Shown: one piece after another, positions 1 through 64,000 of the stretch | Position numbering within the stretch: the first letter of the stretch is position 1 | How the letters are laid out: every line of letters begins with the position of its first letter | Assembly (NCBI GenBank): GCA_963736875.1 | Contig: CAVTQH010000002.1 | Coordinates: forward strand, 199,927 to 263,926 | Reading direction: 5' to 3' | From: Candidatus Amesbacteria bacterium | GTDB lineage: Bacteria > Patescibacteriota > Microgenomatia > CAZETR01 > Amesbacteraceae | Length of the DNA: 64,000 nt | Notes under the pieces: model-generated | Databases searched by the model: none | The model's input: the letters and a program-made list of their open reading frames with translations, nothing else | Told to the model about the DNA's origin: nothing | Program-made: the position numbers and the translations under genes

Positions 1-586
1 CCTGGTATTTAATTTTATCGATACTTCGGCTCAGCTGTTTTTCCGTGAGGTTTACCGTTTCCGTCCGCTGGTTGTTTCCGGAAACCTCGATTTTATTCTT
101 CTCAAACCGATTAACCCCCTGGTCCGGGTTTTATTGGGCGGTGCGGATGTCATGGATCTGCTTATGCTGGGATTTATCGGTATCGCCACAGTTTGGTTTG
201 GAGCAAGTTTCATCTCGGGAAGCCTTTTACACTGGCTTCTCTTTGCTTTATTGGTATTAAACGGAATAATCTTATCCGCCGCGTTTCATATTACCGTTCT
301 GGGTATCGGAATTATTACCATTTCCATCGACCACCTGATCATGATTTTCAGAGACCTTACGGCTATGATGCGTATTCCGGTCGATTTATATATCGAACCC
401 CTCCGTTCTCTTTTAACCTTTGTTATTCCTCTTGGCATTATGTTCACCTTTCCGGCTAAAGCTTTGATGAATATCCTCTCGTGGCAAATGATACTGGTGT
501 CTTTTGTGATAGCAGTCAGTGCTTTATCGGTTGCTTTACTATTCTGGCGCTATTCCCTGCGTCATTACCAATCCGCCAGCGGCTGA
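1..586 (+). CDS. ABC-2 family (DUF990-like) transporter permease, C-terminal part; 5' end lies upstream of the window
   Basis: Frame 2 is open from nt 2 to the TGA at 584-586. The product is polytopic and hydrophobic and ends ...RYSLRHYQSASG, like ABC-2 permeases. Confidence 0.4.
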   Translation, partial: LVFNFIDTSAQLFFREVYRFRPLVVSGNLDFILLKPINPLVRVLLGGADVMDLLMLGFIGIATVWFGASFISGSLLHWLLFALLVLNGIILSAAFHITVLGIGIITISIDHLIMIFRDLTAMMRIPVDLYIEPLRSLLTFVIPLGIMFTFPAKALMNILSWQMILVSFVIAVSALSVALLFWRYSLRHYQSASG

Positions 587-588
587 CT

Positions 589-1557
589 ATGCATAAAATG
601 CTTATTATTTGCGGCCCGACTGCTACCGGCAAGACTGCTTTCGGAATAGAAGTCGCTAAAAAACTTAAAGGTGAAATAATTTCTGCCGATTCCCGCCAGG
701 TTTATACGGGAATGGATATTGTCACCGGTAAAGATTTACCTCCCGGTTCCCGGCCTTACACGTCAAACCTAAAATGGCGGGACCGGTCACTGAAGTACTA
801 TACCGTCGACGGGGTCAATATTTGGCTATATGACATCGTTTTTCCTCACGAGCCGTTCAATATCGCTTTCTGGAACGAGGCGGCGGCTTTGGTCATCTCT
901 GACCTTCAAAGCCGGGGGAGGATTCCGATAATAGTTGGCGGTACCGGACTTTTTCTCAAATCCGTATATCATCCATTATCTCTGATATCTGTTTCCCCAA
1001 ACCCGGTCTTACGGGAAAAACTAGCGGGAAAATCAGCCGGTTATTTGTTTAATTATTTAAACCGTATCAATTCAGTTAAAGCTGCATCTCTCAACTCGTC
1101 CGACAGGCAAAATCCCCGGCGTTTAATCCGGGCTATTGAAATCTCCCTCTCTTCGCAAAATATTCTTCCGGAATCCGGTCCCCCGGACCGTAAATTATTA
1201 TCAATCGGTCTGACCGCCCCCGCCGATTTTCTTAAAGACCGGATAGATAAAAGAATTACCAACAGGCTGAATCAGGGGGCAATGAATGAATTCAACACTC
1301 TGAAAAACCGGTACGGTCGCAATTTGCCTTCGATGTCTGCCTGCGGCTACCGGGCCTTGGATGCGCCGAATATATTACAGAAATGGAACACTCTGGAACA
1401 CCAGTATCTCCGCAGGCAACTGACCTGGTTTAAAAAACAGCCCGATATTCATTGGTTTGATGTTTCTTCCGGCAACTGGAAAATCCGGGCCGTGAACATG
1501 GTGACTACTTGGTATAATAAAAACAGTTATGGGAAAGATTGCGCCCCAAAAGATTGA
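589..1557 (+). CDS. miaA: tRNA dimethylallyltransferase (tRNA isopentenyltransferase)
   Basis: The P-loop CGPTATGKT is followed by SADSRQVYTGMDIVTGK, and the IPP-transferase architecture is conserved. The ATG at 589 is the probable start; the track ORF extends to 481. Confidence 0.8.
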   Translation: MHKMLIICGPTATGKTAFGIEVAKKLKGEIISADSRQVYTGMDIVTGKDLPPGSRPYTSNLKWRDRSLKYYTVDGVNIWLYDIVFPHEPFNIAFWNEAAALVISDLQSRGRIPIIVGGTGLFLKSVYHPLSLISVSPNPVLREKLAGKSAGYLFNYLNRINSVKAASLNSSDRQNPRRLIRAIEISLSSQNILPESGPPDRKLLSIGLTAPADFLKDRIDKRITNRLNQGAMNEFNTLKNRYGRNLPSMSACGYRALDAPNILQKWNTLEHQYLRRQLTWFKKQPDIHWFDVSSGNWKIRAVNMVTTWYNKNSYGKDCAPKD

Positions 1558-2542
1558 AATCTCTCATCGCACCATAGTCGTAGCTGCGGTTACGGTATTT
1601 CTCTTTTGGCTGGTATTTAAAATTTGGGATCTGCTTCTGCTTCTTTTTATTTCAGTCATCATCATGTCAGCCTTAAAACCCGCAGTGGATTACTTGGAAC
1701 GTGCCAAGCTCCCCCGGAGTGTGGCGATTATTCTTGTTTACGTTTTACTCTGGGTTTTTCTGGGTTTGGTATTTGCCGGCATTATCCCTCCCCTGGTGGA
1801 GCAAACCAGAAAATTGGTTAATCTTATCCCTTCAGCCTTAAACAATATCCGGTACTTGGATATTCATCAGCAGGAAATCACCGCCCAAATAATTTCCGGC
1901 ATCGGCAGCCTGCCCGAAAATGTTTTCCGTATCACTTCGGGGATATTCGGAAACGTGCTGAATGTTATCACTACAATAGTCATCTCCTTCTACCTGCTTC
2001 TGGAAAGAAAACATCTGGATCAGTATCTTGCTGATTTTTTAGGTACCAAAACCAGCCCCAGGATTTCCGGATTAATTACCGAAATAGAAAATAAATTAGG
2101 CAGCTGGGTTCGGGGTGAACTTATTCTGATGACCGCAATCGGGGTAACCACGTACATCGGTCTCAGGCTGCTGGGTCTGGAAACCGCTCTGCCTTTGGCC
2201 ATACTGGCCGGGATGCTGGAAGTAATTCCCAACGTCGGACCTACGGTCTCGGCCATTCCCGCCGTAATTATTGCCCTCCTTATTCATCCTCTGCTGGCTT
2301 TATCCACAGTGGCTTTATACATTCTTATTCAGGCTCTGGAAAATAATTTTTTAGTCCCCCAGGTGATGCGCAAAACCACCGGGGTCAATCCCCTGGTAAG
2401 TATTTTAGGCCTGATGATAGGGTTTCGTCTGGCAGGCATTGCCGGGGCAATTCTGGCTATCCCCACAATTTTGGTTATTCAGGCTATAGGACTCCACTTC
2501 TTTTCCCTGTCACACCTGGAAGAAATTTCCGATACCGACTGA
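1529..2542 (+). CDS. AI-2E family transporter (UPF0118/PerM-like permease)
   Basis: A 337-aa 8-TM protein with the typical AI-2E length and hydropathy layout. Its start overlaps the miaA stop. Confidence 0.55.
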   Translation: MGKIAPQKIEISHRTIVVAAVTVFLFWLVFKIWDLLLLLFISVIIMSALKPAVDYLERAKLPRSVAIILVYVLLWVFLGLVFAGIIPPLVEQTRKLVNLIPSALNNIRYLDIHQQEITAQIISGIGSLPENVFRITSGIFGNVLNVITTIVISFYLLLERKHLDQYLADFLGTKTSPRISGLITEIENKLGSWVRGELILMTAIGVTTYIGLRLLGLETALPLAILAGMLEVIPNVGPTVSAIPAVIIALLIHPLLALSTVALYILIQALENNFLVPQVMRKTTGVNPLVSILGLMIGFRLAGIAGAILAIPTILVIQAIGLHFFSLSHLEEISDTD

Positions 2543-2562
2543 AAAAGTGTAAAATACCCCTG

Positions 2563-2828
2563 CCTGGAGGTAGGCGGCTACTCCGACGTCACGTCGGAGA
2601 GGAAAGTCCAGACAACTGAAGGCAGGGTGCCCCGTGTAAGCGGGGACGCGCAAGCGCTAGTTTAGAGCAACAGTGACGAACCGAGGTCATGCTCGGGTGA
2701 AACGGGCAATCCTCCCCGTTGCAACCTCCGATTTGGCCGATAAAGACGGAAGCCTTCCCGAGGCCTAAAGCTTGAGGGCATCAGACAGATTGCCGCTAAA
2801 ACAGAATCTGGCTTACTCACCTCCAGGC
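2563..2828 (+). ncRNA. rnpB: RNase P RNA, bacterial type A, reduced size (~265 nt)
   Basis: Universal motifs are present: GGAAAGUCC (gagaggaaagtccagac), AAGGCAGGGUGCC, GCGCAAGCG and the 3' ACAGAAUCUGGCUUA. P1 is formed by cctggaggt (2563-2571) pairing with acctccagg (2819-2827). Confidence 0.7.
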
Positions 2829-2851
2829 AACTTTTAAGATATAATTGTTTC

Positions 2852-3013
2852 ATGATCAATCCCGAATTATTTACCAACAGGGCGGCATTTCAGGGTCTCG
2901 TCTCCCTGATTTTTGGTGTGCTCGTTCTGATGTTTCCCAAGCTCTTAAACTATCTGATCGCTTTCTATTTCATTTTCACCGGCCTGTCCGCGGTCTTACC
3001 CTATCTTCGCTGA
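2852..3013 (+). CDS. small hydrophobic membrane protein, 53 aa (MINPELFTNRAAFQGLVSLIFGVLVLMFPKLLNYLIAFYFIFTGLSAVLPYLR)
   Basis: An ATG-initiated ORF below the 60-aa track cutoff with two predicted TM helices. It overlaps a less plausible 80-aa track ORF read in another frame. Confidence 0.3.
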   Translation: MINPELFTNRAAFQGLVSLIFGVLVLMFPKLLNYLIAFYFIFTGLSAVLPYLR

Positions 3014-3014
3014 C

Positions 3015-3569
3015 ATGCCGTATCTGCTGGATTTACCGGAGACAGATTTCAAATCCCGGCCGATTCTGTTCATCGACCTGGAAATGACCGGATTGGATGT
3101 TGAAAAACACGAAATTGTGGAAATTGCCGCGCTCCTGGTTCATCAGCCGGACTTTCAGGTAGTCAATTCTTTTTATACCAAAGTTAAACCCGTCCATCTC
3201 CAAACCGGCGACCCCAGATCACTGAAAATAATAAACTTTTCCGAAAAAAGCTGGGCCGATGCAATACCGCTCCGCGAAGCCCTGCAGGAATTGGCGGACT
3301 TTGCTCCCAACTGCCTTCTGGCGGGTTGGTGTGTCCAGAATGAATGGGATTTTTTAAACTATAGCCTTCAGAAAGAGGGGATACCTTATTTTTATGACCA
3401 TCGTCTGATAGAAGTCTTCAGTCTGGCCTACACCCGTTTTTACCATGATCCGGACATGAAATTTATAAGTCTTTCCCGCGTTGCCCGTAAGTTGGGAATA
3501 TATATCGATCAGCACAAACCCGACTCAGATATCCGTGCGACCTACGAAATCTTCAGGAAATTAATTTAA
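3015..3569 (+). CDS. orn: DEDDh 3'-5' exonuclease, oligoribonuclease (Orn)-like
   Basis: ILFIDLEMTGLD (Exo I motif), a later W..QNEWDF motif and a C-terminal H...D...DI segment match Orn / the DnaQ-like fold. Confidence 0.55.
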   Translation: MPYLLDLPETDFKSRPILFIDLEMTGLDVEKHEIVEIAALLVHQPDFQVVNSFYTKVKPVHLQTGDPRSLKIINFSEKSWADAIPLREALQELADFAPNCLLAGWCVQNEWDFLNYSLQKEGIPYFYDHRLIEVFSLAYTRFYHDPDMKFISLSRVARKLGIYIDQHKPDSDIRATYEIFRKLI

Positions 3570-3587
3570 TTCGGATTTCTCCACCCA

Positions 3588-3640
3588 AAAACCCCGCCTC
3601 TTTTCAAAAAACAACTCTTGTGGCGGGGTCTTTTGGGAAA
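3588..3640. terminator. bidirectional rho-independent terminator
   Basis: aaaaaCCCCGCC...GGCGGGGtctttt: a 7-bp GC stem flanked by an A-run and a T-run. It lies between convergent genes (orn on +, zinc-ribbon gene on -). Confidence 0.45.
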
Positions 3641-3649
3641 ATGGAAAAT

Positions 3650-3793
3650 TTATTTGCCTCCGATTTTGTACATACCCGTTCCGCAGACCGGGCACTTCCC
3701 TTTTAAAGCCTTTTTTCCATTTTTCATTGTTACTGCCTGAGCATTGGGATCTTCTCTCTTGGATCGGCATTTTACGCAATACATTGATGCCAT
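3650..3793 (-). CDS. DUF5679-like zinc-ribbon protein, 47 aa (MASMYCVKCRSKREDPNAQAVTMKNGKKALKGKCPVCGTGMYKIGGK)
   Basis: CxxC...CPVCG zinc ribbon, 47 aa, ATG to TAA. It is missing from the ORF track (<60 aa); the track's 80-aa ORF 3561-3803 is a different frame. Confidence 0.6.
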   Translation of the reverse strand: MASMYCVKCRSKREDPNAQAVTMKNGKKALKGKCPVCGTGMYKIGGK

Positions 3794-3814
3794 TCTCACT
3801 CACCCCCTCTCATA

Positions 3815-4096
3815 TCAAAAATTTCCAGCTATTTTTTGTAACATGGAATTGACTTGCTGCCATCCGCCCCGGTTTAAATAGACGGCGAGGCTGAATTGTA
3901 AAAGCAAAGCCAGAATAGTCATGGCCAGGCTCTTTGTCAAGTCCGAAGTTAATAATTTAGTCGAAAGAGTAATTTCCGGTACATAATATTCTTCTTTAGG
4001 GGAAGCGGTTTCTTTAACTGCTGCAGGCTCAATTCTTTCAAGCCTTCTCCTCAATTTTGCCGCAATTTTTTCAGCTTTTGTCCTTCTTCCAGCCAT
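3815..4096 (-). CDS. hypothetical small protein, basic N-terminus with a C-terminal TM helix
   Basis: ORF only; no recognisable family. Confidence 0.25.
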   Translation of the reverse strand: MAGRRTKAEKIAAKLRRRLERIEPAAVKETASPKEEYYVPEITLSTKLLTSDLTKSLAMTILALLLQFSLAVYLNRGGWQQVNSMLQKIAGNF

Positions 4097-4488
4097 GCCG
4101 ATATGCTAACACACTTGGTCAAAACCGGCAATCAAGATATAATTTACCCCGATGACGGCAATTTGGGGATTGTTTTTAATTTTGCTTATTTGGTTACTGA
4201 TATTAAGTTATTTTGTCTTCCGTTGGCATCGTCATTCACGCCGTTCATCTTCACCGGTTTCTTCATCCGGATTCCGTTTCAGCCTTCTTCGCTTCAATCC
4301 TTTTTCCGATACCGGGGGAGAGCAGAGTTTTGTTCTCTCTTTACTTGATGGGGGGGGAAATGGCATACTACTTACCAGTTTGCATGGACGGGGGACCACC
4401 CGCTTTTATGCCAAGAGGGTAATTGCCGGTAAAACCGACCAGGAACTCTCAGCTGAAGAAAAGAAAGCTCTTTCGGAAGCACTCAATC

Positions 4489-5682
4489 ATGAATAAAAAA
4501 ATTTCCATCATTTTAACCGGCTTATTGCTGTTTGCCGTTTCCACAGGCACCTCTTACGCCTTTTTCCGGTTTATTCAAAAGCCCTCTTCTCCTCCCGTTT
4601 CCCCTGAATCTGTCATCCCCACGCCCTCTTCCCGGAAATCAAAAATTGATCCCTCACTTCCCAAAACCGAAGTTTGTCCGCTGAACGGCCAGTTGTTTAC
4701 CAAGCCTGAGAAAGACGTTTGGATTACCCGCAGGCCTTTGGGCATAATGGTTGAAAATTCAATTGATTCCCGTCCCCAATCCGGATTGGGGAGTGCCGAT
4801 ATTGTTTACGAAGCCGTGGCTGAGGGAGGAGTCACCAGATTCATGGGGATGTATTATTGCGACGCCGCTATGACGGACAAACTGATGGTTGCCCCGGTCA
4901 GATCAGCCCGGATATATTTTGTTAACCTCGTATCCGAGTATGACGCTCTCTACAACCATGTCGGCGGGGCGGGGAATTGTGACGATATAAATGTCGATCC
5001 CCGGGCCAAGGCGCTTTGCCTGATTAATACCGCGAAAATTAAAAATATGGATCAGATGGGTTATGCCGGTGATTTCAAAATTTGTCACCGCCTGACCAAT
5101 CGGTTGGACCATGACGTTGCTTATGAACACACCATGGCCTGCTTTGTTGACGAAATTTATAATAAAGCTGCCAAGCTCAATTGGACTAATGTTGATAGTA
5201 AGGGTGTTTCCTGGGACAAAAACTTTGTGTCATGGAAATTTAAGTCGGCCGATGAAAAAGCCGCCGGGTCGGAAGCCAAAACCATTTCCTATATTTTCTG
5301 GAGCGGGGACAGGCAATTTAATCAAAACTTTGATGTCAAATGGATGTACGATCCCGCGGCAAATACTTACAAAAGATACAATAACAACGAACTCACCATC
5401 GACCTCAATACCAATAGTCCTCTGAAATTTAACACTGTCATAGTTCAGTTTGCCAAAGAAACGTTGTTGGGGGATTTGGAAAAGCACCTTCTCTATGACG
5501 TAGTGGGCAAAGGCAAAGCCATTGTTTTTATGGACGGAGTGGCGGTCGATGCCGCCTGGACCAAGACCACCCGCACCAGCCGCACTCTGTTTTATGACGT
5601 CAAAGGCAAAGAGCTTAAACTAAATCCCGGTCCTGTCTGGATTTCCATCCTTCCGCTTGGAAATTCTGTAGAGTACAATTAG
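4489..5682 (+). CDS. DUF3048 (YerB-like) secreted/lipoprotein
   Basis: Signal peptide MNKKISIILTGLLLFAVSTG, then RRPLGIMVENSIDSRPQSGLGSADIVYEAVAEGGVTRFMGMYY, typical of DUF3048. The ATG at 4489 is preferred to the upstream alternative start at 4423. Confidence 0.55.
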   Translation: MNKKISIILTGLLLFAVSTGTSYAFFRFIQKPSSPPVSPESVIPTPSSRKSKIDPSLPKTEVCPLNGQLFTKPEKDVWITRRPLGIMVENSIDSRPQSGLGSADIVYEAVAEGGVTRFMGMYYCDAAMTDKLMVAPVRSARIYFVNLVSEYDALYNHVGGAGNCDDINVDPRAKALCLINTAKIKNMDQMGYAGDFKICHRLTNRLDHDVAYEHTMACFVDEIYNKAAKLNWTNVDSKGVSWDKNFVSWKFKSADEKAAGSEAKTISYIFWSGDRQFNQNFDVKWMYDPAANTYKRYNNNELTIDLNTNSPLKFNTVIVQFAKETLLGDLEKHLLYDVVGKGKAIVFMDGVAVDAAWTKTTRTSRTLFYDVKGKELKLNPGPVWISILPLGNSVEYN

Positions 5683-5757
5683 TCCTCGCGTACACTTCTT
5701 ACTCACTCCCTCTTGAATTTCTCCAAACACGTGATATCTTTGGGATTAGAAATATCC

Positions 5758-6336
5758 ATGCTTAAGGATTTGTTTATATCAAAGACCCGTGTCAAGATTC
5801 TGGAAAATTTTCTTTCAGACCCCACCCAAATGTATCACGTCCGCGACTTGGTCAGAAGAACCGGTGAGGAGATTAACGCCGTCCGCCGTGAATTGGCCCG
5901 GATGGAACAGTTGGGAATGGTTAAAAAAGAACCCCGGGGTAACCGCCTTTACTACTGGTTTCGTCAGGATTATGTTTTTTACTCCGATCTTTTAAGTTTG
6001 GTAGCCAAAACTACCGGTATCGGCGAAAACATTATTAAAAACCGCCATAAACTCGGGCGGGTAAATATCGCCATGCTCGGCAGCCGTTTTGTGCGTCATG
6101 AACCGAAAGATCAGCCGGACGAAGTTGATTTGCTGGTGGTAGGGGATATTGTTCTGCCGGAACTGGCGGCAATTGTCCGGGCGGAAGAAGTCAAACGCGG
6201 TCAGACCATAAACTACACCCCCATGACCGAGGAAGAACTGAAATTTCGCCGGACCCGGCGTGACCCCTTCCTGCTCGGGATTTTAACCAACGGCCGGGTG
6301 ATGATTATCGGCAGCGACCAAGACTTGGTTGGTTAA
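5758..6336 (+). CDS. winged-HTH regulator fused to a minimal nucleotidyltransferase (MNT-like) domain
   Basis: An N-terminal wHTH (KTRVKILENF...LARMEQLGMVKK) is followed by a GS-x(n)-DxD motif (GSRFVRHEPKDQPDEVDLLVVGD). The track ORF starts at 5713. Confidence 0.45.
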   Translation: MLKDLFISKTRVKILENFLSDPTQMYHVRDLVRRTGEEINAVRRELARMEQLGMVKKEPRGNRLYYWFRQDYVFYSDLLSLVAKTTGIGENIIKNRHKLGRVNIAMLGSRFVRHEPKDQPDEVDLLVVGDIVLPELAAIVRAEEVKRGQTINYTPMTEEELKFRRTRRDPFLLGILTNGRVMIIGSDQDLVG

Positions 6337-6346
6337 CATCTGTCAT

Positions 6347-6532
6347 ATGAAACAGAAAATTCTCAAGACCGGCAACAGTTTGGCAGTGACCATTCCCGCA
6401 AAATTTGTTAGAATTTTAGGGTTAAAACCCGGAGACACGGTGGAAGTGAAATCCAATATCGCCAAAGGTACTCTCCACAGTACCTTTACGGGTACGGGTC
6501 AATTAAACCTGTTAAGCTCCGGGAAAAAGTAA
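6347..6532 (+). CDS. AbrB/MazE/SpoVT-type swapped-hairpin DNA-binding small protein
   Basis: KTGNSLAVTIPAKFVRILGLKPGDTVEV is the SpoVT-AbrB domain signature. It overlaps the stop of the upstream HTH-MNT gene. Confidence 0.5.
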   Translation: MKQKILKTGNSLAVTIPAKFVRILGLKPGDTVEVKSNIAKGTLHSTFTGTGQLNLLSSGKK

Positions 6533-6547
6533 TTTACCTGTTTTTTT

Positions 6548-7840
6548 ATGCGCACCACATTAATCATTACCGGTTGCCTGCTTTTTGCGGTTCTGATCAA
6601 TATGCCTTCACAGGTCAAAATCGGCAATGCCAAATTTTACCGCCCCAGGATTAACCTCAATTTTCTGGGCAAACAATATTACCGGGATCTGGACTTTAAA
6701 CTCGGACTGGATTTGCGGGGAGGCACCCATCTGGTTTATGAAGCGGATGTTTCCAAAGTAGCCGAGACTGATAAACAGGGAGCATTACTGGCTACCAAGG
6801 AAAATATCGACCGCCGCATCAATCTTCTCGGAGTTTCGGAACCCCTGATTCAGACTTCCCGGGTGGGTGACCAGTTTCGTCTGATCATTGAACTTCCCGG
6901 AGTTTCGGATGTCAAACAGGCAATTGACATTATCGGCCAGACGGCCCAGCTGGAATTCCGTCTTCCTTTAACCGCCACCCCTTCAAGTGAAAAGGACTTT
7001 TCAACTACCGACCTGACCGGCAAAGATTTGCTCCTGGCCCAGGTTCAGTTCAACTCCGGCGGGGAAAAAATGAATGCCGGTCCCAGTGTGGGTCTGGAAT
7101 TTAACTCCGACGGTGCCAAAAAATTTGCCAAACTGACCAAAGAAAATCTTGGCCGGCCGATCGCCATTTTTCTTGATAACCGGGTGCTGACGGCACCGGT
7201 GGTTCAGACGGAAATCACCGACGGTAAAGCGGTGATCACCGGAAATTTTACTCTGGATGAGGCCAAACAATTAACTATCCAGCTGAATGCCGGGGCTTTA
7301 CCCATACCCATCAATATTATCGAGCAGAGAAATGTCGGGGCGACTTTGGGCAGTGAATCAGTAACCAAAAGTCTGGTGGCGGGTGTTATCGGTTTTATCA
7401 TTATTCTTCTTTTTATGTTTACCAACTACGGGGCCAAAGGTTTGCTGGCTGACCTGGCTCTGATAATTTACGTGCTTCTTTCCCTCGCTTTATTCAAGCT
7501 AATTCCGGTTACTCTCACTCTGGCCGGTATTGCCGGATTTATTTTATCCGTGGGAATGGCGGTGGACGCCAATATTCTGATTTTTGAGAGAATTAAAGAA
7601 GAGATCAGATGGGGCCGGCCGCCCAAAGCCGCCATCGAACTGGGCTTTGTCAGAGCCTGGACATCGGTCAGGGACAGCAATGCCAGTTCTTTGATTACGG
7701 CCTCCATTCTTTTCTGGTTCGGTACCGGATCGATCCGGGGTTTTGCTCTGACTTTGATTGTCGGTATTCTGGTTTCATTATTTACTTCAATTACGATCAG
7801 CCGCAGTCTGATCCGTGCATTCTATGTCAACCGCAGGTAA
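6548..7840 (+). CDS. secD: protein translocase subunit SecD
   Basis: LGLDLRGGTHLVYEA is present, with a periplasmic domain and a C-terminal 6-TM bundle. Confidence 0.85.
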   Translation: MRTTLIITGCLLFAVLINMPSQVKIGNAKFYRPRINLNFLGKQYYRDLDFKLGLDLRGGTHLVYEADVSKVAETDKQGALLATKENIDRRINLLGVSEPLIQTSRVGDQFRLIIELPGVSDVKQAIDIIGQTAQLEFRLPLTATPSSEKDFSTTDLTGKDLLLAQVQFNSGGEKMNAGPSVGLEFNSDGAKKFAKLTKENLGRPIAIFLDNRVLTAPVVQTEITDGKAVITGNFTLDEAKQLTIQLNAGALPIPINIIEQRNVGATLGSESVTKSLVAGVIGFIIILLFMFTNYGAKGLLADLALIIYVLLSLALFKLIPVTLTLAGIAGFILSVGMAVDANILIFERIKEEIRWGRPPKAAIELGFVRAWTSVRDSNASSLITASILFWFGTGSIRGFALTLIVGILVSLFTSITISRSLIRAFYVNRR

Positions 7841-8732
7841 TCCTCCATATTTCCGGTTTATGAAATACAAATGGCTGTATTTCGGACTTTCCTTGGCTAT
7901 TATGCTCCCGGGCATGTTTTTTCTGGCCAGATTTGGTCTTAAACCGTCCATAGATTTCACCGGCGGCACCCTTCTGGAAATTCAGGCCGCAAAAGCCATA
8001 GAGACCTCCCAATTTAACCAAGTCGCCAAAAATCTGAATTTGGAACTGGCTTCCGTTCAGGCCTCATCCGACAACACATATTTATTACGCTTAAAACCTC
8101 TGACTCAGGACCAAAATGAGAAATTTAAACAGGAATTAAAGGCTGTAGCGGGAGATGTTACGGAAAAAAGATTTGAGACCGTCGGCCCGGTGGTCGGGGC
8201 GGAACTTACCAGAAATGCGGTTTTAGCTGTAGCAGTCGCTTCGGTCTTCATAATTATTTATATTTCCTGGTCATTTCGAAAAATCCCCAAGCCTTTTACT
8301 TCCTGGAAATTCGGGGCTTCGGCTGTGATCGCTCTTTTCCACGACGTCATTGTCATAGTTGGTCTGTCTTCAATTTTCGGAAAAATCTGGGGGGTCGAAA
8401 TTGATTCCCTCTTTGTTACCGCTCTTTTAACCATCATCGGTTTTTCCGTTCATGACACCATCGTTGTTTTTGACCGGGTCAGGGAGAATTTACCCAAAAT
8501 GCCCAAAGCTTCTTTTGAACAAGTGGTGGATTTCTCCATTACCGAAACTTTGAACCGCTCTATAAATACCTCCATGACCGTTATTCTGACTCTGACGGCA
8601 TTGTTGCTGTTCGGCGGGGAAACCATCCGCTGGTTTGTGGCAACTCTGCTAATCGGTATCATTTCCGGTACTTACTCCAGCATCTTCAATGCCAGCCCCA
8701 TCCTGGTTCTCTGGGAAAACAAAAAGAAATAA
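7815..8732 (+). CDS. secF: protein translocase subunit SecF
   Basis: IDFTGGT... plus a 6-TM layout. The likely true start is the ATG near 7860 (MKYKWLYFGL). Confidence 0.8.
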   Translation: MHSMSTAGNPPYFRFMKYKWLYFGLSLAIMLPGMFFLARFGLKPSIDFTGGTLLEIQAAKAIETSQFNQVAKNLNLELASVQASSDNTYLLRLKPLTQDQNEKFKQELKAVAGDVTEKRFETVGPVVGAELTRNAVLAVAVASVFIIIYISWSFRKIPKPFTSWKFGASAVIALFHDVIVIVGLSSIFGKIWGVEIDSLFVTALLTIIGFSVHDTIVVFDRVRENLPKMPKASFEQVVDFSITETLNRSINTSMTVILTLTALLLFGGETIRWFVATLLIGIISGTYSSIFNASPILVLWENKKK

Positions 8733-8741
8733 GGAATACTG

Positions 8742-10100
8742 CTACAAATCAGTCTCCTGTAATTTCCCGATCAGTGCCTGTTTTTCGTTCGGTAATCCCT
8801 TTTCCACTACCTCGTTAAAAATATATTCCAGGTATTTTCCCACCAGCGGTCCGGGGGTGATATTTTTGATTTTCATCACATCCGCGCCGCCGATTTTCAG
8901 ATCAGTCACGGAAAACGGTTGTTTCTGGACCTGTACCAGGCGTTTTTTAAATTCTTCCAGCCGCCAGCTGGTTTCCCTGGCTCCGCCCCCCAGCCTGTCC
9001 CCGGTTCGGAGTGCAAGCATCTCCGGGATATTTTCCACCCCCGCATTTTTTATAAACCGTCTGATGGCGCTGTCCGTCTGATTTTCATCCACGGTAAATT
9101 GATGCCACCTGACCAGCCTGACAAACTTCTGCTTCTGCTCATTGGAAAATCTCAGTCTTTCGGCAATTTTAAAGGCGATTTTTTCCCCCTCCATTTCGTG
9201 GTTATAAAAAGTAATTCTTCCGTCTGCATATACTTTCTGGGTTTTAACTTTACCCACATCATGAATTAACGTAGCCAGCCGGGTAATCGGATCTTTGGAA
9301 GGACAAAGTCTTAAAGCCTCCACACTGTGGGTTCCGACATCGTAAATATGGTGTCTGCCGGGACTTTTTTGCTCCACTCCGAAAGTTGCTCCCATTTCGG
9401 CAAGTATAATTTCCCCCAGCCCGCAATTTCGCAGTAGGAGATATCCGTCAGCCGGGTAATCCGAAGCAAAAATTTTCAGAAGTTCATCCCTTACCCTTTC
9501 CCCCGATATTTGTCTGATTTTTTCGGCATTGTTTTTAATCGCTCCGAAAGTCTCCTCCTCTATGGCAAATCTCAGTTGAGTGGCAATTCTCACAGCCCGC
9601 ATCATCCGCAGGGCATCTTCACCAAACCGGGCATCAGGGCTTCCCACACATTTAACTACCTTCGCTCTGACATCCTCCGCCCCTCCGAAAAAATCCAGCA
9701 ATTCATATTTTCCGGTCCTGACTTGCTTTAAAGCCATGGCGTTGATCGTAAAATCCCGTCGCTCCAGATCCTGCCTTAAGGTTTCCCCCCATTCCACCGC
9801 GTCGGGGTGTCTGTGATCCGTATATTCCTTTTCAGTCCGGTAGGTGGTGATTTCATAAGGCCGTTTGCCGTCACCGGCGGAAATTCCTACGGTTCCGAAT
9901 TTATTGTCATAATAAGCTTCCGGATAAAGTGCTAATATTTGCTCAGGGTTGGCGTTTGTCGTAAAGTCCCAGTCATATTGCGGCCGGTCCAGCATGACAT
10001 CTCTTACCACTCCGCCCACGATATAAATTTCATATCCGTTTTTGGTAAATTTTCTGATTATTTCCTGCACCTGTCCGGGGGGCTTTAAGGCAATTTCCAT
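8742..10100 (-). CDS. cca: CCA-adding tRNA nucleotidyltransferase with C-terminal HD domain
   Basis: IVGGVVRD...DFT head domain of the poly(A) polymerase/CCA family, with an HD-domain tail. Confidence 0.75.
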   Translation of the reverse strand: MEIALKPPGQVQEIIRKFTKNGYEIYIVGGVVRDVMLDRPQYDWDFTTNANPEQILALYPEAYYDNKFGTVGISAGDGKRPYEITTYRTEKEYTDHRHPDAVEWGETLRQDLERRDFTINAMALKQVRTGKYELLDFFGGAEDVRAKVVKCVGSPDARFGEDALRMMRAVRIATQLRFAIEEETFGAIKNNAEKIRQISGERVRDELLKIFASDYPADGYLLLRNCGLGEIILAEMGATFGVEQKSPGRHHIYDVGTHSVEALRLCPSKDPITRLATLIHDVGKVKTQKVYADGRITFYNHEMEGEKIAFKIAERLRFSNEQKQKFVRLVRWHQFTVDENQTDSAIRRFIKNAGVENIPEMLALRTGDRLGGGARETSWRLEEFKKRLVQVQKQPFSVTDLKIGGADVMKIKNITPGPLVGKYLEYIFNEVVEKGLPNEKQALIGKLQETDL

Positions 10101-10127
10101 ACTGCTAAAATTGTAACATGCTCAAAG

Positions 10128-11696
10128 ATGAACTTATCTCCGCTCTGCTTGATCCAAAAGGGCCTGATCACCCCCGGTCAGGTAAACGATTTTCTTCACC
10201 CCCAGCATCCTCTGGAAATTACCCCTTCCCGGCTGGGTTTATCAAAACAGGCAATCACCCGGGCAAAAAAGCTCGTTGACCGGCACATTTCAGCCGGTCA
10301 CCCCATAGCTGTTTACGGAGATTATGATGTCGACGGAATTTGCGCCACCGCTATTGTTTGGGAAACCCTGTATCCGCTTTCCCGTCAGGTTTTTCCCTAT
10401 ATTCCTGATCGCCGTGCAGAAGGTTACGGTCTGACAAACGCCGGTATTGACCACTGTCTGGCCAAAGGTGCCAAACTCATAATTGTTCTGGACAGCGGTA
10501 TTGTTGCCGCAAAAGAGATTAAATACTGCCGGGATAAAGGTTGTGACATTTTAGTCATCGACCATCATCAGCCGGAAAGTACACCGCCCCGTCCCACGGC
10601 ACTTATCCATTCCACTGCCACATCTGCTGCCGGTCTGGCCTGGTTTTTTGTGAGGGAGTTTCAAAAAAATCCGGATTCGGAGTCGCTTTCACTGGTGGCA
10701 ATTTCCGTCATCTGTGACCTGGTGCCGCTTACCGGCGTCAACCGGAGTCTGGCAAAATTCGGATTGGAGCAGTTAAACATTACCACCCGCCCGGGGTTGT
10801 TGGCTCTTATTTCCCAATCGGGGATTACCCCGGGCCAAATCGGTCCTTATGAAGTCGGTTTTATCATCGGCCCGCGTTTAAATGCCATGGGGAGGTTAGA
10901 ACACGCCATAGACAGTTTAAGGCTTCTTTGCACCACCGACGCGGACAGGGCTCATAAGTTGGCCGCTACTTTGGGAGAAACCAATCGCCTGCGTCAGGAT
11001 ATGACTCAGAAATCATCCGACCACGCCATTTCGCTTTTTGTAAATCAAAACCTGCCCCGGCTTTTAATTGCCGCCGATCCTGATTATGACGAGGGGATTA
11101 TCGGTCTGGTTGCAGCCAGGCTGGTGGAAAAATATTTCCGTCCGGCGATTGCCGTCAGTGTCGGCCGGGAAAAAAGCAAAGCTTCGGCCAGATCCGTCCC
11201 CGGCTTCCACATCACCGGATTTTTACGGCAATTTACTTCTCTGTTTGAATCGGTCGGGGGTCACGAAATGGCTGCCGGTTTTACTTTTCCGACAGCCAAA
11301 TTGGATGAAGTTAAAACCCGTTTGCAAAAACAGGCCGGAAAAGCAATTACTCCTGAAATGCTTATTAAAAACCAGCGGATTGACGCCGTGGTGCCGGTGG
11401 ATGTTTTGGATTGGGATTTATGCACCGCCCTGGAACAATTTACCCCGTTTGGCATCGGCAATCCCAGGCCGGTTTTTAAATCCCATAAAATTCCCGTTGC
11501 AAATTTTAAAAGAGTCGGTCAGACGGCCAAACATCTCAAATTCAGTGCCGGGGGAATTGACGCAATTTTCTTTAACGCTCCGGACCGTGTAGAGCAAAAA
11601 TTATCCGCCGCCGACCTGGTTTATCATTTAAACCCCCATGTTTATCAGGGTATTGCCGGTATTCAATTGGTTATTAAAGATTTAAAATCTGCCTGA
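10128..11696 (+). CDS. recJ: single-stranded-DNA-specific exonuclease RecJ
   Basis: The DHH motif is IAVYGDYDVDGICATAIV...ILVIDHH, followed by DHHA1. Confidence 0.8.
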   Translation: MNLSPLCLIQKGLITPGQVNDFLHPQHPLEITPSRLGLSKQAITRAKKLVDRHISAGHPIAVYGDYDVDGICATAIVWETLYPLSRQVFPYIPDRRAEGYGLTNAGIDHCLAKGAKLIIVLDSGIVAAKEIKYCRDKGCDILVIDHHQPESTPPRPTALIHSTATSAAGLAWFFVREFQKNPDSESLSLVAISVICDLVPLTGVNRSLAKFGLEQLNITTRPGLLALISQSGITPGQIGPYEVGFIIGPRLNAMGRLEHAIDSLRLLCTTDADRAHKLAATLGETNRLRQDMTQKSSDHAISLFVNQNLPRLLIAADPDYDEGIIGLVAARLVEKYFRPAIAVSVGREKSKASARSVPGFHITGFLRQFTSLFESVGGHEMAAGFTFPTAKLDEVKTRLQKQAGKAITPEMLIKNQRIDAVVPVDVLDWDLCTALEQFTPFGIGNPRPVFKSHKIPVANFKRVGQTAKHLKFSAGGIDAIFFNAPDRVEQKLSAADLVYHLNPHVYQGIAGIQLVIKDLKSA

Positions 11697-11699
11697 ATT

Positions 11700-13178
11700 A
11701 TGGATCCGCACTTAACTGACCTTTTAGACAGCATCAAAAAAACTCCCCGGCCGGTGGATGCCGGGGTGGTTACGGCTGCCTGGCAATTTGCCAACGATGT
11801 TCACTTGGGCCAAAATCGGCTTACCGGGGAGCCTTATATTATCCATCCCACCCAAGTAGCCAAAACACTGGCGTTATGGAATCTTGACACCACCACCGTT
11901 GTGGCCGGTTTACTGCATGACACTATTGAGGATGCGCAAGTTACCAGAGACAGTCTGGCAGCAGGTTTTGGCGAAGAAGTGGCCTTAATCGTCGACGGGG
12001 TTTCCAAAATCACTTCGATTCGTTTAAAAGGCAGTTCCGAACAGGAATTTATCGAAAATTTCAGAAAAATGCTTTTGGTTATGGCCCGTGATCTCCGGGT
12101 AATTTTAGTCAAACTGGCTGACCGGTTGCACAATATGCAGACTCTGGGGGCCCTTCCCCCGGAAAAACAATTTGCCAATGCCCGGGAGACACTGGAAATT
12201 TATGCTCCCCTGGCCGAAAGGCTGGGTATGGGGGAAATCAAAGGCATTCTGGAAGACCTGTCATTCCCTTACGTTTATCCGCAGGAATTTATTGCTATGA
12301 AAAAACAACTCAAACCCTTGATTACCAAAGGGGAGGAGTATATTAAAAAAATCCAGCAGGAGCTTTTAACCCTGATTCTTCCGGCAATTCCCGGCGCGGT
12401 TATCAGTACCCGCCAGAAGCATCTCTACAGCCTTTTTCAAAAACTACAGCGTCCGGAAATTGCGGGTGATATCAGTCTGATTCACGACTTATTTGCAGCC
12501 AGGGTGATTTTAGAAACCCCTTCCGAGTGTTATGAAGCCCTGGGTTTGATTCACAGCCAATATCACCCGGTTCCGTACCTGGGTGTCTCCGATTTTATTG
12601 CCACCCCCAAACCCAACGGCTACCAGTCAATTCACACCAAAATTTTCGGTCCTGACGGTCACATCATAGAGCTGCAAATCAGGACCACCAGCATGCACGA
12701 ACAGGCGGAAATGGGTATCGCCGCCCACTGGTTTTACAACGAGACCAAAACTTCCGGGGTTTCGGATCAGAAGCTGGAAAAGGGGATTGCCGGACCTGCA
12801 TCCAAACTGGATTGGGTCAAACAACTGGCTTCGCTTCAGGAAGAGATCAAAGACAACAGTGAATACTTGAAAACCCTCAAATTTGACGCCTTAAAGCACC
12901 GCTTGCTGGTCTTTTCCCCCAAGGGGGATGTCTATGACCTGCCGGCAGGAGCCACCCCGGTGGATTTTGCCTACGCGGTTCATACCGGCATGGGTTCCCA
13001 GGCCAAAGGAGCCAAAGTTAACGACAAAATGGTCCAGTTGGATTACCGTCTGAACAACGGAGACGTGGTGGAGATTTTAATTGACCGCAAAAGGAAAACT
13101 CCCAGTCCCCGCTGGCTGGATTTTGCGGTCACCGCCGCCGCCCGCCGGGAAATAAGTAAAAGCATAATATCGCCTTAA
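11700..13178 (+). CDS. rel: short RelA/SpoT-family (p)ppGpp synthetase/hydrolase (HD + synthetase + TGS; no ACT)
   Basis: HD motif (IIHPTQVA...HDTIED), a synthetase domain and TGS (GDVYDLPAGATPVDFAYAVHTGMG). The 492 aa end just after TGS. Confidence 0.75.
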   Translation: MDPHLTDLLDSIKKTPRPVDAGVVTAAWQFANDVHLGQNRLTGEPYIIHPTQVAKTLALWNLDTTTVVAGLLHDTIEDAQVTRDSLAAGFGEEVALIVDGVSKITSIRLKGSSEQEFIENFRKMLLVMARDLRVILVKLADRLHNMQTLGALPPEKQFANARETLEIYAPLAERLGMGEIKGILEDLSFPYVYPQEFIAMKKQLKPLITKGEEYIKKIQQELLTLILPAIPGAVISTRQKHLYSLFQKLQRPEIAGDISLIHDLFAARVILETPSECYEALGLIHSQYHPVPYLGVSDFIATPKPNGYQSIHTKIFGPDGHIIELQIRTTSMHEQAEMGIAAHWFYNETKTSGVSDQKLEKGIAGPASKLDWVKQLASLQEEIKDNSEYLKTLKFDALKHRLLVFSPKGDVYDLPAGATPVDFAYAVHTGMGSQAKGAKVNDKMVQLDYRLNNGDVVEILIDRKRKTPSPRWLDFAVTAAARREISKSIISP

Positions 13179-13189
13179 AAAAAACAAAT

Positions 13190-13525
13190 TTATTCTAACT
13201 TTGCATCGATTCTTCTGTTCTTACCGCCGTCAGGATGATCACTGCAGTCACTCACCTCAATATTTTTAACCACTTTCCCCCCCAGATGCGAAGATGGAAA
13301 TAAATCCGGAAGTCTAGTACCCAGATTGTTTACCAGGTCAATTAACTTTTTCTCGTACTCTGGTTTTGAACTACACACTTTATCCATATGACCGTTTATT
13401 GCATTACCTGGACCAATTAGGATATTAGCTAGAAATATTCCTGCAGGAGAATAAATCCGTAAAGCGTACACATCCCGGCCCATCTGTTTTGGATGGATTT
13501 CAAGATTTTCTTTATCATCATTCAT
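13190..13525 (-). CDS. hypothetical protein, 111 aa
   Basis: ORF only. Confidence 0.25.
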   Translation of the reverse strand: MNDDKENLEIHPKQMGRDVYALRIYSPAGIFLANILIGPGNAINGHMDKVCSSKPEYEKKLIDLVNNLGTRLPDLFPSSHLGGKVVKNIEVSDCSDHPDGGKNRRIDAKLE

Positions 13526-13586
13526 AAATATAAATTCGACAGGTTAGCCTTATTTTATCAGCGTTTAGTGTTAAAATCACTTAAAC

Positions 13587-14939
13587 ATGTCGAGGACTTT
13601 GATCAGTGAGACAGTTGTAAAAACAGGAGAAACGGTTTTGCTTCAGGGTTGGGTAAACACCAGACGGGATCATGGGCAGATTGTTTTTATCGATCTTCGG
13701 GACCGCACCGGTGTGGTTCAGGTGGTGGCTACTTCGGACCAGGCTCAGAAACTCCGCAGTGAGGATGTAATTTACGTCACCGGTACGGTTAAAAACCGTC
13801 CGGAAAAACTGGTTAATCCCAAGCTTCCCACCGGTTCCCTGGAAATCGAAGCAAAAACTATTGAAGTGGTGTCCAAAGCCGCTGAATTGCCGTTTGACAT
13901 GGGACAGCCGGTTTTGGAACTGCAGCTGCCGACTTTACTGGATAACCGGACTTTGACCCTGCGCCACCCCCGTGTCCGGGAAATTTTTCAGGTTCAGGAG
14001 GCCGTCATGGAAGGTTTTAGGCAGGCATCTCAAAAACTTGATTGCACTGAAATTTTTGTCCCTACTATTTCAGCTTCCGCCACCGAAGGGGGAGCGGATG
14101 TTTTCAAAGTTGATTATTACAAACATCCGGCTTTTTTGATCCAGAGTCCCCAGTTATACAAGCAAATGCTGGTTCCCGCTTTCGAACGGGTCTTTGTCAT
14201 CTCTCATGCTTACAGGTCTGAACCTTCTATTACCACCCGCCATCTCTCCGAAGTGGTTCAGCTGGATTGTGAATTGGGTTTTATGGACTTCCCGGCTTTG
14301 CTGGATTCTTTGGAATTTGTCGGTATCGCTACTTTACAATACGTTGTTGAACACTGTTCCCAAATTCTATCCCGCTACGGCATACCCCAAATCCTGATAC
14401 CGGAAAAAACACCCCGGCTGACGATGCGGCAGGTCCAGCAGATTATCAAAGACCGGACCGGTGTTGACCATACCAAAGAGCCGGATCTTATGCCCGAAGA
14501 CGAAAGGGAGATCTGCCTCTGGGCTGCCGAAACTCATCATTCGGATCTGGTTACCGTTACTCATTACCCCACCGCCAAAAGGGCTTTTTATACCATGCCC
14601 GATCCTGCAGATCCAGAATATTCACTAAGTTATGACCTTCTCTTCAGGGGAATGGAAATATTAAGCGGCAGTCAGCGGATAAACGACCTGGATCAGCTTT
14701 TGGCGGCCATGAAAAACAGGGGACTCGATCCTGACAATTTTTCCATGTATTTACAGGCCTTCCGTTATGGCATGCCTCCCGAAGGCGGATTTTCCTTTGG
14801 CCTGGAGCGCCTGACCATGCAGATTTTACAATTGTCCAATATCCGCGAAGCTTCCCTTTTTCCCCGGGATATGGAACGGGTGGATGTCCGCCTCTCCACC
14901 CTGGCCAAAAATAAAAAAAGGCCTTCCAAAAAGGTATAA
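13587..14939 (+). CDS. aspS: aspartyl-tRNA synthetase, archaeal/non-discriminating type (class IIb)
   Basis: An OB anticodon-binding N-terminus; QSPQLYKQML...RSEPSITTRHLSE (motif 2) and GFSFGLERL (motif 3). The 450-aa length fits archaeal-type AspRS. AsnRS is not fully excluded. Confidence 0.7.
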   Translation: MSRTLISETVVKTGETVLLQGWVNTRRDHGQIVFIDLRDRTGVVQVVATSDQAQKLRSEDVIYVTGTVKNRPEKLVNPKLPTGSLEIEAKTIEVVSKAAELPFDMGQPVLELQLPTLLDNRTLTLRHPRVREIFQVQEAVMEGFRQASQKLDCTEIFVPTISASATEGGADVFKVDYYKHPAFLIQSPQLYKQMLVPAFERVFVISHAYRSEPSITTRHLSEVVQLDCELGFMDFPALLDSLEFVGIATLQYVVEHCSQILSRYGIPQILIPEKTPRLTMRQVQQIIKDRTGVDHTKEPDLMPEDEREICLWAAETHHSDLVTVTHYPTAKRAFYTMPDPADPEYSLSYDLLFRGMEILSGSQRINDLDQLLAAMKNRGLDPDNFSMYLQAFRYGMPPEGGFSFGLERLTMQILQLSNIREASLFPRDMERVDVRLSTLAKNKKRPSKKV

Positions 14940-14954
14940 TCAGCCCCGATAACT

Positions 14955-15194
14955 ATGGGAATATTTAATTTGCTGGGTTTAATCCGCCGGATACTGTTTT
15001 TTTCCATTCTTTTATCTCTGGCCTGGAAATTGTCTTCAATGATAGTTCTTCCCGCTTCTTCCCCGGCACCTTTACCCGTAAATCTTGCCCCGGTGGCTTT
15101 ACCGGATCATCCGGTACCGGAAATTAACCGCCAAAAATGTTTTTATTATCGACCGGGCCTCCCGGACGGTGCTGATGGCCAAAAATGCCGATGA
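14955..15194 (+). other. orphan signal-peptide ORF, probable displaced N-terminus of the downstream carboxypeptidase (needs a +1 shift near 15120-15135)
   Basis: MGIFNLLGLIRRILFFSILLSLAWKLSS...PVPEI is read in frame 0. The carboxypeptidase homology (TAKNVFIIDRAS...) continues in frame 1. The junction lies in ccaaaaatgttttta. Confidence 0.35.
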
Positions 15195-15855
15195 CCGGAT
15201 TTATCCTGCTTCCACCACCAAGATGATGACTGCCATCGTCTCTTACGAAAAATATTCTCTTCACGAGCCTCTGGAAGTCAGCCGCTCCTACCCCGAAGGG
15301 ACAACTATCCATCTCCAGCCGGGAGAACAGGTAACAGTGGAAAATCTGCTTTACGCCATGCTTGTCCAATCAGCAAACGATGCTGCCGAAGTTCTGGCGG
15401 CAGCCTACCCGTCAGGCAGGGAAGTTTTTATAAATGAGATGAATGCTAAAGCCGATGCCATGCATTTATTTAATACCCGTTTTCAAAATCCCACCGGCCT
15501 TGACCAGGAAGGCCATTTCTCCTCGGCAGCCGATCTGGCCCGCCTGGCTGATTATCTGCTTCAGTCTCCGTATTTAGCCAAAATTGTAGCTACCCAGAAC
15601 GCAGTCATTGCCTCGGCCGATTATTCCTCTTTTCATCCGTTATCAAATATCAATAGTCTGTTGGGAAATATTACCGGGGTATTGGGTGTAAAAACCGGAT
15701 TTACCGACAAGGCAGGGGAATCCCTGGTTACCTTAGTCAGCCGGGACGGTCACGAAGTGATAATTTCCCTTTTGGGCAGCACCGACCGTTTTACCGACAC
15801 CACCAACCTGATTGAATGGATCTATTCGGCTTTTACCTGGCCTCGTCAGAAGTAA
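15085..15855 (+). CDS. D-alanyl-D-alanine carboxypeptidase (peptidase S11, PBP5/6-like)
   Basis: SxxK (ASTTKMMT), SxN (SANDAA) and KTG (KTGFT) are present. The TTG start at 15085 leaves no signal peptide, see the previous feature. Confidence 0.7.
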   Translation: MPRWLYRIIRYRKLTAKNVFIIDRASRTVLMAKNADDRIYPASTTKMMTAIVSYEKYSLHEPLEVSRSYPEGTTIHLQPGEQVTVENLLYAMLVQSANDAAEVLAAAYPSGREVFINEMNAKADAMHLFNTRFQNPTGLDQEGHFSSAADLARLADYLLQSPYLAKIVATQNAVIASADYSSFHPLSNINSLLGNITGVLGVKTGFTDKAGESLVTLVSRDGHEVIISLLGSTDRFTDTTNLIEWIYSAFTWPRQK

Positions 15856-16912
15856 ACTGCGTACCAACAGCCTGAACGTAAGCTGTAAATCCGGCATCAC
15901 CCTCAAATACGTAAACCGGCTGTAAAAACGCCTGTTGTTCATTTGACTCAAAATAAGCCAGGCTCACTCTTCTTACCGTCACCTGATTTTCGGTCGTTCT
16001 CTTGGCAATAAATCCTCCCCCGTCCACCAATTCTTTCCACGCTTCGCTCACCGGTCTTAAGGGGTAGGTGGCAAAATCGTCACCCAAAGTCTGAGAATAA
16101 TAATAATTGGCCTGGACTATTTGTTTATCCCCGGATAATCCGGAAACAATCACATTAACAGGCGACGTTTCCCCTCCCACAGTAACTATTTTCATTGTCA
16201 ATTTTTCCCCGGTCGGTAATTCCTCATTCTTTTCCGCCCGGTATAAATCTACCCTGGTGAAATTAGCTTCATAAGGAGAAATCTCCGGCAGCATTGCCGA
16301 AGACGTTGCCGATAGGTAAATAATCCGGCTGGTGCCGTTGGCAATGTCTTCAGGCAGTACCCCGAGCCTTTCCAGAAATCTCTTGGCATTAGAAACAGCT
16401 TCATTTCCTATCGGTACGTCCTGGACAAAATAGTTGCTCCGGTCTGTCGTCCAATCGTATTTGTATGATAATCCGCCGGTAATTACGTCAAATATCATAT
16501 CAATCGGTAATTTCGGACTGGAAAATCTGTACGTTCTCTCATCCAGTTGAATCGGTTCGTTTGAAAGCCCCACCGATCTGGCTTTCTCCGTCATCCTCTC
16601 CAGTATTAAAAGCCGTGATTTGTTTATTCCCACGGGGTATACCTTACTGACATTCGGCATGGCAGGCAAAGCCCCGGTAATTGTTTCCAGCTTGTATTCC
16701 GGAGTGGCAAAATTAGGCGCTTCCGGAAAAATAAGTTTCGGCAGTTTGCCGTATTTGACCGTGGGCGGAGGGGGAGGAGGCGGATTTAAAGTCAGATACA
16801 CTCTTCTCATTAAAGCCATTATTCCGGGTATCAACGCCATAATCACCAGTGCCACCAGTCCCCACTTGATTATTTTCCTGGCTAATACGCTTACTTCCGT
16901 CAGGGTTGCCAT
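15833..16912 (-). CDS. membrane-anchored hypothetical protein with poly-Pro linker
   Basis: An N-terminal TM (LVALVIMALIPGIMAL) is followed by PPPPPPPP and a ~300-aa extracytoplasmic domain. No family recognised. Confidence 0.35.
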   Translation of the reverse strand: MATLTEVSVLARKIIKWGLVALVIMALIPGIMALMRRVYLTLNPPPPPPPTVKYGKLPKLIFPEAPNFATPEYKLETITGALPAMPNVSKVYPVGINKSRLLILERMTEKARSVGLSNEPIQLDERTYRFSSPKLPIDMIFDVITGGLSYKYDWTTDRSNYFVQDVPIGNEAVSNAKRFLERLGVLPEDIANGTSRIIYLSATSSAMLPEISPYEANFTRVDLYRAEKNEELPTGEKLTMKIVTVGGETSPVNVIVSGLSGDKQIVQANYYYSQTLGDDFATYPLRPVSEAWKELVDGGGFIAKRTTENQVTVRRVSLAYFESNEQQAFLQPVYVFEGDAGFTAYVQAVGTQFTSDEAR

Positions 16913-16930
16913 GTTAAAATTTATTTTATC

Positions 16931-17977
16931 ATGGTTCGCACGCGTTTTGCCCCTTCTCCCACGGGTTTTTTACATATCGGCAGTTTGCGGACTGCTCTTT
17001 ACTCTTTCACACTGGCTAAAAGCTCCCAAGGTCAGTTTTTATTAAGGATAGAAGACACGGACCAAAAAAGGGAGGTCAAAGGAGCGGTTGAAAGTATTTA
17101 TAATAGTCTCAATAAATTCGGAATTTCCTGGGACGAACCGCCGGTTATCCAAAGCCAAAGAGCCCGGGAGGGGGTTTATATCGGGGCGGCGGAAAAACTG
17201 GTACAGCAGGGTCAGGCCTTTTATTGTCAATGCGAAGCCAGAAATGCCAAAATCCAGGGATTCAGCGGGATTCTTCGCGACCCCTGCCGGGACAAAAATT
17301 TGTCGCACGGCGCAATTAAACTCCGGGTTCCGGACGATCAGAAAGTCTCTTATCATGATTTTGTTTTGGACAGGGAAATTATCTGGGACACCAATACGGT
17401 TGCCGATGCCACCCTGCTTAAATCCGAATCCATGGGGCGGTTACCCACGTATCATCTGGCGGTGGTGGTGGATGACGTATTCATGCGCATATCCCATGCT
17501 CTCCGCGGCCACGACTGGCTTCCCAGCACCCCGATACATCTTTTAGTTTATAAATTTCTGGGATTTGAGTGTCCGGAAATCGGACATCTGACTGATATCC
17601 AATCATCCAAAGGAGGAAAACTATCCAAAAGAAAAGATTCCGTATTCTGTGAGAAGTTTTTGGATGACGGATATCTGCCTGAAGCCCTCTTAAATTTTGT
17701 CATGCTTTTAGGCTGGGCACCAAAGGATAACCGGGAAATGTATACTCTGTCGGAATTTGTCCAGTTTTTTGATCCTAAAGGATTTCAAAAATCAAATCCG
17801 TTATTTCTTCCGGCCAAACTTGACTGGTTTAACGGTCAGTATATCAGACAGAAATCGGATACAGAACTTATTCAGCTCGTGAAACCATACATGAAAAGTC
17901 AAATAACGGACATAATACTTACCCGAATAATGCCTTTAATCAAGGACAGAATAGTAAAACTTAACGGACATAAATAA
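16931..17977 (+). CDS. gltX: glutamyl-tRNA synthetase, catalytic core (348 aa; C-terminal domain disrupted, see next feature)
   Basis: RFAPSPTGFLHIGSLRTALYSF (HIGH), KLSKR (KMSKS) and a Cys cluster CQC...C. It stops at the TAA at 17975 inside the region homologous to GluRS 'LLWLNHHYI...'. Confidence 0.7.
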   Translation: MVRTRFAPSPTGFLHIGSLRTALYSFTLAKSSQGQFLLRIEDTDQKREVKGAVESIYNSLNKFGISWDEPPVIQSQRAREGVYIGAAEKLVQQGQAFYCQCEARNAKIQGFSGILRDPCRDKNLSHGAIKLRVPDDQKVSYHDFVLDREIIWDTNTVADATLLKSESMGRLPTYHLAVVVDDVFMRISHALRGHDWLPSTPIHLLVYKFLGFECPEIGHLTDIQSSKGGKLSKRKDSVFCEKFLDDGYLPEALLNFVMLLGWAPKDNREMYTLSEFVQFFDPKGFQKSNPLFLPAKLDWFNGQYIRQKSDTELIQLVKPYMKSQITDIILTRIMPLIKDRIVKLNGHK

Positions 17978-18298
17978 TTTACTGTCGCCTTTTATATCAG
18001 CTACCGGAAGATATCCGGCCGGAATTATATGCTTCAAACCCGGAAGTCATTTAGTCTCGGTATTTGAAACTATTAAAGCACAGTGATTTTACCAATTCGG
18101 AATCTTTAAATTCGGAATTCAAAAAGGAAATTGACAGGCTGAATATTAAAACCGGAGACTACTTTATGAACATGCGGGTAGCTTTAATGGGTTCCCGTTC
18201 CACCCCTCCCGATTACCGAATCGGCGGTAATTTTGGGTAAAGAGGAGTCACTGCGAAGAATTAATAACGCTCTTGAAATGCTAAGCATTAAACAATGA
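17974..18298 (+). pseudogene. gltX: disrupted 3' part of gltX encoding the anticodon-binding domain
   Basis: GluRS C-terminal homology (LPEDIRPELY..., IKTGDYFMNMRVALMGSRSTPP, ITESAVILGKEESLRRINNALEML) is readable only across frames: frame 2 to 1 near 17975, an in-frame TAG at 18052-18054, then frame 1 to 2 near 18210. Confidence 0.5.
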
Positions 18299-19224
18299 AT
18301 CGTAAATCTGCCCTCAACACATCCCTTTTTCGGGCTCGGCTCAAGCTTAAACACATCCAGTCGGAAAATCTGCTTACCGGCCATCATCCCCGGGCAGTTG
18401 CTCTGCTGGAAGCGGCAGGTGTCCGTCCCGGCGGCCTCCGTGCACATGCCGCAAAACTTCTGGCAGCGGGGGCTACGGCCACCACCATGGCCCTGTCACC
18501 GTTTCCCTTATTCCCGGCAGCGGCTCTTCCTGAATCTGCCCGCCATGTTTCAGCCTTTCCCCTGCACCAGCGTTCCCAGCTGGTATCACTTTTCCAGGGA
18601 ATATTACCTCCCGCCCCCAGACCGCTTTTTGAAGCTGAAGAAACCCAAATCAGCCAAATCCTGCATGATCTGTACGGTATCCATGCCACAGCGGAACTCG
18701 AAGGCAACCGGCTTAACACCGACTACGGCTATATCGGGGCGGAGCAGCATCTTCCCCGCTATCCGGGAGATTCAGCGGCCAACCACGGTACGCTGGTCGA
18801 AAAGGGGATTACCCCCGGCCGGGGAGCCTGGGGGTACTTTGCCTATTCCAAAGAACAGCTCACTCCGGATTTGATCGCCAAAGAAAAATATTACGTGGCG
18901 GTTCAGACTCTTTATCTTCCCGATTGGGAAACCCGCTTAAGTTATCTGCGTGACTGGTACAAATACCGCAAAGTAGTGGTAGCCAATCCCAGAACCGGCC
19001 GGGCAATTGTTGCGGTGGTTGCCGACTCCGGACCGGCTTACTGGACCGGAAAACATTTCGGCGGGTCTCCGGAAGTAATGAATTATCTGGAGTCCAAAGA
19101 TGGCCGGCAAAAAGGTCCGGTAATTCTGTTTTTTGTCGATGATCCCGAAGACAAGGTACCCCTCGGACCTTTGGAGTACAATTTAGAGCAGAACCCATTA
19201 TTATTAGCCACTCGGGAAGTATGA
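18295..19224 (+). CDS. hypothetical protein with C-terminal RlpA-like double-psi beta-barrel (DPBB)-like segment
   Basis: KVVVANPRTGRAIVAVVADSGPAYWTGKHFGGSPEVMNYL resembles the DPBB core of RlpA/expansin-like proteins. The N-terminal 130 codons are GC-rich and may not be coding. Confidence 0.3.
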   Translation: MNRKSALNTSLFRARLKLKHIQSENLLTGHHPRAVALLEAAGVRPGGLRAHAAKLLAAGATATTMALSPFPLFPAAALPESARHVSAFPLHQRSQLVSLFQGILPPAPRPLFEAEETQISQILHDLYGIHATAELEGNRLNTDYGYIGAEQHLPRYPGDSAANHGTLVEKGITPGRGAWGYFAYSKEQLTPDLIAKEKYYVAVQTLYLPDWETRLSYLRDWYKYRKVVVANPRTGRAIVAVVADSGPAYWTGKHFGGSPEVMNYLESKDGRQKGPVILFFVDDPEDKVPLGPLEYNLEQNPLLLATREV

Positions 19225-19562
19225 GTAAAATATTTTACGATCATTTGGTTATCAGAGAGGAAATTGATTTCGAGCTTAACCGCTTTCAAATCGATCCCGA
19301 GGAGCAGGAAGAATTAATAAGTCTGATCGATCAGACTCTCCATCACCATATTTTAAACGTCATCTTAAATCACTTGCCCAAAGAAAAGCATACAGAGTTT
19401 ATTTCCCGGCTTCATGCCAAGCCGGATGATGATACCCTGATTGATTATTTAAAAACTCATGCCCACCCTGAAATTGAAGCCGAAATCAAAAAACAAGCCG
19501 CCAAGATCAAAAAAGAAATCCTGGCTGATCTCAAAAAATCCTCCCGCCGTACTAAATCTTAG
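19221..19562 (+). CDS. hypothetical protein, 113 aa, acidic/helical
   Basis: ORF only. Confidence 0.25.
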   Translation: MSKIFYDHLVIREEIDFELNRFQIDPEEQEELISLIDQTLHHHILNVILNHLPKEKHTEFISRLHAKPDDDTLIDYLKTHAHPEIEAEIKKQAAKIKKEILADLKKSSRRTKS

Positions 19563-21684
19563 CTTTTTTCAAAAGCAGGGAATTGGTAATCACCGAGACT
19601 GAAGATAATGCCATAATAAGTCCCGCCAGCTCCGGTTTGAGTATCAGTCCCCAAGGAGCCAACACTCCGGCGGCAATCGGAATTCCCAAAACGTTATAAA
19701 TCAGGGCAAAAAACAAATTTTCCCTGATTTTATTCATGGTTTTTCTGGACAAATTAATAGCCGCCGTGACATCACCGGGATCATTTTTAACCAATACCAC
19801 TTCCCCGCTTTCGATTGCCACATCGGTTCCCGATCCCATGGTAATTCCCAGATCGGCAGCAGCCAGTGCCGGCGCATCATTTATCCCGTCACCTACCATG
19901 GCCACGGTTTTGCCGGCTGCCTGAAGCTTCCTGATTTCCCCGGTTTTGTTTTCCGGTAATACTTCAGCTAACACGTTTTCTATTCCCAGCCCGGAAGCTA
20001 CTGCTCTGACCGTTTTCTCGTTGTCGCCGCTTAAAAGCCACACGTCCATACCCAGGCGTTTCAGCCTTTTAATCGCATTATTGCTTTCCGCTCTCACTTT
20101 ATCCGCAACTGCGATAAGTCCCAGCATCTTTTTATCTTTGGCCAGAATAACAGCGGTCTTGCCTTCATTTTCCCATTTTCCCGTCTCTTTCCCGGTGAAT
20201 TTAATATGATTTTCCGCCATCATTTTTTTGTTTCCCAGAAAATACTTTACCCCCCTGATCCTCCCCGTCACTCCCTGCCCGGGTATGGCTGTAAAATCGT
20301 CAACATCTTCAATTTTCAATCCGCCTGATTTGGCCTTTTCGTAAATACATTTAGCCACGGGATGTTCAGAATTTCGTTCCAGACTTCCCGCCAGCTCGTA
20401 ACACCTCCGGAGAGGAAATATCGGTTACTTCCAGTTTTCCCTCGGTTAAGGTTCCGGTTTTATCAAAAACCACGGTATCGATTTTTCCCGCTTTTTCCAA
20501 AGCTTCCCCGCCTTTAATTAAAATGCCGTGAGTAGCTCCCAATCCCGTCCCTACCATAATGGCCGTGGGGGTGGCCAGCCCCAAAGCACACGGGCAGGCG
20601 ATTACTATCACCGAAACCATTGCCAGGACGGCATATGTCAATGATGCCTGCAAAACCACATACCACACTCCGAATGTAACTAAGGCAACAATTAACACCG
20701 CCGGTACAAACCAGCCCGATACCCGGTCCGCCAGATTCTGGATCGGGGCTTTTGTCTCCTGGGCTTCTTCAATTAATTTGCTGATTCGCGCTATTGTCGT
20801 TTGTTCTCCCACTCTGGTCACTCTGATTTCAATTACCCCCATCTGATTTATCGTTCCTCCGGACAACTTTGTCTCCCTCTTTTTTATCAACAGGCAGGCT
20901 TTCACCTGAAAGCATCGACTCGTTTACCGCCGTCTGTCCCCGGATTATTTCCCCGTCAATGGGGATTGTTTGCCCGGGCCTGACCAAAACCATATCCCCG
21001 ATTTTTAATTTTTCCGTTTCCGTCTCGGTTTCCTGACCGTTTCTGATCACAGTGGCGGTTTTAGGCTGAAGCTGCCCCAATTTCCTGATTGCCTCCGAGG
21101 TTTTTCCTTTGGCCCTGGCTTCCAGCCATTTGCCCAAAAGCACAAAAGTGATTAATAAAGCCGAAGTTTCAAAATAGGTAGCCTCTTTCCCCCAAATTAA
21201 ATTTATGACGCTGAATCCGTAGGCTACCGACGTGCCGATGGCGATTAGTGAATCCATATTAAAAGACTTTGACCGCAAGTGCCGACCATGCCCCCCGGTA
21301 AAATCTTCTGCCCAAAATAAACTGTACGGGAGTGGCCAGGATCCACCCCAAAAAAGGCGGAAGCATCATAATCGGTGCGGACAATATTCCCGCCCAAATA
21401 AATCTTTTTTTATACTCCCGTATTTCCGTTTCCTTCCCTATTTCTCTTTCAGCGCCGCTCCCCGCGATTTCAATTTTTGCCCCGTATCCCGCTTTTTCCA
21501 CCGCTTCCACCAGCTGTCCGGCCAAAACTTGGTTTTCGGCAATCACTCTGGCCTTTTCCGTCGCATAATTTACGTTTGCTTCCGTCACTCCGGGGATTTT
21601 TCTCAGACTTCTTTGAATCAAAAGTGCACATGATGTGCAGTCCATGCCCGTGATTTCCAGATTTACCTGCTTTTTCCCAGTCAT
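19552..21684 (-). pseudogene. copA: copper-translocating P1B-type ATPase CopA, split into four ORFs by three frameshifts
   Basis: The pieces are 21259-21684 (HMA GMDCTSCA plus TM1-2), 20829-21278 (A domain), 20366-20905 (CPC, DKTGTLT) and 19552-20358 (GDGINDAP, C-terminal TMs). Each junction needs a 1-nt shift: ...ALAVK|SFNMD, ...DKV|SGGTINQ and ...EVTD...|ELAGSLERNSEHP. Confidence 0.7.
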
Positions 21685-21950
21685 TTTTCTTCAAACACCT
21701 TCATTACTTCGGCAATCGCCCTGTCGCGCTCTTCGGGCGTTCCCTTGACGGAGTCGGCGACACAGGTCTTGAGGTGGTTTTCCAAAATCAAGGCATCCAC
21801 TTTTTTCAAAGCCGCCTGTACGGCCTGGGACTGAGTGAGAATATCGATGCAGTAATCACCTTTTTCCACCATCTCAATCACTCTCTCCAAATGTCCTCTT
21901 ACAATTTTTAACCGGTGTTCCACACCTCCTCTGCTATCCGTGGTCCTCAT
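21681..21950 (-). CDS. csoR: CsoR/RcnR-family metal-sensing repressor (copper-sensitive operon repressor)
   Basis: An 89-aa DUF156 fold carrying the C-H-C ligand set (YCIDIL..., HLKTC). It sits immediately upstream of the copA remnant with a 4-nt overlap. Confidence 0.7.
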   Translation of the reverse strand: MRTTDSRGGVEHRLKIVRGHLERVIEMVEKGDYCIDILTQSQAVQAALKKVDALILENHLKTCVADSVKGTPEERDRAIAEVMKVFEEK

Positions 21951-21982
21951 AACTTATATTGTAATCCCCCCAGGGGGGATTG

Positions 21983-23839
21983 TCAACCTGCTCCTCCGCC
22001 CCCGCCCCCGCCCCCGCCCCCGCCTCCCCCGGAAAAACCTCCGCCTCCGCCTACTCCGGAAGCTCCGAAGTTGGAAAAACCCGAAGATATTGCCGAAAAT
22101 CCGTTAAACATCGAAGAAAATGAGCCGGAGAAATCCCCTGAACCGCCGCCGCTGCCGTAAAATCCCGTATATAGTCCGGAGCCGGCGAAAGCCGCTGAAA
22201 AGTTAACCGGTAATTGTGCCAGAGCCTTCAGAGACAGTCCCAAAGCCGCTCCGTAAACCAGGTACCTCTCCCACAAAATTACGGAATCAATAGGGTTATT
22301 TTTAGTCACACTGTAATCCTTCAGGTATTTTTTAAAAGCTCTCCACGAAGCCAGCTCCTGATTCCCCGTGTCGGTTCTTTTATTGATAGCTACTCTGAGA
22401 ATTTTCATCACAATACCTGCAATTCCGCTCATAACTACCAGGCCAAAGAGCAACCAGCCAAAACCGCTTATTCTGTCTGCCACCTGGATCAAAAACCACC
22501 CGACGATTATCGCAGCGAAAATATAAATATCATCTTCCTTATCGATTTTTAATGAAGCTTCATAACTTTTCGGCTCCAGTAAGCCAGAGTCTACCAGATG
22601 TTTGGCACAATCCTTTTGCCAGGTTTTCCAAAATGCCTTGGCCTCTTTCGGTTTAGTTCTTCCGATATTTTTTACGCTGTCCAGGGATAATATATTGCTT
22701 TCGGAAAACAGGAAATCAATCAGTTCGGTTTCCAAAACAGACAATCCTGTCCGGCTTGTTTTGGTATCCAAAATCAGCAGAAATCTGTCTTTTTGGGGGA
22801 ATATCCCCAGGATCGGCTCCTGTTTCTCTTTTGAAATAGTTATCACCTTCTTACGTATCAGATCAATGATTGTCGCGGTAATCGCCTTACCGGTCGGTTT
22901 CAGATTCCAGGAAAGCAGGGTTTCCACCGAGCCCGGATCCAGGTCTGAAGGCGGTTCGTGCAGTGTTCCGGCCAGATTAACTGAAGGAATTGGTTTATCC
23001 CGGCCGATTCTCCACCACCGGATAATCCAGTAACACACCCGGGATATCATCAGTAAACTTATTCCCGCTGCCGCAGCCAGTAAAAGCATATCCCCCAGGC
23101 CCTGAATAATTCCCTGCTGCCGGGTTTCGTCGCCGAACTTTGTCTCTTCATTCAGTATTTCCTGCAGGGTTTGACTGCTTGTTCTGGGCATCCGCTCATC
23201 TGATTTGGGATACAACACTCTGACTTCAAACATTTTCTTTGGCGGCAGAGCCGAAGCGGAAAATTCTGCCTCCTGATTGGTCGATATGGTTACTTTTCCG
23301 TTTAATGGTCCGTGTCCGAAAGCCCATATTTTATCTTCCGGAGCCGGATAGGGGAGCAATACTTTAGCCGTGACCTCCCCGCTGCCTTTCTCCCATTTAT
23401 TGCCGATCAGCTGCCAGTAAAATTCCCGGATATCGGGGTGATCGGCAACCGCATTTTCCAGAGTGTACCTGATGGTAAATATCTTGGTGGTATTTACGGC
23501 CGAGTAAAACCATTTAAGATACAAACGGTCTGTCTCATTAGTTTTCTCAAACCGGAGCGGCCCCTTTTCATCAGTGATTTGGATATTATCAATGACGTAA
23601 TTGGAGCAAGTTGTGGCTTTGACGCATTTTCCCGTCAGATTTATCCACATATCCGCCCAGGAAAACGACCCGTCAAATTTATATGTTCTTTCCTCGGTTA
23701 TCAGTGCTTCCCCGCTTTTCTCCAGATTAACTGTAAAATCCGCCCGGGTAATCGTATAATCCTTGGCTTGAGCCCTGACAGGCTGCCAAATCGCTGCCAA
23801 AAAAAGTATCAGTATGATTGCTTTCAGCTTCATACACAA
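21983..23839 (-). CDS. DUF2207-family membrane protein with C-terminal poly-glycine tail
   Basis: A signal peptide, a ~190-aa extracytoplasmic domain, TM helices and a Gly-rich tail (GGGGGFSGGGGGGGGGGGGGAG) characteristic of DUF2207. Confidence 0.5.
   Translation of the reverse strand: MCMKLKAIILILFLAAIWQPVRAQAKDYTITRADFTVNLEKSGEALITEERTYKFDGSFSWADMWINLTGKCVKATTCSNYVIDNIQITDEKGPLRFEKTNETDRLYLKWFYSAVNTTKIFTIRYTLENAVADHPDIREFYWQLIGNKWEKGSGEVTAKVLLPYPAPEDKIWAFGHGPLNGKVTISTNQEAEFSASALPPKKMFEVRVLYPKSDERMPRTSSQTLQEILNEETKFGDETRQQGIIQGLGDMLLLAAAAGISLLMISRVCYWIIRWWRIGRDKPIPSVNLAGTLHEPPSDLDPGSVETLLSWNLKPTGKAITATIIDLIRKKVITISKEKQEPILGIFPQKDRFLLILDTKTSRTGLSVLETELIDFLFSESNILSLDSVKNIGRTKPKEAKAFWKTWQKDCAKHLVDSGLLEPKSYEASLKIDKEDDIYIFAAIIVGWFLIQVADRISGFGWLLFGLVVMSGIAGIVMKILRVAINKRTDTGNQELASWRAFKKYLKDYSVTKNNPIDSVILWERYLVYGAALGLSLKALAQLPVNFSAAFAGSGLYTGFYGSGGGSGDFSGSFSSMFNGFSAISSGFSNFGASGVGGGGGFSGGGGGGGGGGGGGAG
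21985..22030. repeat. (GGGGGC)n hexanucleotide repeat (~5 units) encoding the poly-Gly tail
   Basis: The + strand reads ccgcccccgcccccgcccccgcccccgcc. Confidence 0.6.
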
Positions 23840-23870
23840 TTTATTATAATCTGGTTTAAGCCCGAAGTTT

Positions 23871-24476
23871 ATGTACGAAGTTATTTTCGATCTGGAAACA
23901 CAGAATTGGTTTGACGAAACCGGTACAACTAATCCGGGAGATCTGAAAGTGTCCGTTGTTTCTCTCTACACCCGGGTGCTTGACGCGGATCTCAAAGAAA
24001 CAAAAGGGGAAATGTTAAGTTTTTGGGAACATGAGCTGGAGAAAATGTGGAAATATTTCCGGCAGGCAAACCGGATTATCGGCTTTAATTCAATTAATTT
24101 TGATGTACCGGTTCTTAAGTCCTATGCCCCGGCCGATTTTTCCGGGCTTCCCCACTTTGATATATTAAATCACGTCAAAGAAGCTTTTGGTCGCCGAATT
24201 TCTTTAAACCGGATTGCCAAAGATACTTTGGGTCAAACAAAAATCGATTCCGGGGCCAATGCCGTCAAATACTGGCGGAAAGGTGATCGGGAAAGCCTGG
24301 CCAAGCTCAAAAAATACTGCGAAGCGGATGTCACTATCACCCGGGACATTTATGATCATGGTTTGCACCACCGGCACCTGCGTTTTACCGATCACTGGAA
24401 TAATCCCCGTCTAATTGCCGTTGATTTTTCCTACCCCGAAAAAGACTCTTCTTCCGCCCAGCCCAGTTTGTTTTGA
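23871..24476 (+). CDS. RNase H-like fold 3'-5' exonuclease (YprB/PolB-exo-like, DEDD)
   Basis: VIFDLETQNWFD, IIGFNSINFDVPVL and YCEADVTITRDIY mark a DEDDy-type exonuclease. Confidence 0.5.
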   Translation: MYEVIFDLETQNWFDETGTTNPGDLKVSVVSLYTRVLDADLKETKGEMLSFWEHELEKMWKYFRQANRIIGFNSINFDVPVLKSYAPADFSGLPHFDILNHVKEAFGRRISLNRIAKDTLGQTKIDSGANAVKYWRKGDRESLAKLKKYCEADVTITRDIYDHGLHHRHLRFTDHWNNPRLIAVDFSYPEKDSSSAQPSLF

Positions 24477-25054
24477 TCTTTGATTATTACTGGTTTTTGA
24501 AGCAGAGTTTATAATCACAAACAATGGTGGACAAGCACCCCAGGGTGTATCGAGGCAGCGAGCGGCATATTTAGACGATCTTTATAAAAAGGCGATAAAT
24601 GGAGATTTTGAGCGGGAGGAGAGTTATCCAAAATTGCCGGGTGGATTTCCCTGGCCAGGGAGTTGGTCATAAAAATGGATAAGTGCTACCGGATCTGTCA
24701 GCGTAAAACCGGTCACCGATTTAAGGCAACAGGTTGAATTTAAAAGAGACAATATTTTACATTATGCATCCGCTGCCGCTGTCGGGCTAGATTACGGCAA
24801 ATCGGAGTAGCTGCTGAATGGGAAATGCCGCCTGCCGGTTCTACAATCGAGGAATTTCCCGTAATGCCTGTTTCCGAAGCAGCCGCGTTAATACACACTG
24901 CCCGGCAATTAAATAAAAGAGGCGGCGGAGTTCGGTTGGAAGATTGGTCGCACGCCGATCAGGAAAGGTTGTTAAGGGGAGAGAAACCCAAAGGAGTTCC
25001 GACACATAGAATTTATAGCGAGGCGGTCGGAAATGCTAGTATTTATATTGTCGC

Positions 25055-27475
25055 ATGGTTAAAAAAACACCCGCCCGGACCAACGAACTGAAGCTTTCCC
25101 GTGTATCTGCCTGGGCAGTGTTACTGCGCCAGCTGAAAAATCCGCTTTTATACATTCTTCTGGTTACCACCACTGTCGCTTTTCTTTTCGGTTCGCGTTT
25201 TTCTGCCCTGGTGGTTACCTGGATGATGTTTTTATCCGTTTTCCTGGGATTTTGGAACGAATTCCGGGCGGAGAAAACCATGGAGGATCTGTTAAAAAGG
25301 ATTTCCTTTACGGCTACGGTAATCAGAAACGGGACCAAACTAAGTCTTCCGGTTAAAGATATCCGGGTGGGGGATCATGTTCTGCTGTACCAGGGGGCGG
25401 TTGTTCCCGCGGACTTAAAGCTTCAAGAGGAGAAAGGATTGGAAGTCGATGAAGCGGTGATTACCGGTGAATCGGCTCCGGTTCATAAAAGCCGCGAAGA
25501 CGGACAGGTGTATATGGGAACAACTGTAGTTTCCGGAGAAGGCAGGGGGATTGTCACGGCCATCGGCACCGATACCAGATTCGGGGAAATCAGTGCCAGT
25601 GTGGCTTCAGTCCGGCCGGAAACTGAATTTCAGAAAGGTCTTAAATCCTTTGGTGTCCTGTTGGTTTGGGTTATCTCAACCATGGCTCTGGTGATTTTTG
25701 TTGTCAACTGGCTGTTGGGCAGATCCTGGATAGACTCCGCCCTTTTTGCTTTAGCGGTGGCTATCGGATTGACTCCGGAACTATTGCCTGTGGTGGTCAC
25801 CGTCAGTTTGTCCCATGGCGCCCGGCGTCTGGCCAAAAAAGACATTATTGTCAAGCAGCTGGTAGCCATTGAGGACCTGGGAAATATGGAGGTCCTCTGC
25901 TGTGACAAAACCGGCACTCTGACCGAGGGTAAACTGCAGTTGGTTTCCCACCAGAATCCCGAAGGGAAGGATAATCTGCGTGTTTTAGAGCTGGCTCTTA
26001 TCTGTAACTCCGCCGTTGTCCATCATAAAATTTTCGGTGATGCCATCGATTCAGCCATCTGGCAGCATGCCCAAAATCAGCGGATCAGACTTCCGGGAAA
26101 AATTACCAAAGTTCTGGAAATGCCCTTTGACTACGAACACCGGGCAATGTTTACTGTTGTCGAAGAAAATCACGACCGTACCTACATTTATAAAGGGGCT
26201 CCGGACGCGGTGATCGAAGCCAGCGCCGGTGACAAAAAAACCATTGCCGCACTTCATGCCAAAGTGGACAATTGGTATTCGTCAGGTTACAGGGTAATAG
26301 GAATTGCCACCAAACATGTTACCGCCTCCGAGCGTTACACTTTCTCCGACGCCCATCATTTGAAACTGGAAGGTTTTATTCTCTTTTCCGATCCGCCCAA
26401 ACCCGGGGTCAGAGCCGCCCTGGACCATTTTGAAAATTTAGGGGTGAAGCTGAAAGTGGTTACCGGTGACAATGAATTTGTCACCCGTAAAATCTGTCAG
26501 GAAATCGATTTAAAATGCGACAAAATTCTTACCGGACCGGAAGTGTCCCAAATGACCGAATCCGAATTAATCGATGTGGTCTGGCAGACGGACGTTTTTG
26601 CCCGTATGACGCCGGACAAAAAACTCCGGGTGATCAGGGCCTTGAAGCACGGTAACCATACGGTTGCTTACATCGGTGACGGTATTAATGACGCTCCGGC
26701 GCTTCACGAAGCCGATGCCGGCATATCGGTCGAAACCGCTGTTGATGTGGCCAAAGATACGGCCTCCATCGTTCTGATGCGCAAAAGTCTGAATGTGATT
26801 GTTGAAGGTGTGGCTGAAGGCCGCCGCACTTTTGTCAATACCCTCAAATATATTTTGATGGGTACCAGCAGCAATTTCGGGAATATGTTTTCCATGGCCG
26901 GGGCTTCCTTTATACTGCCGTTTCTTCCCATGACACCATCCCAGATTCTTCTGACCAATGCCATGTACGATGTTTCCCAGTTAAGCATCCCGACCGACAA
27001 TGTTGACCCGGAAGAACTTCATCAGCCCAAAAAATGGGATATCGGCATTATCCGCCGTTATATGGTCTTTTTCGGTCCGATCAGTTCCCTGTATGATTTT
27101 ATGACCTTCGGGGTAATGTATTTTCTGTTCCATGCCCGAGGCAGCCTCTTTCAGACCGGCTGGTTTATAGAATCACTGGCCACACAAATCATGGTGATTT
27201 TTATTATCCGTACCAACCGTATACCCTTTTATAAAAGCCGTCCCGGGTTAATTCTGACAGTTGCCAGTCTGGGAGCGGTTTTTGTTGCCATGTGTCTGCC
27301 GTTTTCCCCTCTTTCCCGTTTTTTTGAATTTTCACCTCTGCCCCCGCTTTACTTCCTGATCCTGGTTCTCATGGTTCTTACGTATCTCGTATTGGTTGAA
27401 GTGGGTAAAAAATTTCTTCTCCGCCGGGCTCTTACCCCTGCTGCCCCGGCTAAACTATTAAAGCCGCAGACTTAA
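25055..27475 (+). CDS. mgtA: Mg2+-importing P-type ATPase (MgtA/MgtB type)
   Basis: LLRQLKNPLLYILL, CCDKTGTLTEG, VTGDNEFV, GDGINDAPALHEADAGISV and a 10-TM layout. It is preceded by a ~580-bp non-coding leader. Confidence 0.7.
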   Translation: MVKKTPARTNELKLSRVSAWAVLLRQLKNPLLYILLVTTTVAFLFGSRFSALVVTWMMFLSVFLGFWNEFRAEKTMEDLLKRISFTATVIRNGTKLSLPVKDIRVGDHVLLYQGAVVPADLKLQEEKGLEVDEAVITGESAPVHKSREDGQVYMGTTVVSGEGRGIVTAIGTDTRFGEISASVASVRPETEFQKGLKSFGVLLVWVISTMALVIFVVNWLLGRSWIDSALFALAVAIGLTPELLPVVVTVSLSHGARRLAKKDIIVKQLVAIEDLGNMEVLCCDKTGTLTEGKLQLVSHQNPEGKDNLRVLELALICNSAVVHHKIFGDAIDSAIWQHAQNQRIRLPGKITKVLEMPFDYEHRAMFTVVEENHDRTYIYKGAPDAVIEASAGDKKTIAALHAKVDNWYSSGYRVIGIATKHVTASERYTFSDAHHLKLEGFILFSDPPKPGVRAALDHFENLGVKLKVVTGDNEFVTRKICQEIDLKCDKILTGPEVSQMTESELIDVVWQTDVFARMTPDKKLRVIRALKHGNHTVAYIGDGINDAPALHEADAGISVETAVDVAKDTASIVLMRKSLNVIVEGVAEGRRTFVNTLKYILMGTSSNFGNMFSMAGASFILPFLPMTPSQILLTNAMYDVSQLSIPTDNVDPEELHQPKKWDIGIIRRYMVFFGPISSLYDFMTFGVMYFLFHARGSLFQTGWFIESLATQIMVIFIIRTNRIPFYKSRPGLILTVASLGAVFVAMCLPFSPLSRFFEFSPLPPLYFLILVLMVLTYLVLVEVGKKFLLRRALTPAAPAKLLKPQT

Positions 27476-27627
27476 ATACTAATACAAATTTCCCGACAGC
27501 AGTTTTTTCAAGGAAAAAACTGTAAAACCTGGTAAATAATTTCATATGTCCCAATACTAGATCCGTTCCCCGAAATAATCCGTATCTTTTCTCACCGACA
27601 ATTCGTAATGCTTTTCACAAAAGAAGT

Positions 27628-29997
27628 TCAGCGCCTGGGTTTTCGCCACACCAAAGCGGCAAAGGCAACCGCATAACTGATGATTCCTATGGCTAAGGTG
27701 GTGTGTATGCCCCGGGAAATGGCCACAATTACCGCCAGCACTGAAGCCAAAACCGAGACAGCTCCGTTTATCGCCCAGAACCAGGGAGTCAGATGTTTAT
27801 GCTCCCGGTTTGCCAGCTTCAGTCCGATTCCAAACGGCATACCCATCAAAAAACTCAAAGGTACCAGAATCATAACCGTCAGCCCGATTCTCACCGGGGT
27901 GGTTTGACTTTGAAAGCCGGATACCAATCCGGAAGTTACCGCTCCCGCCAGCACCAGTACTCCTAAAAGTGTCCCCAAAAACCACCGGTAATGTTTAAAG
28001 TATTTCCCGGCCACAAAACTTCCCGCCCCGCCGCAGACCAAAAGTAAAAACAGCACCACCATTACGCTGTAGATTGGGTGCCCCAAAAAAATCATCAGTC
28101 TCTGCATCAGACCGATTTCCGTCATCATAAATCCCATGCCGATTCCTGCAAAAAAGATCAAAAACGGAACCGATCTGAAAAAATTCACATTTTGGCTTTT
28201 CTGCATCATGGGAAAAATCACCAGCACCAGCGTTAAGACGGTTACCATCAGAAGGAGATTGCCCAAAACTCTCGAAGAGTCATCCAAAGGCATCATTCCG
28301 CTGGACAGGCGTTTTTCACTGCCCCGTCCCCACATCAGCCTGCTCATTTGGAAAAAATAAGGACTGTCATCGACGGGAGCGGCAATATTTGCCGGGAAAT
28401 TGGCTATCACCGCCCGGTCTCCCTGTCCGGACAGAAGTTTAGGCAGGTCGGGGTCTGCCGACCGTCCGGGGATGTACAACAATTCAAATCCCAGATCATC
28501 CGCAACTTTTTTTATCGCCGCCAGTTGTGCAGGTTTAAAAGGTTTCTTACCGGCAATAACCGTCGCTACCCCTTCCGCTGAATTTTTATCACCTGCCGTC
28601 GGCAGTTTTTGCACTGCAATAATCACGTGCCCCGTGGCATCGGTTACTCCCAGGCGTTGTAAACCCGCACGGGCCAGGGTCACCAGGCGGTATACTTCCG
28701 CCGGTAATTTGGAGTTATACCACCGGGACACGGTTAATATTCCCCGGTCGCTCAGGTGATCAAAAAACAACTGCCAGGCTTCGGCGGTATACAGGGAATT
28801 TTCCGTCAGCGCATATGCTCCGGTAGACACGGACGCCCAGGTATCGATCAGTGAAATTTGTATCGCATCGTATTTTTCTTCTGCCCTGGCGATATAACTT
28901 CTCGCTTCATCCGTCACAATTTTTACTCTGGGGTCCTGGTTTAAATACCCCGTGTAATCTCCGAGTCTGCGGTGGACAATGTCGTTAATATCCTGGTTTA
29001 TCTCCACTCCTGTAACCGATTTTTGGCCCGTTACCAGAGCCGAAAGCACGTCTCTCCCTCCGCCCGATCCGATAACCAGCACTTTTCCGCCCGAAACCAG
29101 GTAATATCCGAAATTGGTTACGTCATATTTTAAAAAATTCAGTTTTGTCAGATCCCCGTCAAACCTGGTAATTACGGTAAAAGCGCTGGAATCAATATTC
29201 ATCCCCAGCTGGGGTATCTTTACCGCCGGCGTTTTTACCGACAATCCATATCCTTCCGGTAAATATGTCTGATTGGGATCTCCGAACACCATTACCCGGG
29301 AATAGGAATTCCATCTTTCGACGAGGGGTACCGGCTGAATCCGGTTTTTGGCCTGCCTGATCAGGATCGCCGATCGGCCGGTGAAGTTATAATACCCGGC
29401 ACCCATCAGGACCAGAATTCCCAGTCCCGCCCCTGTTTTCACCACCGTTTCTTTCAATTTATCCAGCCGGTAATATGTCGCCAGGTTGTAAGCCCCGAGA
29501 ATTGCCAGAAGAGCCACCCCTCCGCCCGCCGTCACTCCGTCCAGTATCTGCATCGCTCCGATGTATACCAGGCACCCTACTCCGGATCCGGCCAGATCCG
29601 CCGCATACATTTTCCCCGGTTCCGCCCCTGATCGCGTCAGGGCGGCACAAATGACAACTCCGCTGAAAAAAAACGGCACCGCCGCGATCAAAAATATCAC
29701 TGCCATCGGCAGGGGTATTAAAGCAAAAAGTACCAGTCCCGCCAGAGCCGTAAATGCCATCATGAGGGAACTCGTGCTCATTGTCCGGCCCAAAAGCTTA
29801 CTCCCGAAAATTGCCGGTTTCGTATATACAAATACCGCTCCGGCTGTCATCCCGAGCATCGCCAGAGATACTGCCATAAACGCAAAGTGGTACCACATCA
29901 GCACACTGAAAAACCGGGTCAGAAGCAGTTCGTACATCAGAGTCGCGGCCGATATCCAAAACAAACCTGAATAGTTAGACGATTTTTTCCCTGGCAT
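27628..29997 (-). CDS. polytopic membrane protein fused to a spermidine-synthase-like (SpeE fold) domain
   Basis: About 7 N-terminal TMs, then a central VLVIGSGGGRDVLSAL...VEINQDIND...DPRVKIVTDEARSYI...YDAIQISLID segment (SpeE-like), then C-terminal TMs. Confidence 0.55.
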   Translation of the reverse strand: MPGKKSSNYSGLFWISAATLMYELLLTRFFSVLMWYHFAFMAVSLAMLGMTAGAVFVYTKPAIFGSKLLGRTMSTSSLMMAFTALAGLVLFALIPLPMAVIFLIAAVPFFFSGVVICAALTRSGAEPGKMYAADLAGSGVGCLVYIGAMQILDGVTAGGGVALLAILGAYNLATYYRLDKLKETVVKTGAGLGILVLMGAGYYNFTGRSAILIRQAKNRIQPVPLVERWNSYSRVMVFGDPNQTYLPEGYGLSVKTPAVKIPQLGMNIDSSAFTVITRFDGDLTKLNFLKYDVTNFGYYLVSGGKVLVIGSGGGRDVLSALVTGQKSVTGVEINQDINDIVHRRLGDYTGYLNQDPRVKIVTDEARSYIARAEEKYDAIQISLIDTWASVSTGAYALTENSLYTAEAWQLFFDHLSDRGILTVSRWYNSKLPAEVYRLVTLARAGLQRLGVTDATGHVIIAVQKLPTAGDKNSAEGVATVIAGKKPFKPAQLAAIKKVADDLGFELLYIPGRSADPDLPKLLSGQGDRAVIANFPANIAAPVDDSPYFFQMSRLMWGRGSEKRLSSGMMPLDDSSRVLGNLLLMVTVLTLVLVIFPMMQKSQNVNFFRSVPFLIFFAGIGMGFMMTEIGLMQRLMIFLGHPIYSVMVVLFLLLVCGGAGSFVAGKYFKHYRWFLGTLLGVLVLAGAVTSGLVSGFQSQTTPVRIGLTVMILVPLSFLMGMPFGIGLKLANREHKHLTPWFWAINGAVSVLASVLAVIVAISRGIHTTLAIGIISYAVAFAALVWRKPRR

Positions 29998-30062
29998 GAT
30001 ATTTTTGTGATTATATCTTATCCGATAACCGTCAGAATTCTAACTTACGGTCTCTGTTCGGA

Positions 30063-30533
30063 TTATCTTCTTCCTCGTCGTATAGGTCCCACCAGCTTAT
30101 TTTTCAATTCTGCCGCCGGGCTTTTAATTATAAATCCGGTATTTTCGGGTAACCTGAACAGGTTATACCAGGCAACACCGGTAAATCTATCCGGATCAAC
30201 GGATATTGGACCGAGCATTTCCTTGTTTATCAGTGATATGGCAATATTTTGGACCAGATAATAACCCGTATCACTGGTAAATCCTTTGTCATCTTTTAGA
30301 TCTGTTCTTGGTCGCGGGTACAGTAATTTAATATTTTCGTCTGTAAGGCCTAACTGTTCCTGCAGAATTTGCCATGCACTCAGAAGCAGTGTGCGATAGT
30401 CGTGCAACACCTTCGGTCTGTGCATTTCTCCGGGAACCGTTAATGTACCGTCAACTTGACTCAAAAACAGCAGATCCGCCCCGGATGTATGCAGGTATAT
30501 CTGCAAACCCCTGTTTAATTCGCTGGAATTCAT
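30063..30533 (-). CDS. hypothetical protein, 156 aa
   Basis: ORF only. Confidence 0.25.
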   Translation of the reverse strand: MNSSELNRGLQIYLHTSGADLLFLSQVDGTLTVPGEMHRPKVLHDYRTLLLSAWQILQEQLGLTDENIKLLYPRPRTDLKDDKGFTSDTGYYLVQNIAISLINKEMLGPISVDPDRFTGVAWYNLFRLPENTGFIIKSPAAELKNKLVGPIRRGRR

Positions 30534-30637
30534 CGTGTGGCCATTGTATCAAGTTCAGTCAAGAGCTTTGGTGTTGAAGCTGCTCCCTTTTAAAAATGCC
30601 CGGCTTCATCCGGAAAAAATTTTAGTATACTGAAAGT

Positions 30638-33154
30638 ATGTCTCTGACTGCCACCATCGCATCTCTTTCCGGTTTATCGGGTACCGAAGCCCAAAATCGT
30701 CTGAAAAAGGAAGGTTACAACGAACTCCCTTCCCAAAAAAGCCACTCCTGGCTGGATATTTTGTTAAGCGTTTTCAAAGAACCCATGATTTTTCTTTTGG
30801 TGTTTACGGGTCTGATATATCTGTTTTTGGGTGAAGTCCCGGATGCATTAATGCTTCTGGGCGGGATTTTTATCGTCATCGGCATCACTTTTTTTCAGGA
30901 GCGCAAAACCGAGCGGGCTCTGGACGCTTTAAAAAATTTAAGCAGTCCCCGGGCTTTGGTTTTAAGAGACGGTCAGGAAATGCGGATTCCCGGCCGGGAA
31001 GTGGTGCGCGAAGATCTGATAGCCCTTCAGGAAGGGGACCGCATTCCCGCCGACGGTACCGTTCTTTCCTCCACCAACTTAAGCATTGATGAATCTCTTC
31101 TGACCGGTGAATCCCTGCCGGTTCGAAAAATAGACTGGAATAATCAGGCGGATTCAGTCCGGCCCGGAGGGGAAAACCTCCCCTATGTTTTTTCCGGGAC
31201 TTTGGTTACTCAGGGAAGGGCAATAGTCCGGGTTACCGCCACCGGTATCAAAACTGAAATGGGAAAAATCGGCAAATCACTGGAAACAATTCATGAAGAA
31301 GACACCCTGATTAAAAAAGAAACAGGCCAAATTATTAAAAAGTTTGCTTTAGCCGGACTGATTTTATGTCTGACGGTAGTAATTCTTTTCGGTTTAATCC
31401 GGGGTGACTGGATTCAGGGCTTGTTATCAGGTCTGACTTTATCCATCTCCATGCTGCCGGAAGAATTCGCGGTTATTCTGGTGGTATTTCTTACTCTCGG
31501 AGCCTGGCGTATGTCCAAATACCAGGTGCTTACCCGAAACACTGCTACCATCGAGACTTTAGGGGCAGCCACGGCTCTTTGTGTGGACAAAACCGGCACC
31601 ATCACCTTAAATCAGATTACTCTCGACGGATTATTAACCGACGGTGACTATTTTCCCTTTCCGCAATCCGACGGTCATATCCCCGACAAATTTCACTCTT
31701 TGCTTGATTATGCCATCCTTGCCAGCCAGCAGGATCCTTTCGATCCCCTGGAAAAAGCCATCAGAAAGGCCGGAAAGCAAATTCTTACTGAGTCGGAGCA
31801 CGACCATCACAATTGGAGACTGGTCCAGGAATATCCCCTGTCCCAAAAATTAATGTCTTTGTCCCACGTCTGGCAATCACCGGACTCAAAGCACTTTGTC
31901 GTTGCCGCCAAAGGGGCTCCGGAAGCAATTGCCGGGCTTTGCCGCCTGACCGGGGACGAGAAAGCCCGTCTGGAATCGCAAATTGACCGGCTGGCAAACA
32001 GGGGTTTGCGTTTAATCGGGGTTGCCAAAGCCTCCTTTCCCGGGGAAAAACTGCCGTCAAAACAGCAGGACTTTAACTTTGAATTTTTAGGCCTGATGGC
32101 CTTTACCGATCCTGTCAGGCCGGGAGTGGCGGCAGCTGTCCGGGAATGTTATACGGCAGGCCTTAGGGTGATTATGATCACCGGGGATTATCCGGGAACG
32201 GCTCAATACGTGGCCGGTCAGATCGGACTTAAAAATCCCGACCAGGTGATTACCGGCGGTGAGTTATCCGAATTATCACAGGAGGCAATCAGGGAGAAAA
32301 TAAAGACAACCAATATTTTCGCCCGGGTGGTCCCCGAACAAAAGCTGATTATTATTGATGCCCTCAAAGCAAATGGTGAAATTGTGGCCATGACCGGGGA
32401 CGGGGTTAATGATGCTCCGGCTCTCAAGGCAGCTCATATCGGCATTGCCATGGGTAAAAGGGGTACGGATGTAGCCCGGGAATCCTCGGATCTGGTTTTA
32501 TTGGATGACGATTTTTCCTCCATTGTGACGGCCGTCCGTACAGGCCGCCGGATTTTCGATAATCTCAAAAAGGCTGTTGTTTATATTTTTGCAGTCCATG
32601 CTCCCATCGCCGGAATTTCTTTACTGCCGATAATTTTTAACTGGCCGATGGTCCTTTTACCTGCCCATATCGCCTTTCTGGAACTGATCATCGATCCGGC
32701 CTGCTCCCTGGTTTTTGAATCGGAAGTGCCGGAATCTGACATTATGAGCCGTCCCCCGCGTCCTTTAAATTCCTCACTGTTTACCAAAAAAAGCATTATC
32801 ACCGGCTTGGTTCAGGGATTGAGTATTTTGATTTTTGTTTCTGCTGTTTATATTTATGCCATCACAAGCGGCCGCGGAGATACTTTCTCCAGGACCATCA
32901 CCTTTGCCACTTTGGTTTTTTCCAACCTGCTTTTGATTCTTACCAATCTCTCCTGGTCCCGGAATATTTTTAAGACTCTCATCGGCCGTAACCGGGCATT
33001 GTACTGGGTTCTGGGAATGGCCGCCTCGGGCTTGCTGATTATTCTCCGTTCCCCGGCTGTCAGCTCTCTCTTTCACTTTTCTCCCCTGACTGGAGTGACT
33101 TACTTCTGGCATTTGCCGCCGGACTTATCGGCGTCATTTGGTTCGAAGTTCTGA
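30638..33154 (+). CDS. cation-transporting P-type ATPase, P2 (Ca2+-ATPase-like)
   Basis: CVDKTGTITLNQ, MITGDYPGTA, MTGDGVNDAPALKAAHIGIAMG and a 10-TM topology. Confidence 0.75.
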   Translation: MSLTATIASLSGLSGTEAQNRLKKEGYNELPSQKSHSWLDILLSVFKEPMIFLLVFTGLIYLFLGEVPDALMLLGGIFIVIGITFFQERKTERALDALKNLSSPRALVLRDGQEMRIPGREVVREDLIALQEGDRIPADGTVLSSTNLSIDESLLTGESLPVRKIDWNNQADSVRPGGENLPYVFSGTLVTQGRAIVRVTATGIKTEMGKIGKSLETIHEEDTLIKKETGQIIKKFALAGLILCLTVVILFGLIRGDWIQGLLSGLTLSISMLPEEFAVILVVFLTLGAWRMSKYQVLTRNTATIETLGAATALCVDKTGTITLNQITLDGLLTDGDYFPFPQSDGHIPDKFHSLLDYAILASQQDPFDPLEKAIRKAGKQILTESEHDHHNWRLVQEYPLSQKLMSLSHVWQSPDSKHFVVAAKGAPEAIAGLCRLTGDEKARLESQIDRLANRGLRLIGVAKASFPGEKLPSKQQDFNFEFLGLMAFTDPVRPGVAAAVRECYTAGLRVIMITGDYPGTAQYVAGQIGLKNPDQVITGGELSELSQEAIREKIKTTNIFARVVPEQKLIIIDALKANGEIVAMTGDGVNDAPALKAAHIGIAMGKRGTDVARESSDLVLLDDDFSSIVTAVRTGRRIFDNLKKAVVYIFAVHAPIAGISLLPIIFNWPMVLLPAHIAFLELIIDPACSLVFESEVPESDIMSRPPRPLNSSLFTKKSIITGLVQGLSILIFVSAVYIYAITSGRGDTFSRTITFATLVFSNLLLILTNLSWSRNIFKTLIGRNRALYWVLGMAASGLLIILRSPAVSSLFHFSPLTGVTYFWHLPPDLSASFGSKF

Positions 33155-33181
33155 AAATGCTTCATTTGAAAATTGCCTAGT

Positions 33182-33721
33182 CTATTTCTTATACTTCAAA
33201 AGATTTTCCGTAATATCCACAAATTCAATCCCCTTGGGTACTTCAAATACGGTTTCATCCAATTGCCAGTGGGCACAATTTACTTCATTCTCACCGCTAA
33301 GTTTTGCATACGATCCAAGAATTGATTCGGCTGAAGTTGCAGATCCGGTTGCGGTCAGCTGATTCAATTCTATTTTCAGACCCCGGCCGAGTGACGTCCA
33401 GATATACGCCTGCTTACCGTCTGAAATTATATGGCTGACGGATGTATTTCCGTTGCTTCTTGTTTGAATATCCATCCTGAACCGGTTTTTGGAAATTAAT
33501 ATGTTTCCAAAACTGCCTTCATTTTGGGTCTCTTTAATGGTAGAGGTGCAGGTGACATCATCTCCGGATTTTAAAGCTTCTGACAATACCCCGCCCTTAA
33601 TTATCTCGTCCGGGGGTAACGTGTTTATTTTTGGCGGACTTGGTTTGGGCCAGGTGAGTATCAGAGCCAAAATTCCCGACAATATCACCCCGCCCACAAT
33701 TGACAATTTCTTTTTTTTCAT
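33182..33721 (-). CDS. secreted hypothetical protein (signal peptide, 179 aa)
   Basis: MKKKKLSIVGGVILSGILALILT signal anchor. No family recognised. Confidence 0.3.
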   Translation of the reverse strand: MKKKKLSIVGGVILSGILALILTWPKPSPPKINTLPPDEIIKGGVLSEALKSGDDVTCTSTIKETQNEGSFGNILISKNRFRMDIQTRSNGNTSVSHIISDGKQAYIWTSLGRGLKIELNQLTATGSATSAESILGSYAKLSGENEVNCAHWQLDETVFEVPKGIEFVDITENLLKYKK

Positions 33722-33749
33722 TCCGCCTTTACTTTATCAGAAAATACCG

Positions 33750-34589
33750 TCAAAGGCTGAATCCTTTTTTGGCAGTCATTACTAATACATGTCCCCATCG
33801 GGATTTGCGCCGGTGGTATTTAACGCTGTTTAATCCTAAAAAACCGGTTATTTCCCGGCCGTACGGAAAAAACCACCAGCCCGCTACCGGATTGTGGCAA
33901 TAAGTCACAATCCGTGTCACACCGGCTCGTTTGGCCAGATCCGCGAGTCTTCCGGCTGACAGGTCATCCTCAAAACCGAATGCCCATTTGTTCCGCCGGA
34001 TAAGTATCTGTTTGGCCACCATAAACGGAATATCCCCGGAGTTGGGAGCCGCGATTACCAATATTCCTCCCGGCTTGACCAGCCGCCACATGATTTTGAT
34101 CATCTCAATTTTCCTGTCATCGGAAAAATGTTCAATCACCCCGCCGTTCCAGACCACGTCAAAAAATTTCCCGGGAAATTTCATGGAAAATGCATCCCGG
34201 CAATAAAATTTCGCTTTCAGTTTTTTTAATTTGAAGTATTTTTTTTGGAAAGCCAATGCTTTCTTCGAGATATCTACCAGATACAACTCCGCTCCCAAGC
34301 CGGCCAGATATGCCGAGGCCATTCCTGTACCGCTTCCCACTTCCAGAATTTTCTTTCCCTTTAAATTTTTTCCCATCACCTCTTCCAATTCTTCAAAATG
34401 GGCAATATAGTCAGGATTTGCATCAGCCTCGGAAGAATAACTTTCAGCAACTTTATCCCATAATTTTTCGGATTGCATACACCGATTGTACCAGTAACCT
34501 AAAGTTTGATAAAAAATATCCCGGTAATATAACTGGTCCCTTTCAGTAATCGGTTTCCGGTCAATATCCCTCCGTGGCTGTTTTCCCAA
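33750..34589 (-). CDS. class I SAM-dependent methyltransferase
   Basis: Motif I ILEVGSGTGMASAYL and post-I LYLVDIS. The true start is probably the internal M at ~34481 (MQSEKLW...), because the track ORF overlaps the Memo fragment. Confidence 0.6.
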   Translation of the reverse strand: MGKQPRRDIDRKPITERDQLYYRDIFYQTLGYWYNRCMQSEKLWDKVAESYSSEADANPDYIAHFEELEEVMGKNLKGKKILEVGSGTGMASAYLAGLGAELYLVDISKKALAFQKKYFKLKKLKAKFYCRDAFSMKFPGKFFDVVWNGGVIEHFSDDRKIEMIKIMWRLVKPGGILVIAAPNSGDIPFMVAKQILIRRNKWAFGFEDDLSAGRLADLAKRAGVTRIVTYCHNPVAGWWFFPYGREITGFLGLNSVKYHRRKSRWGHVLVMTAKKGFSL

Positions 34590-34990
34590 AGTTCCCAGTC
34601 AGTAGTTCCCAGTTTCTCCATGATCATCATTACCGTGGCCATCGCCGCCGGCGAATCCAGGTGGTTATCGTCGAACTTATACAAATTCAGGTAATCAAAA
34701 TTCCTGATGGTATTTATGGTCTGACTGTCATACTTTTCAGCCGGTTCAGGCAAATTATTATGGGAAAAATCCACACTCGCCACATATAAAGTGTTCTCCG
34801 GCATGATCTTGATGATAGCTTCAGCCATCCGCTTCAGAGTCTCCGGGGTATAACCGGGAGCGGTTAATATCGGCACAAATTCAGACCCGGTAAAAGCCTG
34901 TTTTAAATATTTTATGGGAACATTCACTCCGTGTTCATCACCAACCAGTTTGTCATCAATTACCAGTTGGCGGGAACTGCTGATTTAAGC
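34499..34990 (-). pseudogene. MEMO1-family (AmmeMemoRadiSam protein B-like) C-terminal two-thirds; N-terminal part missing or decayed
   Basis: ...LVIDDKLVGDEHGVNVPIKYL..., YVASVDFSHNN (DxSH) and NSHGGIL align with the C-terminal half of the intact Memo domain encoded at 35294-36904. The reading frame closes with a TAA at ~34990 and no Memo N-terminal motifs lie upstream in frame. Confidence 0.4.
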
Positions 34991-35293
34991 TGCAATACCG
35001 ATTTCCGGGCGATCGGGTAGTCGGGACTGCTTTCGGCCGTGGTGAACGTCCCGCCCCGCATCCGGAAATGGTTAGGGGAAAAAACTACAATAAACCGGGG
35101 ATTCTGGTTAATTTTATTTTATTGACGGCTCTGATGATTAAATCTTTTGCCAATTCGTGATGGGGAAGCACCACACCGCTGATACTCTGCCGGTTGCCCG
35201 GGATAACTTTATCAACCCTCAGCTCCCTGATTCCCAGGAAAACTGTCACTATAACTAAAATTAAAATCTTTTTCCGCATGGATAATACCGGGT

Positions 35294-36904
35294 TTAAAAA
35301 ACCTGGGCTTGATAAATATAAATTTCGGTTTCGGGATCCTGATAGCAATTTTTGGAAAGCCCCGCTTTCTGACTGCAAAGCTCCCCTAAAAATTCTTCCA
35401 AGCTCCATCCGGTGTCGGTAGCGACCTGCGGCAGAAATGTTCCCGAGCGGTTTCCCGAAACGATTACCACCCCGTCTGTTCCTAACCTGATCTGCTTCCA
35501 GTCACCGATTTTTTGTCTGGGGGTCATCACGGAAATTTCCAAAGTAATTTGAGAAAGTTCGGAAGCCGTAACCGGAGTAAACCGGGGGTCATTAGAAGCC
35601 GCATCCGCGGTTTTTTGCTGAATTACTTTATAAAGGGGTTCGTTGGGTTCAAACTCGCCGATGCACCCCCTCAGATCCCCGTTTTTTCTCAAAGTCACAA
35701 AAGCTCCCAGGGGATCATTCAATTCCGGATTTCTGACCGTGATTTCCCCGGGTAATTTTTTATCAGTGACAAAATCAGAAAGCGTCAGACGGGCAATTTC
35801 CAGCGCTTCTTTTTTGGCTTCCGGGGAAATTTCAGAAACAGCAAACTTCACCGTTGCGCCGGTAAAACCTATGGCCGCGTATCCCACCACCCGGTTTTTA
35901 TCGGATGTTACATCCCCGCTGTTTTGGTATTTCAGAAGTTTCGGAGGATCAAGTTTTAAAAGCTGCGAAACTTCCAAGGCCACTCTCAAAGCCTGAAAAC
36001 CGCAGGCCGGCGTTTCCACCCCGGGTTGTCTGACTGCGGTATTTTCTGCCATTTTTTTTTCAAACTCCGCTCTGCCGGCGGTTAATATTGCCTCTATCGT
36101 TTTTCCGTCAACAAGTTTGGCGGTATTGTAATCCGGGTAGTGGGACAAATCCGTGCTCACAACCAGAAGCGTTTTCTCATCCGTGTTTTGGGCGATTCGA
36201 AAAGCCAGAGCCGAAATTAATTGATCCGACGGCGTGCTCACCAAAATCGGAACAATTTTAAAATTATTAAGCACTTTTTGCAGCCATATAATTTCAGTTT
36301 CCAGCGAATGTTCTTTTTCATGTACTGTGGTATCGGCAATAATTTTCTGATCAGGGCTGATTATTTTTTGGGCCAGGTCGGTATCAATTTCTGCATTACC
36401 CAAAGGGGTTTCCCACACGCCTCCGGCAAACACCGCTGCGTGGTCGAAGCGGTGTTGATGGCTGGATCCCAGAATAATCACCCTGCCGAAATCGCTTCCT
36501 GCAATTTGTGCATAAGCCTCTGCTGCCGCTCTCCCGGAATAATCCAGTCCGGCATGGGGGACAATCAGTATCCGGAAAGCGCTGTCAGCGGAAATCTTTC
36601 GGGCTTGGGCAAGAAGGTTTTCGAGTTTGTTATCCAGCTCTTTAGTGTCTTTCGGGTAAAAAGTTCCTGCTGCTGCCGGTTTCCGGACGGAATCGGCTCC
36701 GGAAGTGCCGGCACTTGCCTGATTGCCTCCCGGCGGATTCGGACTGCGCCAGGCCAAAATCCCGATTATCAAAACCATGCCCAGCGTTATCCCCAATGCG
36801 GTCAGGACGGGATTTCTGAAATTTATTTTCATTCTGACTGTATTATAATCATAGCCGGTGAAGAAAATTTTAATGGTATTTTTGATACTGATTCTTCTGG
36901 GCAT
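35294..36904 (-). CDS. membrane-anchored MEMO1-like + AMMECR1 fusion protein (AmmeMemoRadiSam proteins B+A fused)
   Basis: N-terminal TM; Memo motifs AGTFYP, VPHAGLDYSG, LGSSH and VSTDLSHY; C-terminal AMMECR1 (LRGCIGEFEP...). Confidence 0.65.
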   Translation of the reverse strand: MPRRISIKNTIKIFFTGYDYNTVRMKINFRNPVLTALGITLGMVLIIGILAWRSPNPPGGNQASAGTSGADSVRKPAAAGTFYPKDTKELDNKLENLLAQARKISADSAFRILIVPHAGLDYSGRAAAEAYAQIAGSDFGRVIILGSSHQHRFDHAAVFAGGVWETPLGNAEIDTDLAQKIISPDQKIIADTTVHEKEHSLETEIIWLQKVLNNFKIVPILVSTPSDQLISALAFRIAQNTDEKTLLVVSTDLSHYPDYNTAKLVDGKTIEAILTAGRAEFEKKMAENTAVRQPGVETPACGFQALRVALEVSQLLKLDPPKLLKYQNSGDVTSDKNRVVGYAAIGFTGATVKFAVSEISPEAKKEALEIARLTLSDFVTDKKLPGEITVRNPELNDPLGAFVTLRKNGDLRGCIGEFEPNEPLYKVIQQKTADAASNDPRFTPVTASELSQITLEISVMTPRQKIGDWKQIRLGTDGVVIVSGNRSGTFLPQVATDTGWSLEEFLGELCSQKAGLSKNCYQDPETEIYIYQAQVF

Positions 36905-37595
36905 TTTGGCTATAGTTCTGGTTCTGGGCTACTTTGGTTTTTTCCCGGGAGTTTCAGCTCTTTTCGGGTCGAACCGGCCGCGTGATTTAGGTGTGAAGTA
37001 TTCTCAGGCAGACTACGTGTCTTATCAGCAAAAATCCGGTTCGGAAACTATTCCCCTGACCGCAGTAGCTGAGGCTGGTAAATCCCTGAATTTTTCAGGC
37101 CAAAAAGATCTTACTGCCTCATTCAGCGAAACCGAAGTCAGCGCCCGGATCAGTCATTCTCTCTGGCGGTATATGCCCTTTACCGATTTTCAGATCCGGT
37201 TCCCCGGGCAGAATTTAATTGAGTTTTCAGGCATATTGGCGACTGACCGCTTATCAGGTTTTATCTCCGAAGTCGGGGGAGTGGAAATTTCCCAGGCGGA
37301 TATCGATAAGGGTTTGAACTATTTAAAAATATTTTCTAAAAATACTCCGGTGTATGCCAAAGCCGAAGTCCGGGTTCAGGATAATAAAGTGGATATTCAA
37401 ATGCAGAAGCTGGAAATCGGCCGCATCCCGGTACCCTTGGAAAGTTGGAACGCCAGCTCATCATTTACCGATGCCGCTCAGGAAATAATTGACAAAGTTC
37501 CGGGCTTGGACGCCAAGTCGGTCACATTCGGGGACGGTAAAATGTCCTTTACCGGTACTGTACCGACACAGATTTCCGCCCTGATGGCTAACTGA
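36858..37595 (+). CDS. membrane-anchored hypothetical protein
   Basis: An N-terminal TM (MKKILMVFLILILLGILAIVLVLGYF) with a ~200-aa extracytoplasmic domain. Confidence 0.3.
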   Translation: MKKILMVFLILILLGILAIVLVLGYFGFFPGVSALFGSNRPRDLGVKYSQADYVSYQQKSGSETIPLTAVAEAGKSLNFSGQKDLTASFSETEVSARISHSLWRYMPFTDFQIRFPGQNLIEFSGILATDRLSGFISEVGGVEISQADIDKGLNYLKIFSKNTPVYAKAEVRVQDNKVDIQMQKLEIGRIPVPLESWNASSSFTDAAQEIIDKVPGLDAKSVTFGDGKMSFTGTVPTQISALMAN

Positions 37596-37635
37596 TTTTT
37601 AGAGTAAAATTCAATCTCCGAAGTAATAGTAATTT

Positions 37636-38611
37636 ATGAAAAAATTTCTCATTTTTATCGGTTTGATTTTTATTTCGGTTATAACCCTGTTAATCTTGGG
37701 TCGACATTATTTTGGCCCGCCGGGTAAATCCGTGGAACAGCAGATTTTTACCGTTCCCGAAAAACAGCCGGATTTTAACCCGGTGCAAAGTCTTTCGGAT
37801 CAGGGTTTTATCAAAAATAAATCCGCTTTTTCATTTTTAAAAGAAAAGTTCACCCCGGGAAAAGAGGTTAAACCCGGCGGCTACTATCTTAAGTCAGAAT
37901 ATGTTTGCCTGGCAGGTTCTGGAAAAAATTACCGGCAAACCGGATTTGTTATGGCTTACCGTCTCCGGTTGCCCCCGGAAAGAACAGATCGGGGAAAAGC
38001 TGGCGGATCTTCTGGGATGGACTTCAAAGGAAGTAAAAGACTGGAATTCGCTTTATTCTGATTTTAAATCCGAGTATTTTGAAGGAGTTTATTACCCCGA
38101 CACATATTTGATTCCGGTTACGGAGTCAGCGGGTCAGATTGCCCGGCGTTTTATCGACCGTTTCAACACAAAATTTGCTCCCCTGGCTGACAAGTTTGTA
38201 GAGGCCAATATCAAATGGACGACCGGAGTAAAAATTGCCTCTCTGATCGCCCGCGAAGCCGCGGGAGACAGCGACATGCGCCTTATAGCCGGCATTATCT
38301 GGAACCGGCTGGACCAGGGGATGCGCCTGCAGATTGACGCCACCATGCAGTACACTCTGGGAAAACGCTCCGACGGCAGCTGGTGGGGACCCGTTGATTT
38401 GAGCCAAAAACAAAGCGATTCTCCCTACAATACCTATTTATATGAGGGTCTTCCCCCGACCCCCATCTGCAGCCCGGATATCAGGTATCTGGAAGCGGTC
38501 ATAAATCCCGAAAGTACCGATTGCCTCTACTATCTGCACGATTCCGGGGGTCAGATCCATTGTGCCAAAACTTATGCCGGCCACAAATCCAATATCAGTA
38601 AATACTTATAG
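37636..38611 (+). pseudogene. mltG: endolytic murein transglycosylase MltG (YceG-like), interrupted by an apparent 1-nt frameshift near 37895-37905
   Basis: The N-terminal TM plus FTVPEKQ...KPGGYYLKSEY runs in frame 1 (ORF 37636-38061). It continues as MFAWQVLEKITGKPDLLWL...EGVYYPDTYLI...IASLIAREA...SPYNTYLYEGLPPTPICSP in frame 2 (ORF 37901-38611). The junction is gaatatgtttgcc. Confidence 0.6.
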
Positions 38612-40069
38612 ATAAACCAGTCTGCCTTCAGTCTCCCGGCCGATATTCTGGTTGTTTTTCAGATATTCTTCCAGTACTTCCCGGGCGGAAGTGGTTACCA
38701 CTTTTACCTCCCCGGATTCCAGAAGTTTTTCATTGGAAATTCCCAGGTAGGCTTTTGATTGATTAAAGTGGTATCCCTGCAATGCAATCGTATAAAATTG
38801 TTCATCCTCAACCTCCCGGTTTTTTACTGTCAAAGATGTCAGTTCTTTTTTTGCATCACTGTAGACGGCTTTGACACCGTCATTTACCTGGTAGCATTCT
38901 CCCTCTCCGTCCCGGTTTTCCGCTCTCATAATGTGGGCGAAAATTTGTTTTAGCCGGGTACCGCTGACTTTATATCTCGTAATACTGTCGTCATAGGGAA
39001 AACACGCCAGGAAATCTTTCAGAGTTACCATCGGTCCCATTTCCTTGACCCTCACCGAGCCGCTGCCCAAAAACATCACATCACACTGGGCGTTTTCAGC
39101 CAGGGCATCGGCCAGAAGATTTCCCAGTGAAGTTTCTTCCTCCCGTTTCGGGTGGGTTAATTTCCTGGCAAATTTACAGATAATCATCGAATATTTCCTG
39201 TCCACCTCGGCTTTGAAAGATTTGATATATTTCTCCAATTCCCTATCCGGCTTAGCCAGTTTTTCGTTTATTGGGATAAGTCTCCATTTATAATTCACTA
39301 TCGAATTTGTCTCATCATCGACGGTGATATCAAATCTGCCGATCTGGTCAGACCCGACTCCGGCCTGGGCGATCAGTACCCCGTTTACTTTTTCGGGTTT
39401 ATCAAGCACCGTATGTGAATGCCCGCCGATAATCATGTCCACTCCCCAGGCGGGGTTGAGCATTTTGGCCAGGGCGATATCCGATTCAAATCCGATGTGG
39501 GTCAGAAGGATAGTCAGATCAATATCGTCGTTTTTGTAAGCGTTGCAGATTTTACCCACTTCCTGGCCGGCTTCCTCTAAAGTCACAAAACTCCCTACCA
39601 GTTTGTCCATGTTAATCGAATCCATAACTTTTTCGGTGATAATCCCGGTGAACAATATTTCAAACCCGGCTTTATTGATAATCTTATAAGGGCTCATCAA
39701 CCGCCGGTCGTATTTTTTGATATACAAATTGGCGTTGACGATGGGGAAATTAGCCATTTTTTCCAGAAAAAGCAGATGGGGGAGTCCGTAATCAAATTCG
39801 TGATTGCCGAGTGCCACCACATCCGGAGCCAGATAATTCATTATTTCCATGGTGGATATTCCTTTGTATTCCGCGTCGATTAAAGATCCCTGCACCATGT
39901 CCCCGGAAATCACATACAGTACATTTTCCTCTTCACTGCGGACTTTATTGATATAGCCGGAAAGAAGTGCCAACCCTCCGATAAGTTTTCCCTTTTTCCC
40001 GGACACTTCAGCCAGGAAATCCCCGTGCATGTCGTTGGAATGTAAAATCGTGAATTTCTTCGTTTTCAT
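38606..40069 (-). CDS. bifunctional metallophosphoesterase/5'-nucleotidase family protein
   Basis: An N-terminal calcineurin-like phosphoesterase (ILHSNDMHG, GNHEFD, GGHSH) plus a C-terminal 5'-nucleotidase substrate-binding domain. No signal peptide. Confidence 0.65.
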   Translation of the reverse strand: MKTKKFTILHSNDMHGDFLAEVSGKKGKLIGGLALLSGYINKVRSEEENVLYVISGDMVQGSLIDAEYKGISTMEIMNYLAPDVVALGNHEFDYGLPHLLFLEKMANFPIVNANLYIKKYDRRLMSPYKIINKAGFEILFTGIITEKVMDSINMDKLVGSFVTLEEAGQEVGKICNAYKNDDIDLTILLTHIGFESDIALAKMLNPAWGVDMIIGGHSHTVLDKPEKVNGVLIAQAGVGSDQIGRFDITVDDETNSIVNYKWRLIPINEKLAKPDRELEKYIKSFKAEVDRKYSMIICKFARKLTHPKREEETSLGNLLADALAENAQCDVMFLGSGSVRVKEMGPMVTLKDFLACFPYDDSITRYKVSGTRLKQIFAHIMRAENRDGEGECYQVNDGVKAVYSDAKKELTSLTVKNREVEDEQFYTIALQGYHFNQSKAYLGISNEKLLESGEVKVVTTSAREVLEEYLKNNQNIGRETEGRLVYL

Positions 40070-40521
40070 TGGCCGGTCTCTTTTTTCAGATCTTTGATTA
40101 TTTCTCCGGCGTGAGAAAGGGGATTGACTTTGGCATATACTTTTTTGATTTCCCCTTCGGGATCGATCAGATATGAAGTGCGCAGTGTACCTTCAAATTC
40201 TTTTCCCAGGAATTTTTTCTTTCCCCAGGCTTTATATTTCTTAATCACCTCTTTCTCCGGGTCGGAAAGTATCGGAAAATTCAAACCGTATTTTTTTACG
40301 AATTTTAGGTGAGATTCAACCGAATCCTTGGACACTCCTAATATGACTGCACCCATTTTTTCCAGCACCCGGAAACTGTCACGGAAATTACATGCCTCTT
40401 TGGTACATCCCGGGGTATTATCTTTTGGATAAAAGTACAGCACCACCCATTTGCCCCGGTATTGGGATAACGTATGGATTTTTCCGTTTTGATCGGGGAG
40501 TGAGAAATCAGTAGCTTTCAT
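40066..40521 (-). CDS. bcp: thiol peroxidase Bcp (peroxiredoxin, AhpC/TSA family)
   Basis: YFYPKDNTPGCTKEAC. Confidence 0.75.
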   Translation of the reverse strand: MKATDFSLPDQNGKIHTLSQYRGKWVVLYFYPKDNTPGCTKEACNFRDSFRVLEKMGAVILGVSKDSVESHLKFVKKYGLNFPILSDPEKEVIKKYKAWGKKKFLGKEFEGTLRTSYLIDPEGEIKKVYAKVNPLSHAGEIIKDLKKETGQ

Positions 40522-40549
40522 AGTATTATTTTACCCCAATCAAAGTAGT

Positions 40550-42169
40550 TTAAATGTCACCGTTGGTGGGATCTTCTATATCCAAATCAAAGAAATACCT
40601 TAGTACAGGGCTTAACCCTAAACTATTATAATGTCTGGTACGATCTTCACAATGTTCCACGAAACCCGGATACCATTTTACTATCTGCCTGGATACCTCC
40701 GAATCAGGGATAAATCCTTCCAGACTGATTATCCGGGAGAGGGTGTCATTTGGCCTTCTGGTAAAAATGAAGTTCGAAGGTACTCCTGTCGCCCAGCTAT
40801 ACTCCCTGTCTGCCTGCTTCATGATTCTTTTTCCTTTCCACCTTACTTCATCAATGATATTTTTCATTTCCTTGTTTATATCAAAGTAGGGATAATTCTG
40901 GTGCACCTGTTCCAGGTATTCCATCACATTACCGACTCCTTCGGGGATATGACCCATCCGGCCGGCCAGTATATACATGTTCTGCAGCAAATCCCCGAAT
41001 TTTTCAGTAGGTAAATCCGGCTTTTCAAGATATTTTACCCATCTCTTAGCCAACCACAGGGCGTATATTTCCAATGGGGTATTAGCATTTAAGTCCTTAT
41101 ACCAGTAACCGACGATTTTCCCCTCGGCTACACCTTTTACCTCCCGGCTGATACCGCGCTGTTTAGCCACAATCTCCCGCATATCGGAATCCGGATCTTT
41201 CCAGCTGAACCTGTCGGTATTGTAAATGGCTTTATCTGACCGGTAATTTCCGGATATCTCTGCAATCCCGGTACGTGCAGCCTCCATGGCTTGTGTACAG
41301 GTATATAACCCGTCATAACCAATAGCGGCCATGTTAATCGTCATATCCCGGCTGTTGGCATAGTCAATATAATCCAGCTCTCCCCCTCTTTTCATTTCCA
41401 CCCCTGCCGGATCGACACCCAGAAGCGTCGCCTTCGCTCTGGCCGTAACCTGGTCACCGCAGGCCACAACATCCATATCATTAAAAGGCAATTCTGCAGC
41501 TCTCATGGATAAGGGAGCTCCGGACCAGATATCATTCAACAATCTGGCATCACCACCCTTCCCCATGATCGTTCTGTCAAACGGTGCTCTCCGTTCATAC
41601 CAAATATTCGTATAAGGATGCTTATATCTGAGGATATTTAATCTGATACCGTTGACTGTTTCTTTCTTTGTGGCAAACCATTCCGGGTATTTATCTTCAA
41701 TTTCCTCAAATGGAACCACAATCTTGTTGACTGGTATCAGCTCCTGGGCAAAAGGTTCTGCCATAAACCGTGAAACCTCCATTATTCGCTCATCAGCCCG
41801 GATTCCGAGCATTTCATGATATCTTTCTTTCCATTTATTTCTTGTTTCTTCTTCCCATTCCGGTTTGGGTTTATTTCTCAAAGGATCAAATAGCGGGTCG
41901 TCGATATGTTCTCGAGTATATGTTTTCTCTGCCCTGAGAACTTCCATAGCCTTATCCAAAATTGGTTTTAAGTAATCCTGCGTTTCTTTGGGAAAGGCTT
42001 CCAGGTTTCTTCTCACCCGGTTTATGTTTAAGGCAAATGAAAAAACCCAATCCTCGGGCGGTCTCTCCAGTAATTCGGGTATTTCTGATAATACTTCCCG
42101 TAGTTCTATCCGCCTCATTATGGCCCTATTCCCGTCTTCCGGATTATTGTTTATTTGCTCTGAACTCAT
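40550..42169 (-). CDS. hypothetical protein, 539 aa, soluble
   Basis: A long intact ORF with no family recognised. Confidence 0.3.
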   Translation of the reverse strand: MSSEQINNNPEDGNRAIMRRIELREVLSEIPELLERPPEDWVFSFALNINRVRRNLEAFPKETQDYLKPILDKAMEVLRAEKTYTREHIDDPLFDPLRNKPKPEWEEETRNKWKERYHEMLGIRADERIMEVSRFMAEPFAQELIPVNKIVVPFEEIEDKYPEWFATKKETVNGIRLNILRYKHPYTNIWYERRAPFDRTIMGKGGDARLLNDIWSGAPLSMRAAELPFNDMDVVACGDQVTARAKATLLGVDPAGVEMKRGGELDYIDYANSRDMTINMAAIGYDGLYTCTQAMEAARTGIAEISGNYRSDKAIYNTDRFSWKDPDSDMREIVAKQRGISREVKGVAEGKIVGYWYKDLNANTPLEIYALWLAKRWVKYLEKPDLPTEKFGDLLQNMYILAGRMGHIPEGVGNVMEYLEQVHQNYPYFDINKEMKNIIDEVRWKGKRIMKQADREYSWATGVPSNFIFTRRPNDTLSRIISLEGFIPDSEVSRQIVKWYPGFVEHCEDRTRHYNSLGLSPVLRYFFDLDIEDPTNGDI

Positions 42170-42342
42170 AGCGTCCGATTATACAAGTTATAGGTTATTT
42201 ATCAAATTATCATGGTAAGATACTCAGATGGGCAAAGAAAATCCGATACCCTCAACCGACTCAAAATCTTGGAATCGAGGGGAATCAAAGAGGTGTCGAT
42301 ATCGAGCATAAGGTAGCCGGATTAATCCGGGGTTTACCTCAT

Positions 42343-42744
42343 GTGATCTCCGTCAAGGAGACCGAGAAACTTAGCAGAGAAGATATAAACATGATCGACC
42401 TGATAGTTACAGTCGACGGCAATAATGACATGTTGGTACATAAAGTCTTCGTTCAGATCAAAGCCAGCACCAGAGGAGTGGAACACTTCGAGGAACAAGT
42501 ATCAGCCCGGATAAAACGTAAAAAGAGGGCTAATGGGCAGGTTGACAGAAAGACCTGGATGCTGCAAAATCACAGGATTTTACTCAACGGGGATATTAAA
42601 ATGACTAAAAGCCATAAACACAGCCGGCAGCTGACCGATGAGGAAATAGTGGCTGACTTCGAAAAACAACTTCAGGAAATTGAAAACTACGAAAGATCCA
42701 GTCAGACAGCAAACAGCCCCGTGACCGGCACGGAGGCTGTTTGA
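42343..42744 (+). CDS. hypothetical protein, 133 aa
   Basis: ORF only. Confidence 0.25.
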   Translation: MISVKETEKLSREDINMIDLIVTVDGNNDMLVHKVFVQIKASTRGVEHFEEQVSARIKRKKRANGQVDRKTWMLQNHRILLNGDIKMTKSHKHSRQLTDEEIVADFEKQLQEIENYERSSQTANSPVTGTEAV

Positions 42745-42752
42745 TTTTTTTG
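42712..42752 (+). terminator. rho-independent terminator
   Basis: The hairpin acagcc-ccgtg-accgg-cacgg-a-ggctgt is followed by ttgattttttt, right at the stop of the 42343-42744 gene. Confidence 0.45.
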
Positions 42753-42762
42753 GGACCGGCTC

Positions 42763-43200
42763 TTACCAGCCGTGCATTCCCCCGCCCATTCCGCCCCGCA
42801 TTCCCATACCTTTTCCGCCAAAACCAAAACCCAGATCGGTATTTTCCAGATTATTGGCTTTCAGCCAGGATTGCCAGTCGGTTCTTTCTTTTTCGCGCTC
42901 CTGCTGCATTTCTTGATGTTTAGCCAAAACTGCATTCTTCTGCGCTTCCGTAATCTTGCCGTCTTTGACAGCCTGGGTCAGATTAGCTTCAAAACGCTTT
43001 TGCATTTCGGCTTGTCTTTCGTCTCTTTGGACATCAAAAACCGATTGCACATCAGCCTGTTTCAGCCCGAACTTGGCAGCAATCCTTTCAATGATTGTCT
43101 GGGCCGGAGAAGTCTGAGCGGAAACCCGGGACATGCCTGCCCAGGTCAAACCGCCGGCAAGAAGTACCCCCGTCAATATAAAGATCAGTGAATATTTCAT
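42763..43200 (-). CDS. secreted small protein with Gly/Met-rich C-terminal tail
   Basis: Signal peptide; helical Q/E-rich middle; GFGFGGKGMGMRGGMGGGMHGW tail. Confidence 0.3.
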   Translation of the reverse strand: MKYSLIFILTGVLLAGGLTWAGMSRVSAQTSPAQTIIERIAAKFGLKQADVQSVFDVQRDERQAEMQKRFEANLTQAVKDGKITEAQKNAVLAKHQEMQQEREKERTDWQSWLKANNLENTDLGFGFGGKGMGMRGGMGGGMHGW

Positions 43201-43316
43201 TTGTTGGTATCACCCCCTTTCATATGACGTTGAAGATATCAGCCAAAACTGAAATAAAGCTTAAAGCTTTTTAGTGGAATCTGGGCGCAATTCTTGTTAC
43301 AATATCCTATAACATC

Positions 43317-43568
43317 ATGTGTCCTGAAGAGAAAAAGGATATATTGGTCATTGATTTACCCGGGAAACCAAGTATTGATTTCGCCATGCGCGTCCATGCA
43401 GTCAGAATAGACGCTTTTCGTGTGTGTTTCGGATGTATCGGGGCACGTGGTTGCGATCTCCAAAAAATTATTGAGGTTGAAAAGAAGTTTTGGAGCAGAG
43501 AAAACGACCCTGACCTGAAAGCTGTCGAAGCTTGCCCGGATTTTGTACCTGACCCGGGGAAAGATTAA
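43317..43568 (+). CDS. small protein with a TGS-like N-terminal segment and Cys cluster
   Basis: DILVIDLPGKPSIDFAMRVHAVRIDA resembles TGS (compare the Rel TGS at 12900-13050). It is followed by CFGCIGARGC...ACP. Confidence 0.25.
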   Translation: MCPEEKKDILVIDLPGKPSIDFAMRVHAVRIDAFRVCFGCIGARGCDLQKIIEVEKKFWSRENDPDLKAVEACPDFVPDPGKD

Positions 43569-44855
43569 TCAGAAACCGAAAGGAAACTTCGCGTATACCG
43601 CCCTGTCACCCAGTTCGTGTTCAATCCGCATCAGCCGGTTGTACTTGGCTACCCGTTCGGACCTGGCCGGCGCTCCGGCTTTGATTTGCCCGGAGCCCAA
43701 GGCGACAACCAGGTCGGCGATAAAAGTGTCCTCGGTTTCACCGCTTCTGTGCGATACAATACTGGCCATTCCGTTTTCCCGGGCCAGGATTATGGCGTTA
43801 ATCGTTTCCGTCAGGGTGCCAATCTGGTTAAGTTTGATCAGAATCGCATTGGTTGATTTATTCTCTATCCCTTTTTGCAGTCTTTTGACGTTGGTAACGT
43901 ACAGATCATCACCCACGATTTGGATTTTTTGCCCGGCTGAAGCGGTAAAACCGGCAAACGCTTCCCAGTCGTCTTCGGCAAAAGCGTCCTCAATCGAGAC
44001 GATGGGGTATTTTTTCAAAAGTTCTTTATAAAATTCCCCCAACTCATCACTCCCGACCGTTTTCCCTTCTTTATTCAGTTTGTATTTCCCGTCCTCAAAA
44101 AATTCCGACGCGGCCGGGTCAATTCCCAGGCAGATTTCTTTCCCCGGAGTGTAACCCGCTTTCTCGATGGCCTCGCAAATAAGCTGGAAAGGTTCTTCGT
44201 TTGTCGCCACACCGGGGGCAAATCCGCCCTCGTCGCCGACTGACGTGGCATACCCTTTGGCTTTAATAACACCCTTGAGTGTTTGGTACACCTCCGTATT
44301 CATCCGGACTGCCCCGGCAATTGAACCGGCGCCCACGGGAAACAGCATGTACTCCTGGATATCCGTAGCCCAATTGGCATGTTTGCCGCCGTTTTCCACA
44401 TTCATTTCCGGAATCGGCATGGTGTATGTCCCGGAAAAACCGGGATTGAAGCGGGTCAGATATTCATAAAGTTCTTTTTTCTCACAAACCGCCTGCGCCC
44501 GGGCGGTGCTTAAAGATACCGAAAGAATGGCGTTTGCCCCCAGATTGGCTTTATTTTCGGTGCCGTCCAGAGAAATCATAGTCTGGTCAAGTTTTTCCTG
44601 GTCCTGTGCTTCCAGTCCCGTAATCACGGGCCCGATGGTCGTATTGACGTTTCCGACGGCTTTGAAAACTCCCAATCCCTGATACCGGCTCTGATCGCCG
44701 TCTCTCAGTTCCACCGCCTCGTATTTGCCGGTTGAGGCGCCGGAAGGGACCGCCGCCCGGCCTTGCGACCCGTCTTCCAGGGTAATCACGGTTTCTACGG
44801 TGGGATTACCCCGGCTGTCCAGAATTTCCTGTGCCCAAACGGATTTTATTTTCAT
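43569..44855 (-). CDS. eno: enolase (phosphopyruvate hydratase)
   Basis: QEILDSRGNPTVE, SGASTGKYEA and the full-length TIM barrel. Confidence 0.9.
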   Translation of the reverse strand: MKIKSVWAQEILDSRGNPTVETVITLEDGSQGRAAVPSGASTGKYEAVELRDGDQSRYQGLGVFKAVGNVNTTIGPVITGLEAQDQEKLDQTMISLDGTENKANLGANAILSVSLSTARAQAVCEKKELYEYLTRFNPGFSGTYTMPIPEMNVENGGKHANWATDIQEYMLFPVGAGSIAGAVRMNTEVYQTLKGVIKAKGYATSVGDEGGFAPGVATNEEPFQLICEAIEKAGYTPGKEICLGIDPAASEFFEDGKYKLNKEGKTVGSDELGEFYKELLKKYPIVSIEDAFAEDDWEAFAGFTASAGQKIQIVGDDLYVTNVKRLQKGIENKSTNAILIKLNQIGTLTETINAIILARENGMASIVSHRSGETEDTFIADLVVALGSGQIKAGAPARSERVAKYNRLMRIEHELGDRAVYAKFPFGF

Positions 44856-44887
44856 AAATCTATAATAATTCTAGTATACTTTATCCG

Positions 44888-45907
44888 ATGGAAGATCAGG
44901 GACAGAAAGATTTGCCGGTAAAAGCTCCGGAATATTCCTCGCTTCGTGATCAGGAGCGGGCAGCCGCTTTCCAAAGACATATCTACCAGGGGGGAAAATT
45001 AATCTCCGGCGGAAAATATTCGGAGGCCATTAAATATTTCAGGAATAAAGAAGAGGCAGGTAAAGCCGGATTAATACTTGATATTCGGGCACACAGACTT
45101 GGAGGTTCCATCCTTTCGGAAAATGTGGAAAGTGATGCTAATTGGATAGCCGATAAATGTTGGTTTATTGACAGTGAAAGAAAAATCCAGGTTTCCGGGG
45201 CCTATAGCGGAGACAAAAATATAATGGACATTCCCACGGGACAAATGAATCAGGCTGAAAAGGCTATGGCGCATGAAGTTGCCCTTTTACATATGGAAGA
45301 GTATCTCCACGCATTACAATTTTTAAGAGGTTCTCCGGTAGCCGGATTTGAAAATAGTGAAGTTGATGTTGCCGCCTATATGCAGAAAAACGGCATACCC
45401 ATGACCCCTGTTTTTTTAAGGCGTTACGACAGGGGTTTTTACCTGTCGGGGGATGAGGGCATTGATGATTCACTATCCAAAGTACCTGCAATCAGAAGAG
45501 GTGTTTTTGTCAACGTCCGACGGTCGGACGGTAAAATTGAATCTGACTGGCAGATTTCCGGATTCAATGATCAGACCGGAGACGCAATTGTCAGAAATTA
45601 TGCCGGTGATCTCAAAAAACAAATCCCCAAACCCGAGCTGTCGGATCTGAATTCCGAAGGGGTCTACCCTTTCGTGGCCGGTAAAGACTTTCAGGAAATC
45701 TTCTCGGTAATTGACCGGTTAAAAAAAATTCAGGGGACAAACGAGGTGTACAATGCGGTAGAGCTGAAACAACTTATTAACCGGGTAAGAAGCGGCAACG
45801 AAGATTTAAATAAAATTCCCAGATCCGGCGGATTAAGGTTAAAAGTGGCGGAACTGCTGAATATTCAGGCGGTAAATGTCTCAGAGCCGACAGCCCGCTT
45901 ATCCTAG
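44888..45907 (+). CDS. hypothetical protein, 339 aa
   Basis: ORF only. Confidence 0.3.
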   Translation: MEDQGQKDLPVKAPEYSSLRDQERAAAFQRHIYQGGKLISGGKYSEAIKYFRNKEEAGKAGLILDIRAHRLGGSILSENVESDANWIADKCWFIDSERKIQVSGAYSGDKNIMDIPTGQMNQAEKAMAHEVALLHMEEYLHALQFLRGSPVAGFENSEVDVAAYMQKNGIPMTPVFLRRYDRGFYLSGDEGIDDSLSKVPAIRRGVFVNVRRSDGKIESDWQISGFNDQTGDAIVRNYAGDLKKQIPKPELSDLNSEGVYPFVAGKDFQEIFSVIDRLKKIQGTNEVYNAVELKQLINRVRSGNEDLNKIPRSGGLRLKVAELLNIQAVNVSEPTARLS

Positions 45908-45930
45908 CATGCAATCGGGGTTGAAAATTC

Positions 45931-46623
45931 CTATTTCGCGGTCCTTTTTAAAAGCTCCTCAAAACCATTATGGATATGCCGGCGGATATTTTCCTCGGGG
46001 ATATTTCCCATCGGGTCAAACACTGGGGAGAGATATACATGGAAGCCCGACGGAAAGACAGGTTTGGCCAGCGAGTAGACGGACGGGAATTCCCGTACCA
46101 TATCGATCACGGTATTTCTGATTCGTTCCTCCTGTCGGAATGTTTTCCGGCTGCCGTACGGCGCGACGTTGCCGATTGCATGAGGCCGGTCAATCAGGTT
46201 CAAATAGTCATTCATAACTTCCAGGTTTGTGCCCTTACGCTGTCCGTATTCCTCTTCGGAAGCATGCTTTGCATCCTCAAATCTCACCACTTTCTGAATC
46301 GATAAATGCTCCTTTTTTATTAATTGCTTTAAAAATCTCACCTCCAAAGAATGAATTGACCCATTTGATTGTCATCAATCCGGCGGCAAACTGCAGATCC
46401 GGTATCTCTTTAGCCAGGGCAATGATCGAAGCAAATATATCCAGTTCTTTCCGGTGTGCATCCAGATCCAATGCCCCTTTTTCTTACTAACATCCTGCAG
46501 CTGGTAAATAGCTTTTCTGGTAATCGGATCATGGGAAATATGGCTGAGGGCTATAGCAAAATGGCCGAAAGGAAAAAACCCGTACATTCGGATTTTGGAT
46601 ATATCTTCGGATACTGCGCTCAT
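45931..46623 (-). other. overlapping ORFs in three frames (45931-46347, 46277-46471, 46375-46623), possibly a degraded gene
   Basis: Two same-frame ORFs are separated by TGATGA. A third frame carries ...LDLDAHRKELDIFASIIALAKEIP.... Confidence 0.2.
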
Positions 46624-46750
46624 ATAAAAGGGGATTATATACCTATGGGGCCAGCTGCAGGATATGATTAAAACCCTCGGTCCTGACGCTAAAATTGCCG
46701 ATATTCAGAATGCCGTTCGGGAACAAAGTAAAACAAGGCGCAGGAGATAA

Positions 46751-47341
46751 TTAACGGTTTGCCAGCCACAGGGCTAACTGCCGGTAATGAATGCTGTCTT
46801 TATTTTGTCTTGCGTCCCTCTCAGCCCGCCAGGTTCGGGAAAACACGCACAGGGGTTTGTTTTCACCCGGAGGAATCAGTATCCGGTCAAATTCGCCGGC
46901 AACTTCATCCATCGGATCCCAGATTTTATCAGCCAGGGTAAATCCGCTGTCAACATAGTTAAATATTTTCGGCTCCTTCATTCCCGGCTCGAGATAAGCC
47001 AGGGACTGACGGAATTCTGCGTTTCTGTTAGTTTCTCCTGTCATCAATTTCAATATTCCGGCTATACCGATGGTATCCGTTACAAAATGAATAAAAGTTT
47101 TGGGAAATCCACCCAAAGCCTCAATAAATATTCCGGAGTCTTCCACCATCAGAGGGGCATTTACCATTTTTATCGCCTGGAGGGCTTTTTCCGCAACGAT
47201 TTTTTCCGGATCTTCCTCCCTTGGCTCAATTATCTCCGCTTCTTTTTGGATAACCTTAATCCCGGATCCGGCAAGGGCTGTCTGCGCATGCAAAATCTTG
47301 GTCTGGTTACCGGTTATAAAATATATGACTTTCTCCATCAC
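46751..47341 (-). CDS. rdgB: non-canonical purine NTP pyrophosphatase (Ham1/RdgB/ITPase family)
   Basis: An FITGNQTK N-terminus and the Ham1 fold length. Confidence 0.6.
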   Translation of the reverse strand: MMEKVIYFITGNQTKILHAQTALAGSGIKVIQKEAEIIEPREEDPEKIVAEKALQAIKMVNAPLMVEDSGIFIEALGGFPKTFIHFVTDTIGIAGILKLMTGETNRNAEFRQSLAYLEPGMKEPKIFNYVDSGFTLADKIWDPMDEVAGEFDRILIPPGENKPLCVFSRTWRAERDARQNKDSIHYRQLALWLANR

Positions 47342-47438
47342 CTGATTTTAACCCAAATTTCCAAACTGTAGTTTCTCAACACCGGGTCATGGCGCGCTCA
47401 TGTCACCGGGCTGATAAACACCTTCCGGCACCCGAAGG

Positions 47439-47948
47439 TCAAGACCTGTTTCCCTTTTGAATTTTTAATTCTATTGCTCTTTGGATTATTCTTTCTCCGA
47501 TTTCTCCCCAATCAAAATATTCCCGGTAATCTTTTGGATTGATAAGTTTAATCTCCGTAATACTTCCGTCTGGATCTTTTTCGAACTTTCCCAGAGGTTC
47601 GACAATAGCGCAAAACCGAAGTTGATAAACAGTATTATCATCGGGAGTTGTAACTTCTTGTACTCCTACAGGAAAGGCTTTTAAAACTTTCATATTAGTT
47701 TCTTCCTGAACTTCTCTGATTAAGGTTTGCTCAAAGGTTTCCCCTTTTTCTATGTGTCCTCCGACCAGACCCCAACCTTTGCCGTCTTCCCCGCTTTCCC
47801 CCCTTACTATTACCAGGTTGTCATCACAGAAACAAACTCCGTAAACCTGCTGGCATTTATCGTGGGGTAGAGAAGAAAAAGAATCCAAATCATAGTATTT
47901 CACTTTTACAACATACCCTTTCCAAATAAATGACGAATTTATTGTCAT
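47439..47948 (-). CDS. NUDIX hydrolase
   Basis: Nudix box GGHIEKGETFEQTLIREVQEETNM. Confidence 0.7.
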   Translation of the reverse strand: MTINSSFIWKGYVVKVKYYDLDSFSSLPHDKCQQVYGVCFCDDNLVIVRGESGEDGKGWGLVGGHIEKGETFEQTLIREVQEETNMKVLKAFPVGVQEVTTPDDNTVYQLRFCAIVEPLGKFEKDPDGSITEIKLINPKDYREYFDWGEIGERIIQRAIELKIQKGNRS

Positions 47949-47989
47949 TTTATATATTATATGCGTTTTTGTATTTCCTTCCCTCTGCT

Positions 47990-48040
47990 CATGCAGGCAT
48001 GCCCGCCGAATTACAGTACCCCATCACCCCGGATCTTCAC
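47990..48040. repeat. copy 1 of a ~50-bp intergenic repeat (core aTGCCyGCCGAATTrCAGTAyCyyrTCAyCCCGrAT)
   Basis: atgcccgccgaattacagtaccccatcaccccggat: about 40/50 identity to copies at 55445-55496 and 63087-63138. Confidence 0.55.
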
Positions 48041-48105
48041 AGCCCGGAGTTAAGGAAAACGCATTTGAAAATACAGGGTTGAAAATCCCTTATTAGAGAC
48101 CTATA

Positions 48106-48774
48106 ATGCCACCCATGCGGACAGAGCAGGAGCGGGGACAGATCATCATCCGCCAGCGTGAGGGCAAGCCACATTTACAGGCATACGGATTTGTGGATTT
48201 CGGCAGTTTAATTGAAACCGTTTCCGAAATGGGCTTGAGTGAAAAAAGAGCCTCAAGAATAAAAAAAATAATCACTGCCGGAAGTGATCAGGTCCAGAAT
48301 TTACTGGCAACCGGAGGCGCCATCACTACGGGTGGCCGGATTGTTGCCATGGGTGAGGAAGACAGCCATTTCATTGAGACTTTCTTTATATCCAAACCGG
48401 AAAAAGTGATTACTCATGCCTCGGGGGCTGAAGTGGAAGGAATCGCCCGTTTCAGAGACAAATACGAACTCTATTTAAGACCCAGGGGAAAAGTAATGAT
48501 TTTCAGGGAAAATGCCGGTAGCCAACTCGGATATGATGTTTATAGATTGGGCAGTTGCAGTTTACGGTTTGCGGACACGGCTGATGATAAAGTGGGGTAT
48601 GAAGGCGTAAGGGATGCTGATTCCCTGTTCAGGGCTGTTGCCAACCGTTTCACCCGGATGTATCTGCAAACCGGAATTCCTTTAAAAGGCGTGGTTGGTC
48701 CGGAGACATTATCCAAGCAGCTTCTATTAAACATTGCCGAAAAATCCGGGCGGTCGGTTCTGAATCGGTATTGA
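48106..48774 (+). CDS. hypothetical protein, 222 aa
   Basis: ORF only. Confidence 0.3.
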   Translation: MPPMRTEQERGQIIIRQREGKPHLQAYGFVDFGSLIETVSEMGLSEKRASRIKKIITAGSDQVQNLLATGGAITTGGRIVAMGEEDSHFIETFFISKPEKVITHASGAEVEGIARFRDKYELYLRPRGKVMIFRENAGSQLGYDVYRLGSCSLRFADTADDKVGYEGVRDADSLFRAVANRFTRMYLQTGIPLKGVVGPETLSKQLLLNIAEKSGRSVLNRY

Positions 48775-48780
48775 TCTTCT

Positions 48781-49488
48781 TTAATAATTTAATACGGCAA
48801 AATCCCCAGCCCTTAAAATTTCCATGAAGACGCTCATTGCCTCGTATTTACCGTTATCAAAGACAGGCCGTTTGACTCTCCATTCAAAGGTATCCGCCGC
48901 CCGATTTTTCCTGCCTTCAACAACCAATAGTTTATCCCTTTCCATAATCAGGCCGTTTTGCACACCTATGACAATGGGGGCAACCCAGCCGCTTCTTCCG
49001 TCGCGAACCCACTGAAAAGTCTCTCCCCTGATTCTTTGGAAAGGATTTTTTTCCAGAACGGTGGTTTCAAGCCGGTGTCCTGTTAAGTCAATTACCGGTT
49101 CTTTATCCGCCAGACGCAGAACCGGCAGGGCAATTATCCTGCCGGTTTTCCGCCAGGATATGGTGGCCCTGTCCAGCTCCTCGTCGGTCAGGTCGGGTAT
49201 ATTTATTCCGGCCGTCCCCACAACCAGGATTTCCCGTTTATGAATGATGGATTTTTTTAAAACCCCTTGCGCGTATTTAGGGATGATACCCCGGGTGTAA
49301 TCCAGCAGGTTCAGATATCTGACTTCGGTCTCCGGACAAGTCGCACCCGCAAATGCTTCCGGCAAACCGGCCAGGAGTTCCAAATCCGCAGGATCCTTAA
49401 ACCTGGGGGCATACGTTTCCATTACAATCCGTCGTGCCCAATCGGCATATTCATCTGTATCTTGGGGAGATTGTTCCGATGCAGCCAT
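48781..49488 (-). CDS. hypothetical protein, 235 aa
   Basis: ORF only. It is convergent with the previous gene. Confidence 0.3.
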   Translation of the reverse strand: MAASEQSPQDTDEYADWARRIVMETYAPRFKDPADLELLAGLPEAFAGATCPETEVRYLNLLDYTRGIIPKYAQGVLKKSIIHKREILVVGTAGINIPDLTDEELDRATISWRKTGRIIALPVLRLADKEPVIDLTGHRLETTVLEKNPFQRIRGETFQWVRDGRSGWVAPIVIGVQNGLIMERDKLLVVEGRKNRAADTFEWRVKRPVFDNGKYEAMSVFMEILRAGDFAVLNY

Positions 49489-49629
49489 GGGTCAAGTTTA
49501 TCACCGCCCATCTCCCCTTCCTGCAGCAGATAGAAAAATCTCAGGAAGTCAATCTCAAGATCAATAATCTAATCTAAAACTTTCTATATGGTTTATATAC
49601 TCGGAAGGAAACTTAAATTTATTAGCAGC

Positions 49630-50009
49630 TTATATTATTCTTTCCAAATAGTCTGACTGATCAAACTTACCTGCGGTTAGATTGTCATTATCGATATAAA
49701 CCCATGATTTAATATAAATACCTTCAAACCTTACATTTTCTTCTACTCTATTGTAAGTCTTTGGGATTTTATTATAACCTTCACTCTTATCTAATGCGTT
49801 CAAAGCAACATCATTAATATCAAATAATAGTCCATATACCTTTGGAACACGAATTTGTAGTATCAATAGCTATATTAGCCTTACAGCGGTTATTTTAAAA
49901 AAAATTCCCAACCTTCTAGTATAGCTACTCCTAATAACCCGAAGTTATCTACACATCTAACCTTCATTTGATTTAAATCCATGTTTGAACCATAAGCAAA
50001 GTATTTCAT
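49630..50009 (-). pseudogene. AIG2/GGACT (gamma-glutamyl cyclotransferase-like) family gene, frameshifted at an A8/T8 homopolymer (~49888-49895)
   Basis: An N-terminal piece MKYFAYGSNMDLNQMKVRC... (start ~50009) and a C-terminal piece ...VYGLLFDINDVALNALDKSEGYNKIPKTYNRVEEN... (49630-49866) lie in different frames. Confidence 0.45.
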
Positions 50010-50096
50010 TTTCTGCCTACAAAATAACCCAGACGAAGTAGGAGGTAAAGGTATTTGTAGCTTTCATACTTGCTGGGCGTGAAACAATTGAAGAAG

Positions 50097-51818
50097 TTAT
50101 GTTAGTAGATTTTTTAGATTCATAACATACTGATCTTCAAATGAATAACTATACTTTTTAGCCAAACTCCAGAATGAATCTTTAATATCTTGCTCATTGC
50201 GAATCAATTTTCTAGCTTCTGATAAGGAGGTAATAATATTACCCCTTGCCCTTGATGCCACCCTACTCAAATTAGTTGGTATCGTTGTTCTTAGTTTCCA
50301 GCTTTTAACGTCCCATATTAAATTAATACATGAATCAAGGTGGGTTTCATATTCACCAAACAGATCCTCGACCGCAAATCCATCAGGTAGAGTAATTATA
50401 TAAAGGTTACTTTTGGAATTAGGTATTAAATATTTTTTAAATCCATTGCTTAATTGAGGATCACCAACGATATATTTACTATACACATCTTTTCCTTTAT
50501 CGCTATCAACAATAAAGTATGCCTTCTTTTGTACAAGATCGGGTATATTTAATAAAACATCTATTGTTCTAGTTATTTGAGCTACACCTTCAAAACAGTT
50601 GGTAATTTTAATACCAACCTGTTCGTAAACATCCTTTGTTTCAGCTCTTTTATCTTCAATAAATGTTAGTAATTTGTCCTGAGAGGTATAGAAATATACA
50701 TAAAAGTTAGAATCTCCCATTAATTTCCCAATTTCAACTACTTCCTCCTTTGTCCATAATTTCATCTTTTTGTTTTTAACAACCACATGCTCTTTTAATA
50801 GACACCACTCTATGTTATCACCCCCTAAATTACTTGAGGCTAATATTATTGGGGAGTGTGTAGAAACGACCATTTGGATGTTCTTCAGCCAAGCTTGTGA
50901 ATTAAGTTCTTGAGAGAACTTGACCATTAAATCACCATGGAGAAAGGATTCTGGTTCTTCCAACAACCATATTGGGTGATATTCTCCTCTGTGAAGTGAC
51001 CTATCACTATCAAGTAAATAATGTGTTTGATATAAGATGGTTGATTGAGCTCCCGTTCCATGTGAGGTAAGCTCAATTTCTGGAAGTGTTTGTTGCCCTT
51101 TAAAACTTATATCAGAGATTTCAACAATTTCTTTAATATTTTTAGGAAGGTCAAGAGCTGCTTCACTTCCAGGCCACATAGTTTGCAGGCTTTTAGTTAA
51201 TGAGGATGAAAGGTACGATCTGGCTTGTCTACGAAATTCCTCCCACTTTTTTTGTAACTCATTAATACCTATAGATAAATTTGGGTTTCTACCCCAATTC
51301 GCTAATAACCTTTGTCTTAATTTTTCTTGCGCATTCTTAAGTAGATCTCTACCTTCTTGGGGGTGAATGTATGTCACCCTTACGCTCATTAACAACTTTT
51401 TAACATCTGGGTCAATATCGTCGAATGAATCATAAACATAACCTAAAAAGGTATATGAAAACGAAACTTTCCTTGATGATGGTAAAAATGTGATTATTTT
51501 CTTAATATCCGCCTTCTTATTCTTGAACAACCTTATCAGGCGATTTCTTAAAACATTACTAGTTAATTCTTCTAAATTAAATGTTATTGAGATCTCAGCA
51601 TGGTTATACCCTGCCTTTTTTGCTAGGTAGGTGGTTCTGTTTAGAAAAGTTTCATCTTGATATAACGAATCGTTAAAAAAGAAGTTTAAAGCATTTAAAA
51701 TCGCCGTTTTCCCTGCATTATTTATCCCTATTAAATAAGTTCCTTGGGATAAATTTATTTGAGTCTTTGACCGAAAGCACTTAAAGTTTTCTATTTCAAG
51801 CGAATTAATTAAACTCAT
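50097..51818 (-). CDS. OLD-family-like ABC-type ATPase with C-terminal TOPRIM/DUF4435-like domain
   Basis: Walker A GINNAGKTAILNAL, signature-like SHGTGAQS, Walker B IWLLEEPESFLH, H-loop VVSTHSP. The C-terminus has FEG...(Glu) and FIVDSDKGKD (DxD) as in TOPRIM. Confidence 0.55.
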   Translation of the reverse strand: MSLINSLEIENFKCFRSKTQINLSQGTYLIGINNAGKTAILNALNFFFNDSLYQDETFLNRTTYLAKKAGYNHAEISITFNLEELTSNVLRNRLIRLFKNKKADIKKIITFLPSSRKVSFSYTFLGYVYDSFDDIDPDVKKLLMSVRVTYIHPQEGRDLLKNAQEKLRQRLLANWGRNPNLSIGINELQKKWEEFRRQARSYLSSSLTKSLQTMWPGSEAALDLPKNIKEIVEISDISFKGQQTLPEIELTSHGTGAQSTILYQTHYLLDSDRSLHRGEYHPIWLLEEPESFLHGDLMVKFSQELNSQAWLKNIQMVVSTHSPIILASSNLGGDNIEWCLLKEHVVVKNKKMKLWTKEEVVEIGKLMGDSNFYVYFYTSQDKLLTFIEDKRAETKDVYEQVGIKITNCFEGVAQITRTIDVLLNIPDLVQKKAYFIVDSDKGKDVYSKYIVGDPQLSNGFKKYLIPNSKSNLYIITLPDGFAVEDLFGEYETHLDSCINLIWDVKSWKLRTTIPTNLSRVASRARGNIITSLSEARKLIRNEQDIKDSFWSLAKKYSYSFEDQYVMNLKNLLT

Positions 51819-51870
51819 ATGTTTTTTAAATAGCGGTTATGGCCTTAAAATAGCCTTAAATTTCTTAATG

Positions 51871-52500
51871 TCAAGCTATTCTAGTACCAGTATTTACTCC
51901 GCCGTGGTGGGAGCAGGTACCAGAGCGATGTTGACTAAAACTATACGTACCATCACCACACTTTGCAGTTGCCCCCACCGGAGGAGAATTGTAATAAGTA
52001 GGTGACTGTACTTTGTTTCCGTCTACATTTATATAGTAATCTGGGCTAGATTGAGTTTGGGGAGCTATTGTTGGAACTGGTTTAAATGTTGGTCTTGGAG
52101 TCGGCTTAAGAGTGGGGGTCAATGTTGGTGTTGGAGTTGGAGCTACAGTTAGGACCGGGGAAATAATTTCACTGGCTGGACTCAAGATTTCTACTCCCCC
52201 AATTTGTCCCTCAACTTTCGGCGACTCTGTTTTTATTTGGATGTTTGATCGTGGAACAGTGGAAACGTCTACTGGGATTTTTGGACTTGACCAAAACGAT
52301 GTTGAAATCAACGCCAATAAACACAAAGCCGCGATCGACCCAATTTTTACTTTATGCTTCCAGTTATTTCTGAAAATGACATAAGCAAAGAAAAAAGGCC
52401 AGAAAATGATTGCCAAAAGTAGTTTCCACCAAGTTTTATACCAGGGTCGTGGGGCAGACACGTCCGATTGGACGGTCATTAGCCTGGATGTTAGTTCCAA
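51871..52500 (-). CDS. membrane protein with PT-rich linker and C-terminal DUF3761-like Cys domain
   Basis: TM; (PT)n linker; YINVDGNKV...ATAKCGDGTYSFSQHRSGTCSHHGGV. Confidence 0.4.
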   Translation of the reverse strand: MELTSRLMTVQSDVSAPRPWYKTWWKLLLAIIFWPFFFAYVIFRNNWKHKVKIGSIAALCLLALISTSFWSSPKIPVDVSTVPRSNIQIKTESPKVEGQIGGVEILSPASEIISPVLTVAPTPTPTLTPTLKPTPRPTFKPVPTIAPQTQSSPDYYINVDGNKVQSPTYYNSPPVGATAKCGDGTYSFSQHRSGTCSHHGGVNTGTRIA

Positions 52501-52554
52501 GATGACCTATAGTCAAGTTTTACCGGGCGTGATCACATTATTTTAGACGACTTT

Positions 52555-53010
52555 TCAAGGTTGTGTTTCATACATAGCAACCTCACATTTTTTAGCAGTA
52601 AGACTTGTGCCACCTCTTGAATATGGTAAATCATGATCGAAATGTAGGTTCTGATTTGACTTACATATTACACATTTTCCTTGATCTCTTTTCCAAACCT
52701 CCTTTTTTACTTCCGATGGGATTAGTCTAGTATGAGAAAGTTGTACTTTCTGAATATCTCCCGAGATAGATTGGTTACCTGATAGTTTTAAAATAAAACG
52801 GAATACATTTCTATTACTATTGTTTTTCACTGTGTAATCAATAAGTTCGAAGTATCCCTTTGATGACCAAACTCCATTCATTATTTTTTCATAAACTTTC
52901 ACAATCTCAGGGTTGGCATCTTTTTCCTTGTATCCTTTTACTGCACGAATAAATAATCCATTCTGTGTTAATTTCCCTGAAGGTAATATTTCTGGCTGAT
53001 CGTCTAATTT
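52555..53010 (-). CDS. HNH endonuclease (start codon uncertain)
   Basis: CVICKSNQNLHFDHDLPYSRGG is an HNH motif. The frame is open back to ~53010 with no ATG. The upstream 64-aa ORF 53032-53226 is in the same frame, separated by TAA and TGA. Confidence 0.55.
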   Translation of the reverse strand, partial: KLDDQPEILPSGKLTQNGLFIRAVKGYKEKDANPEIVKVYEKIMNGVWSSKGYFELIDYTVKNNSNRNVFRFILKLSGNQSISGDIQKVQLSHTRLIPSEVKKEVWKRDQGKCVICKSNQNLHFDHDLPYSRGGTSLTAKKCEVAMYETQP

Positions 53011-53428
53011 TGGATTATGTCATATGCTTTTTTAGATATATCGTGTCCTTCGTATTCTATCGGTAATTCCATCGGAATATATTTTATCTTTATATGGGGC
53101 ATTTGATCTTTGGGACATCAAAATTAAAGAGTAACGAGGATTTAGTCGGTAATTCATTCCTCGTTGAAGAGTTTGAACATTTTCTAAATCACACATTTCC
53201 CTGTAAGAAAATATTTGATCAAGCACAGGTCAATTCCTTTTTAAACATAATTTGTATTTATTGGCTATTTAATTTACACTCTCCCCAAAAGAAAGCAATT
53301 GATTTGGGTCGAAAATATTATTTCCTCTTATTGATTCGTCTATTTCTCTTATTTTTTTATAACCTAAGAATTTAATAGCCTCGTTTAATTTTAAACACGG
53401 ATTGGAAAACGTTGGCCTTTTTAGCTCA

Positions 53429-54382
53429 TCAAACACTTTCCTTTTTCTTTCTTCGGAAGAGACAATAAAAAGTGGGTAACTTGAATTTGGGTTTCCTGAC
53501 TCTTAAATCTGATAACCTCAATATTCCTGAGTAAATCGAAGTCGTATGTTCAATTTCGAAGGCTGATTTAATTGAATATGGTCCATATTTCCATACAACA
53601 TCAATATTTTTAATTGTCGGAGGTACATCAAGTGATTCATGAAATTCTGATAATACGTGTTCTTTAAATCTATTACCTTGAAAGGACTTTCCTTGGTCGT
53701 TAGAGGGAACCCATATGTCAAATTTTGCCAATTCACCTAGCCTTATTAACCTCCATTGTATCTCAACATGTTCAGTAGTCGATTGTTCAATGTGTTCGTC
53801 AAGTTCTGTTATTGCCTTTGTTTGTTGTGGTATTTCTCTGATTTTTTCTCCCTTTTCTATTGTCTTTAGTGTACCTAATAAATCCCCATATCTGCTTAAG
53901 AAATATTTAGTTGCATCTTCATTTATCATTGTTAATCCTTGTGGAGAATAATTCTCCTTATATCCAAATAGTGGATTAATTTTTGATAGCGGTACCGAGA
54001 CTCTCTCTTCGTTAAGAATAAAATATATTAATTCCCAAGTTTCGCCCTCTGGAGTTTCATGCCAAAAATACTTAGCTAATTCTTTGCTTCTGACTTTAGC
54101 CGCTATCTCGCCAACAAATCTTATGTAACCATTATTATAAATAAGTACTACGTCTCCAGACTCCATTTTTTCCCATCGAGTTTCATTTAAAGGTCCTGGA
54201 ACAGCTCCCCAGACAATAAAGGGTAAGTTATGGTAGATATTTTCTAGATTACTGATCTCTTTTTGTGGAAGATAATTTCTTATTTCGTTAAGATTTCTTT
54301 TGTTTTGAATTGTATCCTCAAAATGACGTTGAGCCTCGTAGTTACCACCAGCAACTACAATAAATACTTTTCTAATCTTCAT
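53429..54382 (-). CDS. EVE/PUA-like domain fused to a restriction-endonuclease-like (PD-(D/E)XK-like) C-terminal domain
   Basis: The N-terminus reads PFIVWGAVPG...MESGDVVLIYNNGYIRFVGEIAAKV, EVE-like. The C-terminus reads ...IDVVWKYGP...FEIEHTTS.... A 2-nt gap separates it from the MazG-like gene. Confidence 0.35.
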   Translation of the reverse strand: MKIRKVFIVVAGGNYEAQRHFEDTIQNKRNLNEIRNYLPQKEISNLENIYHNLPFIVWGAVPGPLNETRWEKMESGDVVLIYNNGYIRFVGEIAAKVRSKELAKYFWHETPEGETWELIYFILNEERVSVPLSKINPLFGYKENYSPQGLTMINEDATKYFLSRYGDLLGTLKTIEKGEKIREIPQQTKAITELDEHIEQSTTEHVEIQWRLIRLGELAKFDIWVPSNDQGKSFQGNRFKEHVLSEFHESLDVPPTIKNIDVVWKYGPYSIKSAFEIEHTTSIYSGILRLSDLRVRKPKFKLPTFYCLFRRKKKESV

Positions 54383-54384
54383 AT

Positions 54385-54855
54385 TTAAAGCTGATTATAC
54401 TTTGTGTGTTTACCCTTTGTCTTTTCAATAGGGTACCTTAGATTGTTCTTTGCTATTTTCTTATCAAGAGCTGCCAATATATCAATATTTAAATCATTAC
54501 TCATAAGTAATACCCAATACAACACGTCAGCTAATTCTTCGCCTATTTCATTTTTATGATTCTTAACATGTTCTTCGATCTCTTCTTTGTTCTTCCATTG
54601 GAAGTGTTCCATTACTTCTGCTGCTTCTAGAATCAGAGATAGAGATGCATCTTTAGGATTATGAAACTGCTTCCAATCCCTAGCATTCCGGAAATTGATA
54701 ATTCTCTGAGTTAAACTTTTTATTGTTTTCACTTTTAGCCTGATTTTACTCCTTTTTTCCCTTTTTTCGCGGATTTGATAGGATATAGATAGTGAAATTA
54801 ATAAGCGTACGGAAATTGGGATTTTATAAAAGCAAGTTCTTTGTCTTTTTCGCAT
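54385..54855 (-). CDS. MazG-like nucleotide pyrophosphohydrolase (all-alpha NTP-PPase, YpjD-like)
   Basis: RDWKQFHNPKDASLSLILEAAEVMEHFQWK...IGEELADVLYWVLLMSNDLNIDILAAL. The real start is probably ~54760. Confidence 0.55.
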   Translation of the reverse strand: MRKRQRTCFYKIPISVRLLISLSISYQIREKREKRSKIRLKVKTIKSLTQRIINFRNARDWKQFHNPKDASLSLILEAAEVMEHFQWKNKEEIEEHVKNHKNEIGEELADVLYWVLLMSNDLNIDILAALDKKIAKNNLRYPIEKTKGKHTKYNQL

Positions 54856-55436
54856 CTGCTTCTATTTTGGTAGTGCTGTTGTTTGTATTAAATAATTTAT
54901 TTATTTCCCTGGCTGGAACCTTACTTTTCATAGTACTTTTTAAAAAATACAAACCCTATGAAAAAGGTTTGTTGGGTGAAACGGACATCAGCGATGAATT
55001 GAGGAAACTTCCACCTGAATACCATTTCTTTTCCGATATAGAAACTGACCGGAGTAAGGCCAATATTGATAAAGTGCTTATCGGACCAACCGGGGTATGG
55101 GTAATAGAAGTTAAAAATATGCAGGGTAAGTTTACTTTTGATGGCCAGAAACTGTTAAAAAATGGTTATCCGATGCCAAAAGATATCCTTAGCCAAACCT
55201 GGAAGGAATCCTATACCATCCGCGATTTAATCAAAGAAAGATTAAATTTTGGTGTTACTGTCCAGCCAGTACTGGTTTTTTCCAGTTCCAAGGCATACTT
55301 TAAGTTTGGAATGAATAAGGTGAAGGGGATTTATATTATCGGGAAGAAATGGTTGAACCAGTTAGTGAATGAAAAAACAACCCAACCTCTAGACCCCCAA
55401 ACCATCGATAAGATTTCAGCTATCTTCAAATTTTAA
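54792..55436 (+). CDS. NERD-domain (nuclease-related domain) membrane protein
   Basis: Two N-terminal TMs, then GLLGETDISDELRKLPPEYHFFSDIE...IDKVLIGPTGVWVIEVKN. Confidence 0.55.
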   Translation: MKLISVRKLGFYKSKFFVFFASASILVVLLFVLNNLFISLAGTLLFIVLFKKYKPYEKGLLGETDISDELRKLPPEYHFFSDIETDRSKANIDKVLIGPTGVWVIEVKNMQGKFTFDGQKLLKNGYPMPKDILSQTWKESYTIRDLIKERLNFGVTVQPVLVFSSSKAYFKFGMNKVKGIYIIGKKWLNQLVNEKTTQPLDPQTIDKISAIFKF

Positions 55437-55444
55437 ACCTCAAA

Positions 55445-55496
55445 GCGTGAGCACGGATTTATGCCTGCCGAATTACAGTACTCTGTCATCCCGAAT
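55445..55496. repeat. copy 2 of the ~52-bp intergenic repeat
   Basis: gcgtgagcacggatttatgcctgccgaattacagtactctgtcatcccgaat: 30/30 then 18/22 identity with copy 3. It is followed by a CCGG-rich hairpin and a T-run. Confidence 0.6.
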
Positions 55497-55535
55497 CTGC
55501 GCGGTCCGGGCCGGTCCGGTGCCGGGAGTACTGAT

Positions 55536-55886
55536 TTATTTTTTGTCCAAAAAAGCAGCCATTGCGGAAACCACCCGCGCTTGCCAATCCAGAATATGGG
55601 CTTCCTGTATCTGCTCCCCTTCGGTGGTAATTGAAGTAACTGATTTTTTAACTACTTCCGCTTCCCAGTCCACCTCCCGCAAATCGTCCATTGGTCCTCT
55701 TGACGGGGGCATTTCCGTATTGCGCTTCTGGAACATGTACAGATTCGGGCATTCAACTTCATAAGTCTTGGCTGTTTTACCGTCGTCCGCAAATTGTTCC
55801 CTGGCCATTTCCGCCAATTTTCCCAAGGCAAAGCATTTACGCTCTATTCCTACCACCGGGCACCCTTCACATCTTACTACCGGCAT
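55536..55886 (-). CDS. small Cys-containing protein, 116 aa (CEGCP...C...C)
   Basis: ATG preceded by GAGGAG. It lies 9 nt downstream of the 58-aa gene. Confidence 0.35.
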   Translation of the reverse strand: MPVVRCEGCPVVGIERKCFALGKLAEMAREQFADDGKTAKTYEVECPNLYMFQKRNTEMPPSRGPMDDLREVDWEAEVVKKSVTSITTEGEQIQEAHILDWQARVVSAMAAFLDKK

Positions 55887-55895
55887 ATCCGCATT

Positions 55896-56072
55896 TTACT
55901 CCTCGTTAAATCTTGGTGTGGAAGGGCACCGGCCGGCGGATCCGCAGGTACCGTCATTTTTTACCAAAGTGCAGGCGGGATCAACCGGGCACTTCGGCTT
56001 TAACTCTTTAACTTTATCTGCATCTTTTCCGCTTGGTTGGATTTGTGGCTTGGTTTCGGTCTTTACTGCCAT
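55896..56072 (-). CDS. Cys-rich small protein, 58 aa (MAVKTETKPQIQPSGKDADKVKELKPKCPVDPACTLVKNDGTCGSAGRCPSTPRFNEE)
   Basis: ATG to TAA, six Cys in the C-terminal 30 aa. Not in the ORF track. Confidence 0.3.
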   Translation of the reverse strand: MAVKTETKPQIQPSGKDADKVKELKPKCPVDPACTLVKNDGTCGSAGRCPSTPRFNEE

Positions 56073-56135
56073 TTGCGGATTATAGGATAAGTTGTTCGTG
56101 ATGTAAACAGTTTTGCGTCTCCGGGGGTGCGGGGT

Positions 56136-57476
56136 TTAATTTACGGGGATGGTGGAAGGAATGTAATAGACATTGCCCGTCAGCTGTCCGTTTAAGACGT
56201 TGGCCGATGAATCGGTGGTGTCGGAATCAAAATGATAAAGCATCATGGTATCGGCATCGGGGGTAAACGGCAGTTTGGAAGGAGTGAAATTTCCGGTGTA
56301 TCTGGCGGTATCGGAAACCCTCACTTCATCGATGACTCCCTGGAAGAAATCATAAAACGGCAGGTTTTTATCAAACAACCCGGCTCCGATGTGCAGACTC
56401 CGGCCGTTATTGCAGACAATCATGCCTACGTTGTAGGAATTTAATTTGACTCCGTTTTCGTAAATATGCAGGTTGCCGTTTTGTAAAACCCCGGCGACAT
56501 GTTTCCAGGAATTAAACTCTCCCGGGGTAACTGTGATGTAATTGCAGATGTTCCAGGGGTTCCAGTTACAGTTACCGGAATAAACCACCGTTTGGTTGCA
56601 GCCGTTGTTCGAACTTTGGACATCAAAGTAATAAATATACGAAACATTTGCTCCGTTGGGTATGGCATCCATTGATAGCCGGTAAGTATTATCGACAATG
56701 CGGTATCCGTAGCCGGCTTTTGCCGGGGCAATCGGCTTTATCCAGGCCTCAACCGTAACATTATCAGTCGGCAGATTCATCTTGGAAGAATACGGCACTT
56801 CCATATACTGCAGCACCGGGGTGTAAGACGGCGGGTTAAGGCCGGCAACTTTGCCTCCGAAAACCGCGGCTTCGCCCCAGGGGTAAGCCGGGGTGGGAGT
56901 GGGTGCCGGAGTGGAAGTGGGTGCCGGAGTCGGGGTGGGAACAATTAAACAGTCTTCTGATTTCATTAAAGGCCGGCACCAATAGCAGTCAGGGGAAATA
57001 ATATGGGTACCGGGACAGCCGGGATCATTGACTCCGAATTTATTGTATCTGGTTTCGGCATCAAGATTTTCGGTCTTGGATTTGGGGTTATAGCACAGAA
57101 CCGCCGAATTACCGCACCTGGTAATATGGATTTCTTTAAGTTCCGGCGTGGAAAGATATATTTCTTCAAATTTCGGGTCCTTGATCAGTTCGTGGATGCA
57201 GTCGGGAATATCCGTCAGAGGAACACCTGCGTTTAATTCATTCCGGCAGTCGGGATTCACATCCCAGGGGAGTTTTTTATGACTGCTGTAATACCCGATA
57301 GCGGAATTAATCACATCCTTGATTACGACTTTGGAACTGGCATCCGCGGCCTTGGAAATCTGTTCGGCGGGATTAACGGCAAAAAGAACCGTGGACAAAA
57401 TGACTGTCAGAATACCCATGACCATTAAAAGCTCAATCAGGGTAAAACCGGTGGCAATTTTATACCTCGTAACCAC
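56136..57476 (-). CDS. type IV pilin/pseudopilin-like protein with large lectin/LamG-like C-terminal domain
   Basis: A class III signal with prepilin cleavage/methylation motif G|FTLIELLMV, a (TP)n linker, and a Cys-rich jelly-roll-like C-terminus. Confidence 0.6.
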   Translation of the reverse strand: MVTRYKIATGFTLIELLMVMGILTVILSTVLFAVNPAEQISKAADASSKVVIKDVINSAIGYYSSHKKLPWDVNPDCRNELNAGVPLTDIPDCIHELIKDPKFEEIYLSTPELKEIHITRCGNSAVLCYNPKSKTENLDAETRYNKFGVNDPGCPGTHIISPDCYWCRPLMKSEDCLIVPTPTPAPTSTPAPTPTPAYPWGEAAVFGGKVAGLNPPSYTPVLQYMEVPYSSKMNLPTDNVTVEAWIKPIAPAKAGYGYRIVDNTYRLSMDAIPNGANVSYIYYFDVQSSNNGCNQTVVYSGNCNWNPWNICNYITVTPGEFNSWKHVAGVLQNGNLHIYENGVKLNSYNVGMIVCNNGRSLHIGAGLFDKNLPFYDFFQGVIDEVRVSDTARYTGNFTPSKLPFTPDADTMMLYHFDSDTTDSSANVLNGQLTGNVYYIPSTIPVN

Positions 57477-57508
57477 TTTGATTAATTATAGATGAAGGAA
57501 GTACTTAT

Positions 57509-60500
57509 TTGCTTCCTGGCAACCAAATCCGGATAGTGATACTATTAATAGTAGGATTTATGAAAAGTGAATATTCTGCTTTGGCAGAGCTTCTGATAGC
57601 AAAAGGAGTATCCGATACGGAAACTGTGTCCCGGATAAAAGATGCGGTTCTGGAAAAATTCCGCGACGAATATCCCAAAAGCCCCGCGGACGCTGCGGTC
57701 CTGGTCAATGAAAAGTCCGGTGATGTGATGATTTTTTCGGGTAACGAAAACATCACCCCGCCGAAATTCGGGGAAAAAGCCGCAGCCGTTGCCCGGCAGG
57801 TAATGATCGAAATACTGGCCCAGGCGGAAGGAAGCGGGAAGGGAAAAGCCAAACCTGTAACGGGGAGTCAGGTTCCGGGCCCCTGGACTTCAATCTTGGC
57901 CAACCTTTTTTTCTGGGGATACAACATCTATTTTGCCTTATTTAACCTGGGGCTGGTGTTTTCATTTTTCACCCCCGGATCCCTGACCGCCTTTATAGAT
58001 AACCTGAAAAATCTGGGAATTTTTAAACTGTTTTTTGCCCTGATCCTTATAGCTACCCCTTTGGCTTCCATGTACCTTACTCTCAGAAGAAAACTTTATA
58101 CCGCCCCCGGACGGCTTTTAAGGCTGTTTTTCCTGTTTGAACTGCCGGTGGTATTTGCGTGCCTTCTGCCCCTTGCTATGCTGGGGCAGACCACGCCGTT
58201 TTCAATTCTGTTTTCCCTGGCGGTTCTGGCCCTGCCGGGAATAATTTACCTGTACACCGCGGATATCAAATTTTCCGGCATTTGGCTGAAGGCCGTCTTC
58301 TTTATCCAGGAATTTGTGTTTATTATTGCGGCTTATTTGGGCCTGTTGCTGGCTTTTGTCGTCCCGGTAATTCTGGGAGGAGCCGCCAAATCGCTTTTTG
58401 ATTTCGGTCACTATTCATACGGTTACGGTTATTCCGTGTTTCAGCCTGAAATGGTAATCGGATTTTTCCTTAGTATGGGTTTAAACACCATCATCATGCT
58501 TCTGATTACGGGAGTGCTTTCCCTCCCATATCTGATACTGATGTTTTTAGGCAGAGCGGTTAATAAAACCCGCGCCGTTTTAACAGAGGTTTTGGGTAAA
58601 GAGCAGCTCTTTACCCTGGAAGCTGTTTTTGCAGTAATTATTCTCACTCTGGGAGCAATTTCAGCCTACCAACCGACAGGAAGTAAACTTCTGGATCCTT
58701 TAAGAAATATTTCCACGAGCACCACTTTTGAAGCCAAAGAGCAGATTGCCAAAGACCTGACACCGCAGGAGAAAAAACTAAAAACCCTGGTCGCTAACAT
58801 CAGCCGGGCCAGGAGCCGCTACCTGACGACCAAGGATGACAAAACAATACAACGTGCATATGAAGATGTTTTTGATATGAATGATACTTTAGCCGGAGCG
58901 GTGAACAGCATGTTCCTGACAGCAGCCTACCCGCTGGTTTACCAGGGAGAAAGCCGGGACAGTTATCAGCTCGGGCAGAATTTCTATTACATTTTCGGGT
59001 ATTCTCCTTTCGAAAGCACTGCCAAAACCAAAACTTCCATTGCCCCCGTCCCGGCATCTGCCAATAATGTGCTTTTAAACTACCGCAAAGTTACGGTCAC
59101 CCCGGACAGCGGCGGACTGACGGCCAAAATTGCCATTGAGGAGGAATACACCAATTCAACGAGCCAGCAGCAGGAAGTGCTATACGAATTTACTCTGCCC
59201 CGGGGAGCGGTCATGACCGGCCTGAAACTGGGACCGGATCTGGAATTTGAGGGCATCATTGCCCCCAAAGGCGCCGCCCAGAAAACTTACGAACAGCAGC
59301 TGCAGGTTCGAAGGGACCCGGCTTTATTGGAAGAAACCGGACCGCGGCAATACCGCCTGAGAGTATTTCCTGTCCCGGCCAAAAATGATTACGCCACTCT
59401 CAAAGGCCGGCGGCAAAAAGTCAGATTTGAATATGCCGCAGCGGCCACCCCGGAGGGCTTCCCTCTTCCGGAAATCACCCGCAAAACCAATGTCTATACC
59501 ACGGGAGCCAGCCAGATAATGCTTGTCACCGATCAGGGCAATAAACCGCTCTCGGAAAAAGATACTTATATCCCCCTGACCACTCTGGCCAAAGCGGATT
59601 TTTGTCAGGGCACGGGTGCTGCAGCCGGGACAATGACGGATCTTCTGGCCAACCAGCAGGATTTTAAATCCGTGGTCTGTGCCGACCCGGGAGGATTGCT
59701 GGGGAGTATTTCCGGATTAAAAATTGCCGTATTTTACGACGTCTCGGCGGAAAACAGAACCAAAAACCAGGAAGCGCAATTAAAGATTCTCGGTGAAAGC
59801 AAAAAATTCCTGACCAACAATAAAGTTGACCTTTACAAGTACAGCGATTTGCCGGGACAGGCGGTCGGCCTGACGGCTGATAATTTTGCCGAAGAGTCCA
59901 AGGTTACGTACTTCGGGAAAAGCAATGCTCTGGCGGCTTTGAACACTTTCAGCCAAAAATATGACCTGGTGCTGATCCTTACAGGCAATGCCGCATTTGC
60001 CCAGACGGAAATCCTGCCGTTTGCGTATCCGACGCAGGTATATCTTGTGCATCCGCAATTGCCGCCCGCCTACACCATGAAACTGGCATCCAAACTGCTG
60101 CAAACCGGCGGTGACGCCACCGGTTCTCTATCGGAAGCTCTGAAACTGTATGTGCTGAACCGGGCTATGGAAAGCAAATACGCAAAAGGCGGATACCTGG
60201 TCAACGATTATGTCGGGGCGACTTTCCCCGTTCAGGGAACGGACTCGCTTTTGGGAGTGGATAAAAACGGGGGAGCCGCGGCCGCTCTGGTAAACAAGGG
60301 TATCTACAGGACATCCCTGACCGGAAAACTGGGCGACATTTCGGGAGACGTCAGTATTCTGGATAAACTGCATGCATTTGCCCGGGAAGCCCAAATAGTT
60401 ACCGTCTATTCTTCACTCATTTCCCTCGTGAACGCCCAGCAGCTGCAGACACTGGAACAACTGCAGCAGCAGTACAACCGGTACGAAGACCGGACTTTGA

Positions 60501-60829
60501 TAGAAAACAGAACGATTACAACACCTCCCATGGAATTGAACCAGATGGAGTTGCCAACTACCAGATTCGGCTCCATCGGCAGTTCCCTGTTTAACGTGGA
60601 TATGATACAAACCGATTTGAAAAGTGTCAGCGGCGGCGGAGGTAATTTCGGGGGAATCAGCGGAGCCGGGGTACTTTCTAACCCGAGTGCAAGTTTTGGC
60701 GTCAGTGGCGGCGGTATGGGACTGGGAAGTTTGGTGTCAGGCCTGCCCCTGTTTCTGATAGCTAATGCCCTGCTTCTCGCATTTGGTCTGGGATTCTATA
60801 TTGTCAGGCTGCTGCGCCACAGGAAGTAA
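57509..60829 (+). CDS. giant polytopic membrane protein (1106 aa) with Gly-rich C-terminal anchor
   Basis: A ~110-aa soluble N-terminus, ~10 TMs, a ~650-aa extracytoplasmic domain, and a GGGGNFGGISG...GGGMGLGSLVSGLPLFLIANALLLAFGLGFYIVRLLRHRK tail. Confidence 0.4.
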   Translation: MLPGNQIRIVILLIVGFMKSEYSALAELLIAKGVSDTETVSRIKDAVLEKFRDEYPKSPADAAVLVNEKSGDVMIFSGNENITPPKFGEKAAAVARQVMIEILAQAEGSGKGKAKPVTGSQVPGPWTSILANLFFWGYNIYFALFNLGLVFSFFTPGSLTAFIDNLKNLGIFKLFFALILIATPLASMYLTLRRKLYTAPGRLLRLFFLFELPVVFACLLPLAMLGQTTPFSILFSLAVLALPGIIYLYTADIKFSGIWLKAVFFIQEFVFIIAAYLGLLLAFVVPVILGGAAKSLFDFGHYSYGYGYSVFQPEMVIGFFLSMGLNTIIMLLITGVLSLPYLILMFLGRAVNKTRAVLTEVLGKEQLFTLEAVFAVIILTLGAISAYQPTGSKLLDPLRNISTSTTFEAKEQIAKDLTPQEKKLKTLVANISRARSRYLTTKDDKTIQRAYEDVFDMNDTLAGAVNSMFLTAAYPLVYQGESRDSYQLGQNFYYIFGYSPFESTAKTKTSIAPVPASANNVLLNYRKVTVTPDSGGLTAKIAIEEEYTNSTSQQQEVLYEFTLPRGAVMTGLKLGPDLEFEGIIAPKGAAQKTYEQQLQVRRDPALLEETGPRQYRLRVFPVPAKNDYATLKGRRQKVRFEYAAAATPEGFPLPEITRKTNVYTTGASQIMLVTDQGNKPLSEKDTYIPLTTLAKADFCQGTGAAAGTMTDLLANQQDFKSVVCADPGGLLGSISGLKIAVFYDVSAENRTKNQEAQLKILGESKKFLTNNKVDLYKYSDLPGQAVGLTADNFAEESKVTYFGKSNALAALNTFSQKYDLVLILTGNAAFAQTEILPFAYPTQVYLVHPQLPPAYTMKLASKLLQTGGDATGSLSEALKLYVLNRAMESKYAKGGYLVNDYVGATFPVQGTDSLLGVDKNGGAAAALVNKGIYRTSLTGKLGDISGDVSILDKLHAFAREAQIVTVYSSLISLVNAQQLQTLEQLQQQYNRYEDRTLIENRTITTPPMELNQMELPTTRFGSIGSSLFNVDMIQTDLKSVSGGGGNFGGISGAGVLSNPSASFGVSGGGMGLGSLVSGLPLFLIANALLLAFGLGFYIVRLLRHRK

Positions 60830-60837
60830 ACTATTAA

Positions 60838-61271
60838 TGGAAAAAAGGGGAGTACTCACCAAAATATTGACGGTTACCGGAGCTTTTCTGGTATGGTTTC
60901 CGGTTCTGGCACCGTTTATTTTCTCTGCCGGCTCGCTTATGGGAGACGGCATATTTAGGTTTGACTTCCTTATGCCCGCCGAACTTTTTCCTCTGATACT
61001 TATCGGCGGCGGATTACTTTTCTGGGCATCCCGGCGGGCAGGTTCACAGCAGAAGTTCATCGGTTGGAGTCTGGTTCTGACCGTGGTTTTTCTGGTCAGT
61101 TGCCAGGGGTTAGCTATGATAACGGGGTTAGCGTCAGGTGAAACCGAACCCGTGGGACTTCCCTTAATAGCCGTTACTTATTTGCTGGCTGGTTATATTC
61201 TGGGGGCGGTGGCAGTGGGGGTGGGGGGATTACTTCTGCTTCGTGATCTGTTTATATTCTCACGAAGATAG
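60838..61271 (+). CDS. small polytopic membrane protein (~144 aa)
   Basis: Four TMs. It starts right after the stop of the giant gene (track ORF 60765-61271). Confidence 0.3.
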
Positions 61272-61367
61272 AATAACTGACCATACAGGCATTCCAGTAA
61301 ATAGTATCGCAGCTGGATCCAGGCAACGACCAGGTAGTCGAGAAACGCATTTGCGAATGCCGAATGG

Positions 61368-62549
61368 TCACTTCTTTAATACGGATTTATAGTGCAAGGC
61401 CAAAGCTCCCAGGCCTGTCCACAAAACTACCAGTGAGATGAAAAATCCCAAGAACGGAATCATTTTAAGTAAATAAATCGCTGTCATTCCCGCGGCGAAA
61501 ACTGCATAAACCGAAGGTTTTTTCCATCCGGATTTTTCTGACAGCCAGATACCCAAAGATAAACCCGCCACAATTTTAGCCAGATACATATTTATCAGAA
61601 ATACCAGAATTACCAAACCGGCCAGAGGTATTCCTACTATGGTAAGCGCCAGAATTATCAGTGCCGGAATAATAGCTATGCAAATCAAAAATCCTGTTCC
61701 CAGACTGGTCCAAAATGAATTGGTTACCCGTTTTGCCGACTCGGAAAATGTTTTATTAAACAGTTTAAGGCAAATAAGTCCGACAATCAGCACCCCGATC
61801 AGGGAGAAAATATTTGCCGCCAGTCTGAACGTCGCAAAAGCTTTCGGCAAATCTTTCCTGGCAAGTTCCAAATTATTCTTACCGGTGAACTTATTCTCAG
61901 TCTTATTAATCGTTCCTCCGATAGTTGCCGAATCCGAGATATTGATTTCTGTTGTCCTGTCCCCCAAAGCGTAGTATAAATCTTTGGCGATTTTTGCATT
62001 CGGACCGATCGAAATGTTTCCGGCTCCGATGCGGACTTCACCGCCCACTGCCGAGTTGACGTCCGCGTTTCCCGCGCCCGCAAAAATATTCCTTTTGACC
62101 GGGGAATTAATCGTGATGCTTCCGGTTCCCGCCAGTATCGAACCGCTGATTGATGAATCCGCGTCAATACTGACATTTCCCGCTCCCACCAGAAGCGAGT
62201 CGCCGATTATTGCATTACTTACAATCACATTCCCGGCTCCGACATAAGCATTCTGGCTTACCCGCCCGCTCAAATACACAATTCCGCCGCCCGCGTGCAG
62301 GGACCCGTTGATGATGCCGTTGATGCGGATGGTTTCTGCCCCCGCGTACACATCACCATTTACCGTTCCGAATATTTCCACCGTTTGCGCGGCAACCAAC
62401 AGATCATCATTGATTATTTCACCCTTGGCAATTGTTACCACTCCCTTTTCCACGGAAATTACTTTAGCCGCGGCTTCGGTCACGGGAAACGTTAGCAATG
62501 CCAAACCAAAAACCAGTAAAGCCGGTAAGAACTTACTGATAAATTTCAC
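61368..62549 (-). CDS. bactofilin-like (DUF583 beta-helical repeat) protein with signal peptide and C-terminal TM domain
   Basis: Repeats GTVNGDVYAGAETIRINGIINGSLHAGGGIVYLSGRV...GAGNVIV..., then 4-5 TMs. Confidence 0.5.
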   Translation of the reverse strand: MKFISKFLPALLVFGLALLTFPVTEAAAKVISVEKGVVTIAKGEIINDDLLVAAQTVEIFGTVNGDVYAGAETIRINGIINGSLHAGGGIVYLSGRVSQNAYVGAGNVIVSNAIIGDSLLVGAGNVSIDADSSISGSILAGTGSITINSPVKRNIFAGAGNADVNSAVGGEVRIGAGNISIGPNAKIAKDLYYALGDRTTEINISDSATIGGTINKTENKFTGKNNLELARKDLPKAFATFRLAANIFSLIGVLIVGLICLKLFNKTFSESAKRVTNSFWTSLGTGFLICIAIIPALIILALTIVGIPLAGLVILVFLINMYLAKIVAGLSLGIWLSEKSGWKKPSVYAVFAAGMTAIYLLKMIPFLGFFISLVVLWTGLGALALHYKSVLKK

Positions 62550-62708
62550 AGTATCATTATATATCCCAATTCAATTAATTAATATAAAAGTCTTGAAGTA
62601 GCAGTACTCTATCTATTGCCCAGTGCTTAGTCCCTTGTGCCTTTCCCTATTTCCCTCCCAAACTCATGCCCGTATTTTACTCCCTTTTGTCATGAAGAAC
62701 GATACCGG

Positions 62709-62993
62709 CTATACAGCAGGACTGATCCGGAGCTTGTGCTCGATTTTTACTGTTCTCTCTGCCAAATCATTTACTTTGCTATTAACACCCGAAAGAATAG
62801 TCTGTTCCTCCCTGATGACTTTCAACTCTCCCATGACTTCATCCATTTTCCCGTAAAATTCCTCTTTGTTCGGGAGATGTTTGATATCATCTTTGGTAAC
62901 AAATTTCCGGTTTTCGTCGAGGGTGGTTTCTACCAGACTTTTGATATTAGTTAAATCCTTTTTGGTTAACGGCATGAAGTTATTAAACGTCAC
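62709..62993 (-). CDS. hypothetical protein, 94 aa
   Basis: ORF only. Confidence 0.25.
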   Translation of the reverse strand: MTFNNFMPLTKKDLTNIKSLVETTLDENRKFVTKDDIKHLPNKEEFYGKMDEVMGELKVIREEQTILSGVNSKVNDLAERTVKIEHKLRISPAV

Positions 62994-63086
62994 AAAACAT
63001 GGGGTGTCAATAAGACAGACGGATAATTATGCAATGCAGGCAGGATAATAAATCCGCGCGCAATCAGGCACATGCCCCGACAGTTG

Positions 63087-63138
63087 CGCGTGAGCACGGA
63101 TTTATGCCTGCCGAATTGCAGTATCCTGCCATCCCGAA
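63087..63138. repeat. copy 3 of the ~52-bp intergenic repeat
   Basis: gcgtgagcacggatttatgcctgccgaattgcagtatcctgccatcccgaat. It is preceded by an inverted repeat aaatccgcgcgca...tgcgcgtgagcacggattt. Confidence 0.6.
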
Positions 63139-63165
63139 TGCACTACCAGTGTATAATTTCAGCAA

Positions 63166-63927
63166 ATGAGCAGCTACTACAATCCCCAAAGGACCAAAAA
63201 TTTGTACGATCCCGAAACCAAAGAAAGGTTTCGTTTAAGCCGGTCAAAAATTGATCTTTATATCAATTGTCCCCGCTGTTTTTATCTGGACCGGAAACTC
63301 GGGGTGGCCCAGCCGCCGGGTTATCCGTTTTCTTTAAACTCCGCGGTGGACAAGCTTCTCAAAAAAGAATTTGATATCCACCGGGCTCACGGCACTACCC
63401 ACCCCCTGATGAAAACTTATGGCATAGACGCGATCCCCCTGGCCCACGAAAAAATCAACGAGTGGCGGGATTCATTAAGAGGGGGAATTACCGTAAATAT
63501 CAAAGGAACAAATGTGGTGGTGACCGGGGGAGTGGATGATGTCTGGGTTACTCCGTCCGGGGAATATCTGATAGTGGACTACAAAGCCACTTCCAAAGAG
63601 GAGGAAGTTACTCTGGATGCCGACTGGCAGATAGGATACAAGCGCCAGATGGAAATATACCAGTGGCTTTTCCGGCAAAATGGTTTCCGGGTGTCAACGA
63701 CCGGAATATTTGTCTACTGCAACGGCAACACCGATAAGGAAGCCTTTGACGGCAGGCTGGAGTTTGATATCAAGATTATTCCGTACGAAGGTGACGATTC
63801 CTGGGTGGAAAACACCATTAAAGATGCCATTACCTGTTTAAAGCAGGACAAACTGCCCGATCCGGGTCCCGATTGCGACTTCTGCAAATACCGGGAAGCA
63901 GCCTCAAAAGTCGAGGGTAATACCTGA
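63166..63927 (+). CDS. Cas4/RecB-like PD-(D/E)XK nuclease family protein (DUF83-like) with 4-Cys cluster
   Basis: N-terminal CPRC, GGVDDVWV, IVDYKAT (D-x-K) and C-terminal CDFC. No CRISPR array nearby. Confidence 0.55.
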   Translation: MSSYYNPQRTKNLYDPETKERFRLSRSKIDLYINCPRCFYLDRKLGVAQPPGYPFSLNSAVDKLLKKEFDIHRAHGTTHPLMKTYGIDAIPLAHEKINEWRDSLRGGITVNIKGTNVVVTGGVDDVWVTPSGEYLIVDYKATSKEEEVTLDADWQIGYKRQMEIYQWLFRQNGFRVSTTGIFVYCNGNTDKEAFDGRLEFDIKIIPYEGDDSWVENTIKDAITCLKQDKLPDPGPDCDFCKYREAASKVEGNT

Positions 63928-64000
63928 TATTCTGGTAAAAAACAGTATTTAATGGTAAAATGAGACAGGTACTGCTTGATATCGAGTTTGATACTTTGAT

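Follow-up and report, generated by a model that had tools for sequence, protein, structure and literature searches.

The 64-kb stretch of DNA analyzed here (hereafter, the window) derives from a bacterial, CPR-like chromosome, as indicated by matches to MiaA, RecJ and the CCA enzyme, and contains an AT-rich island of seven genes. The island, its borders and the host genes that bound it are as follows:

48781–49488 (–): host gene bounding the island on the left
49490–55440 (no strand): AT-rich island, approximately 5.9 kb, GC about 0.33, GC3 0.22–0.40
49630–50010 (–): GGACT/AIG2-like gene (PF06094), disrupted
50097–51818 (–): OLD-family ABC-ATPase with a Toprim-like C-terminal region, 573 aa, frame intact
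51871–52500 (–): membrane-anchored DUF3761 protein (PF12587, 2.9e-21)
52533–53226 (–): putative SRA-like and HNH endonuclease gene with three frameshifts
53269–54382 (–): YTH/EVE-like modified-base reader with a putative NmeDI_C (PD-(D/E)XK-type) nuclease, approximately 370 aa when repaired
54385–54732 (–): MazG-like NTP pyrophosphohydrolase, 115 aa (PF12643, 1.6e-15)
54792–55436 (+): membrane-anchored NERD-domain protein (PF08378, 7e-17), divergent from the MazG-like gene
55445–55496 (+): copy of a dispersed repeat of approximately 50 nt at the right border, 9 nt past the NERD stop codon
55517–55533: terminator-like hairpin with a T-run, after the repeat copy
55536–55886 (–): host gene bounding the island on the right

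The initial annotation had described a sharp fall in GC between 49500 and 55440 and had read this stretch as a horizontally acquired island of defense-type genes. In 500-nt windows, the GC content was indeed 0.31–0.40 from 49,500 to 55,250, compared with 0.44–0.54 in both flanks, apart from a bump of 0.40–0.43 at 51,750–52,500 that arises because the DUF3761 gene encodes a Pro/Thr-rich linker. The region of 50–55 kb was the sole part of the window with a GC content below 0.40 (1-kb windows), and the switch points fell at 49,450–49,550 and 55,400–55,450 (100-nt windows), i.e. within approximately 50 nt at each edge. The discontinuity extended to codon usage, with GC3 values of 0.22–0.40 in the island genes versus 0.44–0.59 in 12 genes from the flanks or farther away. 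Sharp borders together with atypical composition and codon usage are among the marks of a horizontal island. The closest MazG (68% identity) and nuclease homologues lie on low-GC CPR contigs (e.g. L021, at a GC content of 0.38), and a lower-GC representative of this radiation is the probable donor. Horizontal acquisition is supported by two lines of evidence, namely composition and the phyletic spread of homologues. A phage origin was not upheld: neither the nuclease family nor the OLD-like protein has close members in IMG/VR, which removes the argument for such an origin and is neutral with respect to defense. The VIT protein encoded in the right flank shares 45% identity with a Candidatus Amesbacteria protein, in line with a CPR-like host; a scan of genome contigs with this protein yielded only relatives of 28–45% identity, without common neighbors or synteny, and no close relative of the source genome was found in the searched genome and metagenome collections.

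At its N-terminus, the OLD-like protein has an ABC-type ATPase domain in which Walker A/B motifs are present, and it matched AAA_15 (9e-23) and the PADLOC Old profile (1.6e-24) over the ATPase half only. The TOPRIM-like tail that had been proposed for it was recovered at the level of fold and motif: Foldseek local alignments of its model to GajA, Ts OLD and Eco8 OLD spanned 500–650 columns, well past the ATPase head, and the predicted C-terminal topology is strand-helix-strand-helix-strand, with invariant acids (E388/D389 after strand 384–388, D438xD440 after strand 433–437, E484 and E489) that conform to the conserved Glu and DxD motif of Toprim domains. Support for this tail came neither from the Pfam OLD-like_TOPRIM model, nor from a PDB profile search with the C-terminal 234 residues, nor from hhalign of the protein to an OLD_TOPRIM protein, and we count this lack of profile support against the preferred explanation of the locus; the C-terminal sequence has diverged beyond the reach of alignment-based detection, in keeping with what has been reported for the OLD family (PMC7049728). 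No UvrD/PcrA-like helicase was found in the 46–59 kb region, where the neighbors of the OLD-like gene are the DUF3761 gene and the GGACT pseudogene, and a Gabija system was rejected because its helicase, GajB, is missing. Homologues of this gene are found among MTases, ICEA and AIPR (L004), after MutH-like, C5-MTase and Vsr genes and before AbiEii (L094), and between N6_N4_Mtase and ResIII (L097).

For the reader-nuclease, a frameshift near 53495 ends the open reading frame at 317 aa and places the last approximately 75 residues in another frame; after repair, the protein covers 99–100% of homologues of approximately 372 aa with 64–74% identity. We obtained approximately 985 full-length homologues, from CPR, Omnitrophota and soil bacteria with a GC content of 50–58%, and this conservation across phyla, unusual for a defense gene, is a point against the defense reading. 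The protein had no match in the local Pfam copy, and its family, PF27126 NmeDI_C, was taken from precomputed annotation. The homologue P0122, which is 74% identical to the repaired protein, matched the PADLOC REase_II profile (351 positions) at 4.6e-10 over residues 205–327, and the residues E208, D262, K266, E277 and E279 are invariant in the family. An AlphaFold model of P0122, built from 25 close homologues, had pLDDT values of 70–91 in the N-domain and low values of 26–40 in the nuclease half, the latter counting against the preferred explanation of the locus. In Foldseek searches, the N-domain matched the N-terminal domain of Tg McrB (6p0f; E 1.9e-7, TM 0.67 on the target), followed by MJECL36, VcaM4I (1.6e-4) and YTH domains; the profile match to 6p0f had an E value of 0.083. 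The N-domain is thus predicted to fold as a PUA-superfamily reader of modified bases. The EVE-nuclease of the initial annotation stands as a PUA-like reader joined to a putative nuclease, and the nearest match of the reader is the YTH-like N-domain of Thermococcus gammatolerans McrB, not a canonical EVE domain. No DNA methyltransferase gene was found in the island or beside the homologues in L006–L013.

The MazG-like gene, whose longest open reading frame reaches 54855 and whose probable start is a GTG at 54732, also matched phrog_3301 pyrophosphatase (4e-16), and only 2 nt separate its stop codon from the ATG of the reader-nuclease downstream. Four Levybacteria loci (L006–L009) have the two genes in the same order, overlapping by 4 nt. 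The tight pairing reported earlier is hence confirmed for this locus and for Levybacteria contigs, but it is lineage-restricted, being missing from 78 of 80 metagenome loci; since only 2 of the 80 have it, we rejected a general MazG and nuclease operon. No paper was found that connects the EVE domain and MazG with restriction, and MazG is unmentioned both in an EVE survey and in a screen of modification-dependent endonucleases.

Modification-dependent endonucleases of the SRA-HNH type include TagI and the ScoMcrA-type enzymes. The gene that had been noted as an HNH endonuclease may be refined to this architecture: once its three frameshifts, two of them at about 53060 and 53015 and the third in an A6 run at about 52590, are repaired, the 232-aa product aligns end to end with intact homologues in four loci (L079, L089, L090 and L093) at 48–52% identity. 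The HNH match to Pfam is weak in the window copy and above the cut-off in the intact homologues (24.7–33.8 bits versus 21.4), in which SAD_SRA falls just below its cut-off (19.6–28.7 bits versus 30.7; E 1e-6 to 8e-4). In a PDB search, the SRA domain of SUVH9 was matched at E 0.096.

Among the remaining genes, the GGACT/AIG2-like assignment was confirmed after frame repair. Its N-terminus (MKYFAYGSNM...) begins at about 50010, the frame stops after a T8/A8 run near 49895–49902, and a three-frame reading requires at least two frame changes before the 78-aa open reading frame at 49630–49866; PF06094 matched this fragment at 8e-6 (positions 54–104) and the repaired protein at 3e-11 (1–104 of 120). 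The DUF3761 protein, with an N-terminal transmembrane segment, the Pro/Thr-rich linker and a C-terminal DUF3761 domain, and the NERD-domain membrane protein agree with their earlier descriptions. All seven domain calls were confirmed or refined.

Several of these genes recur together on unrelated metagenome contigs beside homologues of the nuclease: SRA-HNH genes in four loci, where they directly adjoin the YTH-NmeDI_C gene, similar small DUF3761 proteins in four (L024, L035, L046 and L050) and, in one (L059), a NERD gene that is 39% identical and directly downstream. Together with the R-M, AIPR and AbiEii neighbors of the OLD homologues, these loci bear out the earlier view that the domain classes recur in defense islands, as the homologues co-localize with known restriction-modification and abortive-infection clusters. 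Our preferred reading, to which we assign a probability of roughly 75%, is that a Patescibacteria (CPR, Microgenomates-like) chromosome acquired 49,490–55,440 horizontally as a defense-gene island.

With an anti-phage role, the island would carry four kinds of DNA-targeting module, namely OLD, the reader-nuclease, SRA-HNH and a membrane NERD protein with nuclease-like properties, alongside the DUF3761 membrane protein and the GGACT enzyme. In the stand-alone OLD enzyme, the ABC-ATPase head would regulate a Toprim nuclease, which would use two-metal catalysis to nick or cleave invading DNA in the way demonstrated for the Thermus and Vibrio OLD proteins (PMC7049728, PMC12392090). The YTH/EVE-type pocket of the reader-nuclease is predicted to accommodate a flipped-out modified base (5mC, 5hmC or 6mA-type), with the NmeDI_C domain cutting nearby, which would make it a modification-dependent (type IV) restriction enzyme; the SRA-like and HNH protein may be a second such enzyme. 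The translationally coupled MazG-like pyrophosphatase presumably removes non-canonical dNTPs. The genes of both putative modification-dependent nucleases and the GGACT gene are interrupted by frameshifts in this sequence.

We considered whether the borders and the broken frames call for another account. The repeat reported at the right border is present at 55,445–55,496, but it belongs to a dispersed element without a partner at the left island border, and we rejected it as an att site or insertion scar. A degraded, integrated mobile element of approximately 7.5 kb, bounded by repeats at 47,999 and 55,461, of which the island would be a remnant, is a very unlikely explanation. Such an element would have to include the normal-GC genes at 48106–48774 and 48781–49488. 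It is true that 47,999–48,047 and 55,461–55,509 form a direct repeat in the same orientation (80% over 49 nt) and that both genes lack a family assignment and almost lack homologues; the 235-aa protein of the left flank has no relative in JGI metagenomes and, in the protein database, only itself and two homologues of 43–46% identity, on contigs of approximately 1 kb. However, the copy at 55,445, which resembles 47,999–48,047 more weakly, is better matched by 63,088–63,139 (92% over 52 nt), which such an element would not include; two copies sit 60–100 nt upstream of plus-strand genes, like a promoter-region element; and the composition shifts at 49,500, not at 48,000. Domain searches found no integrase, transposase or recombinase, the window contains no tRNA, and the longest sequence common to both island borders is 8 nt; the missing integrase, tRNA and longer flanking repeat also count against the preferred reading. 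The frameshifts, which the initial annotation overlooked, affect three of the seven genes (two in GGACT, three in SRA-HNH and one in the YTH-nuclease), so that only OLD, DUF3761, MazG-like and NERD have intact frames and the island is either partly non-functional or mis-assembled. There is an appreciable chance, though below even odds, that the shifts are assembly or consensus errors, such as might arise in AT-rich low-complexity sequence when a metagenome is assembled from long reads or a mixed population, and that all seven genes are intact and the island fully functional; we count this, too, against the preferred explanation. Two of the six shifts occur at homopolymers (the T8/A8 run of GGACT and the A6 run of HNH), family-invariant residues are kept and in-frame stops are lacking away from the shifts, and copA (split into four open reading frames) and a Memo-like gene (split) are also broken in normal-GC sequence outside the island, which indicates a genome-wide or assembly-wide tendency. 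Nevertheless, several shifts lie away from homopolymers, the 317-aa truncated product is also called in the public record (P0121), and in a tally made by inspecting gaps, which was not exhaustive, the shifts cluster: outside the island, five fall in 2 of 47 genes (P about 6e-4, length-weighted random placement) and overall 11 fall in five genes (P about 9e-5), while open reading frames of 3.3, 2.5, 2.4 and 1.7 kb are unbroken. This clustering makes real pseudogenes more probable than random assembly error.

An immune function was also weighed against maintenance, in which the MazG-like and YTH-NmeDI_C pair would sanitize modified nucleotides and excise modified or damaged bases and would lie in a variable region by chance. 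The high cross-phyla conservation of the nuclease, the many copies that stand alone among ordinary genes (e.g. L010–L013) and the lack of a PADLOC system model match for the pair beyond the generic REase_II profile would all fit such a role. We nonetheless consider it unlikely, given the patchy distribution and foreign composition here, the recurrence of SRA-HNH and NERD genes beside the nuclease gene, a nuclease domain in common with a characterized restriction enzyme (PMC2095814) and the apparent dispensability of the gene, which is frameshifted here; moreover, the fusion of a PUA-type reader to a nuclease is a hallmark of modification-dependent restriction enzymes (PMC6765204, PMC7897488). 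A broader proposal, which we regard as doubtful, is that the YTH-like/NmeDI_C nuclease forms the core of an undescribed modification-targeting module and that the GajA-like OLD family is a stand-alone or R-M-embedded class distinct from classes 1–4. The recurrent partners of the nuclease would then be the MazG-like pyrophosphatase (in CPR lineages), the SRA-HNH endonuclease and a small DUF3761 protein, either secreted or in the membrane. Modified dNTPs specific to phages would be degraded by the pyrophosphatase and modified DNA would be cleaved by two readers that differ in specificity, and the exceptional conservation would point to a constrained, possibly dual role in self-maintenance and immunity.

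Read as an acquired defense island, the locus is fairly ordinary and partly degraded, represents a kind of system that is already known and leaves current concepts unaltered. CPR/Patescibacteria genomes are tiny and, to our knowledge, have few recognized immune systems; the island offers a concrete case in which such genomes would gain compact nuclease-based defense cassettes and then lose parts of them. Noteworthy are a reader-nuclease family that is both highly conserved and very widespread, with about 1,000 homologues, its recurrent SRA-HNH, DUF3761 and MazG-like neighbors, and a GajA-like OLD family without a helicase that often lies inside restriction-modification operons.

Compared with known systems, the OLD-like protein resembles the class 1 OLD family nucleases, i.e. 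phage P2 Old, Thermus scotoductus OLD (6P74) and Vibrio cholerae OLD (PMC7049728, PMC12392090), in being encoded by a single gene without a helicase partner and in having an N-terminal ABC-ATPase followed by a Toprim-type region whose acidic residues are conserved; Foldseek matched it to 6P74 with an E value of 2.3e-15. Its best whole-length structural match is Gabija GajA (8U7I, 8SM3), which is of similar size (578 versus 573 aa) and whose PADLOC profiles match the ATPase half; unlike in Gabija, no GajB/UvrD-like helicase is adjacent or anywhere in the island. The C-terminal domain of the reader-nuclease is likened by domain annotation (Pfam NmeDI_C) to R.NmeDI of Neisseria meningitidis, a type II enzyme with a cognate C5-methyltransferase that cuts unmodified RCCGGY (PMC2095814), whereas the protein described here lacks a methyltransferase and has a modified-base reader fold as its N-terminal half; the activity of R.NmeDI on unmodified DNA is counted against the preferred explanation. 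In its fusion of a YTH/EVE-type N-terminal fold to a putative nuclease, without an adjacent methyltransferase, the protein resembles modification-dependent enzymes of the PUA superfamily such as the EVE-HNH enzymes VcaM4I and TspA15I and Tg McrB (6P0F) (PMC6765204, PMC7897488). It differs from these in that the nuclease is predicted to be of the NmeDI_C/PD-(D/E)XK type, being neither HNH nor a McrBC GTPase-nuclease, in that a MazG-like gene is coupled in a CPR subset, in that the conservation of the family far exceeds that of typical type IV enzymes, and in that the window copy is frameshifted. The neighboring gene probably shares with the described group of SRA-HNH endonucleases (PMC6765204) the order of an N-terminal SRA-like and a C-terminal HNH domain, and is set apart from them by an SRA match below the Pfam cut-off, three frameshifts in the window copy and its recurrence beside the YTH-NmeDI_C gene.

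Sliding-window composition gave a GC content of 0.31–0.40 across 49,500–55,250, compared with 0.44–0.54 on either side, confirming the AT-rich block with a sharp GC drop described in the initial annotation. At 1-kb resolution over the whole 64 kb, 50–55 kb was the only part of the window below 0.40. In 100-nt windows, each edge took no more than ~50–100 nt; the left one lay immediately beyond the start codon of host gene 48781–49488 and the right one immediately beyond the NERD stop codon (55,436). A GC bump inside the island, at 51.75–52.5 kb, corresponded to the DUF3761 gene's Pro/Thr-rich linker. Codon usage was not uniform either, since third-position GC (GC3) was 0.22–0.40 in island genes versus 0.44–0.59 in twelve flanking or distant genes. 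We found no tRNA in the window, no recombinase around the island borders by domain search, and no repeat longer than 8 nt common to both borders. The NUDIX gene at 47439–47948 (-), with a GC of 0.38 and a GC3 of 0.32, was also clearly lower than its neighbours; together with the adjoining Ham1/ITPase gene (46751–47341) it forms a second nucleotide-sanitising gene set, 1.5 kb from the island. The seven island genes are as follows.

49630–49866 (-), 78-aa ORF of the GGACT/AIG2-like gene, matching PF06094 positions 54–104 only
50097–51818 (-), OLD-like ABC-ATPase, 573 aa, frame intact
51871–52500 (-), DUF3761 protein with a TM segment, a PT-rich linker and a DUF3761 domain (2.9e-21)
GTG 53226 to TGA 52533 (-), HNH gene, a single gene broken by three frame changes
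53429–54382 (-), 317-aa ORF of the reader-nuclease gene, running on into the ORF 53269–53436 after a frameshift near 53,495
54732 (probable GTG start) to 2 nt before the nuclease ATG (-), MazG-like gene (PF12643, 1.6e-15)
54792–55436 (+), NERD protein (PF08378, 7e-17) with TM segments at the N-terminus, divergent from the MazG-like gene

The conserved repeat reported at the right border is real, and it belongs to a dispersed intergenic element with three copies.

47999–48047, 55445–55496 and 63088–63139, all (+), dispersed ~50-nt repeat with the core GCCTGCCGAATTACAGTAC...CATCCCGAAT

A terminator-like hairpin comes after the border copy, at 55,517. The best partner of this border copy is the one at 63,088–63,139 (92% over 52 nt), the copy at 47,999 being weaker, and two of the three copies lie 60–100 nt upstream of + strand genes (48106 and 63166), before a TATAAT-like box. 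An insertion scar was rejected; the repeat could serve as an element of promoter regions or 5' leaders.

The seven domain assignments of the initial annotation all stand, with refinements from profile searches, repaired proteins (frameshifts corrected by joining reading frames) and fold comparison. The ATPase half of the OLD-like protein matched AAA_15 (8.6e-23) and the PADLOC Old profile (1.6e-24), and ~200 full-length homologues (42–66% identity) were found in Patescibacteria, Margulisbacteria, Leptospira, Bacteroidota and Chlamydiae. Its C-terminal region had no Toprim match in Pfam and no sequence match in the PDB, as is expected from the reported degeneracy of OLD C-termini, which defeats alignment (PMC7049728). 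An AlphaFold model built with 30 homologues (pLDDT 87.6) placed the invariant E388/D389 after a predicted strand (384–388) and D438xD440 after another (433–437), with E484, E489 and K546 also invariant; this predicted layout of residues and strands is the Toprim arrangement. A Gabija identity was rejected, since the UvrD-like partner is absent.

The repaired reader-nuclease (370 aa) covered 99–100% of its ~372-aa homologues at 64–74% identity (985 matches); the truncated 317-aa form is also called in the public database entry of the source contig. The family is annotated as Pfam PF27126 NmeDI_C and, tested on the intact homologue P0122, matches the PADLOC type II REase profile (4.6e-10). The structural matches concern the first 180 residues of the model (pLDDT 70–91), its C-terminal half being unreliable. 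The closest predicted fold was the YTH-like N-domain of Thermococcus gammatolerans McrB (1.9e-7, TM 0.67), followed by MJECL36, the EVE-HNH enzyme VcaM4I and eukaryotic YTH domains, so that the earlier label 'EVE-nuclease' holds at the superfamily level, with a YTH-like domain as the nearest relative. The adjoining MazG-like gene probably starts at GTG 54732, judging from its 112–119-aa homologues. The tight coupling claimed for this pair holds here (a 2-nt gap) and in the Levybacteria contigs L006–L009 (a 4-nt overlap) but is rare elsewhere: a MazG-like gene was detectable at only 2 of 80 metagenome loci encoding the nuclease, and the pairing is therefore lineage-restricted. IMG/VR contained no close members of either the OLD-like or the reader-nuclease family.

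One of the frame changes in the HNH gene is an A5-to-A6 change near 52,590. The repaired protein (232 aa) aligned over its whole length with intact homologues (48–52% identity), and since these carry HNH above and SAD_SRA just below the Pfam cut-off, the predicted architecture is SRA-like plus HNH, as in a modification-dependent endonuclease. The N-terminus of the GGACT protein (MKYFAYGSNM...) lies upstream in a different frame that breaks off at a T8/A8 run, and one more frame change is required; the repaired protein (127 aa) matched PF06094 positions 1–104 (E 3e-11).

The neighbourhoods of homologues indicate that the AT-rich segment is a defence island, as had been proposed. OLD homologues occur amid N6_N4 and D12 methyltransferases, ICEA and AIPR (L004, a Patescibacteria genome), after MutH-like, C5-methyltransferase and Vsr genes with AbiEii next (L094), between an N6_N4 methyltransferase and a ResIII helicase (L097), and adjoining a second OLD-Toprim gene (L096). 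Among the 80 metagenome loci, the reader-nuclease directly adjoins an SRA-HNH homologue in four (L079, L089, L090, L093), a small secreted DUF3761 protein in four others (L024, L035, L046, L050) and a NERD gene in one (L059); in two more (L037, L038) the DUF3761 protein lies ≤5 kb away. These DUF3761 neighbours, composed of a signal peptide, a Q/P/T-rich linker and DUF3761, may lie before or after the nuclease gene and point in either direction.

The DUF3761 neighbours echo the DUF3761 gene of the island. The OLD homologues also sit within restriction-modification operons (L097/L098 5001–6713, L094 5001–6731, L004 6001–7722), with 5-nt gaps to the N6_N4 methyltransferase and ResIII protein in L097/L098, a start 31 nt past the Vsr gene in L094 and an overlap with the D12-class methyltransferase gene in L004.

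Six frameshifts affect three island genes, and sequence of normal GC in the window also contains frameshifted genes.

19552–21690 (-), copA-type heavy-metal P-type ATPase, normal GC, three frameshifts giving four consecutive ORFs (in order, HMA; E1-E2_ATPase 2–71; E1-E2_ATPase 64–180 with the start of Hydrolase; Hydrolase 44–191)
34502–35300 (-), Memo-like gene, split over at least three frames, adjoining an intact fused AmmeMemoRadiSam B+A gene (35294–36904)

In a census by inspection of gaps, which was not exhaustive, five shifts fell in 2 of 47 outside genes (P ~6e-4) and eleven fell in five genes overall (P ~9e-5, both under length-weighted random placement). This clustering, together with unbroken ORFs of 1.7–3.3 kb and several shifts away from homopolymers, favours genuine pseudogenes at odds of roughly 60:40. 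Assembly error remains a serious, somewhat less probable explanation: a locally poor assembly would also cluster its errors, and the broken genes otherwise retain family-invariant residues, whereas the concentration of shifts in a few genes beside intact long ORFs, and their positions off homopolymers, speak against it. If the decay is real, one plausible reading, we infer, is that conflict with the host's own DNA modification led to the inactivation of both modification-dependent nucleases. Three overlapping ORFs in different frames at 45934–46704 (-) (146, 68 and 109 aa, no family match) may represent another frameshifted gene.

Bacterial MiaA, RecJ and CCA-adding enzyme are encoded in the window. 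On the right of the island lies the gene for a large VIT-domain membrane protein, which shares 45% identity with a Candidatus Amesbacteria homologue and 36% with one from Shapirobacteria; these matches place the host in the Patescibacteria/CPR. In the Candidatus Amesbacteria relative (L001), positions 1–5000, ~5–10 kb upstream of the VIT-protein gene, have a GC of 0.37–0.40 versus 0.45–0.49 in the remainder of the locus; this part contains no homologues of the island genes and may represent a further variable region in a similar place. The sole Rfam match at the gathering threshold, at 2563–2827 (+), was the archaeal RNase P model RF00373 (88.8 bits; gathering score 84), in a window whose proteins are bacterial/CPR; the clan's bacterial RNase P models had lower scores there.

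Going by what is known of the families, the OLD enzyme would link two-metal DNA nicking or cleavage by Toprim to the binding and hydrolysis of ATP in its ABC head (PMC6755086, PMC7049728, PMC12392090). VcaM4I and SRA-HNH enzymes cut close to a modified base that they recognise in its flipped-out state (PMC6765204, PMC7897488), and both reader-nuclease fusions (YTH-NmeDI_C and SRA-HNH) would act likewise. Non-canonical dNTPs would be the substrates hydrolysed by the MazG-like enzyme. NERD, DUF3761 and GGACT carry domain labels only.

Every component of the island falls in a described class or comes close to one, and together they form a defence island of typical make-up; the host is what is unusual. 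Less ordinary are the GajA-like OLD family without a helicase, often inside restriction-modification operons, and the uncharacterised YTH-NmeDI_C family, which is very conserved, widely spread and accompanied by recurrent neighbours.

Follow-up and report, generated by a model that had tools for sequence, protein, structure and literature searches.

A standalone OLD-like ATPase joined to a retron Eco2-related TOPRIM domain in Candidatus Amesbacteria: a probable anti-phage protein

Introduction

On the minus strand of the window (the whole stretch of Candidatus Amesbacteria DNA that was analysed, 64,000 nucleotides), a complete gene encodes a single protein in which an N-terminal ABC ATPase of the OLD/GajA/AriA type is fused to a C-terminal TOPRIM domain whose nearest relative is that of retron type I-C (Eco2). 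We consider it likely that this gene was acquired horizontally and that its product works on its own as a defence nuclease of the OLD-like ATPase-TOPRIM kind. Because it lies in a foreign island and combines an OLD-like ATPase with a nuclease domain nearest to the tRNA-cutting Eco2 nuclease, its product is probably a rare anti-phage protein. ATPase-TOPRIM proteins, including OLD, Gabija, PARIS and retron effectors, form a major and actively studied anti-phage group; their classes are currently set by gene context, and the view of what their nucleases cut is shifting from DNA to tRNA.

The gene and its ATPase domain

The reading frame spans 573 codons, is intact, begins with ATG and closes with a stop codon at 50097-50099, and it stays open in DNA of 33% GC, a composition at which stop codons are common. 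Among its 208 database relatives, the 120 listed are near full-length and almost all about 570 aa, with E-values down to 0, and for this reason we regard the frame as a real, conserved gene. The AF2 model of the protein has a mean pLDDT of 89.6. All statements on invariance rest on a family alignment of 62 sequences. The gene and the elements of its ATPase and linker portions are as follows.

50097..51818, minus strand: complete ATPase-TOPRIM gene (open reading frame list; end-to-end alignment with homologues of ~570 aa; AF2 model)
50814..51818, minus strand: N-terminal ABC ATPase domain, residues 1-335, AAA_15/AAA_21, OLD/GajA/AriA type (Pfam, PADLOC)
51705..51728, minus strand: Walker A / P-loop GINNAGKT, residues 31-38, with K37 (translation)
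51069..51353, minus strand: helical insertion in the ATPase, ~residues 156-250 (AF2 secondary structure)
51042..51065, minus strand: ABC signature SHGTGAQS, residues 252-259 (translation)
50937..50969, minus strand: Walker B and D-loop WLLEEPESFLH, residues 284-294, including the OLD-type D-loop histidine H294 (translation)
50850..50864, minus strand: H-loop STHSP, residues 319-323, with H321 (translation)
50670..50813, minus strand: linker module, residues 336-383, a beta-hairpin and two helices (AF2 model)

The full set of features expected of an OLD-family ATPase is present, comprising Walker A, a Q-loop (HPQEG, residues 152-156 of the translation), the signature, Walker B, the D-loop histidine and the H-loop. 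Invariant positions include G31, N33, N34, G36 and K37 in Walker A, G254, G256 and Q258 in the signature, W284, L285, E288, P289, E290, F292 and H294 in the Walker B/D-loop segment, and H321 and S322 in the H-loop. The Walker B/D-loop segment aligns with 'EEPEMYLH' of Thermus scotoductus OLD (Ts OLD, 6P74) and 'EEPEISLH' of GajA, and the same 'EEPExxLH' element with its OLD-type histidine is found across class 1 OLD proteins (P2 Old, Ts OLD, Vibrio cholerae Vc OLD and E. coli YbjD). Between the two lobes, the insertion is built of long helices (156-173 and 179-214) modelled at a lower pLDDT of 64-85, and by analogy with Ts OLD and GajA it is a candidate dimerisation or coiled-coil domain (PMC7049728). 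The linker carries a family-specific invariant motif, MGDxNFxxYF at 367-376, and its invariant residues are W338, G368, D369, N371, F372, Y375 and F376; no counterpart of this module was identified in other proteins.

Profile searches assign the N-terminal half to the families whose HMMs the earlier note had suggested as a check, with Pfam AAA_15 at 8.6e-23 and AAA_21 at 1.5e-10. Among PADLOC models Old scored best (1.6e-24), followed by GajA (1.1e-22), AriA (7e-21) and ATPase-Toprim_I-B (6.7e-18), with weak matches to PtuA models. PDB sequence matches were to Ts OLD (6p74, the best) and GajA, and hhalign against P2 Old returned 89% probability (E 2e-6). Matches to the OLD, GajA and AriA profiles end near residue 330-360 (330-362 for Old and GajA), and when the full-length profile was aligned to P2 Old by hhalign, the ATPase aligned alone, the alignment breaking off a single turn ahead of the actual TOPRIM strand of P2. 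By full-length fold, Foldseek found the closest solved structures to be GajA (1e-20, ~640 aligned columns), the retron Eco8 OLD (1e-15) and Ts OLD (7e-15), with SMC/Rad50 heads ranking behind at 1e-11 and weaker. On these comparisons the ATPase groups with the OLD/GajA/AriA defence ATPases and not with SMC/RecF, the grouping that the earlier note had named as one that would count against its reading.

A different reading would make the protein a housekeeping genome-maintenance ATPase of the SMC/RecF/Rad50 kind, or would take its C-terminal part for a non-catalytic, CheY-like regulatory module. We judge this highly improbable and have rejected it. SMC_N reached 35.5 bits, under the Pfam gathering cut-off of 40 bits; the NCBIfam SMC, RecF and Rad50 models gave 8-25 bits where their cut-offs lie between 172 and ~1087; and in Foldseek OLD/GajA stood ahead of SMC by nine orders of magnitude. 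A housekeeping role likewise sits poorly with a patchy distribution, in which ~30 of 185,579 species representatives carry a full-length copy, and with an island of foreign composition. A receiver-like module is contradicted by the lack of any Response_reg match at E<=10, by sequence homology to a catalytically proven TOPRIM and by the invariance of the acidic residues.

The C-terminal domain

Beyond the linker lie a predicted nuclease core and a terminal helical subdomain, with the following elements.

50316..50669, minus strand: TOPRIM core, residues 384-501: beta1-E388/D389, G411, beta3-D438xD440, beta4-LP, A-V-E484-D-L-F, E489
50652..50657, minus strand: E388-D389, predicted metal-binding Glu at the end of beta1 and Asp at +1 (translation; invariant)
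50499..50507, minus strand: D438-S-D440, TOPRIM DxD at the end of predicted beta3 (translation; invariant)
50352..50369, minus strand: E484-D-L-F-G-E489, 'xEDLF' motif in common with Eco2 (SME515DLF) (translation; hhalign to Eco2 'MEDLF')
50100..50315, minus strand: C-terminal helical subdomain, residues 502-573 (AF2 helices 515-572)

The AF2 model predicts a C-terminal topology of beta1-E, beta3-DxD and beta4 (pLDDT 93.9), and this topology, the invariant E388 and D438/D440, and the homology to Eco2 together agree with a TOPRIM fold that bears a Glu after beta1 and a DxD after beta3. The earlier note had claimed a full ABC-ATPase motif set together with a C-terminal Glu and DxD, all of which were verified in the translation and proved invariant in the 62 sequences. 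Its further expectation, that the C-terminal domain would match TOPRIM or DUF4435 HMMs, failed for the window protein and for 30 family members at E<=10. The Pfam TOPRIM, Toprim_OLD and DUF4435 models found no match in the C-terminal 240 aa, and the isolated domain had no Pfam or NCBIfam match at all in scans at E<=10 and E<=1. When the C-terminal domains of 30 family members were compared with Pfam at E<=10, scattered chance matches resulted, none of them to Toprim_OLD, DUF4435 or Response_reg, and the OLD, GajA and AriB models of PADLOC likewise failed to match these 30 isolated domains. A profile of the domain gave no match at E<=10 against all PDB sequences; against 1.84 billion representative proteins it recovered only its own family and fragments, with no bridge to other TOPRIM families. 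Because standard models miss the C-terminal domain, tools based on TOPRIM or DUF4435 cannot describe the whole protein.

By HMM, profile-profile and structural comparison, the nearest relative of the domain is the TOPRIM of retron type I-C (Eco2/Ec67; PDB 9I2F, 9S1F, 9LM3). PADLOC RT-Toprim_I-C models found matches in 10 and in 7 of the 30 C-terminal domains of the family, the best at 1.5e-7, over profile positions ~391-492 and once as far as 559 of 568; the window protein's own domain fell below these models, only 10 of its 30 relatives matching. Aligned by hhalign to Eco2, the C-terminal profile gave E 1.6e-5; here and in the comparison with the Eco2-like profile that follows, the significant segment covers only ~75-81 columns and leaves beta1 outside. 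A search with the Eco2 C-terminal region yielded six proteins, a small but usable basis for an Eco2-like profile, against which hhalign returned 87% probability (E 4e-6) with the DxD and xEDLF motifs in register; with the untrimmed Eco2-like alignment the register shifted and the probability was 13%, and trimming to the TOPRIM region restored 87%. The corresponding comparisons with P2 Old (E 0.43) and YbjD (E 0.15) were insignificant, and a homologue search with the P2 Old C-terminal region gave five proteins, of no use for profile building. On these comparisons the domain belongs to the retron I-C (Eco2) lineage of TOPRIMs and not to the classical OLD/Class 1 lineage.

The likeness extends to individual motifs, namely G...hhhhDxDxG, LP/TP...xEDLF and a KxxF in the terminal helical region, and the Eco2-like proteins recovered resemble the window family in showing no Pfam domain over the TOPRIM region. 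D438 and D440 are aligned by hhalign to Eco2 D460 and D462, which are catalytic residues (PMC12916289), and E388 corresponds at the level of the motif, outside the significant hhalign segment, to Eco2 E374 and P2 Old E398. E484 and E489 are both invariant, and by its position, like that of P2 Old E543, E484 is a candidate second-metal ligand (PMC7049728). In the helical subdomain K546-x-x-F549-W550 is invariant, the KxxF being equally so in Eco2-like proteins (Eco2 K546/F549), and K546 may be functionally analogous to K562 of class 2 OLD (PMC7049728). The two families nevertheless differ in architecture and in detail. In Eco2 the TOPRIM is joined to a reverse transcriptase and caged by msDNA, whereas that of the window family is fused to an ABC ATPase, which makes up the N-terminal half of a protein with no RT domain; Eco2 has EGKTD (E374, D378) where the window family has EDKxxxT; and with 86 aa from the glutamate to the DxD, Eco2 has the wider spacing, that of the window family being 50 aa.

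In sequence, the predicted metal site also departs in part from the OLD scheme, in which an acid stands four positions after the beta1 Glu (+4), S/T/D-x-E follows beta4 and a K/R lies at the active site (PMC7049728). E484 and, in the helical subdomain, K546 are invariant, but position +4 varies in the window family, being A392 in the window protein, and lacks the acidic residue of Eco2 (D378) and P2 Old (E402), an invariant D389 standing instead at +1; the residue two positions before E484 is neither acidic nor hydroxylated; and the invariant E489 occupies the place of a basic residue in class 1 OLDs. With the +4 acid missing and E489 in a basic position, the active-site chemistry may therefore differ.

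These features bear directly on whether the protein is simply an ordinary class 1 OLD nuclease, nicking or degrading DNA like Ts OLD and Vc OLD, with a TOPRIM too diverged for HMMs to detect, which we think somewhat unlikely. Such an identity would suit the single-gene context, with no dedicated partner in 30 loci, a length of 573 aa against 528-586 aa in class 1, a C-terminal TOPRIM with a beta1 glutamate and beta3 DxD, the Old model as the best PADLOC match of the ATPase and Ts OLD, itself class 1, as the best PDB sequence match. The order E...DxD...xE...K fits the OLD scheme as well (PMC7049728), and in JGI and NCBI annotation some members already go under the names 'ATP-dependent endonuclease of OLD family' and 'ATP-dependent nuclease'. 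However, the same C-terminal profile that reaches 4e-6 with Eco2-like TOPRIMs is insignificant with P2 Old and YbjD, Toprim_OLD matches 0 of 30 members at E<=10, and no OLD/GajA profile, nor any OLD, GajA or AriB model of PADLOC, sees the domain. The metal-B residue at +4 is missing, 'A-V-E484' stands in place of the class 1 'S/T/D-x-E', class 1 has R/K where the window family has the acidic E489, and the invariant K546 falls in a C-terminal helical subdomain that the class 1 Ts OLD is without (PMC7049728). Moreover, the founding member, P2 OLD, is now reported as a tRNase (PMC12445682). The class 1 OLD-type architecture put forward in the earlier note thus holds for the OLD-type ATPase, the TOPRIM-like domain and the single gene, but not for the lineage of the TOPRIM, which is nearest to retron I-C (Eco2).

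GajA of Gabija, a class 2 OLD, is the best full-length structural match and shares a helical region after the TOPRIM with a conserved lysine (by analogy with Bp OLD K562; PMC7049728), yet its profiles remain unaligned past ~residue 360, and the UvrD-like GajB helicase is absent downstream in the window and in 30 homologous loci.

Genomic neighbourhood and distribution

The gene lies in a stretch of distinct composition, and a possible promoter stands before it.

49550..55400, no strand: low-GC island with the gene, other defence-type genes and decayed genes (composition profiles; gene content)
51847..51874, minus strand: promoter-like site TTGACA-16-TATTTT (consensus scan, 10/12 matches)

The island has 34% GC against 47% in the rest of the window; no direct repeats flank its borders, and there are no tRNA genes anywhere in the window. 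Since it holds decayed genes, namely an HNH pseudogene and a GGACT fragment (78 aa, downstream of the gene), the locus may be eroding, although the ATPase-TOPRIM frame itself retains every family-invariant residue. Only 52 bp lie upstream, before a gene (51871-52500) for a DUF3761 protein whose N-terminal segment is hydrophobic. The promoter-like site is 29 bp upstream of the start codon, over the stop codon of this DUF3761 gene, and offers only a weak hint of a real promoter, since sites of this kind are scarcer in the region than in shuffled controls.

In the window no helicase adjoins the gene, and none is conserved beside it in 30 homologous loci. The gene accordingly stands alone, as the earlier note had stated, and being standalone and without a helicase it is not Gabija-like. 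Gene contexts vary between loci (Pfam listings for five loci), and the most widely common neighbour family occurs in at most 3 of the 30, these three being related Verrucomicrobia. Neighbours in homologous loci include restriction-modification, AIPR/Abi, toxin-antitoxin and RhuM genes. Carriers are scattered over Patescibacteria, Margulisiibacteriota, Bacteroidota, Verrucomicrobiota, Planctomycetota, Proteobacteria, Spirochaetes and one archaeal MAG, while INPHARED phages, PLSDB plasmids and IMG/VR gave matches at the level of the ATPase only and did not contain the family. The family has a notable presence in the reduced-genome Patescibacteria.

An HNH gene upstream on the same strand raises the question of a two-gene system like Septu or retron I-A, in which a PtuA ATPase is paired with a PtuB HNH endonuclease, a reading that we find barely credible. 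The ATPase does belong to a related clade with weak PtuA matches, and in one Saccharibacteria MAG an intact HNH homologue (PF01844, 7e-7) lies just ahead of the ATPase homologue, its end 48 bp away. In the window, by contrast, the HNH gene differs in position from a Septu partner and, measured against an intact homologue of 235 aa, is disrupted by two in-frame stops together with a frameshift within the HNH motif, and the DUF3761 gene lies between it and the ATPase gene; the HNH gene that the earlier note had placed at about 52555-53010 thus exists, but extends over ~52539-53226 and is broken. PtuA, furthermore, has no fused nuclease, whereas here a nuclease domain is already joined to the ATPase. 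Because the HNH gene is a pseudogene and adjoins the ATPase gene in only 2 of 30 loci, being no conserved neighbour, a Septu-like pair is effectively ruled out; the earlier note had been right to doubt it. The HNH decay, the intervening gene and the rare adjacency leave this reading largely refuted.

A PARIS system in merged form (AriA fused to AriB) or a class 3 OLD associated with a retron would account for a fused ATPase and TOPRIM too, and here we see only a very small chance. PARIS, which combines AriA with the DUF4435 TOPRIM AriB and is counted as class 4 OLD, likewise couples an AAA_15/21 ATPase sensor to a TOPRIM effector, and fused ariAB genes exist (PMC11464382); the ATPase half scores with both AriA and ATPase-Toprim_I-B; the nearest relative of the TOPRIM is a retron effector domain; and the 'EDxxL' motif of type I-B1 effectors (PMC7736814) resembles E388-D389. 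Nonetheless, both variants were rejected. The 30 C-terminal domains show no DUF4435/AriB similarity at E<=10, and AriB has DxE (D88/E90; PMC11464382) against the invariant DxD of the window family. As for class 3 and retron type I-B, which have a reverse transcriptase and an msr/msd ncRNA alongside, no reverse transcriptase is adjacent to the gene, is among the recurring neighbour families of the 30 loci or appears in the Pfam listings of five loci; and in the window, where just 52 bp are available upstream, Rfam found no RNA family near the gene.

Proposed mechanism

The domain identities, the conserved residues, the standalone setting of the gene and its sporadic occurrence are direct results of the analysis, whereas a defence role, ATP gating, oligomerisation and the substrate are what we infer. 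The evidence for a defence role is indirect: the protein is related to ATPases and TOPRIMs of defence systems, its gene has neighbours typical of defence islands, and the distribution is patchy and the GC content foreign. Most likely, the N-terminal ABC ATPase with its inserted helical, probably dimerising domain would act as both sensor and switch, and the predicted ligands of the nuclease are E388, D438, D440 and E484, with K546 supplied by the helical subdomain. By analogy with P2 OLD, PARIS and Gabija, a resting oligomer would hold the TOPRIM site closed until a cue from the phage and the binding or hydrolysis of ATP jointly opened it; the opened nuclease would then cut nucleic acid and halt the infection, probably at the expense of the cell.

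Among characterised relatives, P2 OLD is an ATP-activated tRNase (PMC12445682; bioRxiv 10.64898/2026.07.10.737580), and AriB (PMC11464382) and the Eco2 TOPRIM (PMC12916289) both cut tRNA, whereas GajA and Vc OLD nick DNA (PMC10568477, PMC12392090). The effector of the window family may be a tRNase as in PARIS, and we rate tRNA or RNA, a little short of an even prospect, as a slightly likelier substrate than DNA, whose nicking or degradation is in our view quite possible. More tentatively, the family could constitute an unrecognised OLD-like immune class, in which an ABC ATPase sensor gates an Eco2-lineage TOPRIM that cuts tRNA or other RNA. If so, it would represent an ATP-gated tRNase that works as one polypeptide without a retron and whose metal site is modified (ED, not ExxxD), and TOPRIM effector modules would have been swapped between retrons and OLD-type ATPases.

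Significance

The window family brings together an OLD/GajA-like sensor ATPase and a TOPRIM known until now only as a type I-C retron effector. Its practical value is modest, as neither the architecture nor the probable logic is unfamiliar. If active, however, the protein would add a distinct branch to the OLD-like superfamily, give evidence for the shuffling of sensor and effector modules between retrons and OLD-type proteins, and offer a simple one-protein system for studying the gating of an Eco2-type nuclease by an ABC ATPase. The defence repertoire known from the Patescibacteria would grow as well.

A lone gene within a low-GC island

The gene under study (50097-51818, minus strand) is one unbroken ORF that begins with ATG, runs for 573 codons and has a GC content of 33%, and it lies in a block of approximately 5.9 kb (about 49550-55400) in which GC averages 34%, against 47% in the remaining window. 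A frame so long in DNA so AT-rich cannot be attributed to chance; the gene is real, and probably functional. A homologue search returned 208 database relatives of its product, the ATPase-TOPRIM protein, and the 120 of these that were listed are near full-length, nearly all about 570 aa long and 42-66% identical. One identical copy is on record, in a 441-kb contig. The family is sparse and dispersed across Patescibacteria, Margulisiibacteriota, Bacteroidota, Verrucomicrobiota, Planctomycetota and Proteobacteria, with further carriers in a spirochaete, Leptospira and one archaeal MAG, and it was not detected in the phage, plasmid and IMG/VR collections searched. The other genes of the island are as follows.

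Genes surrounding the ATPase-TOPRIM gene
49630-49866: GGACT-family gene fragment (78 aa), downstream
51871-52500 (-): DUF3761 protein gene, preceding on the same strand
52539-53226 (-): HNH endonuclease pseudogene, upstream beyond the DUF3761 gene
53269-53436 (-): 55-aa ORF, after the 317-aa ORF in a different frame (8-bp overlap)
53429-54382 (-): 317-aa ORF, weak type II restriction-enzyme match (PADLOC REase_II, 1.7e-5)
54385-54855 (-): MazG-like pyrophosphohydrolase, 156 aa as listed
54792-55436 (+): NERD-domain protein, divergent from the MazG-like gene

The island resembles a defence island in partial decay; no flanking repeats were found at its borders, and the window as a whole yielded no tRNA genes. 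The 317-aa ORF has a lysine-rich C-terminal tail and, given the 55-aa ORF in the other frame, may also be frameshifted. The MazG-like ORF overlaps the NERD gene by 64 bp and carries some 35-60 more N-terminal residues than a 122-aa homologue in a Saccharibacteria MAG (L011); its real start probably lies further downstream than listed.

Elsewhere in the window, the RNase P RNA (2563-2827, plus strand) is best matched by the archaeal model RF00373 (88.8 bits, E 3e-23, full length, above the gathering threshold). The window proteins nevertheless look bacterial, as in a type IV pilin-like N-terminus (GFTLIELLMV, 56136-57476), and most ATPase relatives come from Patescibacteria. The RNA may be an unusual form in a candidate-phyla bacterium.

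An OLD/GajA-like ATPase

The N-terminal half matches AAA_15 (8.6e-23) and AAA_21 (1.5e-10) in Pfam, with SMC_N at 35.5 bits falling under its 40-bit gathering score. The leading PADLOC models are Old (1.6e-24), GajA (1.1e-22), AriA (7e-21) and ATPase-Toprim_I-B (6.7e-18), the best PDB sequence matches are Thermus scotoductus (Ts) OLD (6P74) and GajA, and the family profile aligns with P2 Old over residues 5-394 (probability 89%). The complete ABC-ATPase motif set that an earlier note had described was recovered in full and is invariant among 62 relatives: Walker A (GINNAGKT), Q-loop (HPQEG), signature (SHGTGAQS), Walker B/D-loop (WLLEEPESFLH) and H-loop (STHS). The EEPExxLH form of Walker B, with its D-loop histidine, is common to this protein, Ts OLD and GajA. 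The full-length AF2 model is confident (pLDDT 89.6) and places long helices between the two ATPase lobes, an arrangement also found in OLD and GajA. Its nearest solved structures are GajA (1e-20, about 640 aligned columns), the OLD protein of retron Eco8 (1e-15) and Ts OLD (7e-15), whereas SMC, Rad50 and RecN heads rank lower (1e-11 and weaker). This places the ATPase among the defence ATPases and not with housekeeping SMC or RecF proteins, an alternative that the earlier note had raised.

A TOPRIM domain that standard profiles miss

Matches to the OLD, GajA and AriA profiles all stop at about residue 330-362. Even with lenient cut-offs, the isolated C-terminal region retrieved nothing from Pfam or NCBIfam, and 30 relatives gave no TOPRIM, Toprim_OLD, DUF4435 or RloB match at E<=10 (Pfam). 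Taken alone, the check set in the earlier note, with HMMs for TOPRIM and DUF4435, would have counted against its interpretation. A C-terminal family profile found no match among all PDB sequences and only its own family among 1.84 billion representative proteins (67 matches, fragments included), and its alignments to class 1 OLDs were insignificant (P2 Old, E 0.43; YbjD, E 0.15).

The domain is, all the same, a TOPRIM, of the lineage of retron Eco2 (Ec67), a type I-C reverse transcriptase-TOPRIM fusion. Its model (pLDDT 93.9) presents the elements in TOPRIM order, each with invariant residues: beta1 ending in E388-D389; a helix, beta2 and G411; a second helix and beta3 ending in D438-x-D440; beta4, followed by L-P and then A-V-E484-D-L-F; and lastly a helical subdomain with K546-x-x-F-W. 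In Foldseek, the sole notable match to the isolated domain was activated Eco2 (9S1F, E 1.6e-3, probability 0.94), with DnaG next and weak. Sequence comparisons provided independent evidence. PADLOC RT-Toprim_I-C matched 10 of 30 family C-terminal domains (best E 1.5e-7) and a second model of this type 7 of 30 (best E 3.6e-7), in both cases on the TOPRIM part of the profile. The Ec67 sequence agrees completely with PDB chain 9I2F_C over residues 1-586. By hhalign, the family profile aligned with the Eco2 C-terminal region (E 1.6e-5) and with a small Eco2-like profile (probability 87%, E 4e-6), bringing G411, D438/D440, the L-P after beta4 and E484-D-L-F into register with Eco2 G428, D460/D462, T-P and E515-D-L-F. 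Mutation of residues including D460 and D462 abolishes RNA cleavage by Eco2 (PMC12916289). The I-C TOPRIM has been regarded as a separate, presumably new superfamily lineage (Mestre et al., PMC7736814), and the Eco2-like proteins we recovered likewise lack a Pfam domain over the TOPRIM region. One Eco2-TOPRIM-like protein, from Psychromonas antarctica (P0188), is only 280 aa long and aligns with 98% of the Eco2 TOPRIM query region at 45% identity; it may be an Eco2-type TOPRIM protein that stands alone, without reverse transcriptase, or a truncated gene call.

Motif comparison and published catalytic sets (PMC7049728, PMC12916289) give the following correspondences.

Predicted active-site residues of the ATPase-TOPRIM protein and their counterparts
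E388: Eco2 E374, P2 Old E398
D438/D440: Eco2 D460/D462, P2 Old D453/D455
E484: Eco2 E515, P2 Old E543

The C-terminal Glu and DxD previously proposed are present as E388 and D438/D440, and invariant. The family conserves no acidic residue at +4 from the first glutamate (Eco2 D378, P2 E402, Ts D381), D389 directly after E388 is invariant, and E489 is acidic and invariant where class 1 OLDs have R/K. Invariant K546 recalls both K562 of Bp OLD, a class 2 protein, and a lysine of Eco2-like proteins, also invariant and also numbered K546, that lies in their YGKHIF motif. For the family-specific MGDxNFxxYF (367-376), just ahead of the TOPRIM, no counterpart was found.

Neighbourhood and relation to known systems

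All neighbouring ORFs were clustered at approximately 30 loci carrying full-length relatives, drawn from species-representative genomes and exact look-ups. No neighbour family occurred at more than three of these loci, the three-locus case being related Verrucomicrobia, and no helicase, reverse transcriptase or second nuclease was recurrent, in agreement with the standalone gene first proposed. Frequent neighbours include restriction-modification, AIPR/Abi, toxin-antitoxin and RhuM genes. At one locus (L008, ENA contig ctg45437c), the homologue and a few small genes sit between two paralogous class II aminoacyl-tRNA synthetase genes (tRNA-synt_2; 4664-5953 and 10756-12198), and may represent an insertion beside a duplicated housekeeping gene.

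The HNH and MazG-like genes of the window have counterparts only in the Saccharibacteria MAG (CAZLKS010000034.1), whose island (1161-5886) is laid out like that of the window: a MazG-like gene, a 618-aa helicase, an intact HNH gene and an ATPase-TOPRIM homologue (54% identical). That helicase, of Schlafen-group-3/DUF2075 type (PF09848, 4.9e-97), has no counterpart in the window. The intact HNH protein (3407-4114; 235 aa; PF01844, 7e-7) is 39% identical to the window copy, which is interrupted by two in-frame stops (near 53034/53022) and, within the HNH motif, by a frameshift (near 52595) that removes the end of the motif. The suggested resemblance to Septu was rightly called loose, as the HNH gene is a pseudogene and the DUF3761 gene intervenes; with no HNH partner, Septu is ruled out. 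So are Gabija (no GajB), a retron effector (no reverse transcriptase, and no ncRNA near the gene in the window) and PARIS (no DUF4435, and DxD instead of DxE).

The domain identities, conserved catalytic residues and standalone context are direct observations. They confirm what the earlier note observed and support, in part, the class 1 OLD-type architecture that it put forward. The single gene, OLD ATPase and TOPRIM hold: as a lone gene it agrees with class 1, which is defined by context, and its product would work like an OLD family protein. We do not treat it as an ordinary class 1 OLD, because the OLD TOPRIM profile test failed and one canonical metal ligand is missing. The most apt description is an OLD/GajA-like ATPase joined to a TOPRIM of the Eco2 lineage.

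Proposed function

By analogy with these relatives, the protein would serve in defence, with an ABC ATPase, probably oligomeric via its helical insertion, controlling a two-metal TOPRIM nuclease through ATP gating. Eco2, the closest TOPRIM relative, degrades RNA and makes nicks in the acceptor stems of tRNA (PMC12916289), P2 OLD is described in recent reports as a tRNase that ATP activates and that is kept inactive in its tetrameric form (PMC12445682; bioRxiv 10.64898/2026.07.10.737580), and AriB of PARIS cuts tRNA (PMC11464382), while GajA and Vc OLD nick DNA (PMC10568477, PMC12392090). We therefore rank an RNA or tRNA target slightly over DNA, though without strong confidence. The general explanation with the best support, a single-gene, horizontally transferred immune protein, seems reasonably likely. 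The general idea is not new, because certain annotation pipelines have already named relatives “ATP-dependent endonuclease of OLD family” or “ATP-dependent nuclease”; what is new is the lineage to which the nuclease domain belongs and the failure of standard models to detect it.

Follow-up and report, generated by a model that had tools for sequence, protein, structure and literature searches.

The analyzed window, a stretch of 64,000 nucleotides from a Candidatus Amesbacteria contig, contains an island with a GC content of 0.344, as computed along the window, versus 0.46–0.48 in its flanks. Genes for a MazG-like nucleotide pyrophosphatase, a reader-nuclease and an SRA-HNH endonuclease are all located inside this island, together with genes encoding an OLD/GajA-like ATPase and a NERD protein (Table 1). 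A horizontal origin of the cassette is deduced from the low GC content of the island relative to its flanks. Among the neighboring genes of the window and within the island, no DNA methyltransferase was found, and HAD phosphatase or calcineurin-like Pfam matches were likewise absent among the neighbors. Screening of the window for tRNAs and of positions 55300–56250 for Rfam families yielded no hits, and a promoter and terminator scan gave no signal above the shuffled expectation.

Table 1. Features of the low-GC island (positions refer to the window).
Feature	Position	Strand	Basis or remark
Low-GC island	49600..55400		Cassette, OLD/GajA-like ATPase and NERD protein
OLD/GajA-like ATPase	50097-51818	minus	AAA_15, OLD and GajA matches
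SRA-HNH (TagI-like) modification-dependent endonuclease, pseudogene	52536..53226	minus	
Reader-nuclease gene, ~370 aa as reconstructed, 1-nt frameshift	53269..54382	minus	Homolog alignment and tblastn
C-terminal NmeDI-type PD-(D/E)XK cleavage domain	53269..53797	minus	
Annotated 317-aa ORF	53429-54382	minus	Truncated part of the reader-nuclease gene
Frameshift site AGGAAACCC (coding strand), one extra base	53489..53497	minus	Three-frame translation, homologs, tblastn
N-terminal YTH/EVE-like (PUA-superfamily) modified-base reader domain, predicted, ~aa 1-180	53843..54382	minus	
DCTPP1/RS21-C6-like MazG NTP pyrophosphatase, 115 aa, GTG start at 54732	54385..54732	minus	PF12643, PDB matches, acidic residues
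NERD protein	54792-55436	plus	NERD PF08378 match

As described in an earlier note made from the nucleotide sequence, the MazG-like ORF and the 317-aa ORF both lie on the minus strand and are separated by 2 nt, the TAA stop codon of the former occupying positions 54387–54385 and the ATG of the latter positions 54382–54380. No terminator was detected between the two genes by the terminator scan. The mechanically predicted MazG ORF extends to an ATG at position 54855; since homologs comprise 115–118 aa and a 115-aa product is present in the public protein collection, the GTG codon is most likely the start instead. The proposed identity as a MazG-like NTP pyrophosphohydrolase was confirmed by a match to the Pfam family MazG-like (PF12643; 57.5 bits at a cutoff of 27, E=1.6e-15) and by PDB sequence matches to 4qgp (E=6.5e-17) and to mouse RS21-C6/dCTP pyrophosphatase 1 (E=7.5e-15). 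Moreover, the metal-binding acidic residues (ExxE ... ExxD; E32, E35, E62 and D65) are invariant in the homolog alignment including the window copy. Besides these residues, the protein shares with DCTPP1/RS21-C6 a C-terminal KY(T/N)xL tail, but differs in being a small prokaryotic protein encoded by the first gene of nuclease operons. The MazG gene is apparently intact.

Assignment of the downstream gene to a 317-aa product, as made in the earlier note, had to be revised. Homologs of the encoded protein are about 372 aa long (363–383 aa) and can be aligned over their entire length to a reconstruction spanning two reading frames, with tblastn placing residues 2–316 in one frame and residues 299–371 in another. 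Dropping one A at positions 53489–53497 restores the sequence ...LRVRNPNSSYPLFIV..., and the homologs read LR[AV]xNPNS across this site. Consequently, the last 73 codons, ending at position 53269, are out of frame. Programmed frameshifting was rejected as an explanation, since the shift is common to no homolog and other family members are broken elsewhere. A sequencing error as sole cause is less likely, because the SRA-HNH gene contains substitution-type stop codons and the other long ORFs of the window are intact. Since the nuclease gene carries this frameshift, the module is probably inactive in the Amesbacteria genome, as judged from its sequence.

Within the N-terminal part of the protein, the motifs FIVWG, MESGDVVLIY and FVGEIAAKV, which had led to the suggestion of an EVE/PUA-like domain, are present, and the corresponding columns are invariant or nearly invariant in 19 homologs. 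The domain shows a fold of the PUA superfamily (EVE/YTH/SRA) in AlphaFold2 models of moderate quality (pLDDT 69 and 64.5), in which the catalytic core of the nuclease is poorly modelled. The PUA-like part of the suggestion thus holds; the domain resembles the YTH-like N-terminal domain of TgMcrB more than a canonical EVE domain and has no Pfam EVE match. Searches of the 317-aa ORF against Pfam and NCBIfam returned neither EVE nor any other significant family, and a PDB sequence search with this single protein gave no match; an exact-sequence contig look-up likewise gave no record of it. With regard to a possible base-binding aromatic cage, W59 and W108 are invariant and W71 and W117 nearly invariant in a sequence alignment of 100 divergent relatives, and TgMcrB-N likewise has tryptophans at the positions aligned with W59 and W108. 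Among these 100 relatives, the reader domain is fused to HNH_2 (15), HNH (14) and McrB-type AAA_5 (9) domains, and also to NucS_C, NOV_C and YhcG_C, while HAD and calcineurin are missing from the top 25 families fused to it. Because it is joined to so many types of nuclease and GTPase domains, the reader appears to behave as a swappable specificity module. TgMcrB-N, its closest structural relative, was reported to favor N6-methyladenine DNA over 5-methylcytosine DNA (PMC7544203). If shared by the window reader, such a preference would sit somewhat awkwardly with a partner pyrophosphatase of the dCTP type. Furthermore, TgMcrB possesses a GTPase motor recruiting McrC, whereas the reader described here is fused directly to a nuclease.

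The C-terminus, suspected to be PD-(D/E)XK-like in the earlier note, could indeed be assigned to this superfamily: the NmeDI_C domain (PF27126) is precomputed on all listed homologs, and the PADLOC profile REase_II (PDLC03534) matches with E-values of 1.7e-5 to 1.6e-7. Of the 351 profile positions, only 175–308 are covered, and the match is confined to the C-terminal half of the protein. The candidate catalytic residues (IDVVW...EIE) are located 5' of the frameshift; the D...ExE residues are invariant throughout the family (19 homologs) and present in the window copy. The conserved PLFIV strand and the RPTF motif lie 3' of the frameshift and are out of frame, so that the window copy does not possess an intact nuclease domain.

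The module had been described as comprising two genes. The pair of MazG and reader-nuclease genes stands, but a third, decayed gene follows directly downstream. Its product combines an SRA fold with an HNH motif located behind it, and tblastn revealed in-frame stop codons near positions 53035 and 53023 as well as a frameshift near position 52592. Its identity was obtained from a fold search, a PDB sequence search with an SRA-HNH homolog being uninformative. With a frameshift in the second gene and three lesions in the third, only MazG looks functional among the cassette genes, as far as the reading frames indicate. SRA-HNH genes also follow MazG cassettes in nine metagenome loci.

Based on these features, the locus is interpreted, with somewhat better than even confidence, as a horizontally acquired and partly decayed three-gene cassette directed against modified-base DNA, in which a role for MazG is proposed. 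The first gene would encode a small DCTPP1-like pyrophosphatase hydrolyzing (d)NTPs to monophosphates, and MazG and nuclease would be transcribed and translated as a unit. The second gene product is predicted to be a single-chain modification-dependent (type IV-like) endonuclease, whose N-terminal YTH/EVE-like domain would flip out and bind the modified base and whose C-terminal NmeDI-type PD-(D/E)XK domain would cut the DNA nearby. The third product is considered a TagI-type SRA-HNH enzyme, presumably reading 5-methyl- or 5-hydroxymethylcytosine. Mammalian DCTPP1 rids the nucleotide pool of 5-modified dCTPs (PMC13291643); it hydrolyzes methylated dCTPs and blocks their misincorporation into DNA (PMC13291643, PMC4491611). 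In line with the suggestion of the earlier note, we infer that MazG most likely strips modified dNTPs such as 5-methyl-dCTP or 5-hydroxymethyl-dCTP from the pool. Modified bases from degraded foreign DNA would thus be kept out of the host chromosome, where they would otherwise become a target of the cell's own nuclease, and phages building modified DNA would be starved of precursors. A link of the system to 5-methylcytosine is suggested by analogy to the DCTPP1 activity, by the SRA-HNH genes behind MazG cassettes and by the occurrence of MazG next to Dcm plus Vsr or Vsr alone.

In order to evaluate the coupling of both genes, their neighborhoods were compared across metagenome and database loci. 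Among about 50 loci of the nuclease family, four have MazG upstream, either immediately with a 4-nt overlap or a short gap (L031, L037 and L042) or at a distance of 2.3 kb (L025). These four copies represent separate branches with 50–60% identity to the window protein, and L037 matches the window in the order of all three genes. Since about 90% of the family loci are without MazG and most members stand alone, the pairing is real but optional, and the nuclease can do without MazG. Viewed from MazG, 57 of the 70 closest loci with downstream sequence have a tightly coupled downstream gene. Reader-nucleases follow in 11 of these 70 metagenome loci, five encoding YTH-like reader-nucleases with HNH, NOV_C or NmeDI_C domains and six a second PUA-like/nuclease family (hhalign probability 91%). 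The commonest partner is a DUF2075/SLFN-type helicase-nuclease (38/70), for which nothing in these data shows modification dependence. In IMG/VR, a reader-HNH gene follows MazG in 39 of 43 loci forming four clusters at 50% identity, with a few Bacillus lineages dominating these loci; a scan of the same resource for the NmeDI_C reader-nuclease family returned zero relatives. Plasmids of Bacillus mycoides and Nocardiopsis moreover carry annotated copies of the pair, the intact one of Bacillus mycoides p37 being WP_215556760.1 and WP_215556761.1; another intact pair is a Patescibacteria MazG with a 372-aa NmeDI_C protein (L136/L037 type). Since the pairing recurs in distant lineages, the reservation in the earlier note, namely that the pair might never co-occur elsewhere, does not apply. 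The Bacillus-type pair had no match in E. coli genomes, and the phage GenBank collection contained one distant match only, in an archaeal provirus.

These data also bear on the view that adjacency reflects the packing of defence islands, with MazG and nucleases being independent and functionally uncoupled. The usually solitary nuclease family with its highly variable neighborhoods, the many different partners of MazG and the unrelated defence-type genes OLD and NERD in the window island are compatible with this view. It is nevertheless considered unlikely, since order and strand are constant in the 57 coupled loci, with MazG first and gaps of −4 to +7 nt, and since the pairing recurs across phyla and across proteins of about 50% identity. 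Moreover, the link between MazG and reader is retained even where the nuclease domain has been exchanged, and a natural MazG-reader fusion (P0206) exists.

The same fusion lacks a nuclease domain and could, by analogy to PUA-Calcineurin-HAD systems, point to MazG as the effector: a PUA-like reader would sense a modified nucleotide or base, and MazG would deplete dNTPs and thereby abort phage replication. A bioRxiv preprint on such systems describes PUA-like sensors binding m6-dAMP and mentions that, in rare variants, the effector depleting dNTPs has given way to a MazG-like domain (10.64898/2026.01.15.699771). Both arrangements combine a PUA-like sensor of modified nucleotides with a nucleotide-hydrolyzing enzyme. 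However, in the window type the fusion partner of the reader is a DNA nuclease, MazG being a separate protein of 115 aa without regulatory domain. In addition, a HAD or calcineurin partner was not found among the window's neighbors, and the commonest MazG partners are nucleases without a detected reader domain. An effector role of MazG is therefore regarded as improbable.

A broader proposal, considered quite doubtful, is that the DCTPP1-like MazG is more than a housekeeping neighbor and represents an integral part of widespread systems watching the nucleotide pool. It would convert modified dNTPs, whether made by phages or derived from salvage, to modified dNMPs, keep the chromosome unmarked, could supply the reader's ligand and thus license the nuclease, and would serve interchangeable nucleases. 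The latter may include YTH-like reader-HNH, reader-NOV_C and reader-NmeDI_C proteins, the second PUA-like/nuclease family, DUF2075 helicase-nucleases and SRA-HNH enzymes.

Modification-dependent nucleases are usually regarded as stand-alone enzymes, and self-marking of the host via salvage of modified nucleotides is seldom considered. If the proposed role of MazG in the cassette is correct, a conserved, coupled DCTPP1-like pyrophosphatase in front of unrelated nucleases would represent a new accessory principle and provide a natural function for prokaryotic DCTPP1 homologs. This idea is directly testable, because the pair occurs on plasmids of cultivable Bacillus and actinomycetes. For the Amesbacteria genome itself, the finding is a modest one, namely a decaying, horizontally acquired defence island. 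As the earlier note had supposed, the pairing of MazG and reader-nuclease seems to be undescribed, no paper on it having been found in the literature. A related arrangement is reported by Bell et al. (2020, PMC7641849), namely MutT/Nudix genes adjoining those of SauUSI-type type IV enzymes, where a nucleotide pyrophosphohydrolase is likewise encoded next to a modification-dependent enzyme. That hydrolase belongs to the Nudix superfamily, in contrast to the all-alpha MazG described here, and the nuclease has another architecture.

Regarding the class of the second gene product, R.NmeDI from Neisseria meningitidis shares the C-terminal NmeDI_C domain; it cuts to either side of its site at a fixed distance, as would suit an enzyme whose cleavage domain is separate (PMC2095814). 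In contrast to the window family, which mostly lacks a methyltransferase, R.NmeDI is directed at RCCGGY in its unmodified form and is accompanied by a cognate C5-methyltransferase; none is adjacent in the window island. Furthermore, the similarity does not extend over the full length, since the N-terminal half, corresponding to the recognition half, has the YTH/EVE-like fold and no match to the REase_II profile. A methyltransferase is absent from about 45 of the 50 nuclease-family loci, as one would expect of modification-dependent enzymes (PMC6765204), while Dcm and Vsr adjoin the nuclease in five (L025, L034, L036, L038 and L044), as in the NmeDI system (PMC2095814). That the gene encodes a conventional NmeDI-like type II enzyme cutting unmodified DNA, whose methyltransferase resides elsewhere or was lost, the loss selecting for nuclease inactivation and explaining the frameshift, is very unlikely despite the NmeDI_C domain and these five loci, given the predominant lack of methyltransferases, the restriction of the profile match to the C-terminal half and the fact that McrB GTPases and type IV enzymes of the HNH kind also carry this type of reader. 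The literature examined on modification-dependent endonucleases of the PUA superfamily, comprising the EVE-HNH group of VcaM4I and TspA15I and the SRA-nucleases MspJI, LpnPI and TagI, makes no mention of an upstream MazG partner. Compared to these enzymes, the window nuclease is of the NmeDI-type PD-(D/E)XK class and neither HNH nor Mrr-like.

A clade of MazG-like NTP pyrophosphatases is linked recurrently to PUA-like reader-nucleases with exchangeable nuclease domains, and the instance found in the window is a decayed cassette that matters little to its host. The cassette is of horizontal origin and is located, together with an OLD/GajA-like ATPase and a NERD-domain protein, on an island of approximately 5.8 kb with 34% GC, compared to 46-48% GC in the surrounding genome. 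Neither methyltransferase nor integrase genes were found among its neighbours in the window.

Features of the low-GC island and of other parts of the window
Feature	Position	Strand	Remarks
MazG-like NTP pyrophosphatase gene	54385-54732	minus	GTG start at 54732, 115 aa
SRA-HNH (TagI-like) enzyme, broken copy	53226-52536	minus	directly downstream of reader-nuclease gene
OLD/GajA-like ATPase, 573 aa	50097-51818	minus	in low-GC island; without obvious partner gene
NERD-domain protein, hydrophobic N-terminus	54792-55436	plus	in low-GC island
Ham1/ITPase-like gene	46751-47341	minus	normal-GC DNA
NUDIX gene	47439-47948	minus	normal-GC DNA
Match to archaeal-type RNase P RNA model RF00373	2563-2827	plus	88.8 bits, gathering score 84
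Pilin-like GFTLIELL N-terminus	56136-57476		

The first gene of the cassette encodes a MazG-like protein, as the earlier note had recognized (Pfam PF12643, 57.5 bits; curated cutoff 27). The mechanically derived ORF comprises positions 54385-54855 on the minus strand. Homologs are 115-118 aa in length and start a few residues ahead of a conserved LxxxIxxFRxxRxWKQFH segment, and the product initiated at the GTG is present in identical form in a public protein collection. Since the 41-residue N-terminal extension to the ATG at 54855 is of low complexity and overlaps the divergent NERD gene, the shorter form listed in the table is the likely gene. Best matches among solved structures were the archaeal pyrophosphatase 4qgp (E=6.5e-17) and mouse RS21-C6/dCTP pyrophosphatase 1 (E=7.5e-15). 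Moreover, the acidic metal-binding residues E32, E35, E62 and D65 are invariant in the MazG alignment A3, and the gene looks intact. Its TAA stop (54387-54385) is separated by 2 bases from the ATG (54382-54380, minus strand) of the following reader-nuclease ORF, the spacing reported previously.

For the 317-aa product of this ORF, an EVE/PUA-like N-terminus and a PD-(D/E)XK-like C-terminus had been proposed. Both structural guesses are correct, the former at superfamily level, with the YTH-like branch of the PUA superfamily as nearest relative; the quoted motifs are real and occupy family-alignment columns with little or no variation. The local Pfam and NCBIfam libraries provided no match in the N-terminal domain. 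The family profile matches TgMcrB-N, the N-terminal YTH-like domain of archaeal McrB, at sequence level (E=0.042), and when the full-length homolog P0013 was modelled with AlphaFold2 (mean pLDDT 69), the N-terminal 180 residues came out reasonably well. The C-terminal half belongs to the precomputed Pfam family PF27126 (NmeDI_C) and also matches PADLOC REase_II, with the candidate catalytic residues D263, E278 and E280 (IDVVW...EIE) being invariant. R.NmeDI cleaves on both sides of its site at a fixed distance (PMC2095814), which fits a detachable cleavage domain. With the N-terminal 185 residues as query, a full HMMER scan against 1.84 billion representatives identified 1462 proteins; among 100 of these, fusion partners of the reader domain included HNH_2 (15), HNH (14), AAA_5 (9), NucS_C, NOV_C, YhcG_C and STAND NTPases. 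Specificity modules of modification-dependent restriction enzymes typically show such mix-and-match. A separate family of approximately 414 aa (L060-L085; plasmid matches H5-H10) has only NmeDI_C in common with the reader-nucleases; its genes lie among copper/heavy-metal resistance genes, which encode a multicopper oxidase and a P-type ATPase, both in Bacteroidota and on megaplasmids of Cupriavidus (Cupriavidus metallidurans CH34 and relatives).

The length of 317 aa is the result of a frameshift truncation. A search of a collection of 5.8 billion proteins yielded 881 relatives of the reader-nuclease, the best full-length ones (363-383 aa, 62-73% identical) originating from Patescibacteria, Omnitrophota and Acidobacteriota. 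Past ...YSGILRLSDLR, homologs continue with xxPNSNYPLFIVAxxxRKxKVFxELxRPTF..., and the window carries this C-terminal continuation in another frame up to a stop at 53269-53271. By tblastn, homolog residues 2-316 were aligned in one frame and residues 299-371 in the other, with the switch occurring inside AGGAAACCC (53489-53497). Deletion of one A restores LRVRNPNSSYPLFIV, and the resulting 370-aa product aligns with the family end to end. Because the out-of-frame part holds residues that vary little or not at all in the family (P300, P305, F307 and R324-P-T-F327), the 317-aa product is probably inactive. Truncated or split copies of the reader-NmeDI_C gene, broken at differing positions, occur in about eight further genomes (L023, L030, L050, L051, L052, L056, L057, L065), and inactivation of the family is therefore recurrent.

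The proposed two-gene module stands as a recurring MazG/reader-nuclease link; in the window, a broken third gene follows directly downstream. It belongs to a family of 232-aa proteins (6426 relatives), features an HNH motif at the C-terminus of its product and is a TagI-like SRA-HNH enzyme, a class acting on 5mC/5hmC DNA (PMC6765204). The window copy contains two in-frame stops and one frameshift, and long ORFs in the rest of the window are undamaged. Since neighbouring lesions include stop codons, which arise by substitution, the damage is more suggestive of genuine decay than of indel-type sequencing noise.

The pairing was also found in other genomes. Among the 80 closest metagenomic relatives of MazG, 70 were accompanied by at least 300 nt of downstream sequence, and in 57 of these a same-strand gene starts within -4 to +30 nt. 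In 38 loci the downstream gene encodes a DUF2075/SLFN-g3 helicase protein whose N-terminus holds a nuclease-like or GIY-YIG domain, in six a member of a second PUA-like reader/nuclease family (matching the reader domain with an hhalign probability of 91%), in five a YTH-like reader-nuclease containing HNH, NOV_C or NmeDI_C, in two RadC and in another two Vsr. SRA-HNH genes occur in 9/80 loci, usually just downstream of the helicase gene. In IMG/VR, a reader protein of approximately 325 aa with an HNH-type C-terminus follows MazG in 39/43 loci (four clusters at 50% identity, 11 at 90%). Furthermore, on a Bacillus mycoides plasmid a gene annotated "nucleotide pyrophosphohydrolase" precedes one annotated "HNH endonuclease" with a 32-nt gap, and in the annotated pair of a Nocardiopsis plasmid the genes overlap by 4 nt. 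A natural fusion, P0206 (L086:3926-4813; complete 295-aa gene on two contigs), combines a MazG-like domain (11-121) with a YTH-like reader (128-284) and has no nuclease domain.

The commonest partners, SLFN-g3_helicase/DUF2075 proteins of 620-770 aa (e.g., L093:4330-6195, L118:4338-6647, L094:677-2812; sampled loci L088-L167), often possess a C-terminal LexA-type Peptidase_S24 and partially match the PADLOC models for PDC-S41, AbiO and Nhi. Other neighbours of the same MazG clade are a Nudix gene in L147 and, assigned from sequence only, a uracil phosphoribosyltransferase-like gene in L116.

From the nuclease side, the search covered 185,579 bacterial and archaeal species, each represented by a single genome (genome_contigs collection), and yielded 293 loci, of which about 50 full-length ones were examined. 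Gene neighbourhoods vary widely and the majority of copies are solitary; MazG is thus optional for the NmeDI_C family, and it also serves other nucleases. MazG of the same clade immediately precedes the nuclease gene in L031, L037 and L042; in L025 it lies 2.3 kb upstream. By chance, a family present about once per genome would be expected at position -1 in well under 0.1 of 50 loci (a rough estimate, not a computed statistic). These four reader-nucleases represent separate branches, with no more than 50-60% identity to the window protein, and L037 features the window order MazG/reader-nuclease/SRA-HNH.

PUA-superfamily readers fused to nucleases are modification-dependent restriction enzymes (PMC6765204, PMC7897488), and DCTPP1 hydrolyses 5-modified dCTPs, blocking their incorporation into DNA (PMC13291643, PMC4491611). 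MazG is accordingly inferred to sanitise the modified-dNTP pool, which would keep the host chromosome free of the mark attacked by its own nucleases and would starve phages that use modified precursors for replication. A cytosine-methylation theme is supported circumstantially by SRA-HNH recurring in the cassette and by the MazG clade directly upstream of C5-cytosine methyltransferase (Dcm) plus Vsr (L156:3989-6140, L025:3249-5959) or of Vsr alone (L125:2-913, L143:61-966). Points against the proposed mechanism are the reported preference of TgMcrB-N for N6mA DNA (PMC7544203) and the DUF2075 partners, which have no known dependence on modification. The principal alternative is that MazG acts as an effector, because a 2026 preprint (10.64898/2026.01.15.699771) shows that free m6-dAMP is sensed by a PUA-like domain, which then activates an effector that depletes dNTPs; rare MazG variants are also mentioned there.

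The reader-nuclease is a member of the PUA-reader type IV enzymes, and YTH-like/PD-(D/E)XK fusions are already noted by Bell et al. 2020 (PMC7641849), who found homologs of the archaeal YTH-like domain joined to McrB GTPases or PD-(D/E)XK nucleases. With the NmeDI type II family, of which it is not a full member, the reader-nuclease shares only the cleavage domain; the recognition half differs and an accompanying methyltransferase is absent at the window locus. No PADLOC model matches MazG, and its partnership was not found in the papers checked on PUA-reader enzymes or in full-text searches, a partial coverage that makes an earlier description possible. The nearest precedents are MutT genes adjacent to SauUSI homologs, also described by Bell et al., and the PUA-MazG-HAD variants of the 2026 preprint. 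The finding points to a conserved and apparently undescribed pyrophosphatase that is an accessory of defence nucleases, modification-dependent ones as well as others, an idea testable in cultivable bacteria.

The Ham1/ITPase-like and NUDIX genes, adjacent to each other and located approximately 2-3 kb from the left island edge and 7 kb from MazG, represent housekeeping nucleotide-sanitising functions; the host therefore has house-cleaning NTPases besides the MazG of the island. Apart from the archaeal-type RNase P RNA match, the window is bacterial-looking, as seen from the pilin-like N-terminus and from closest protein homologs in Patescibacteria.
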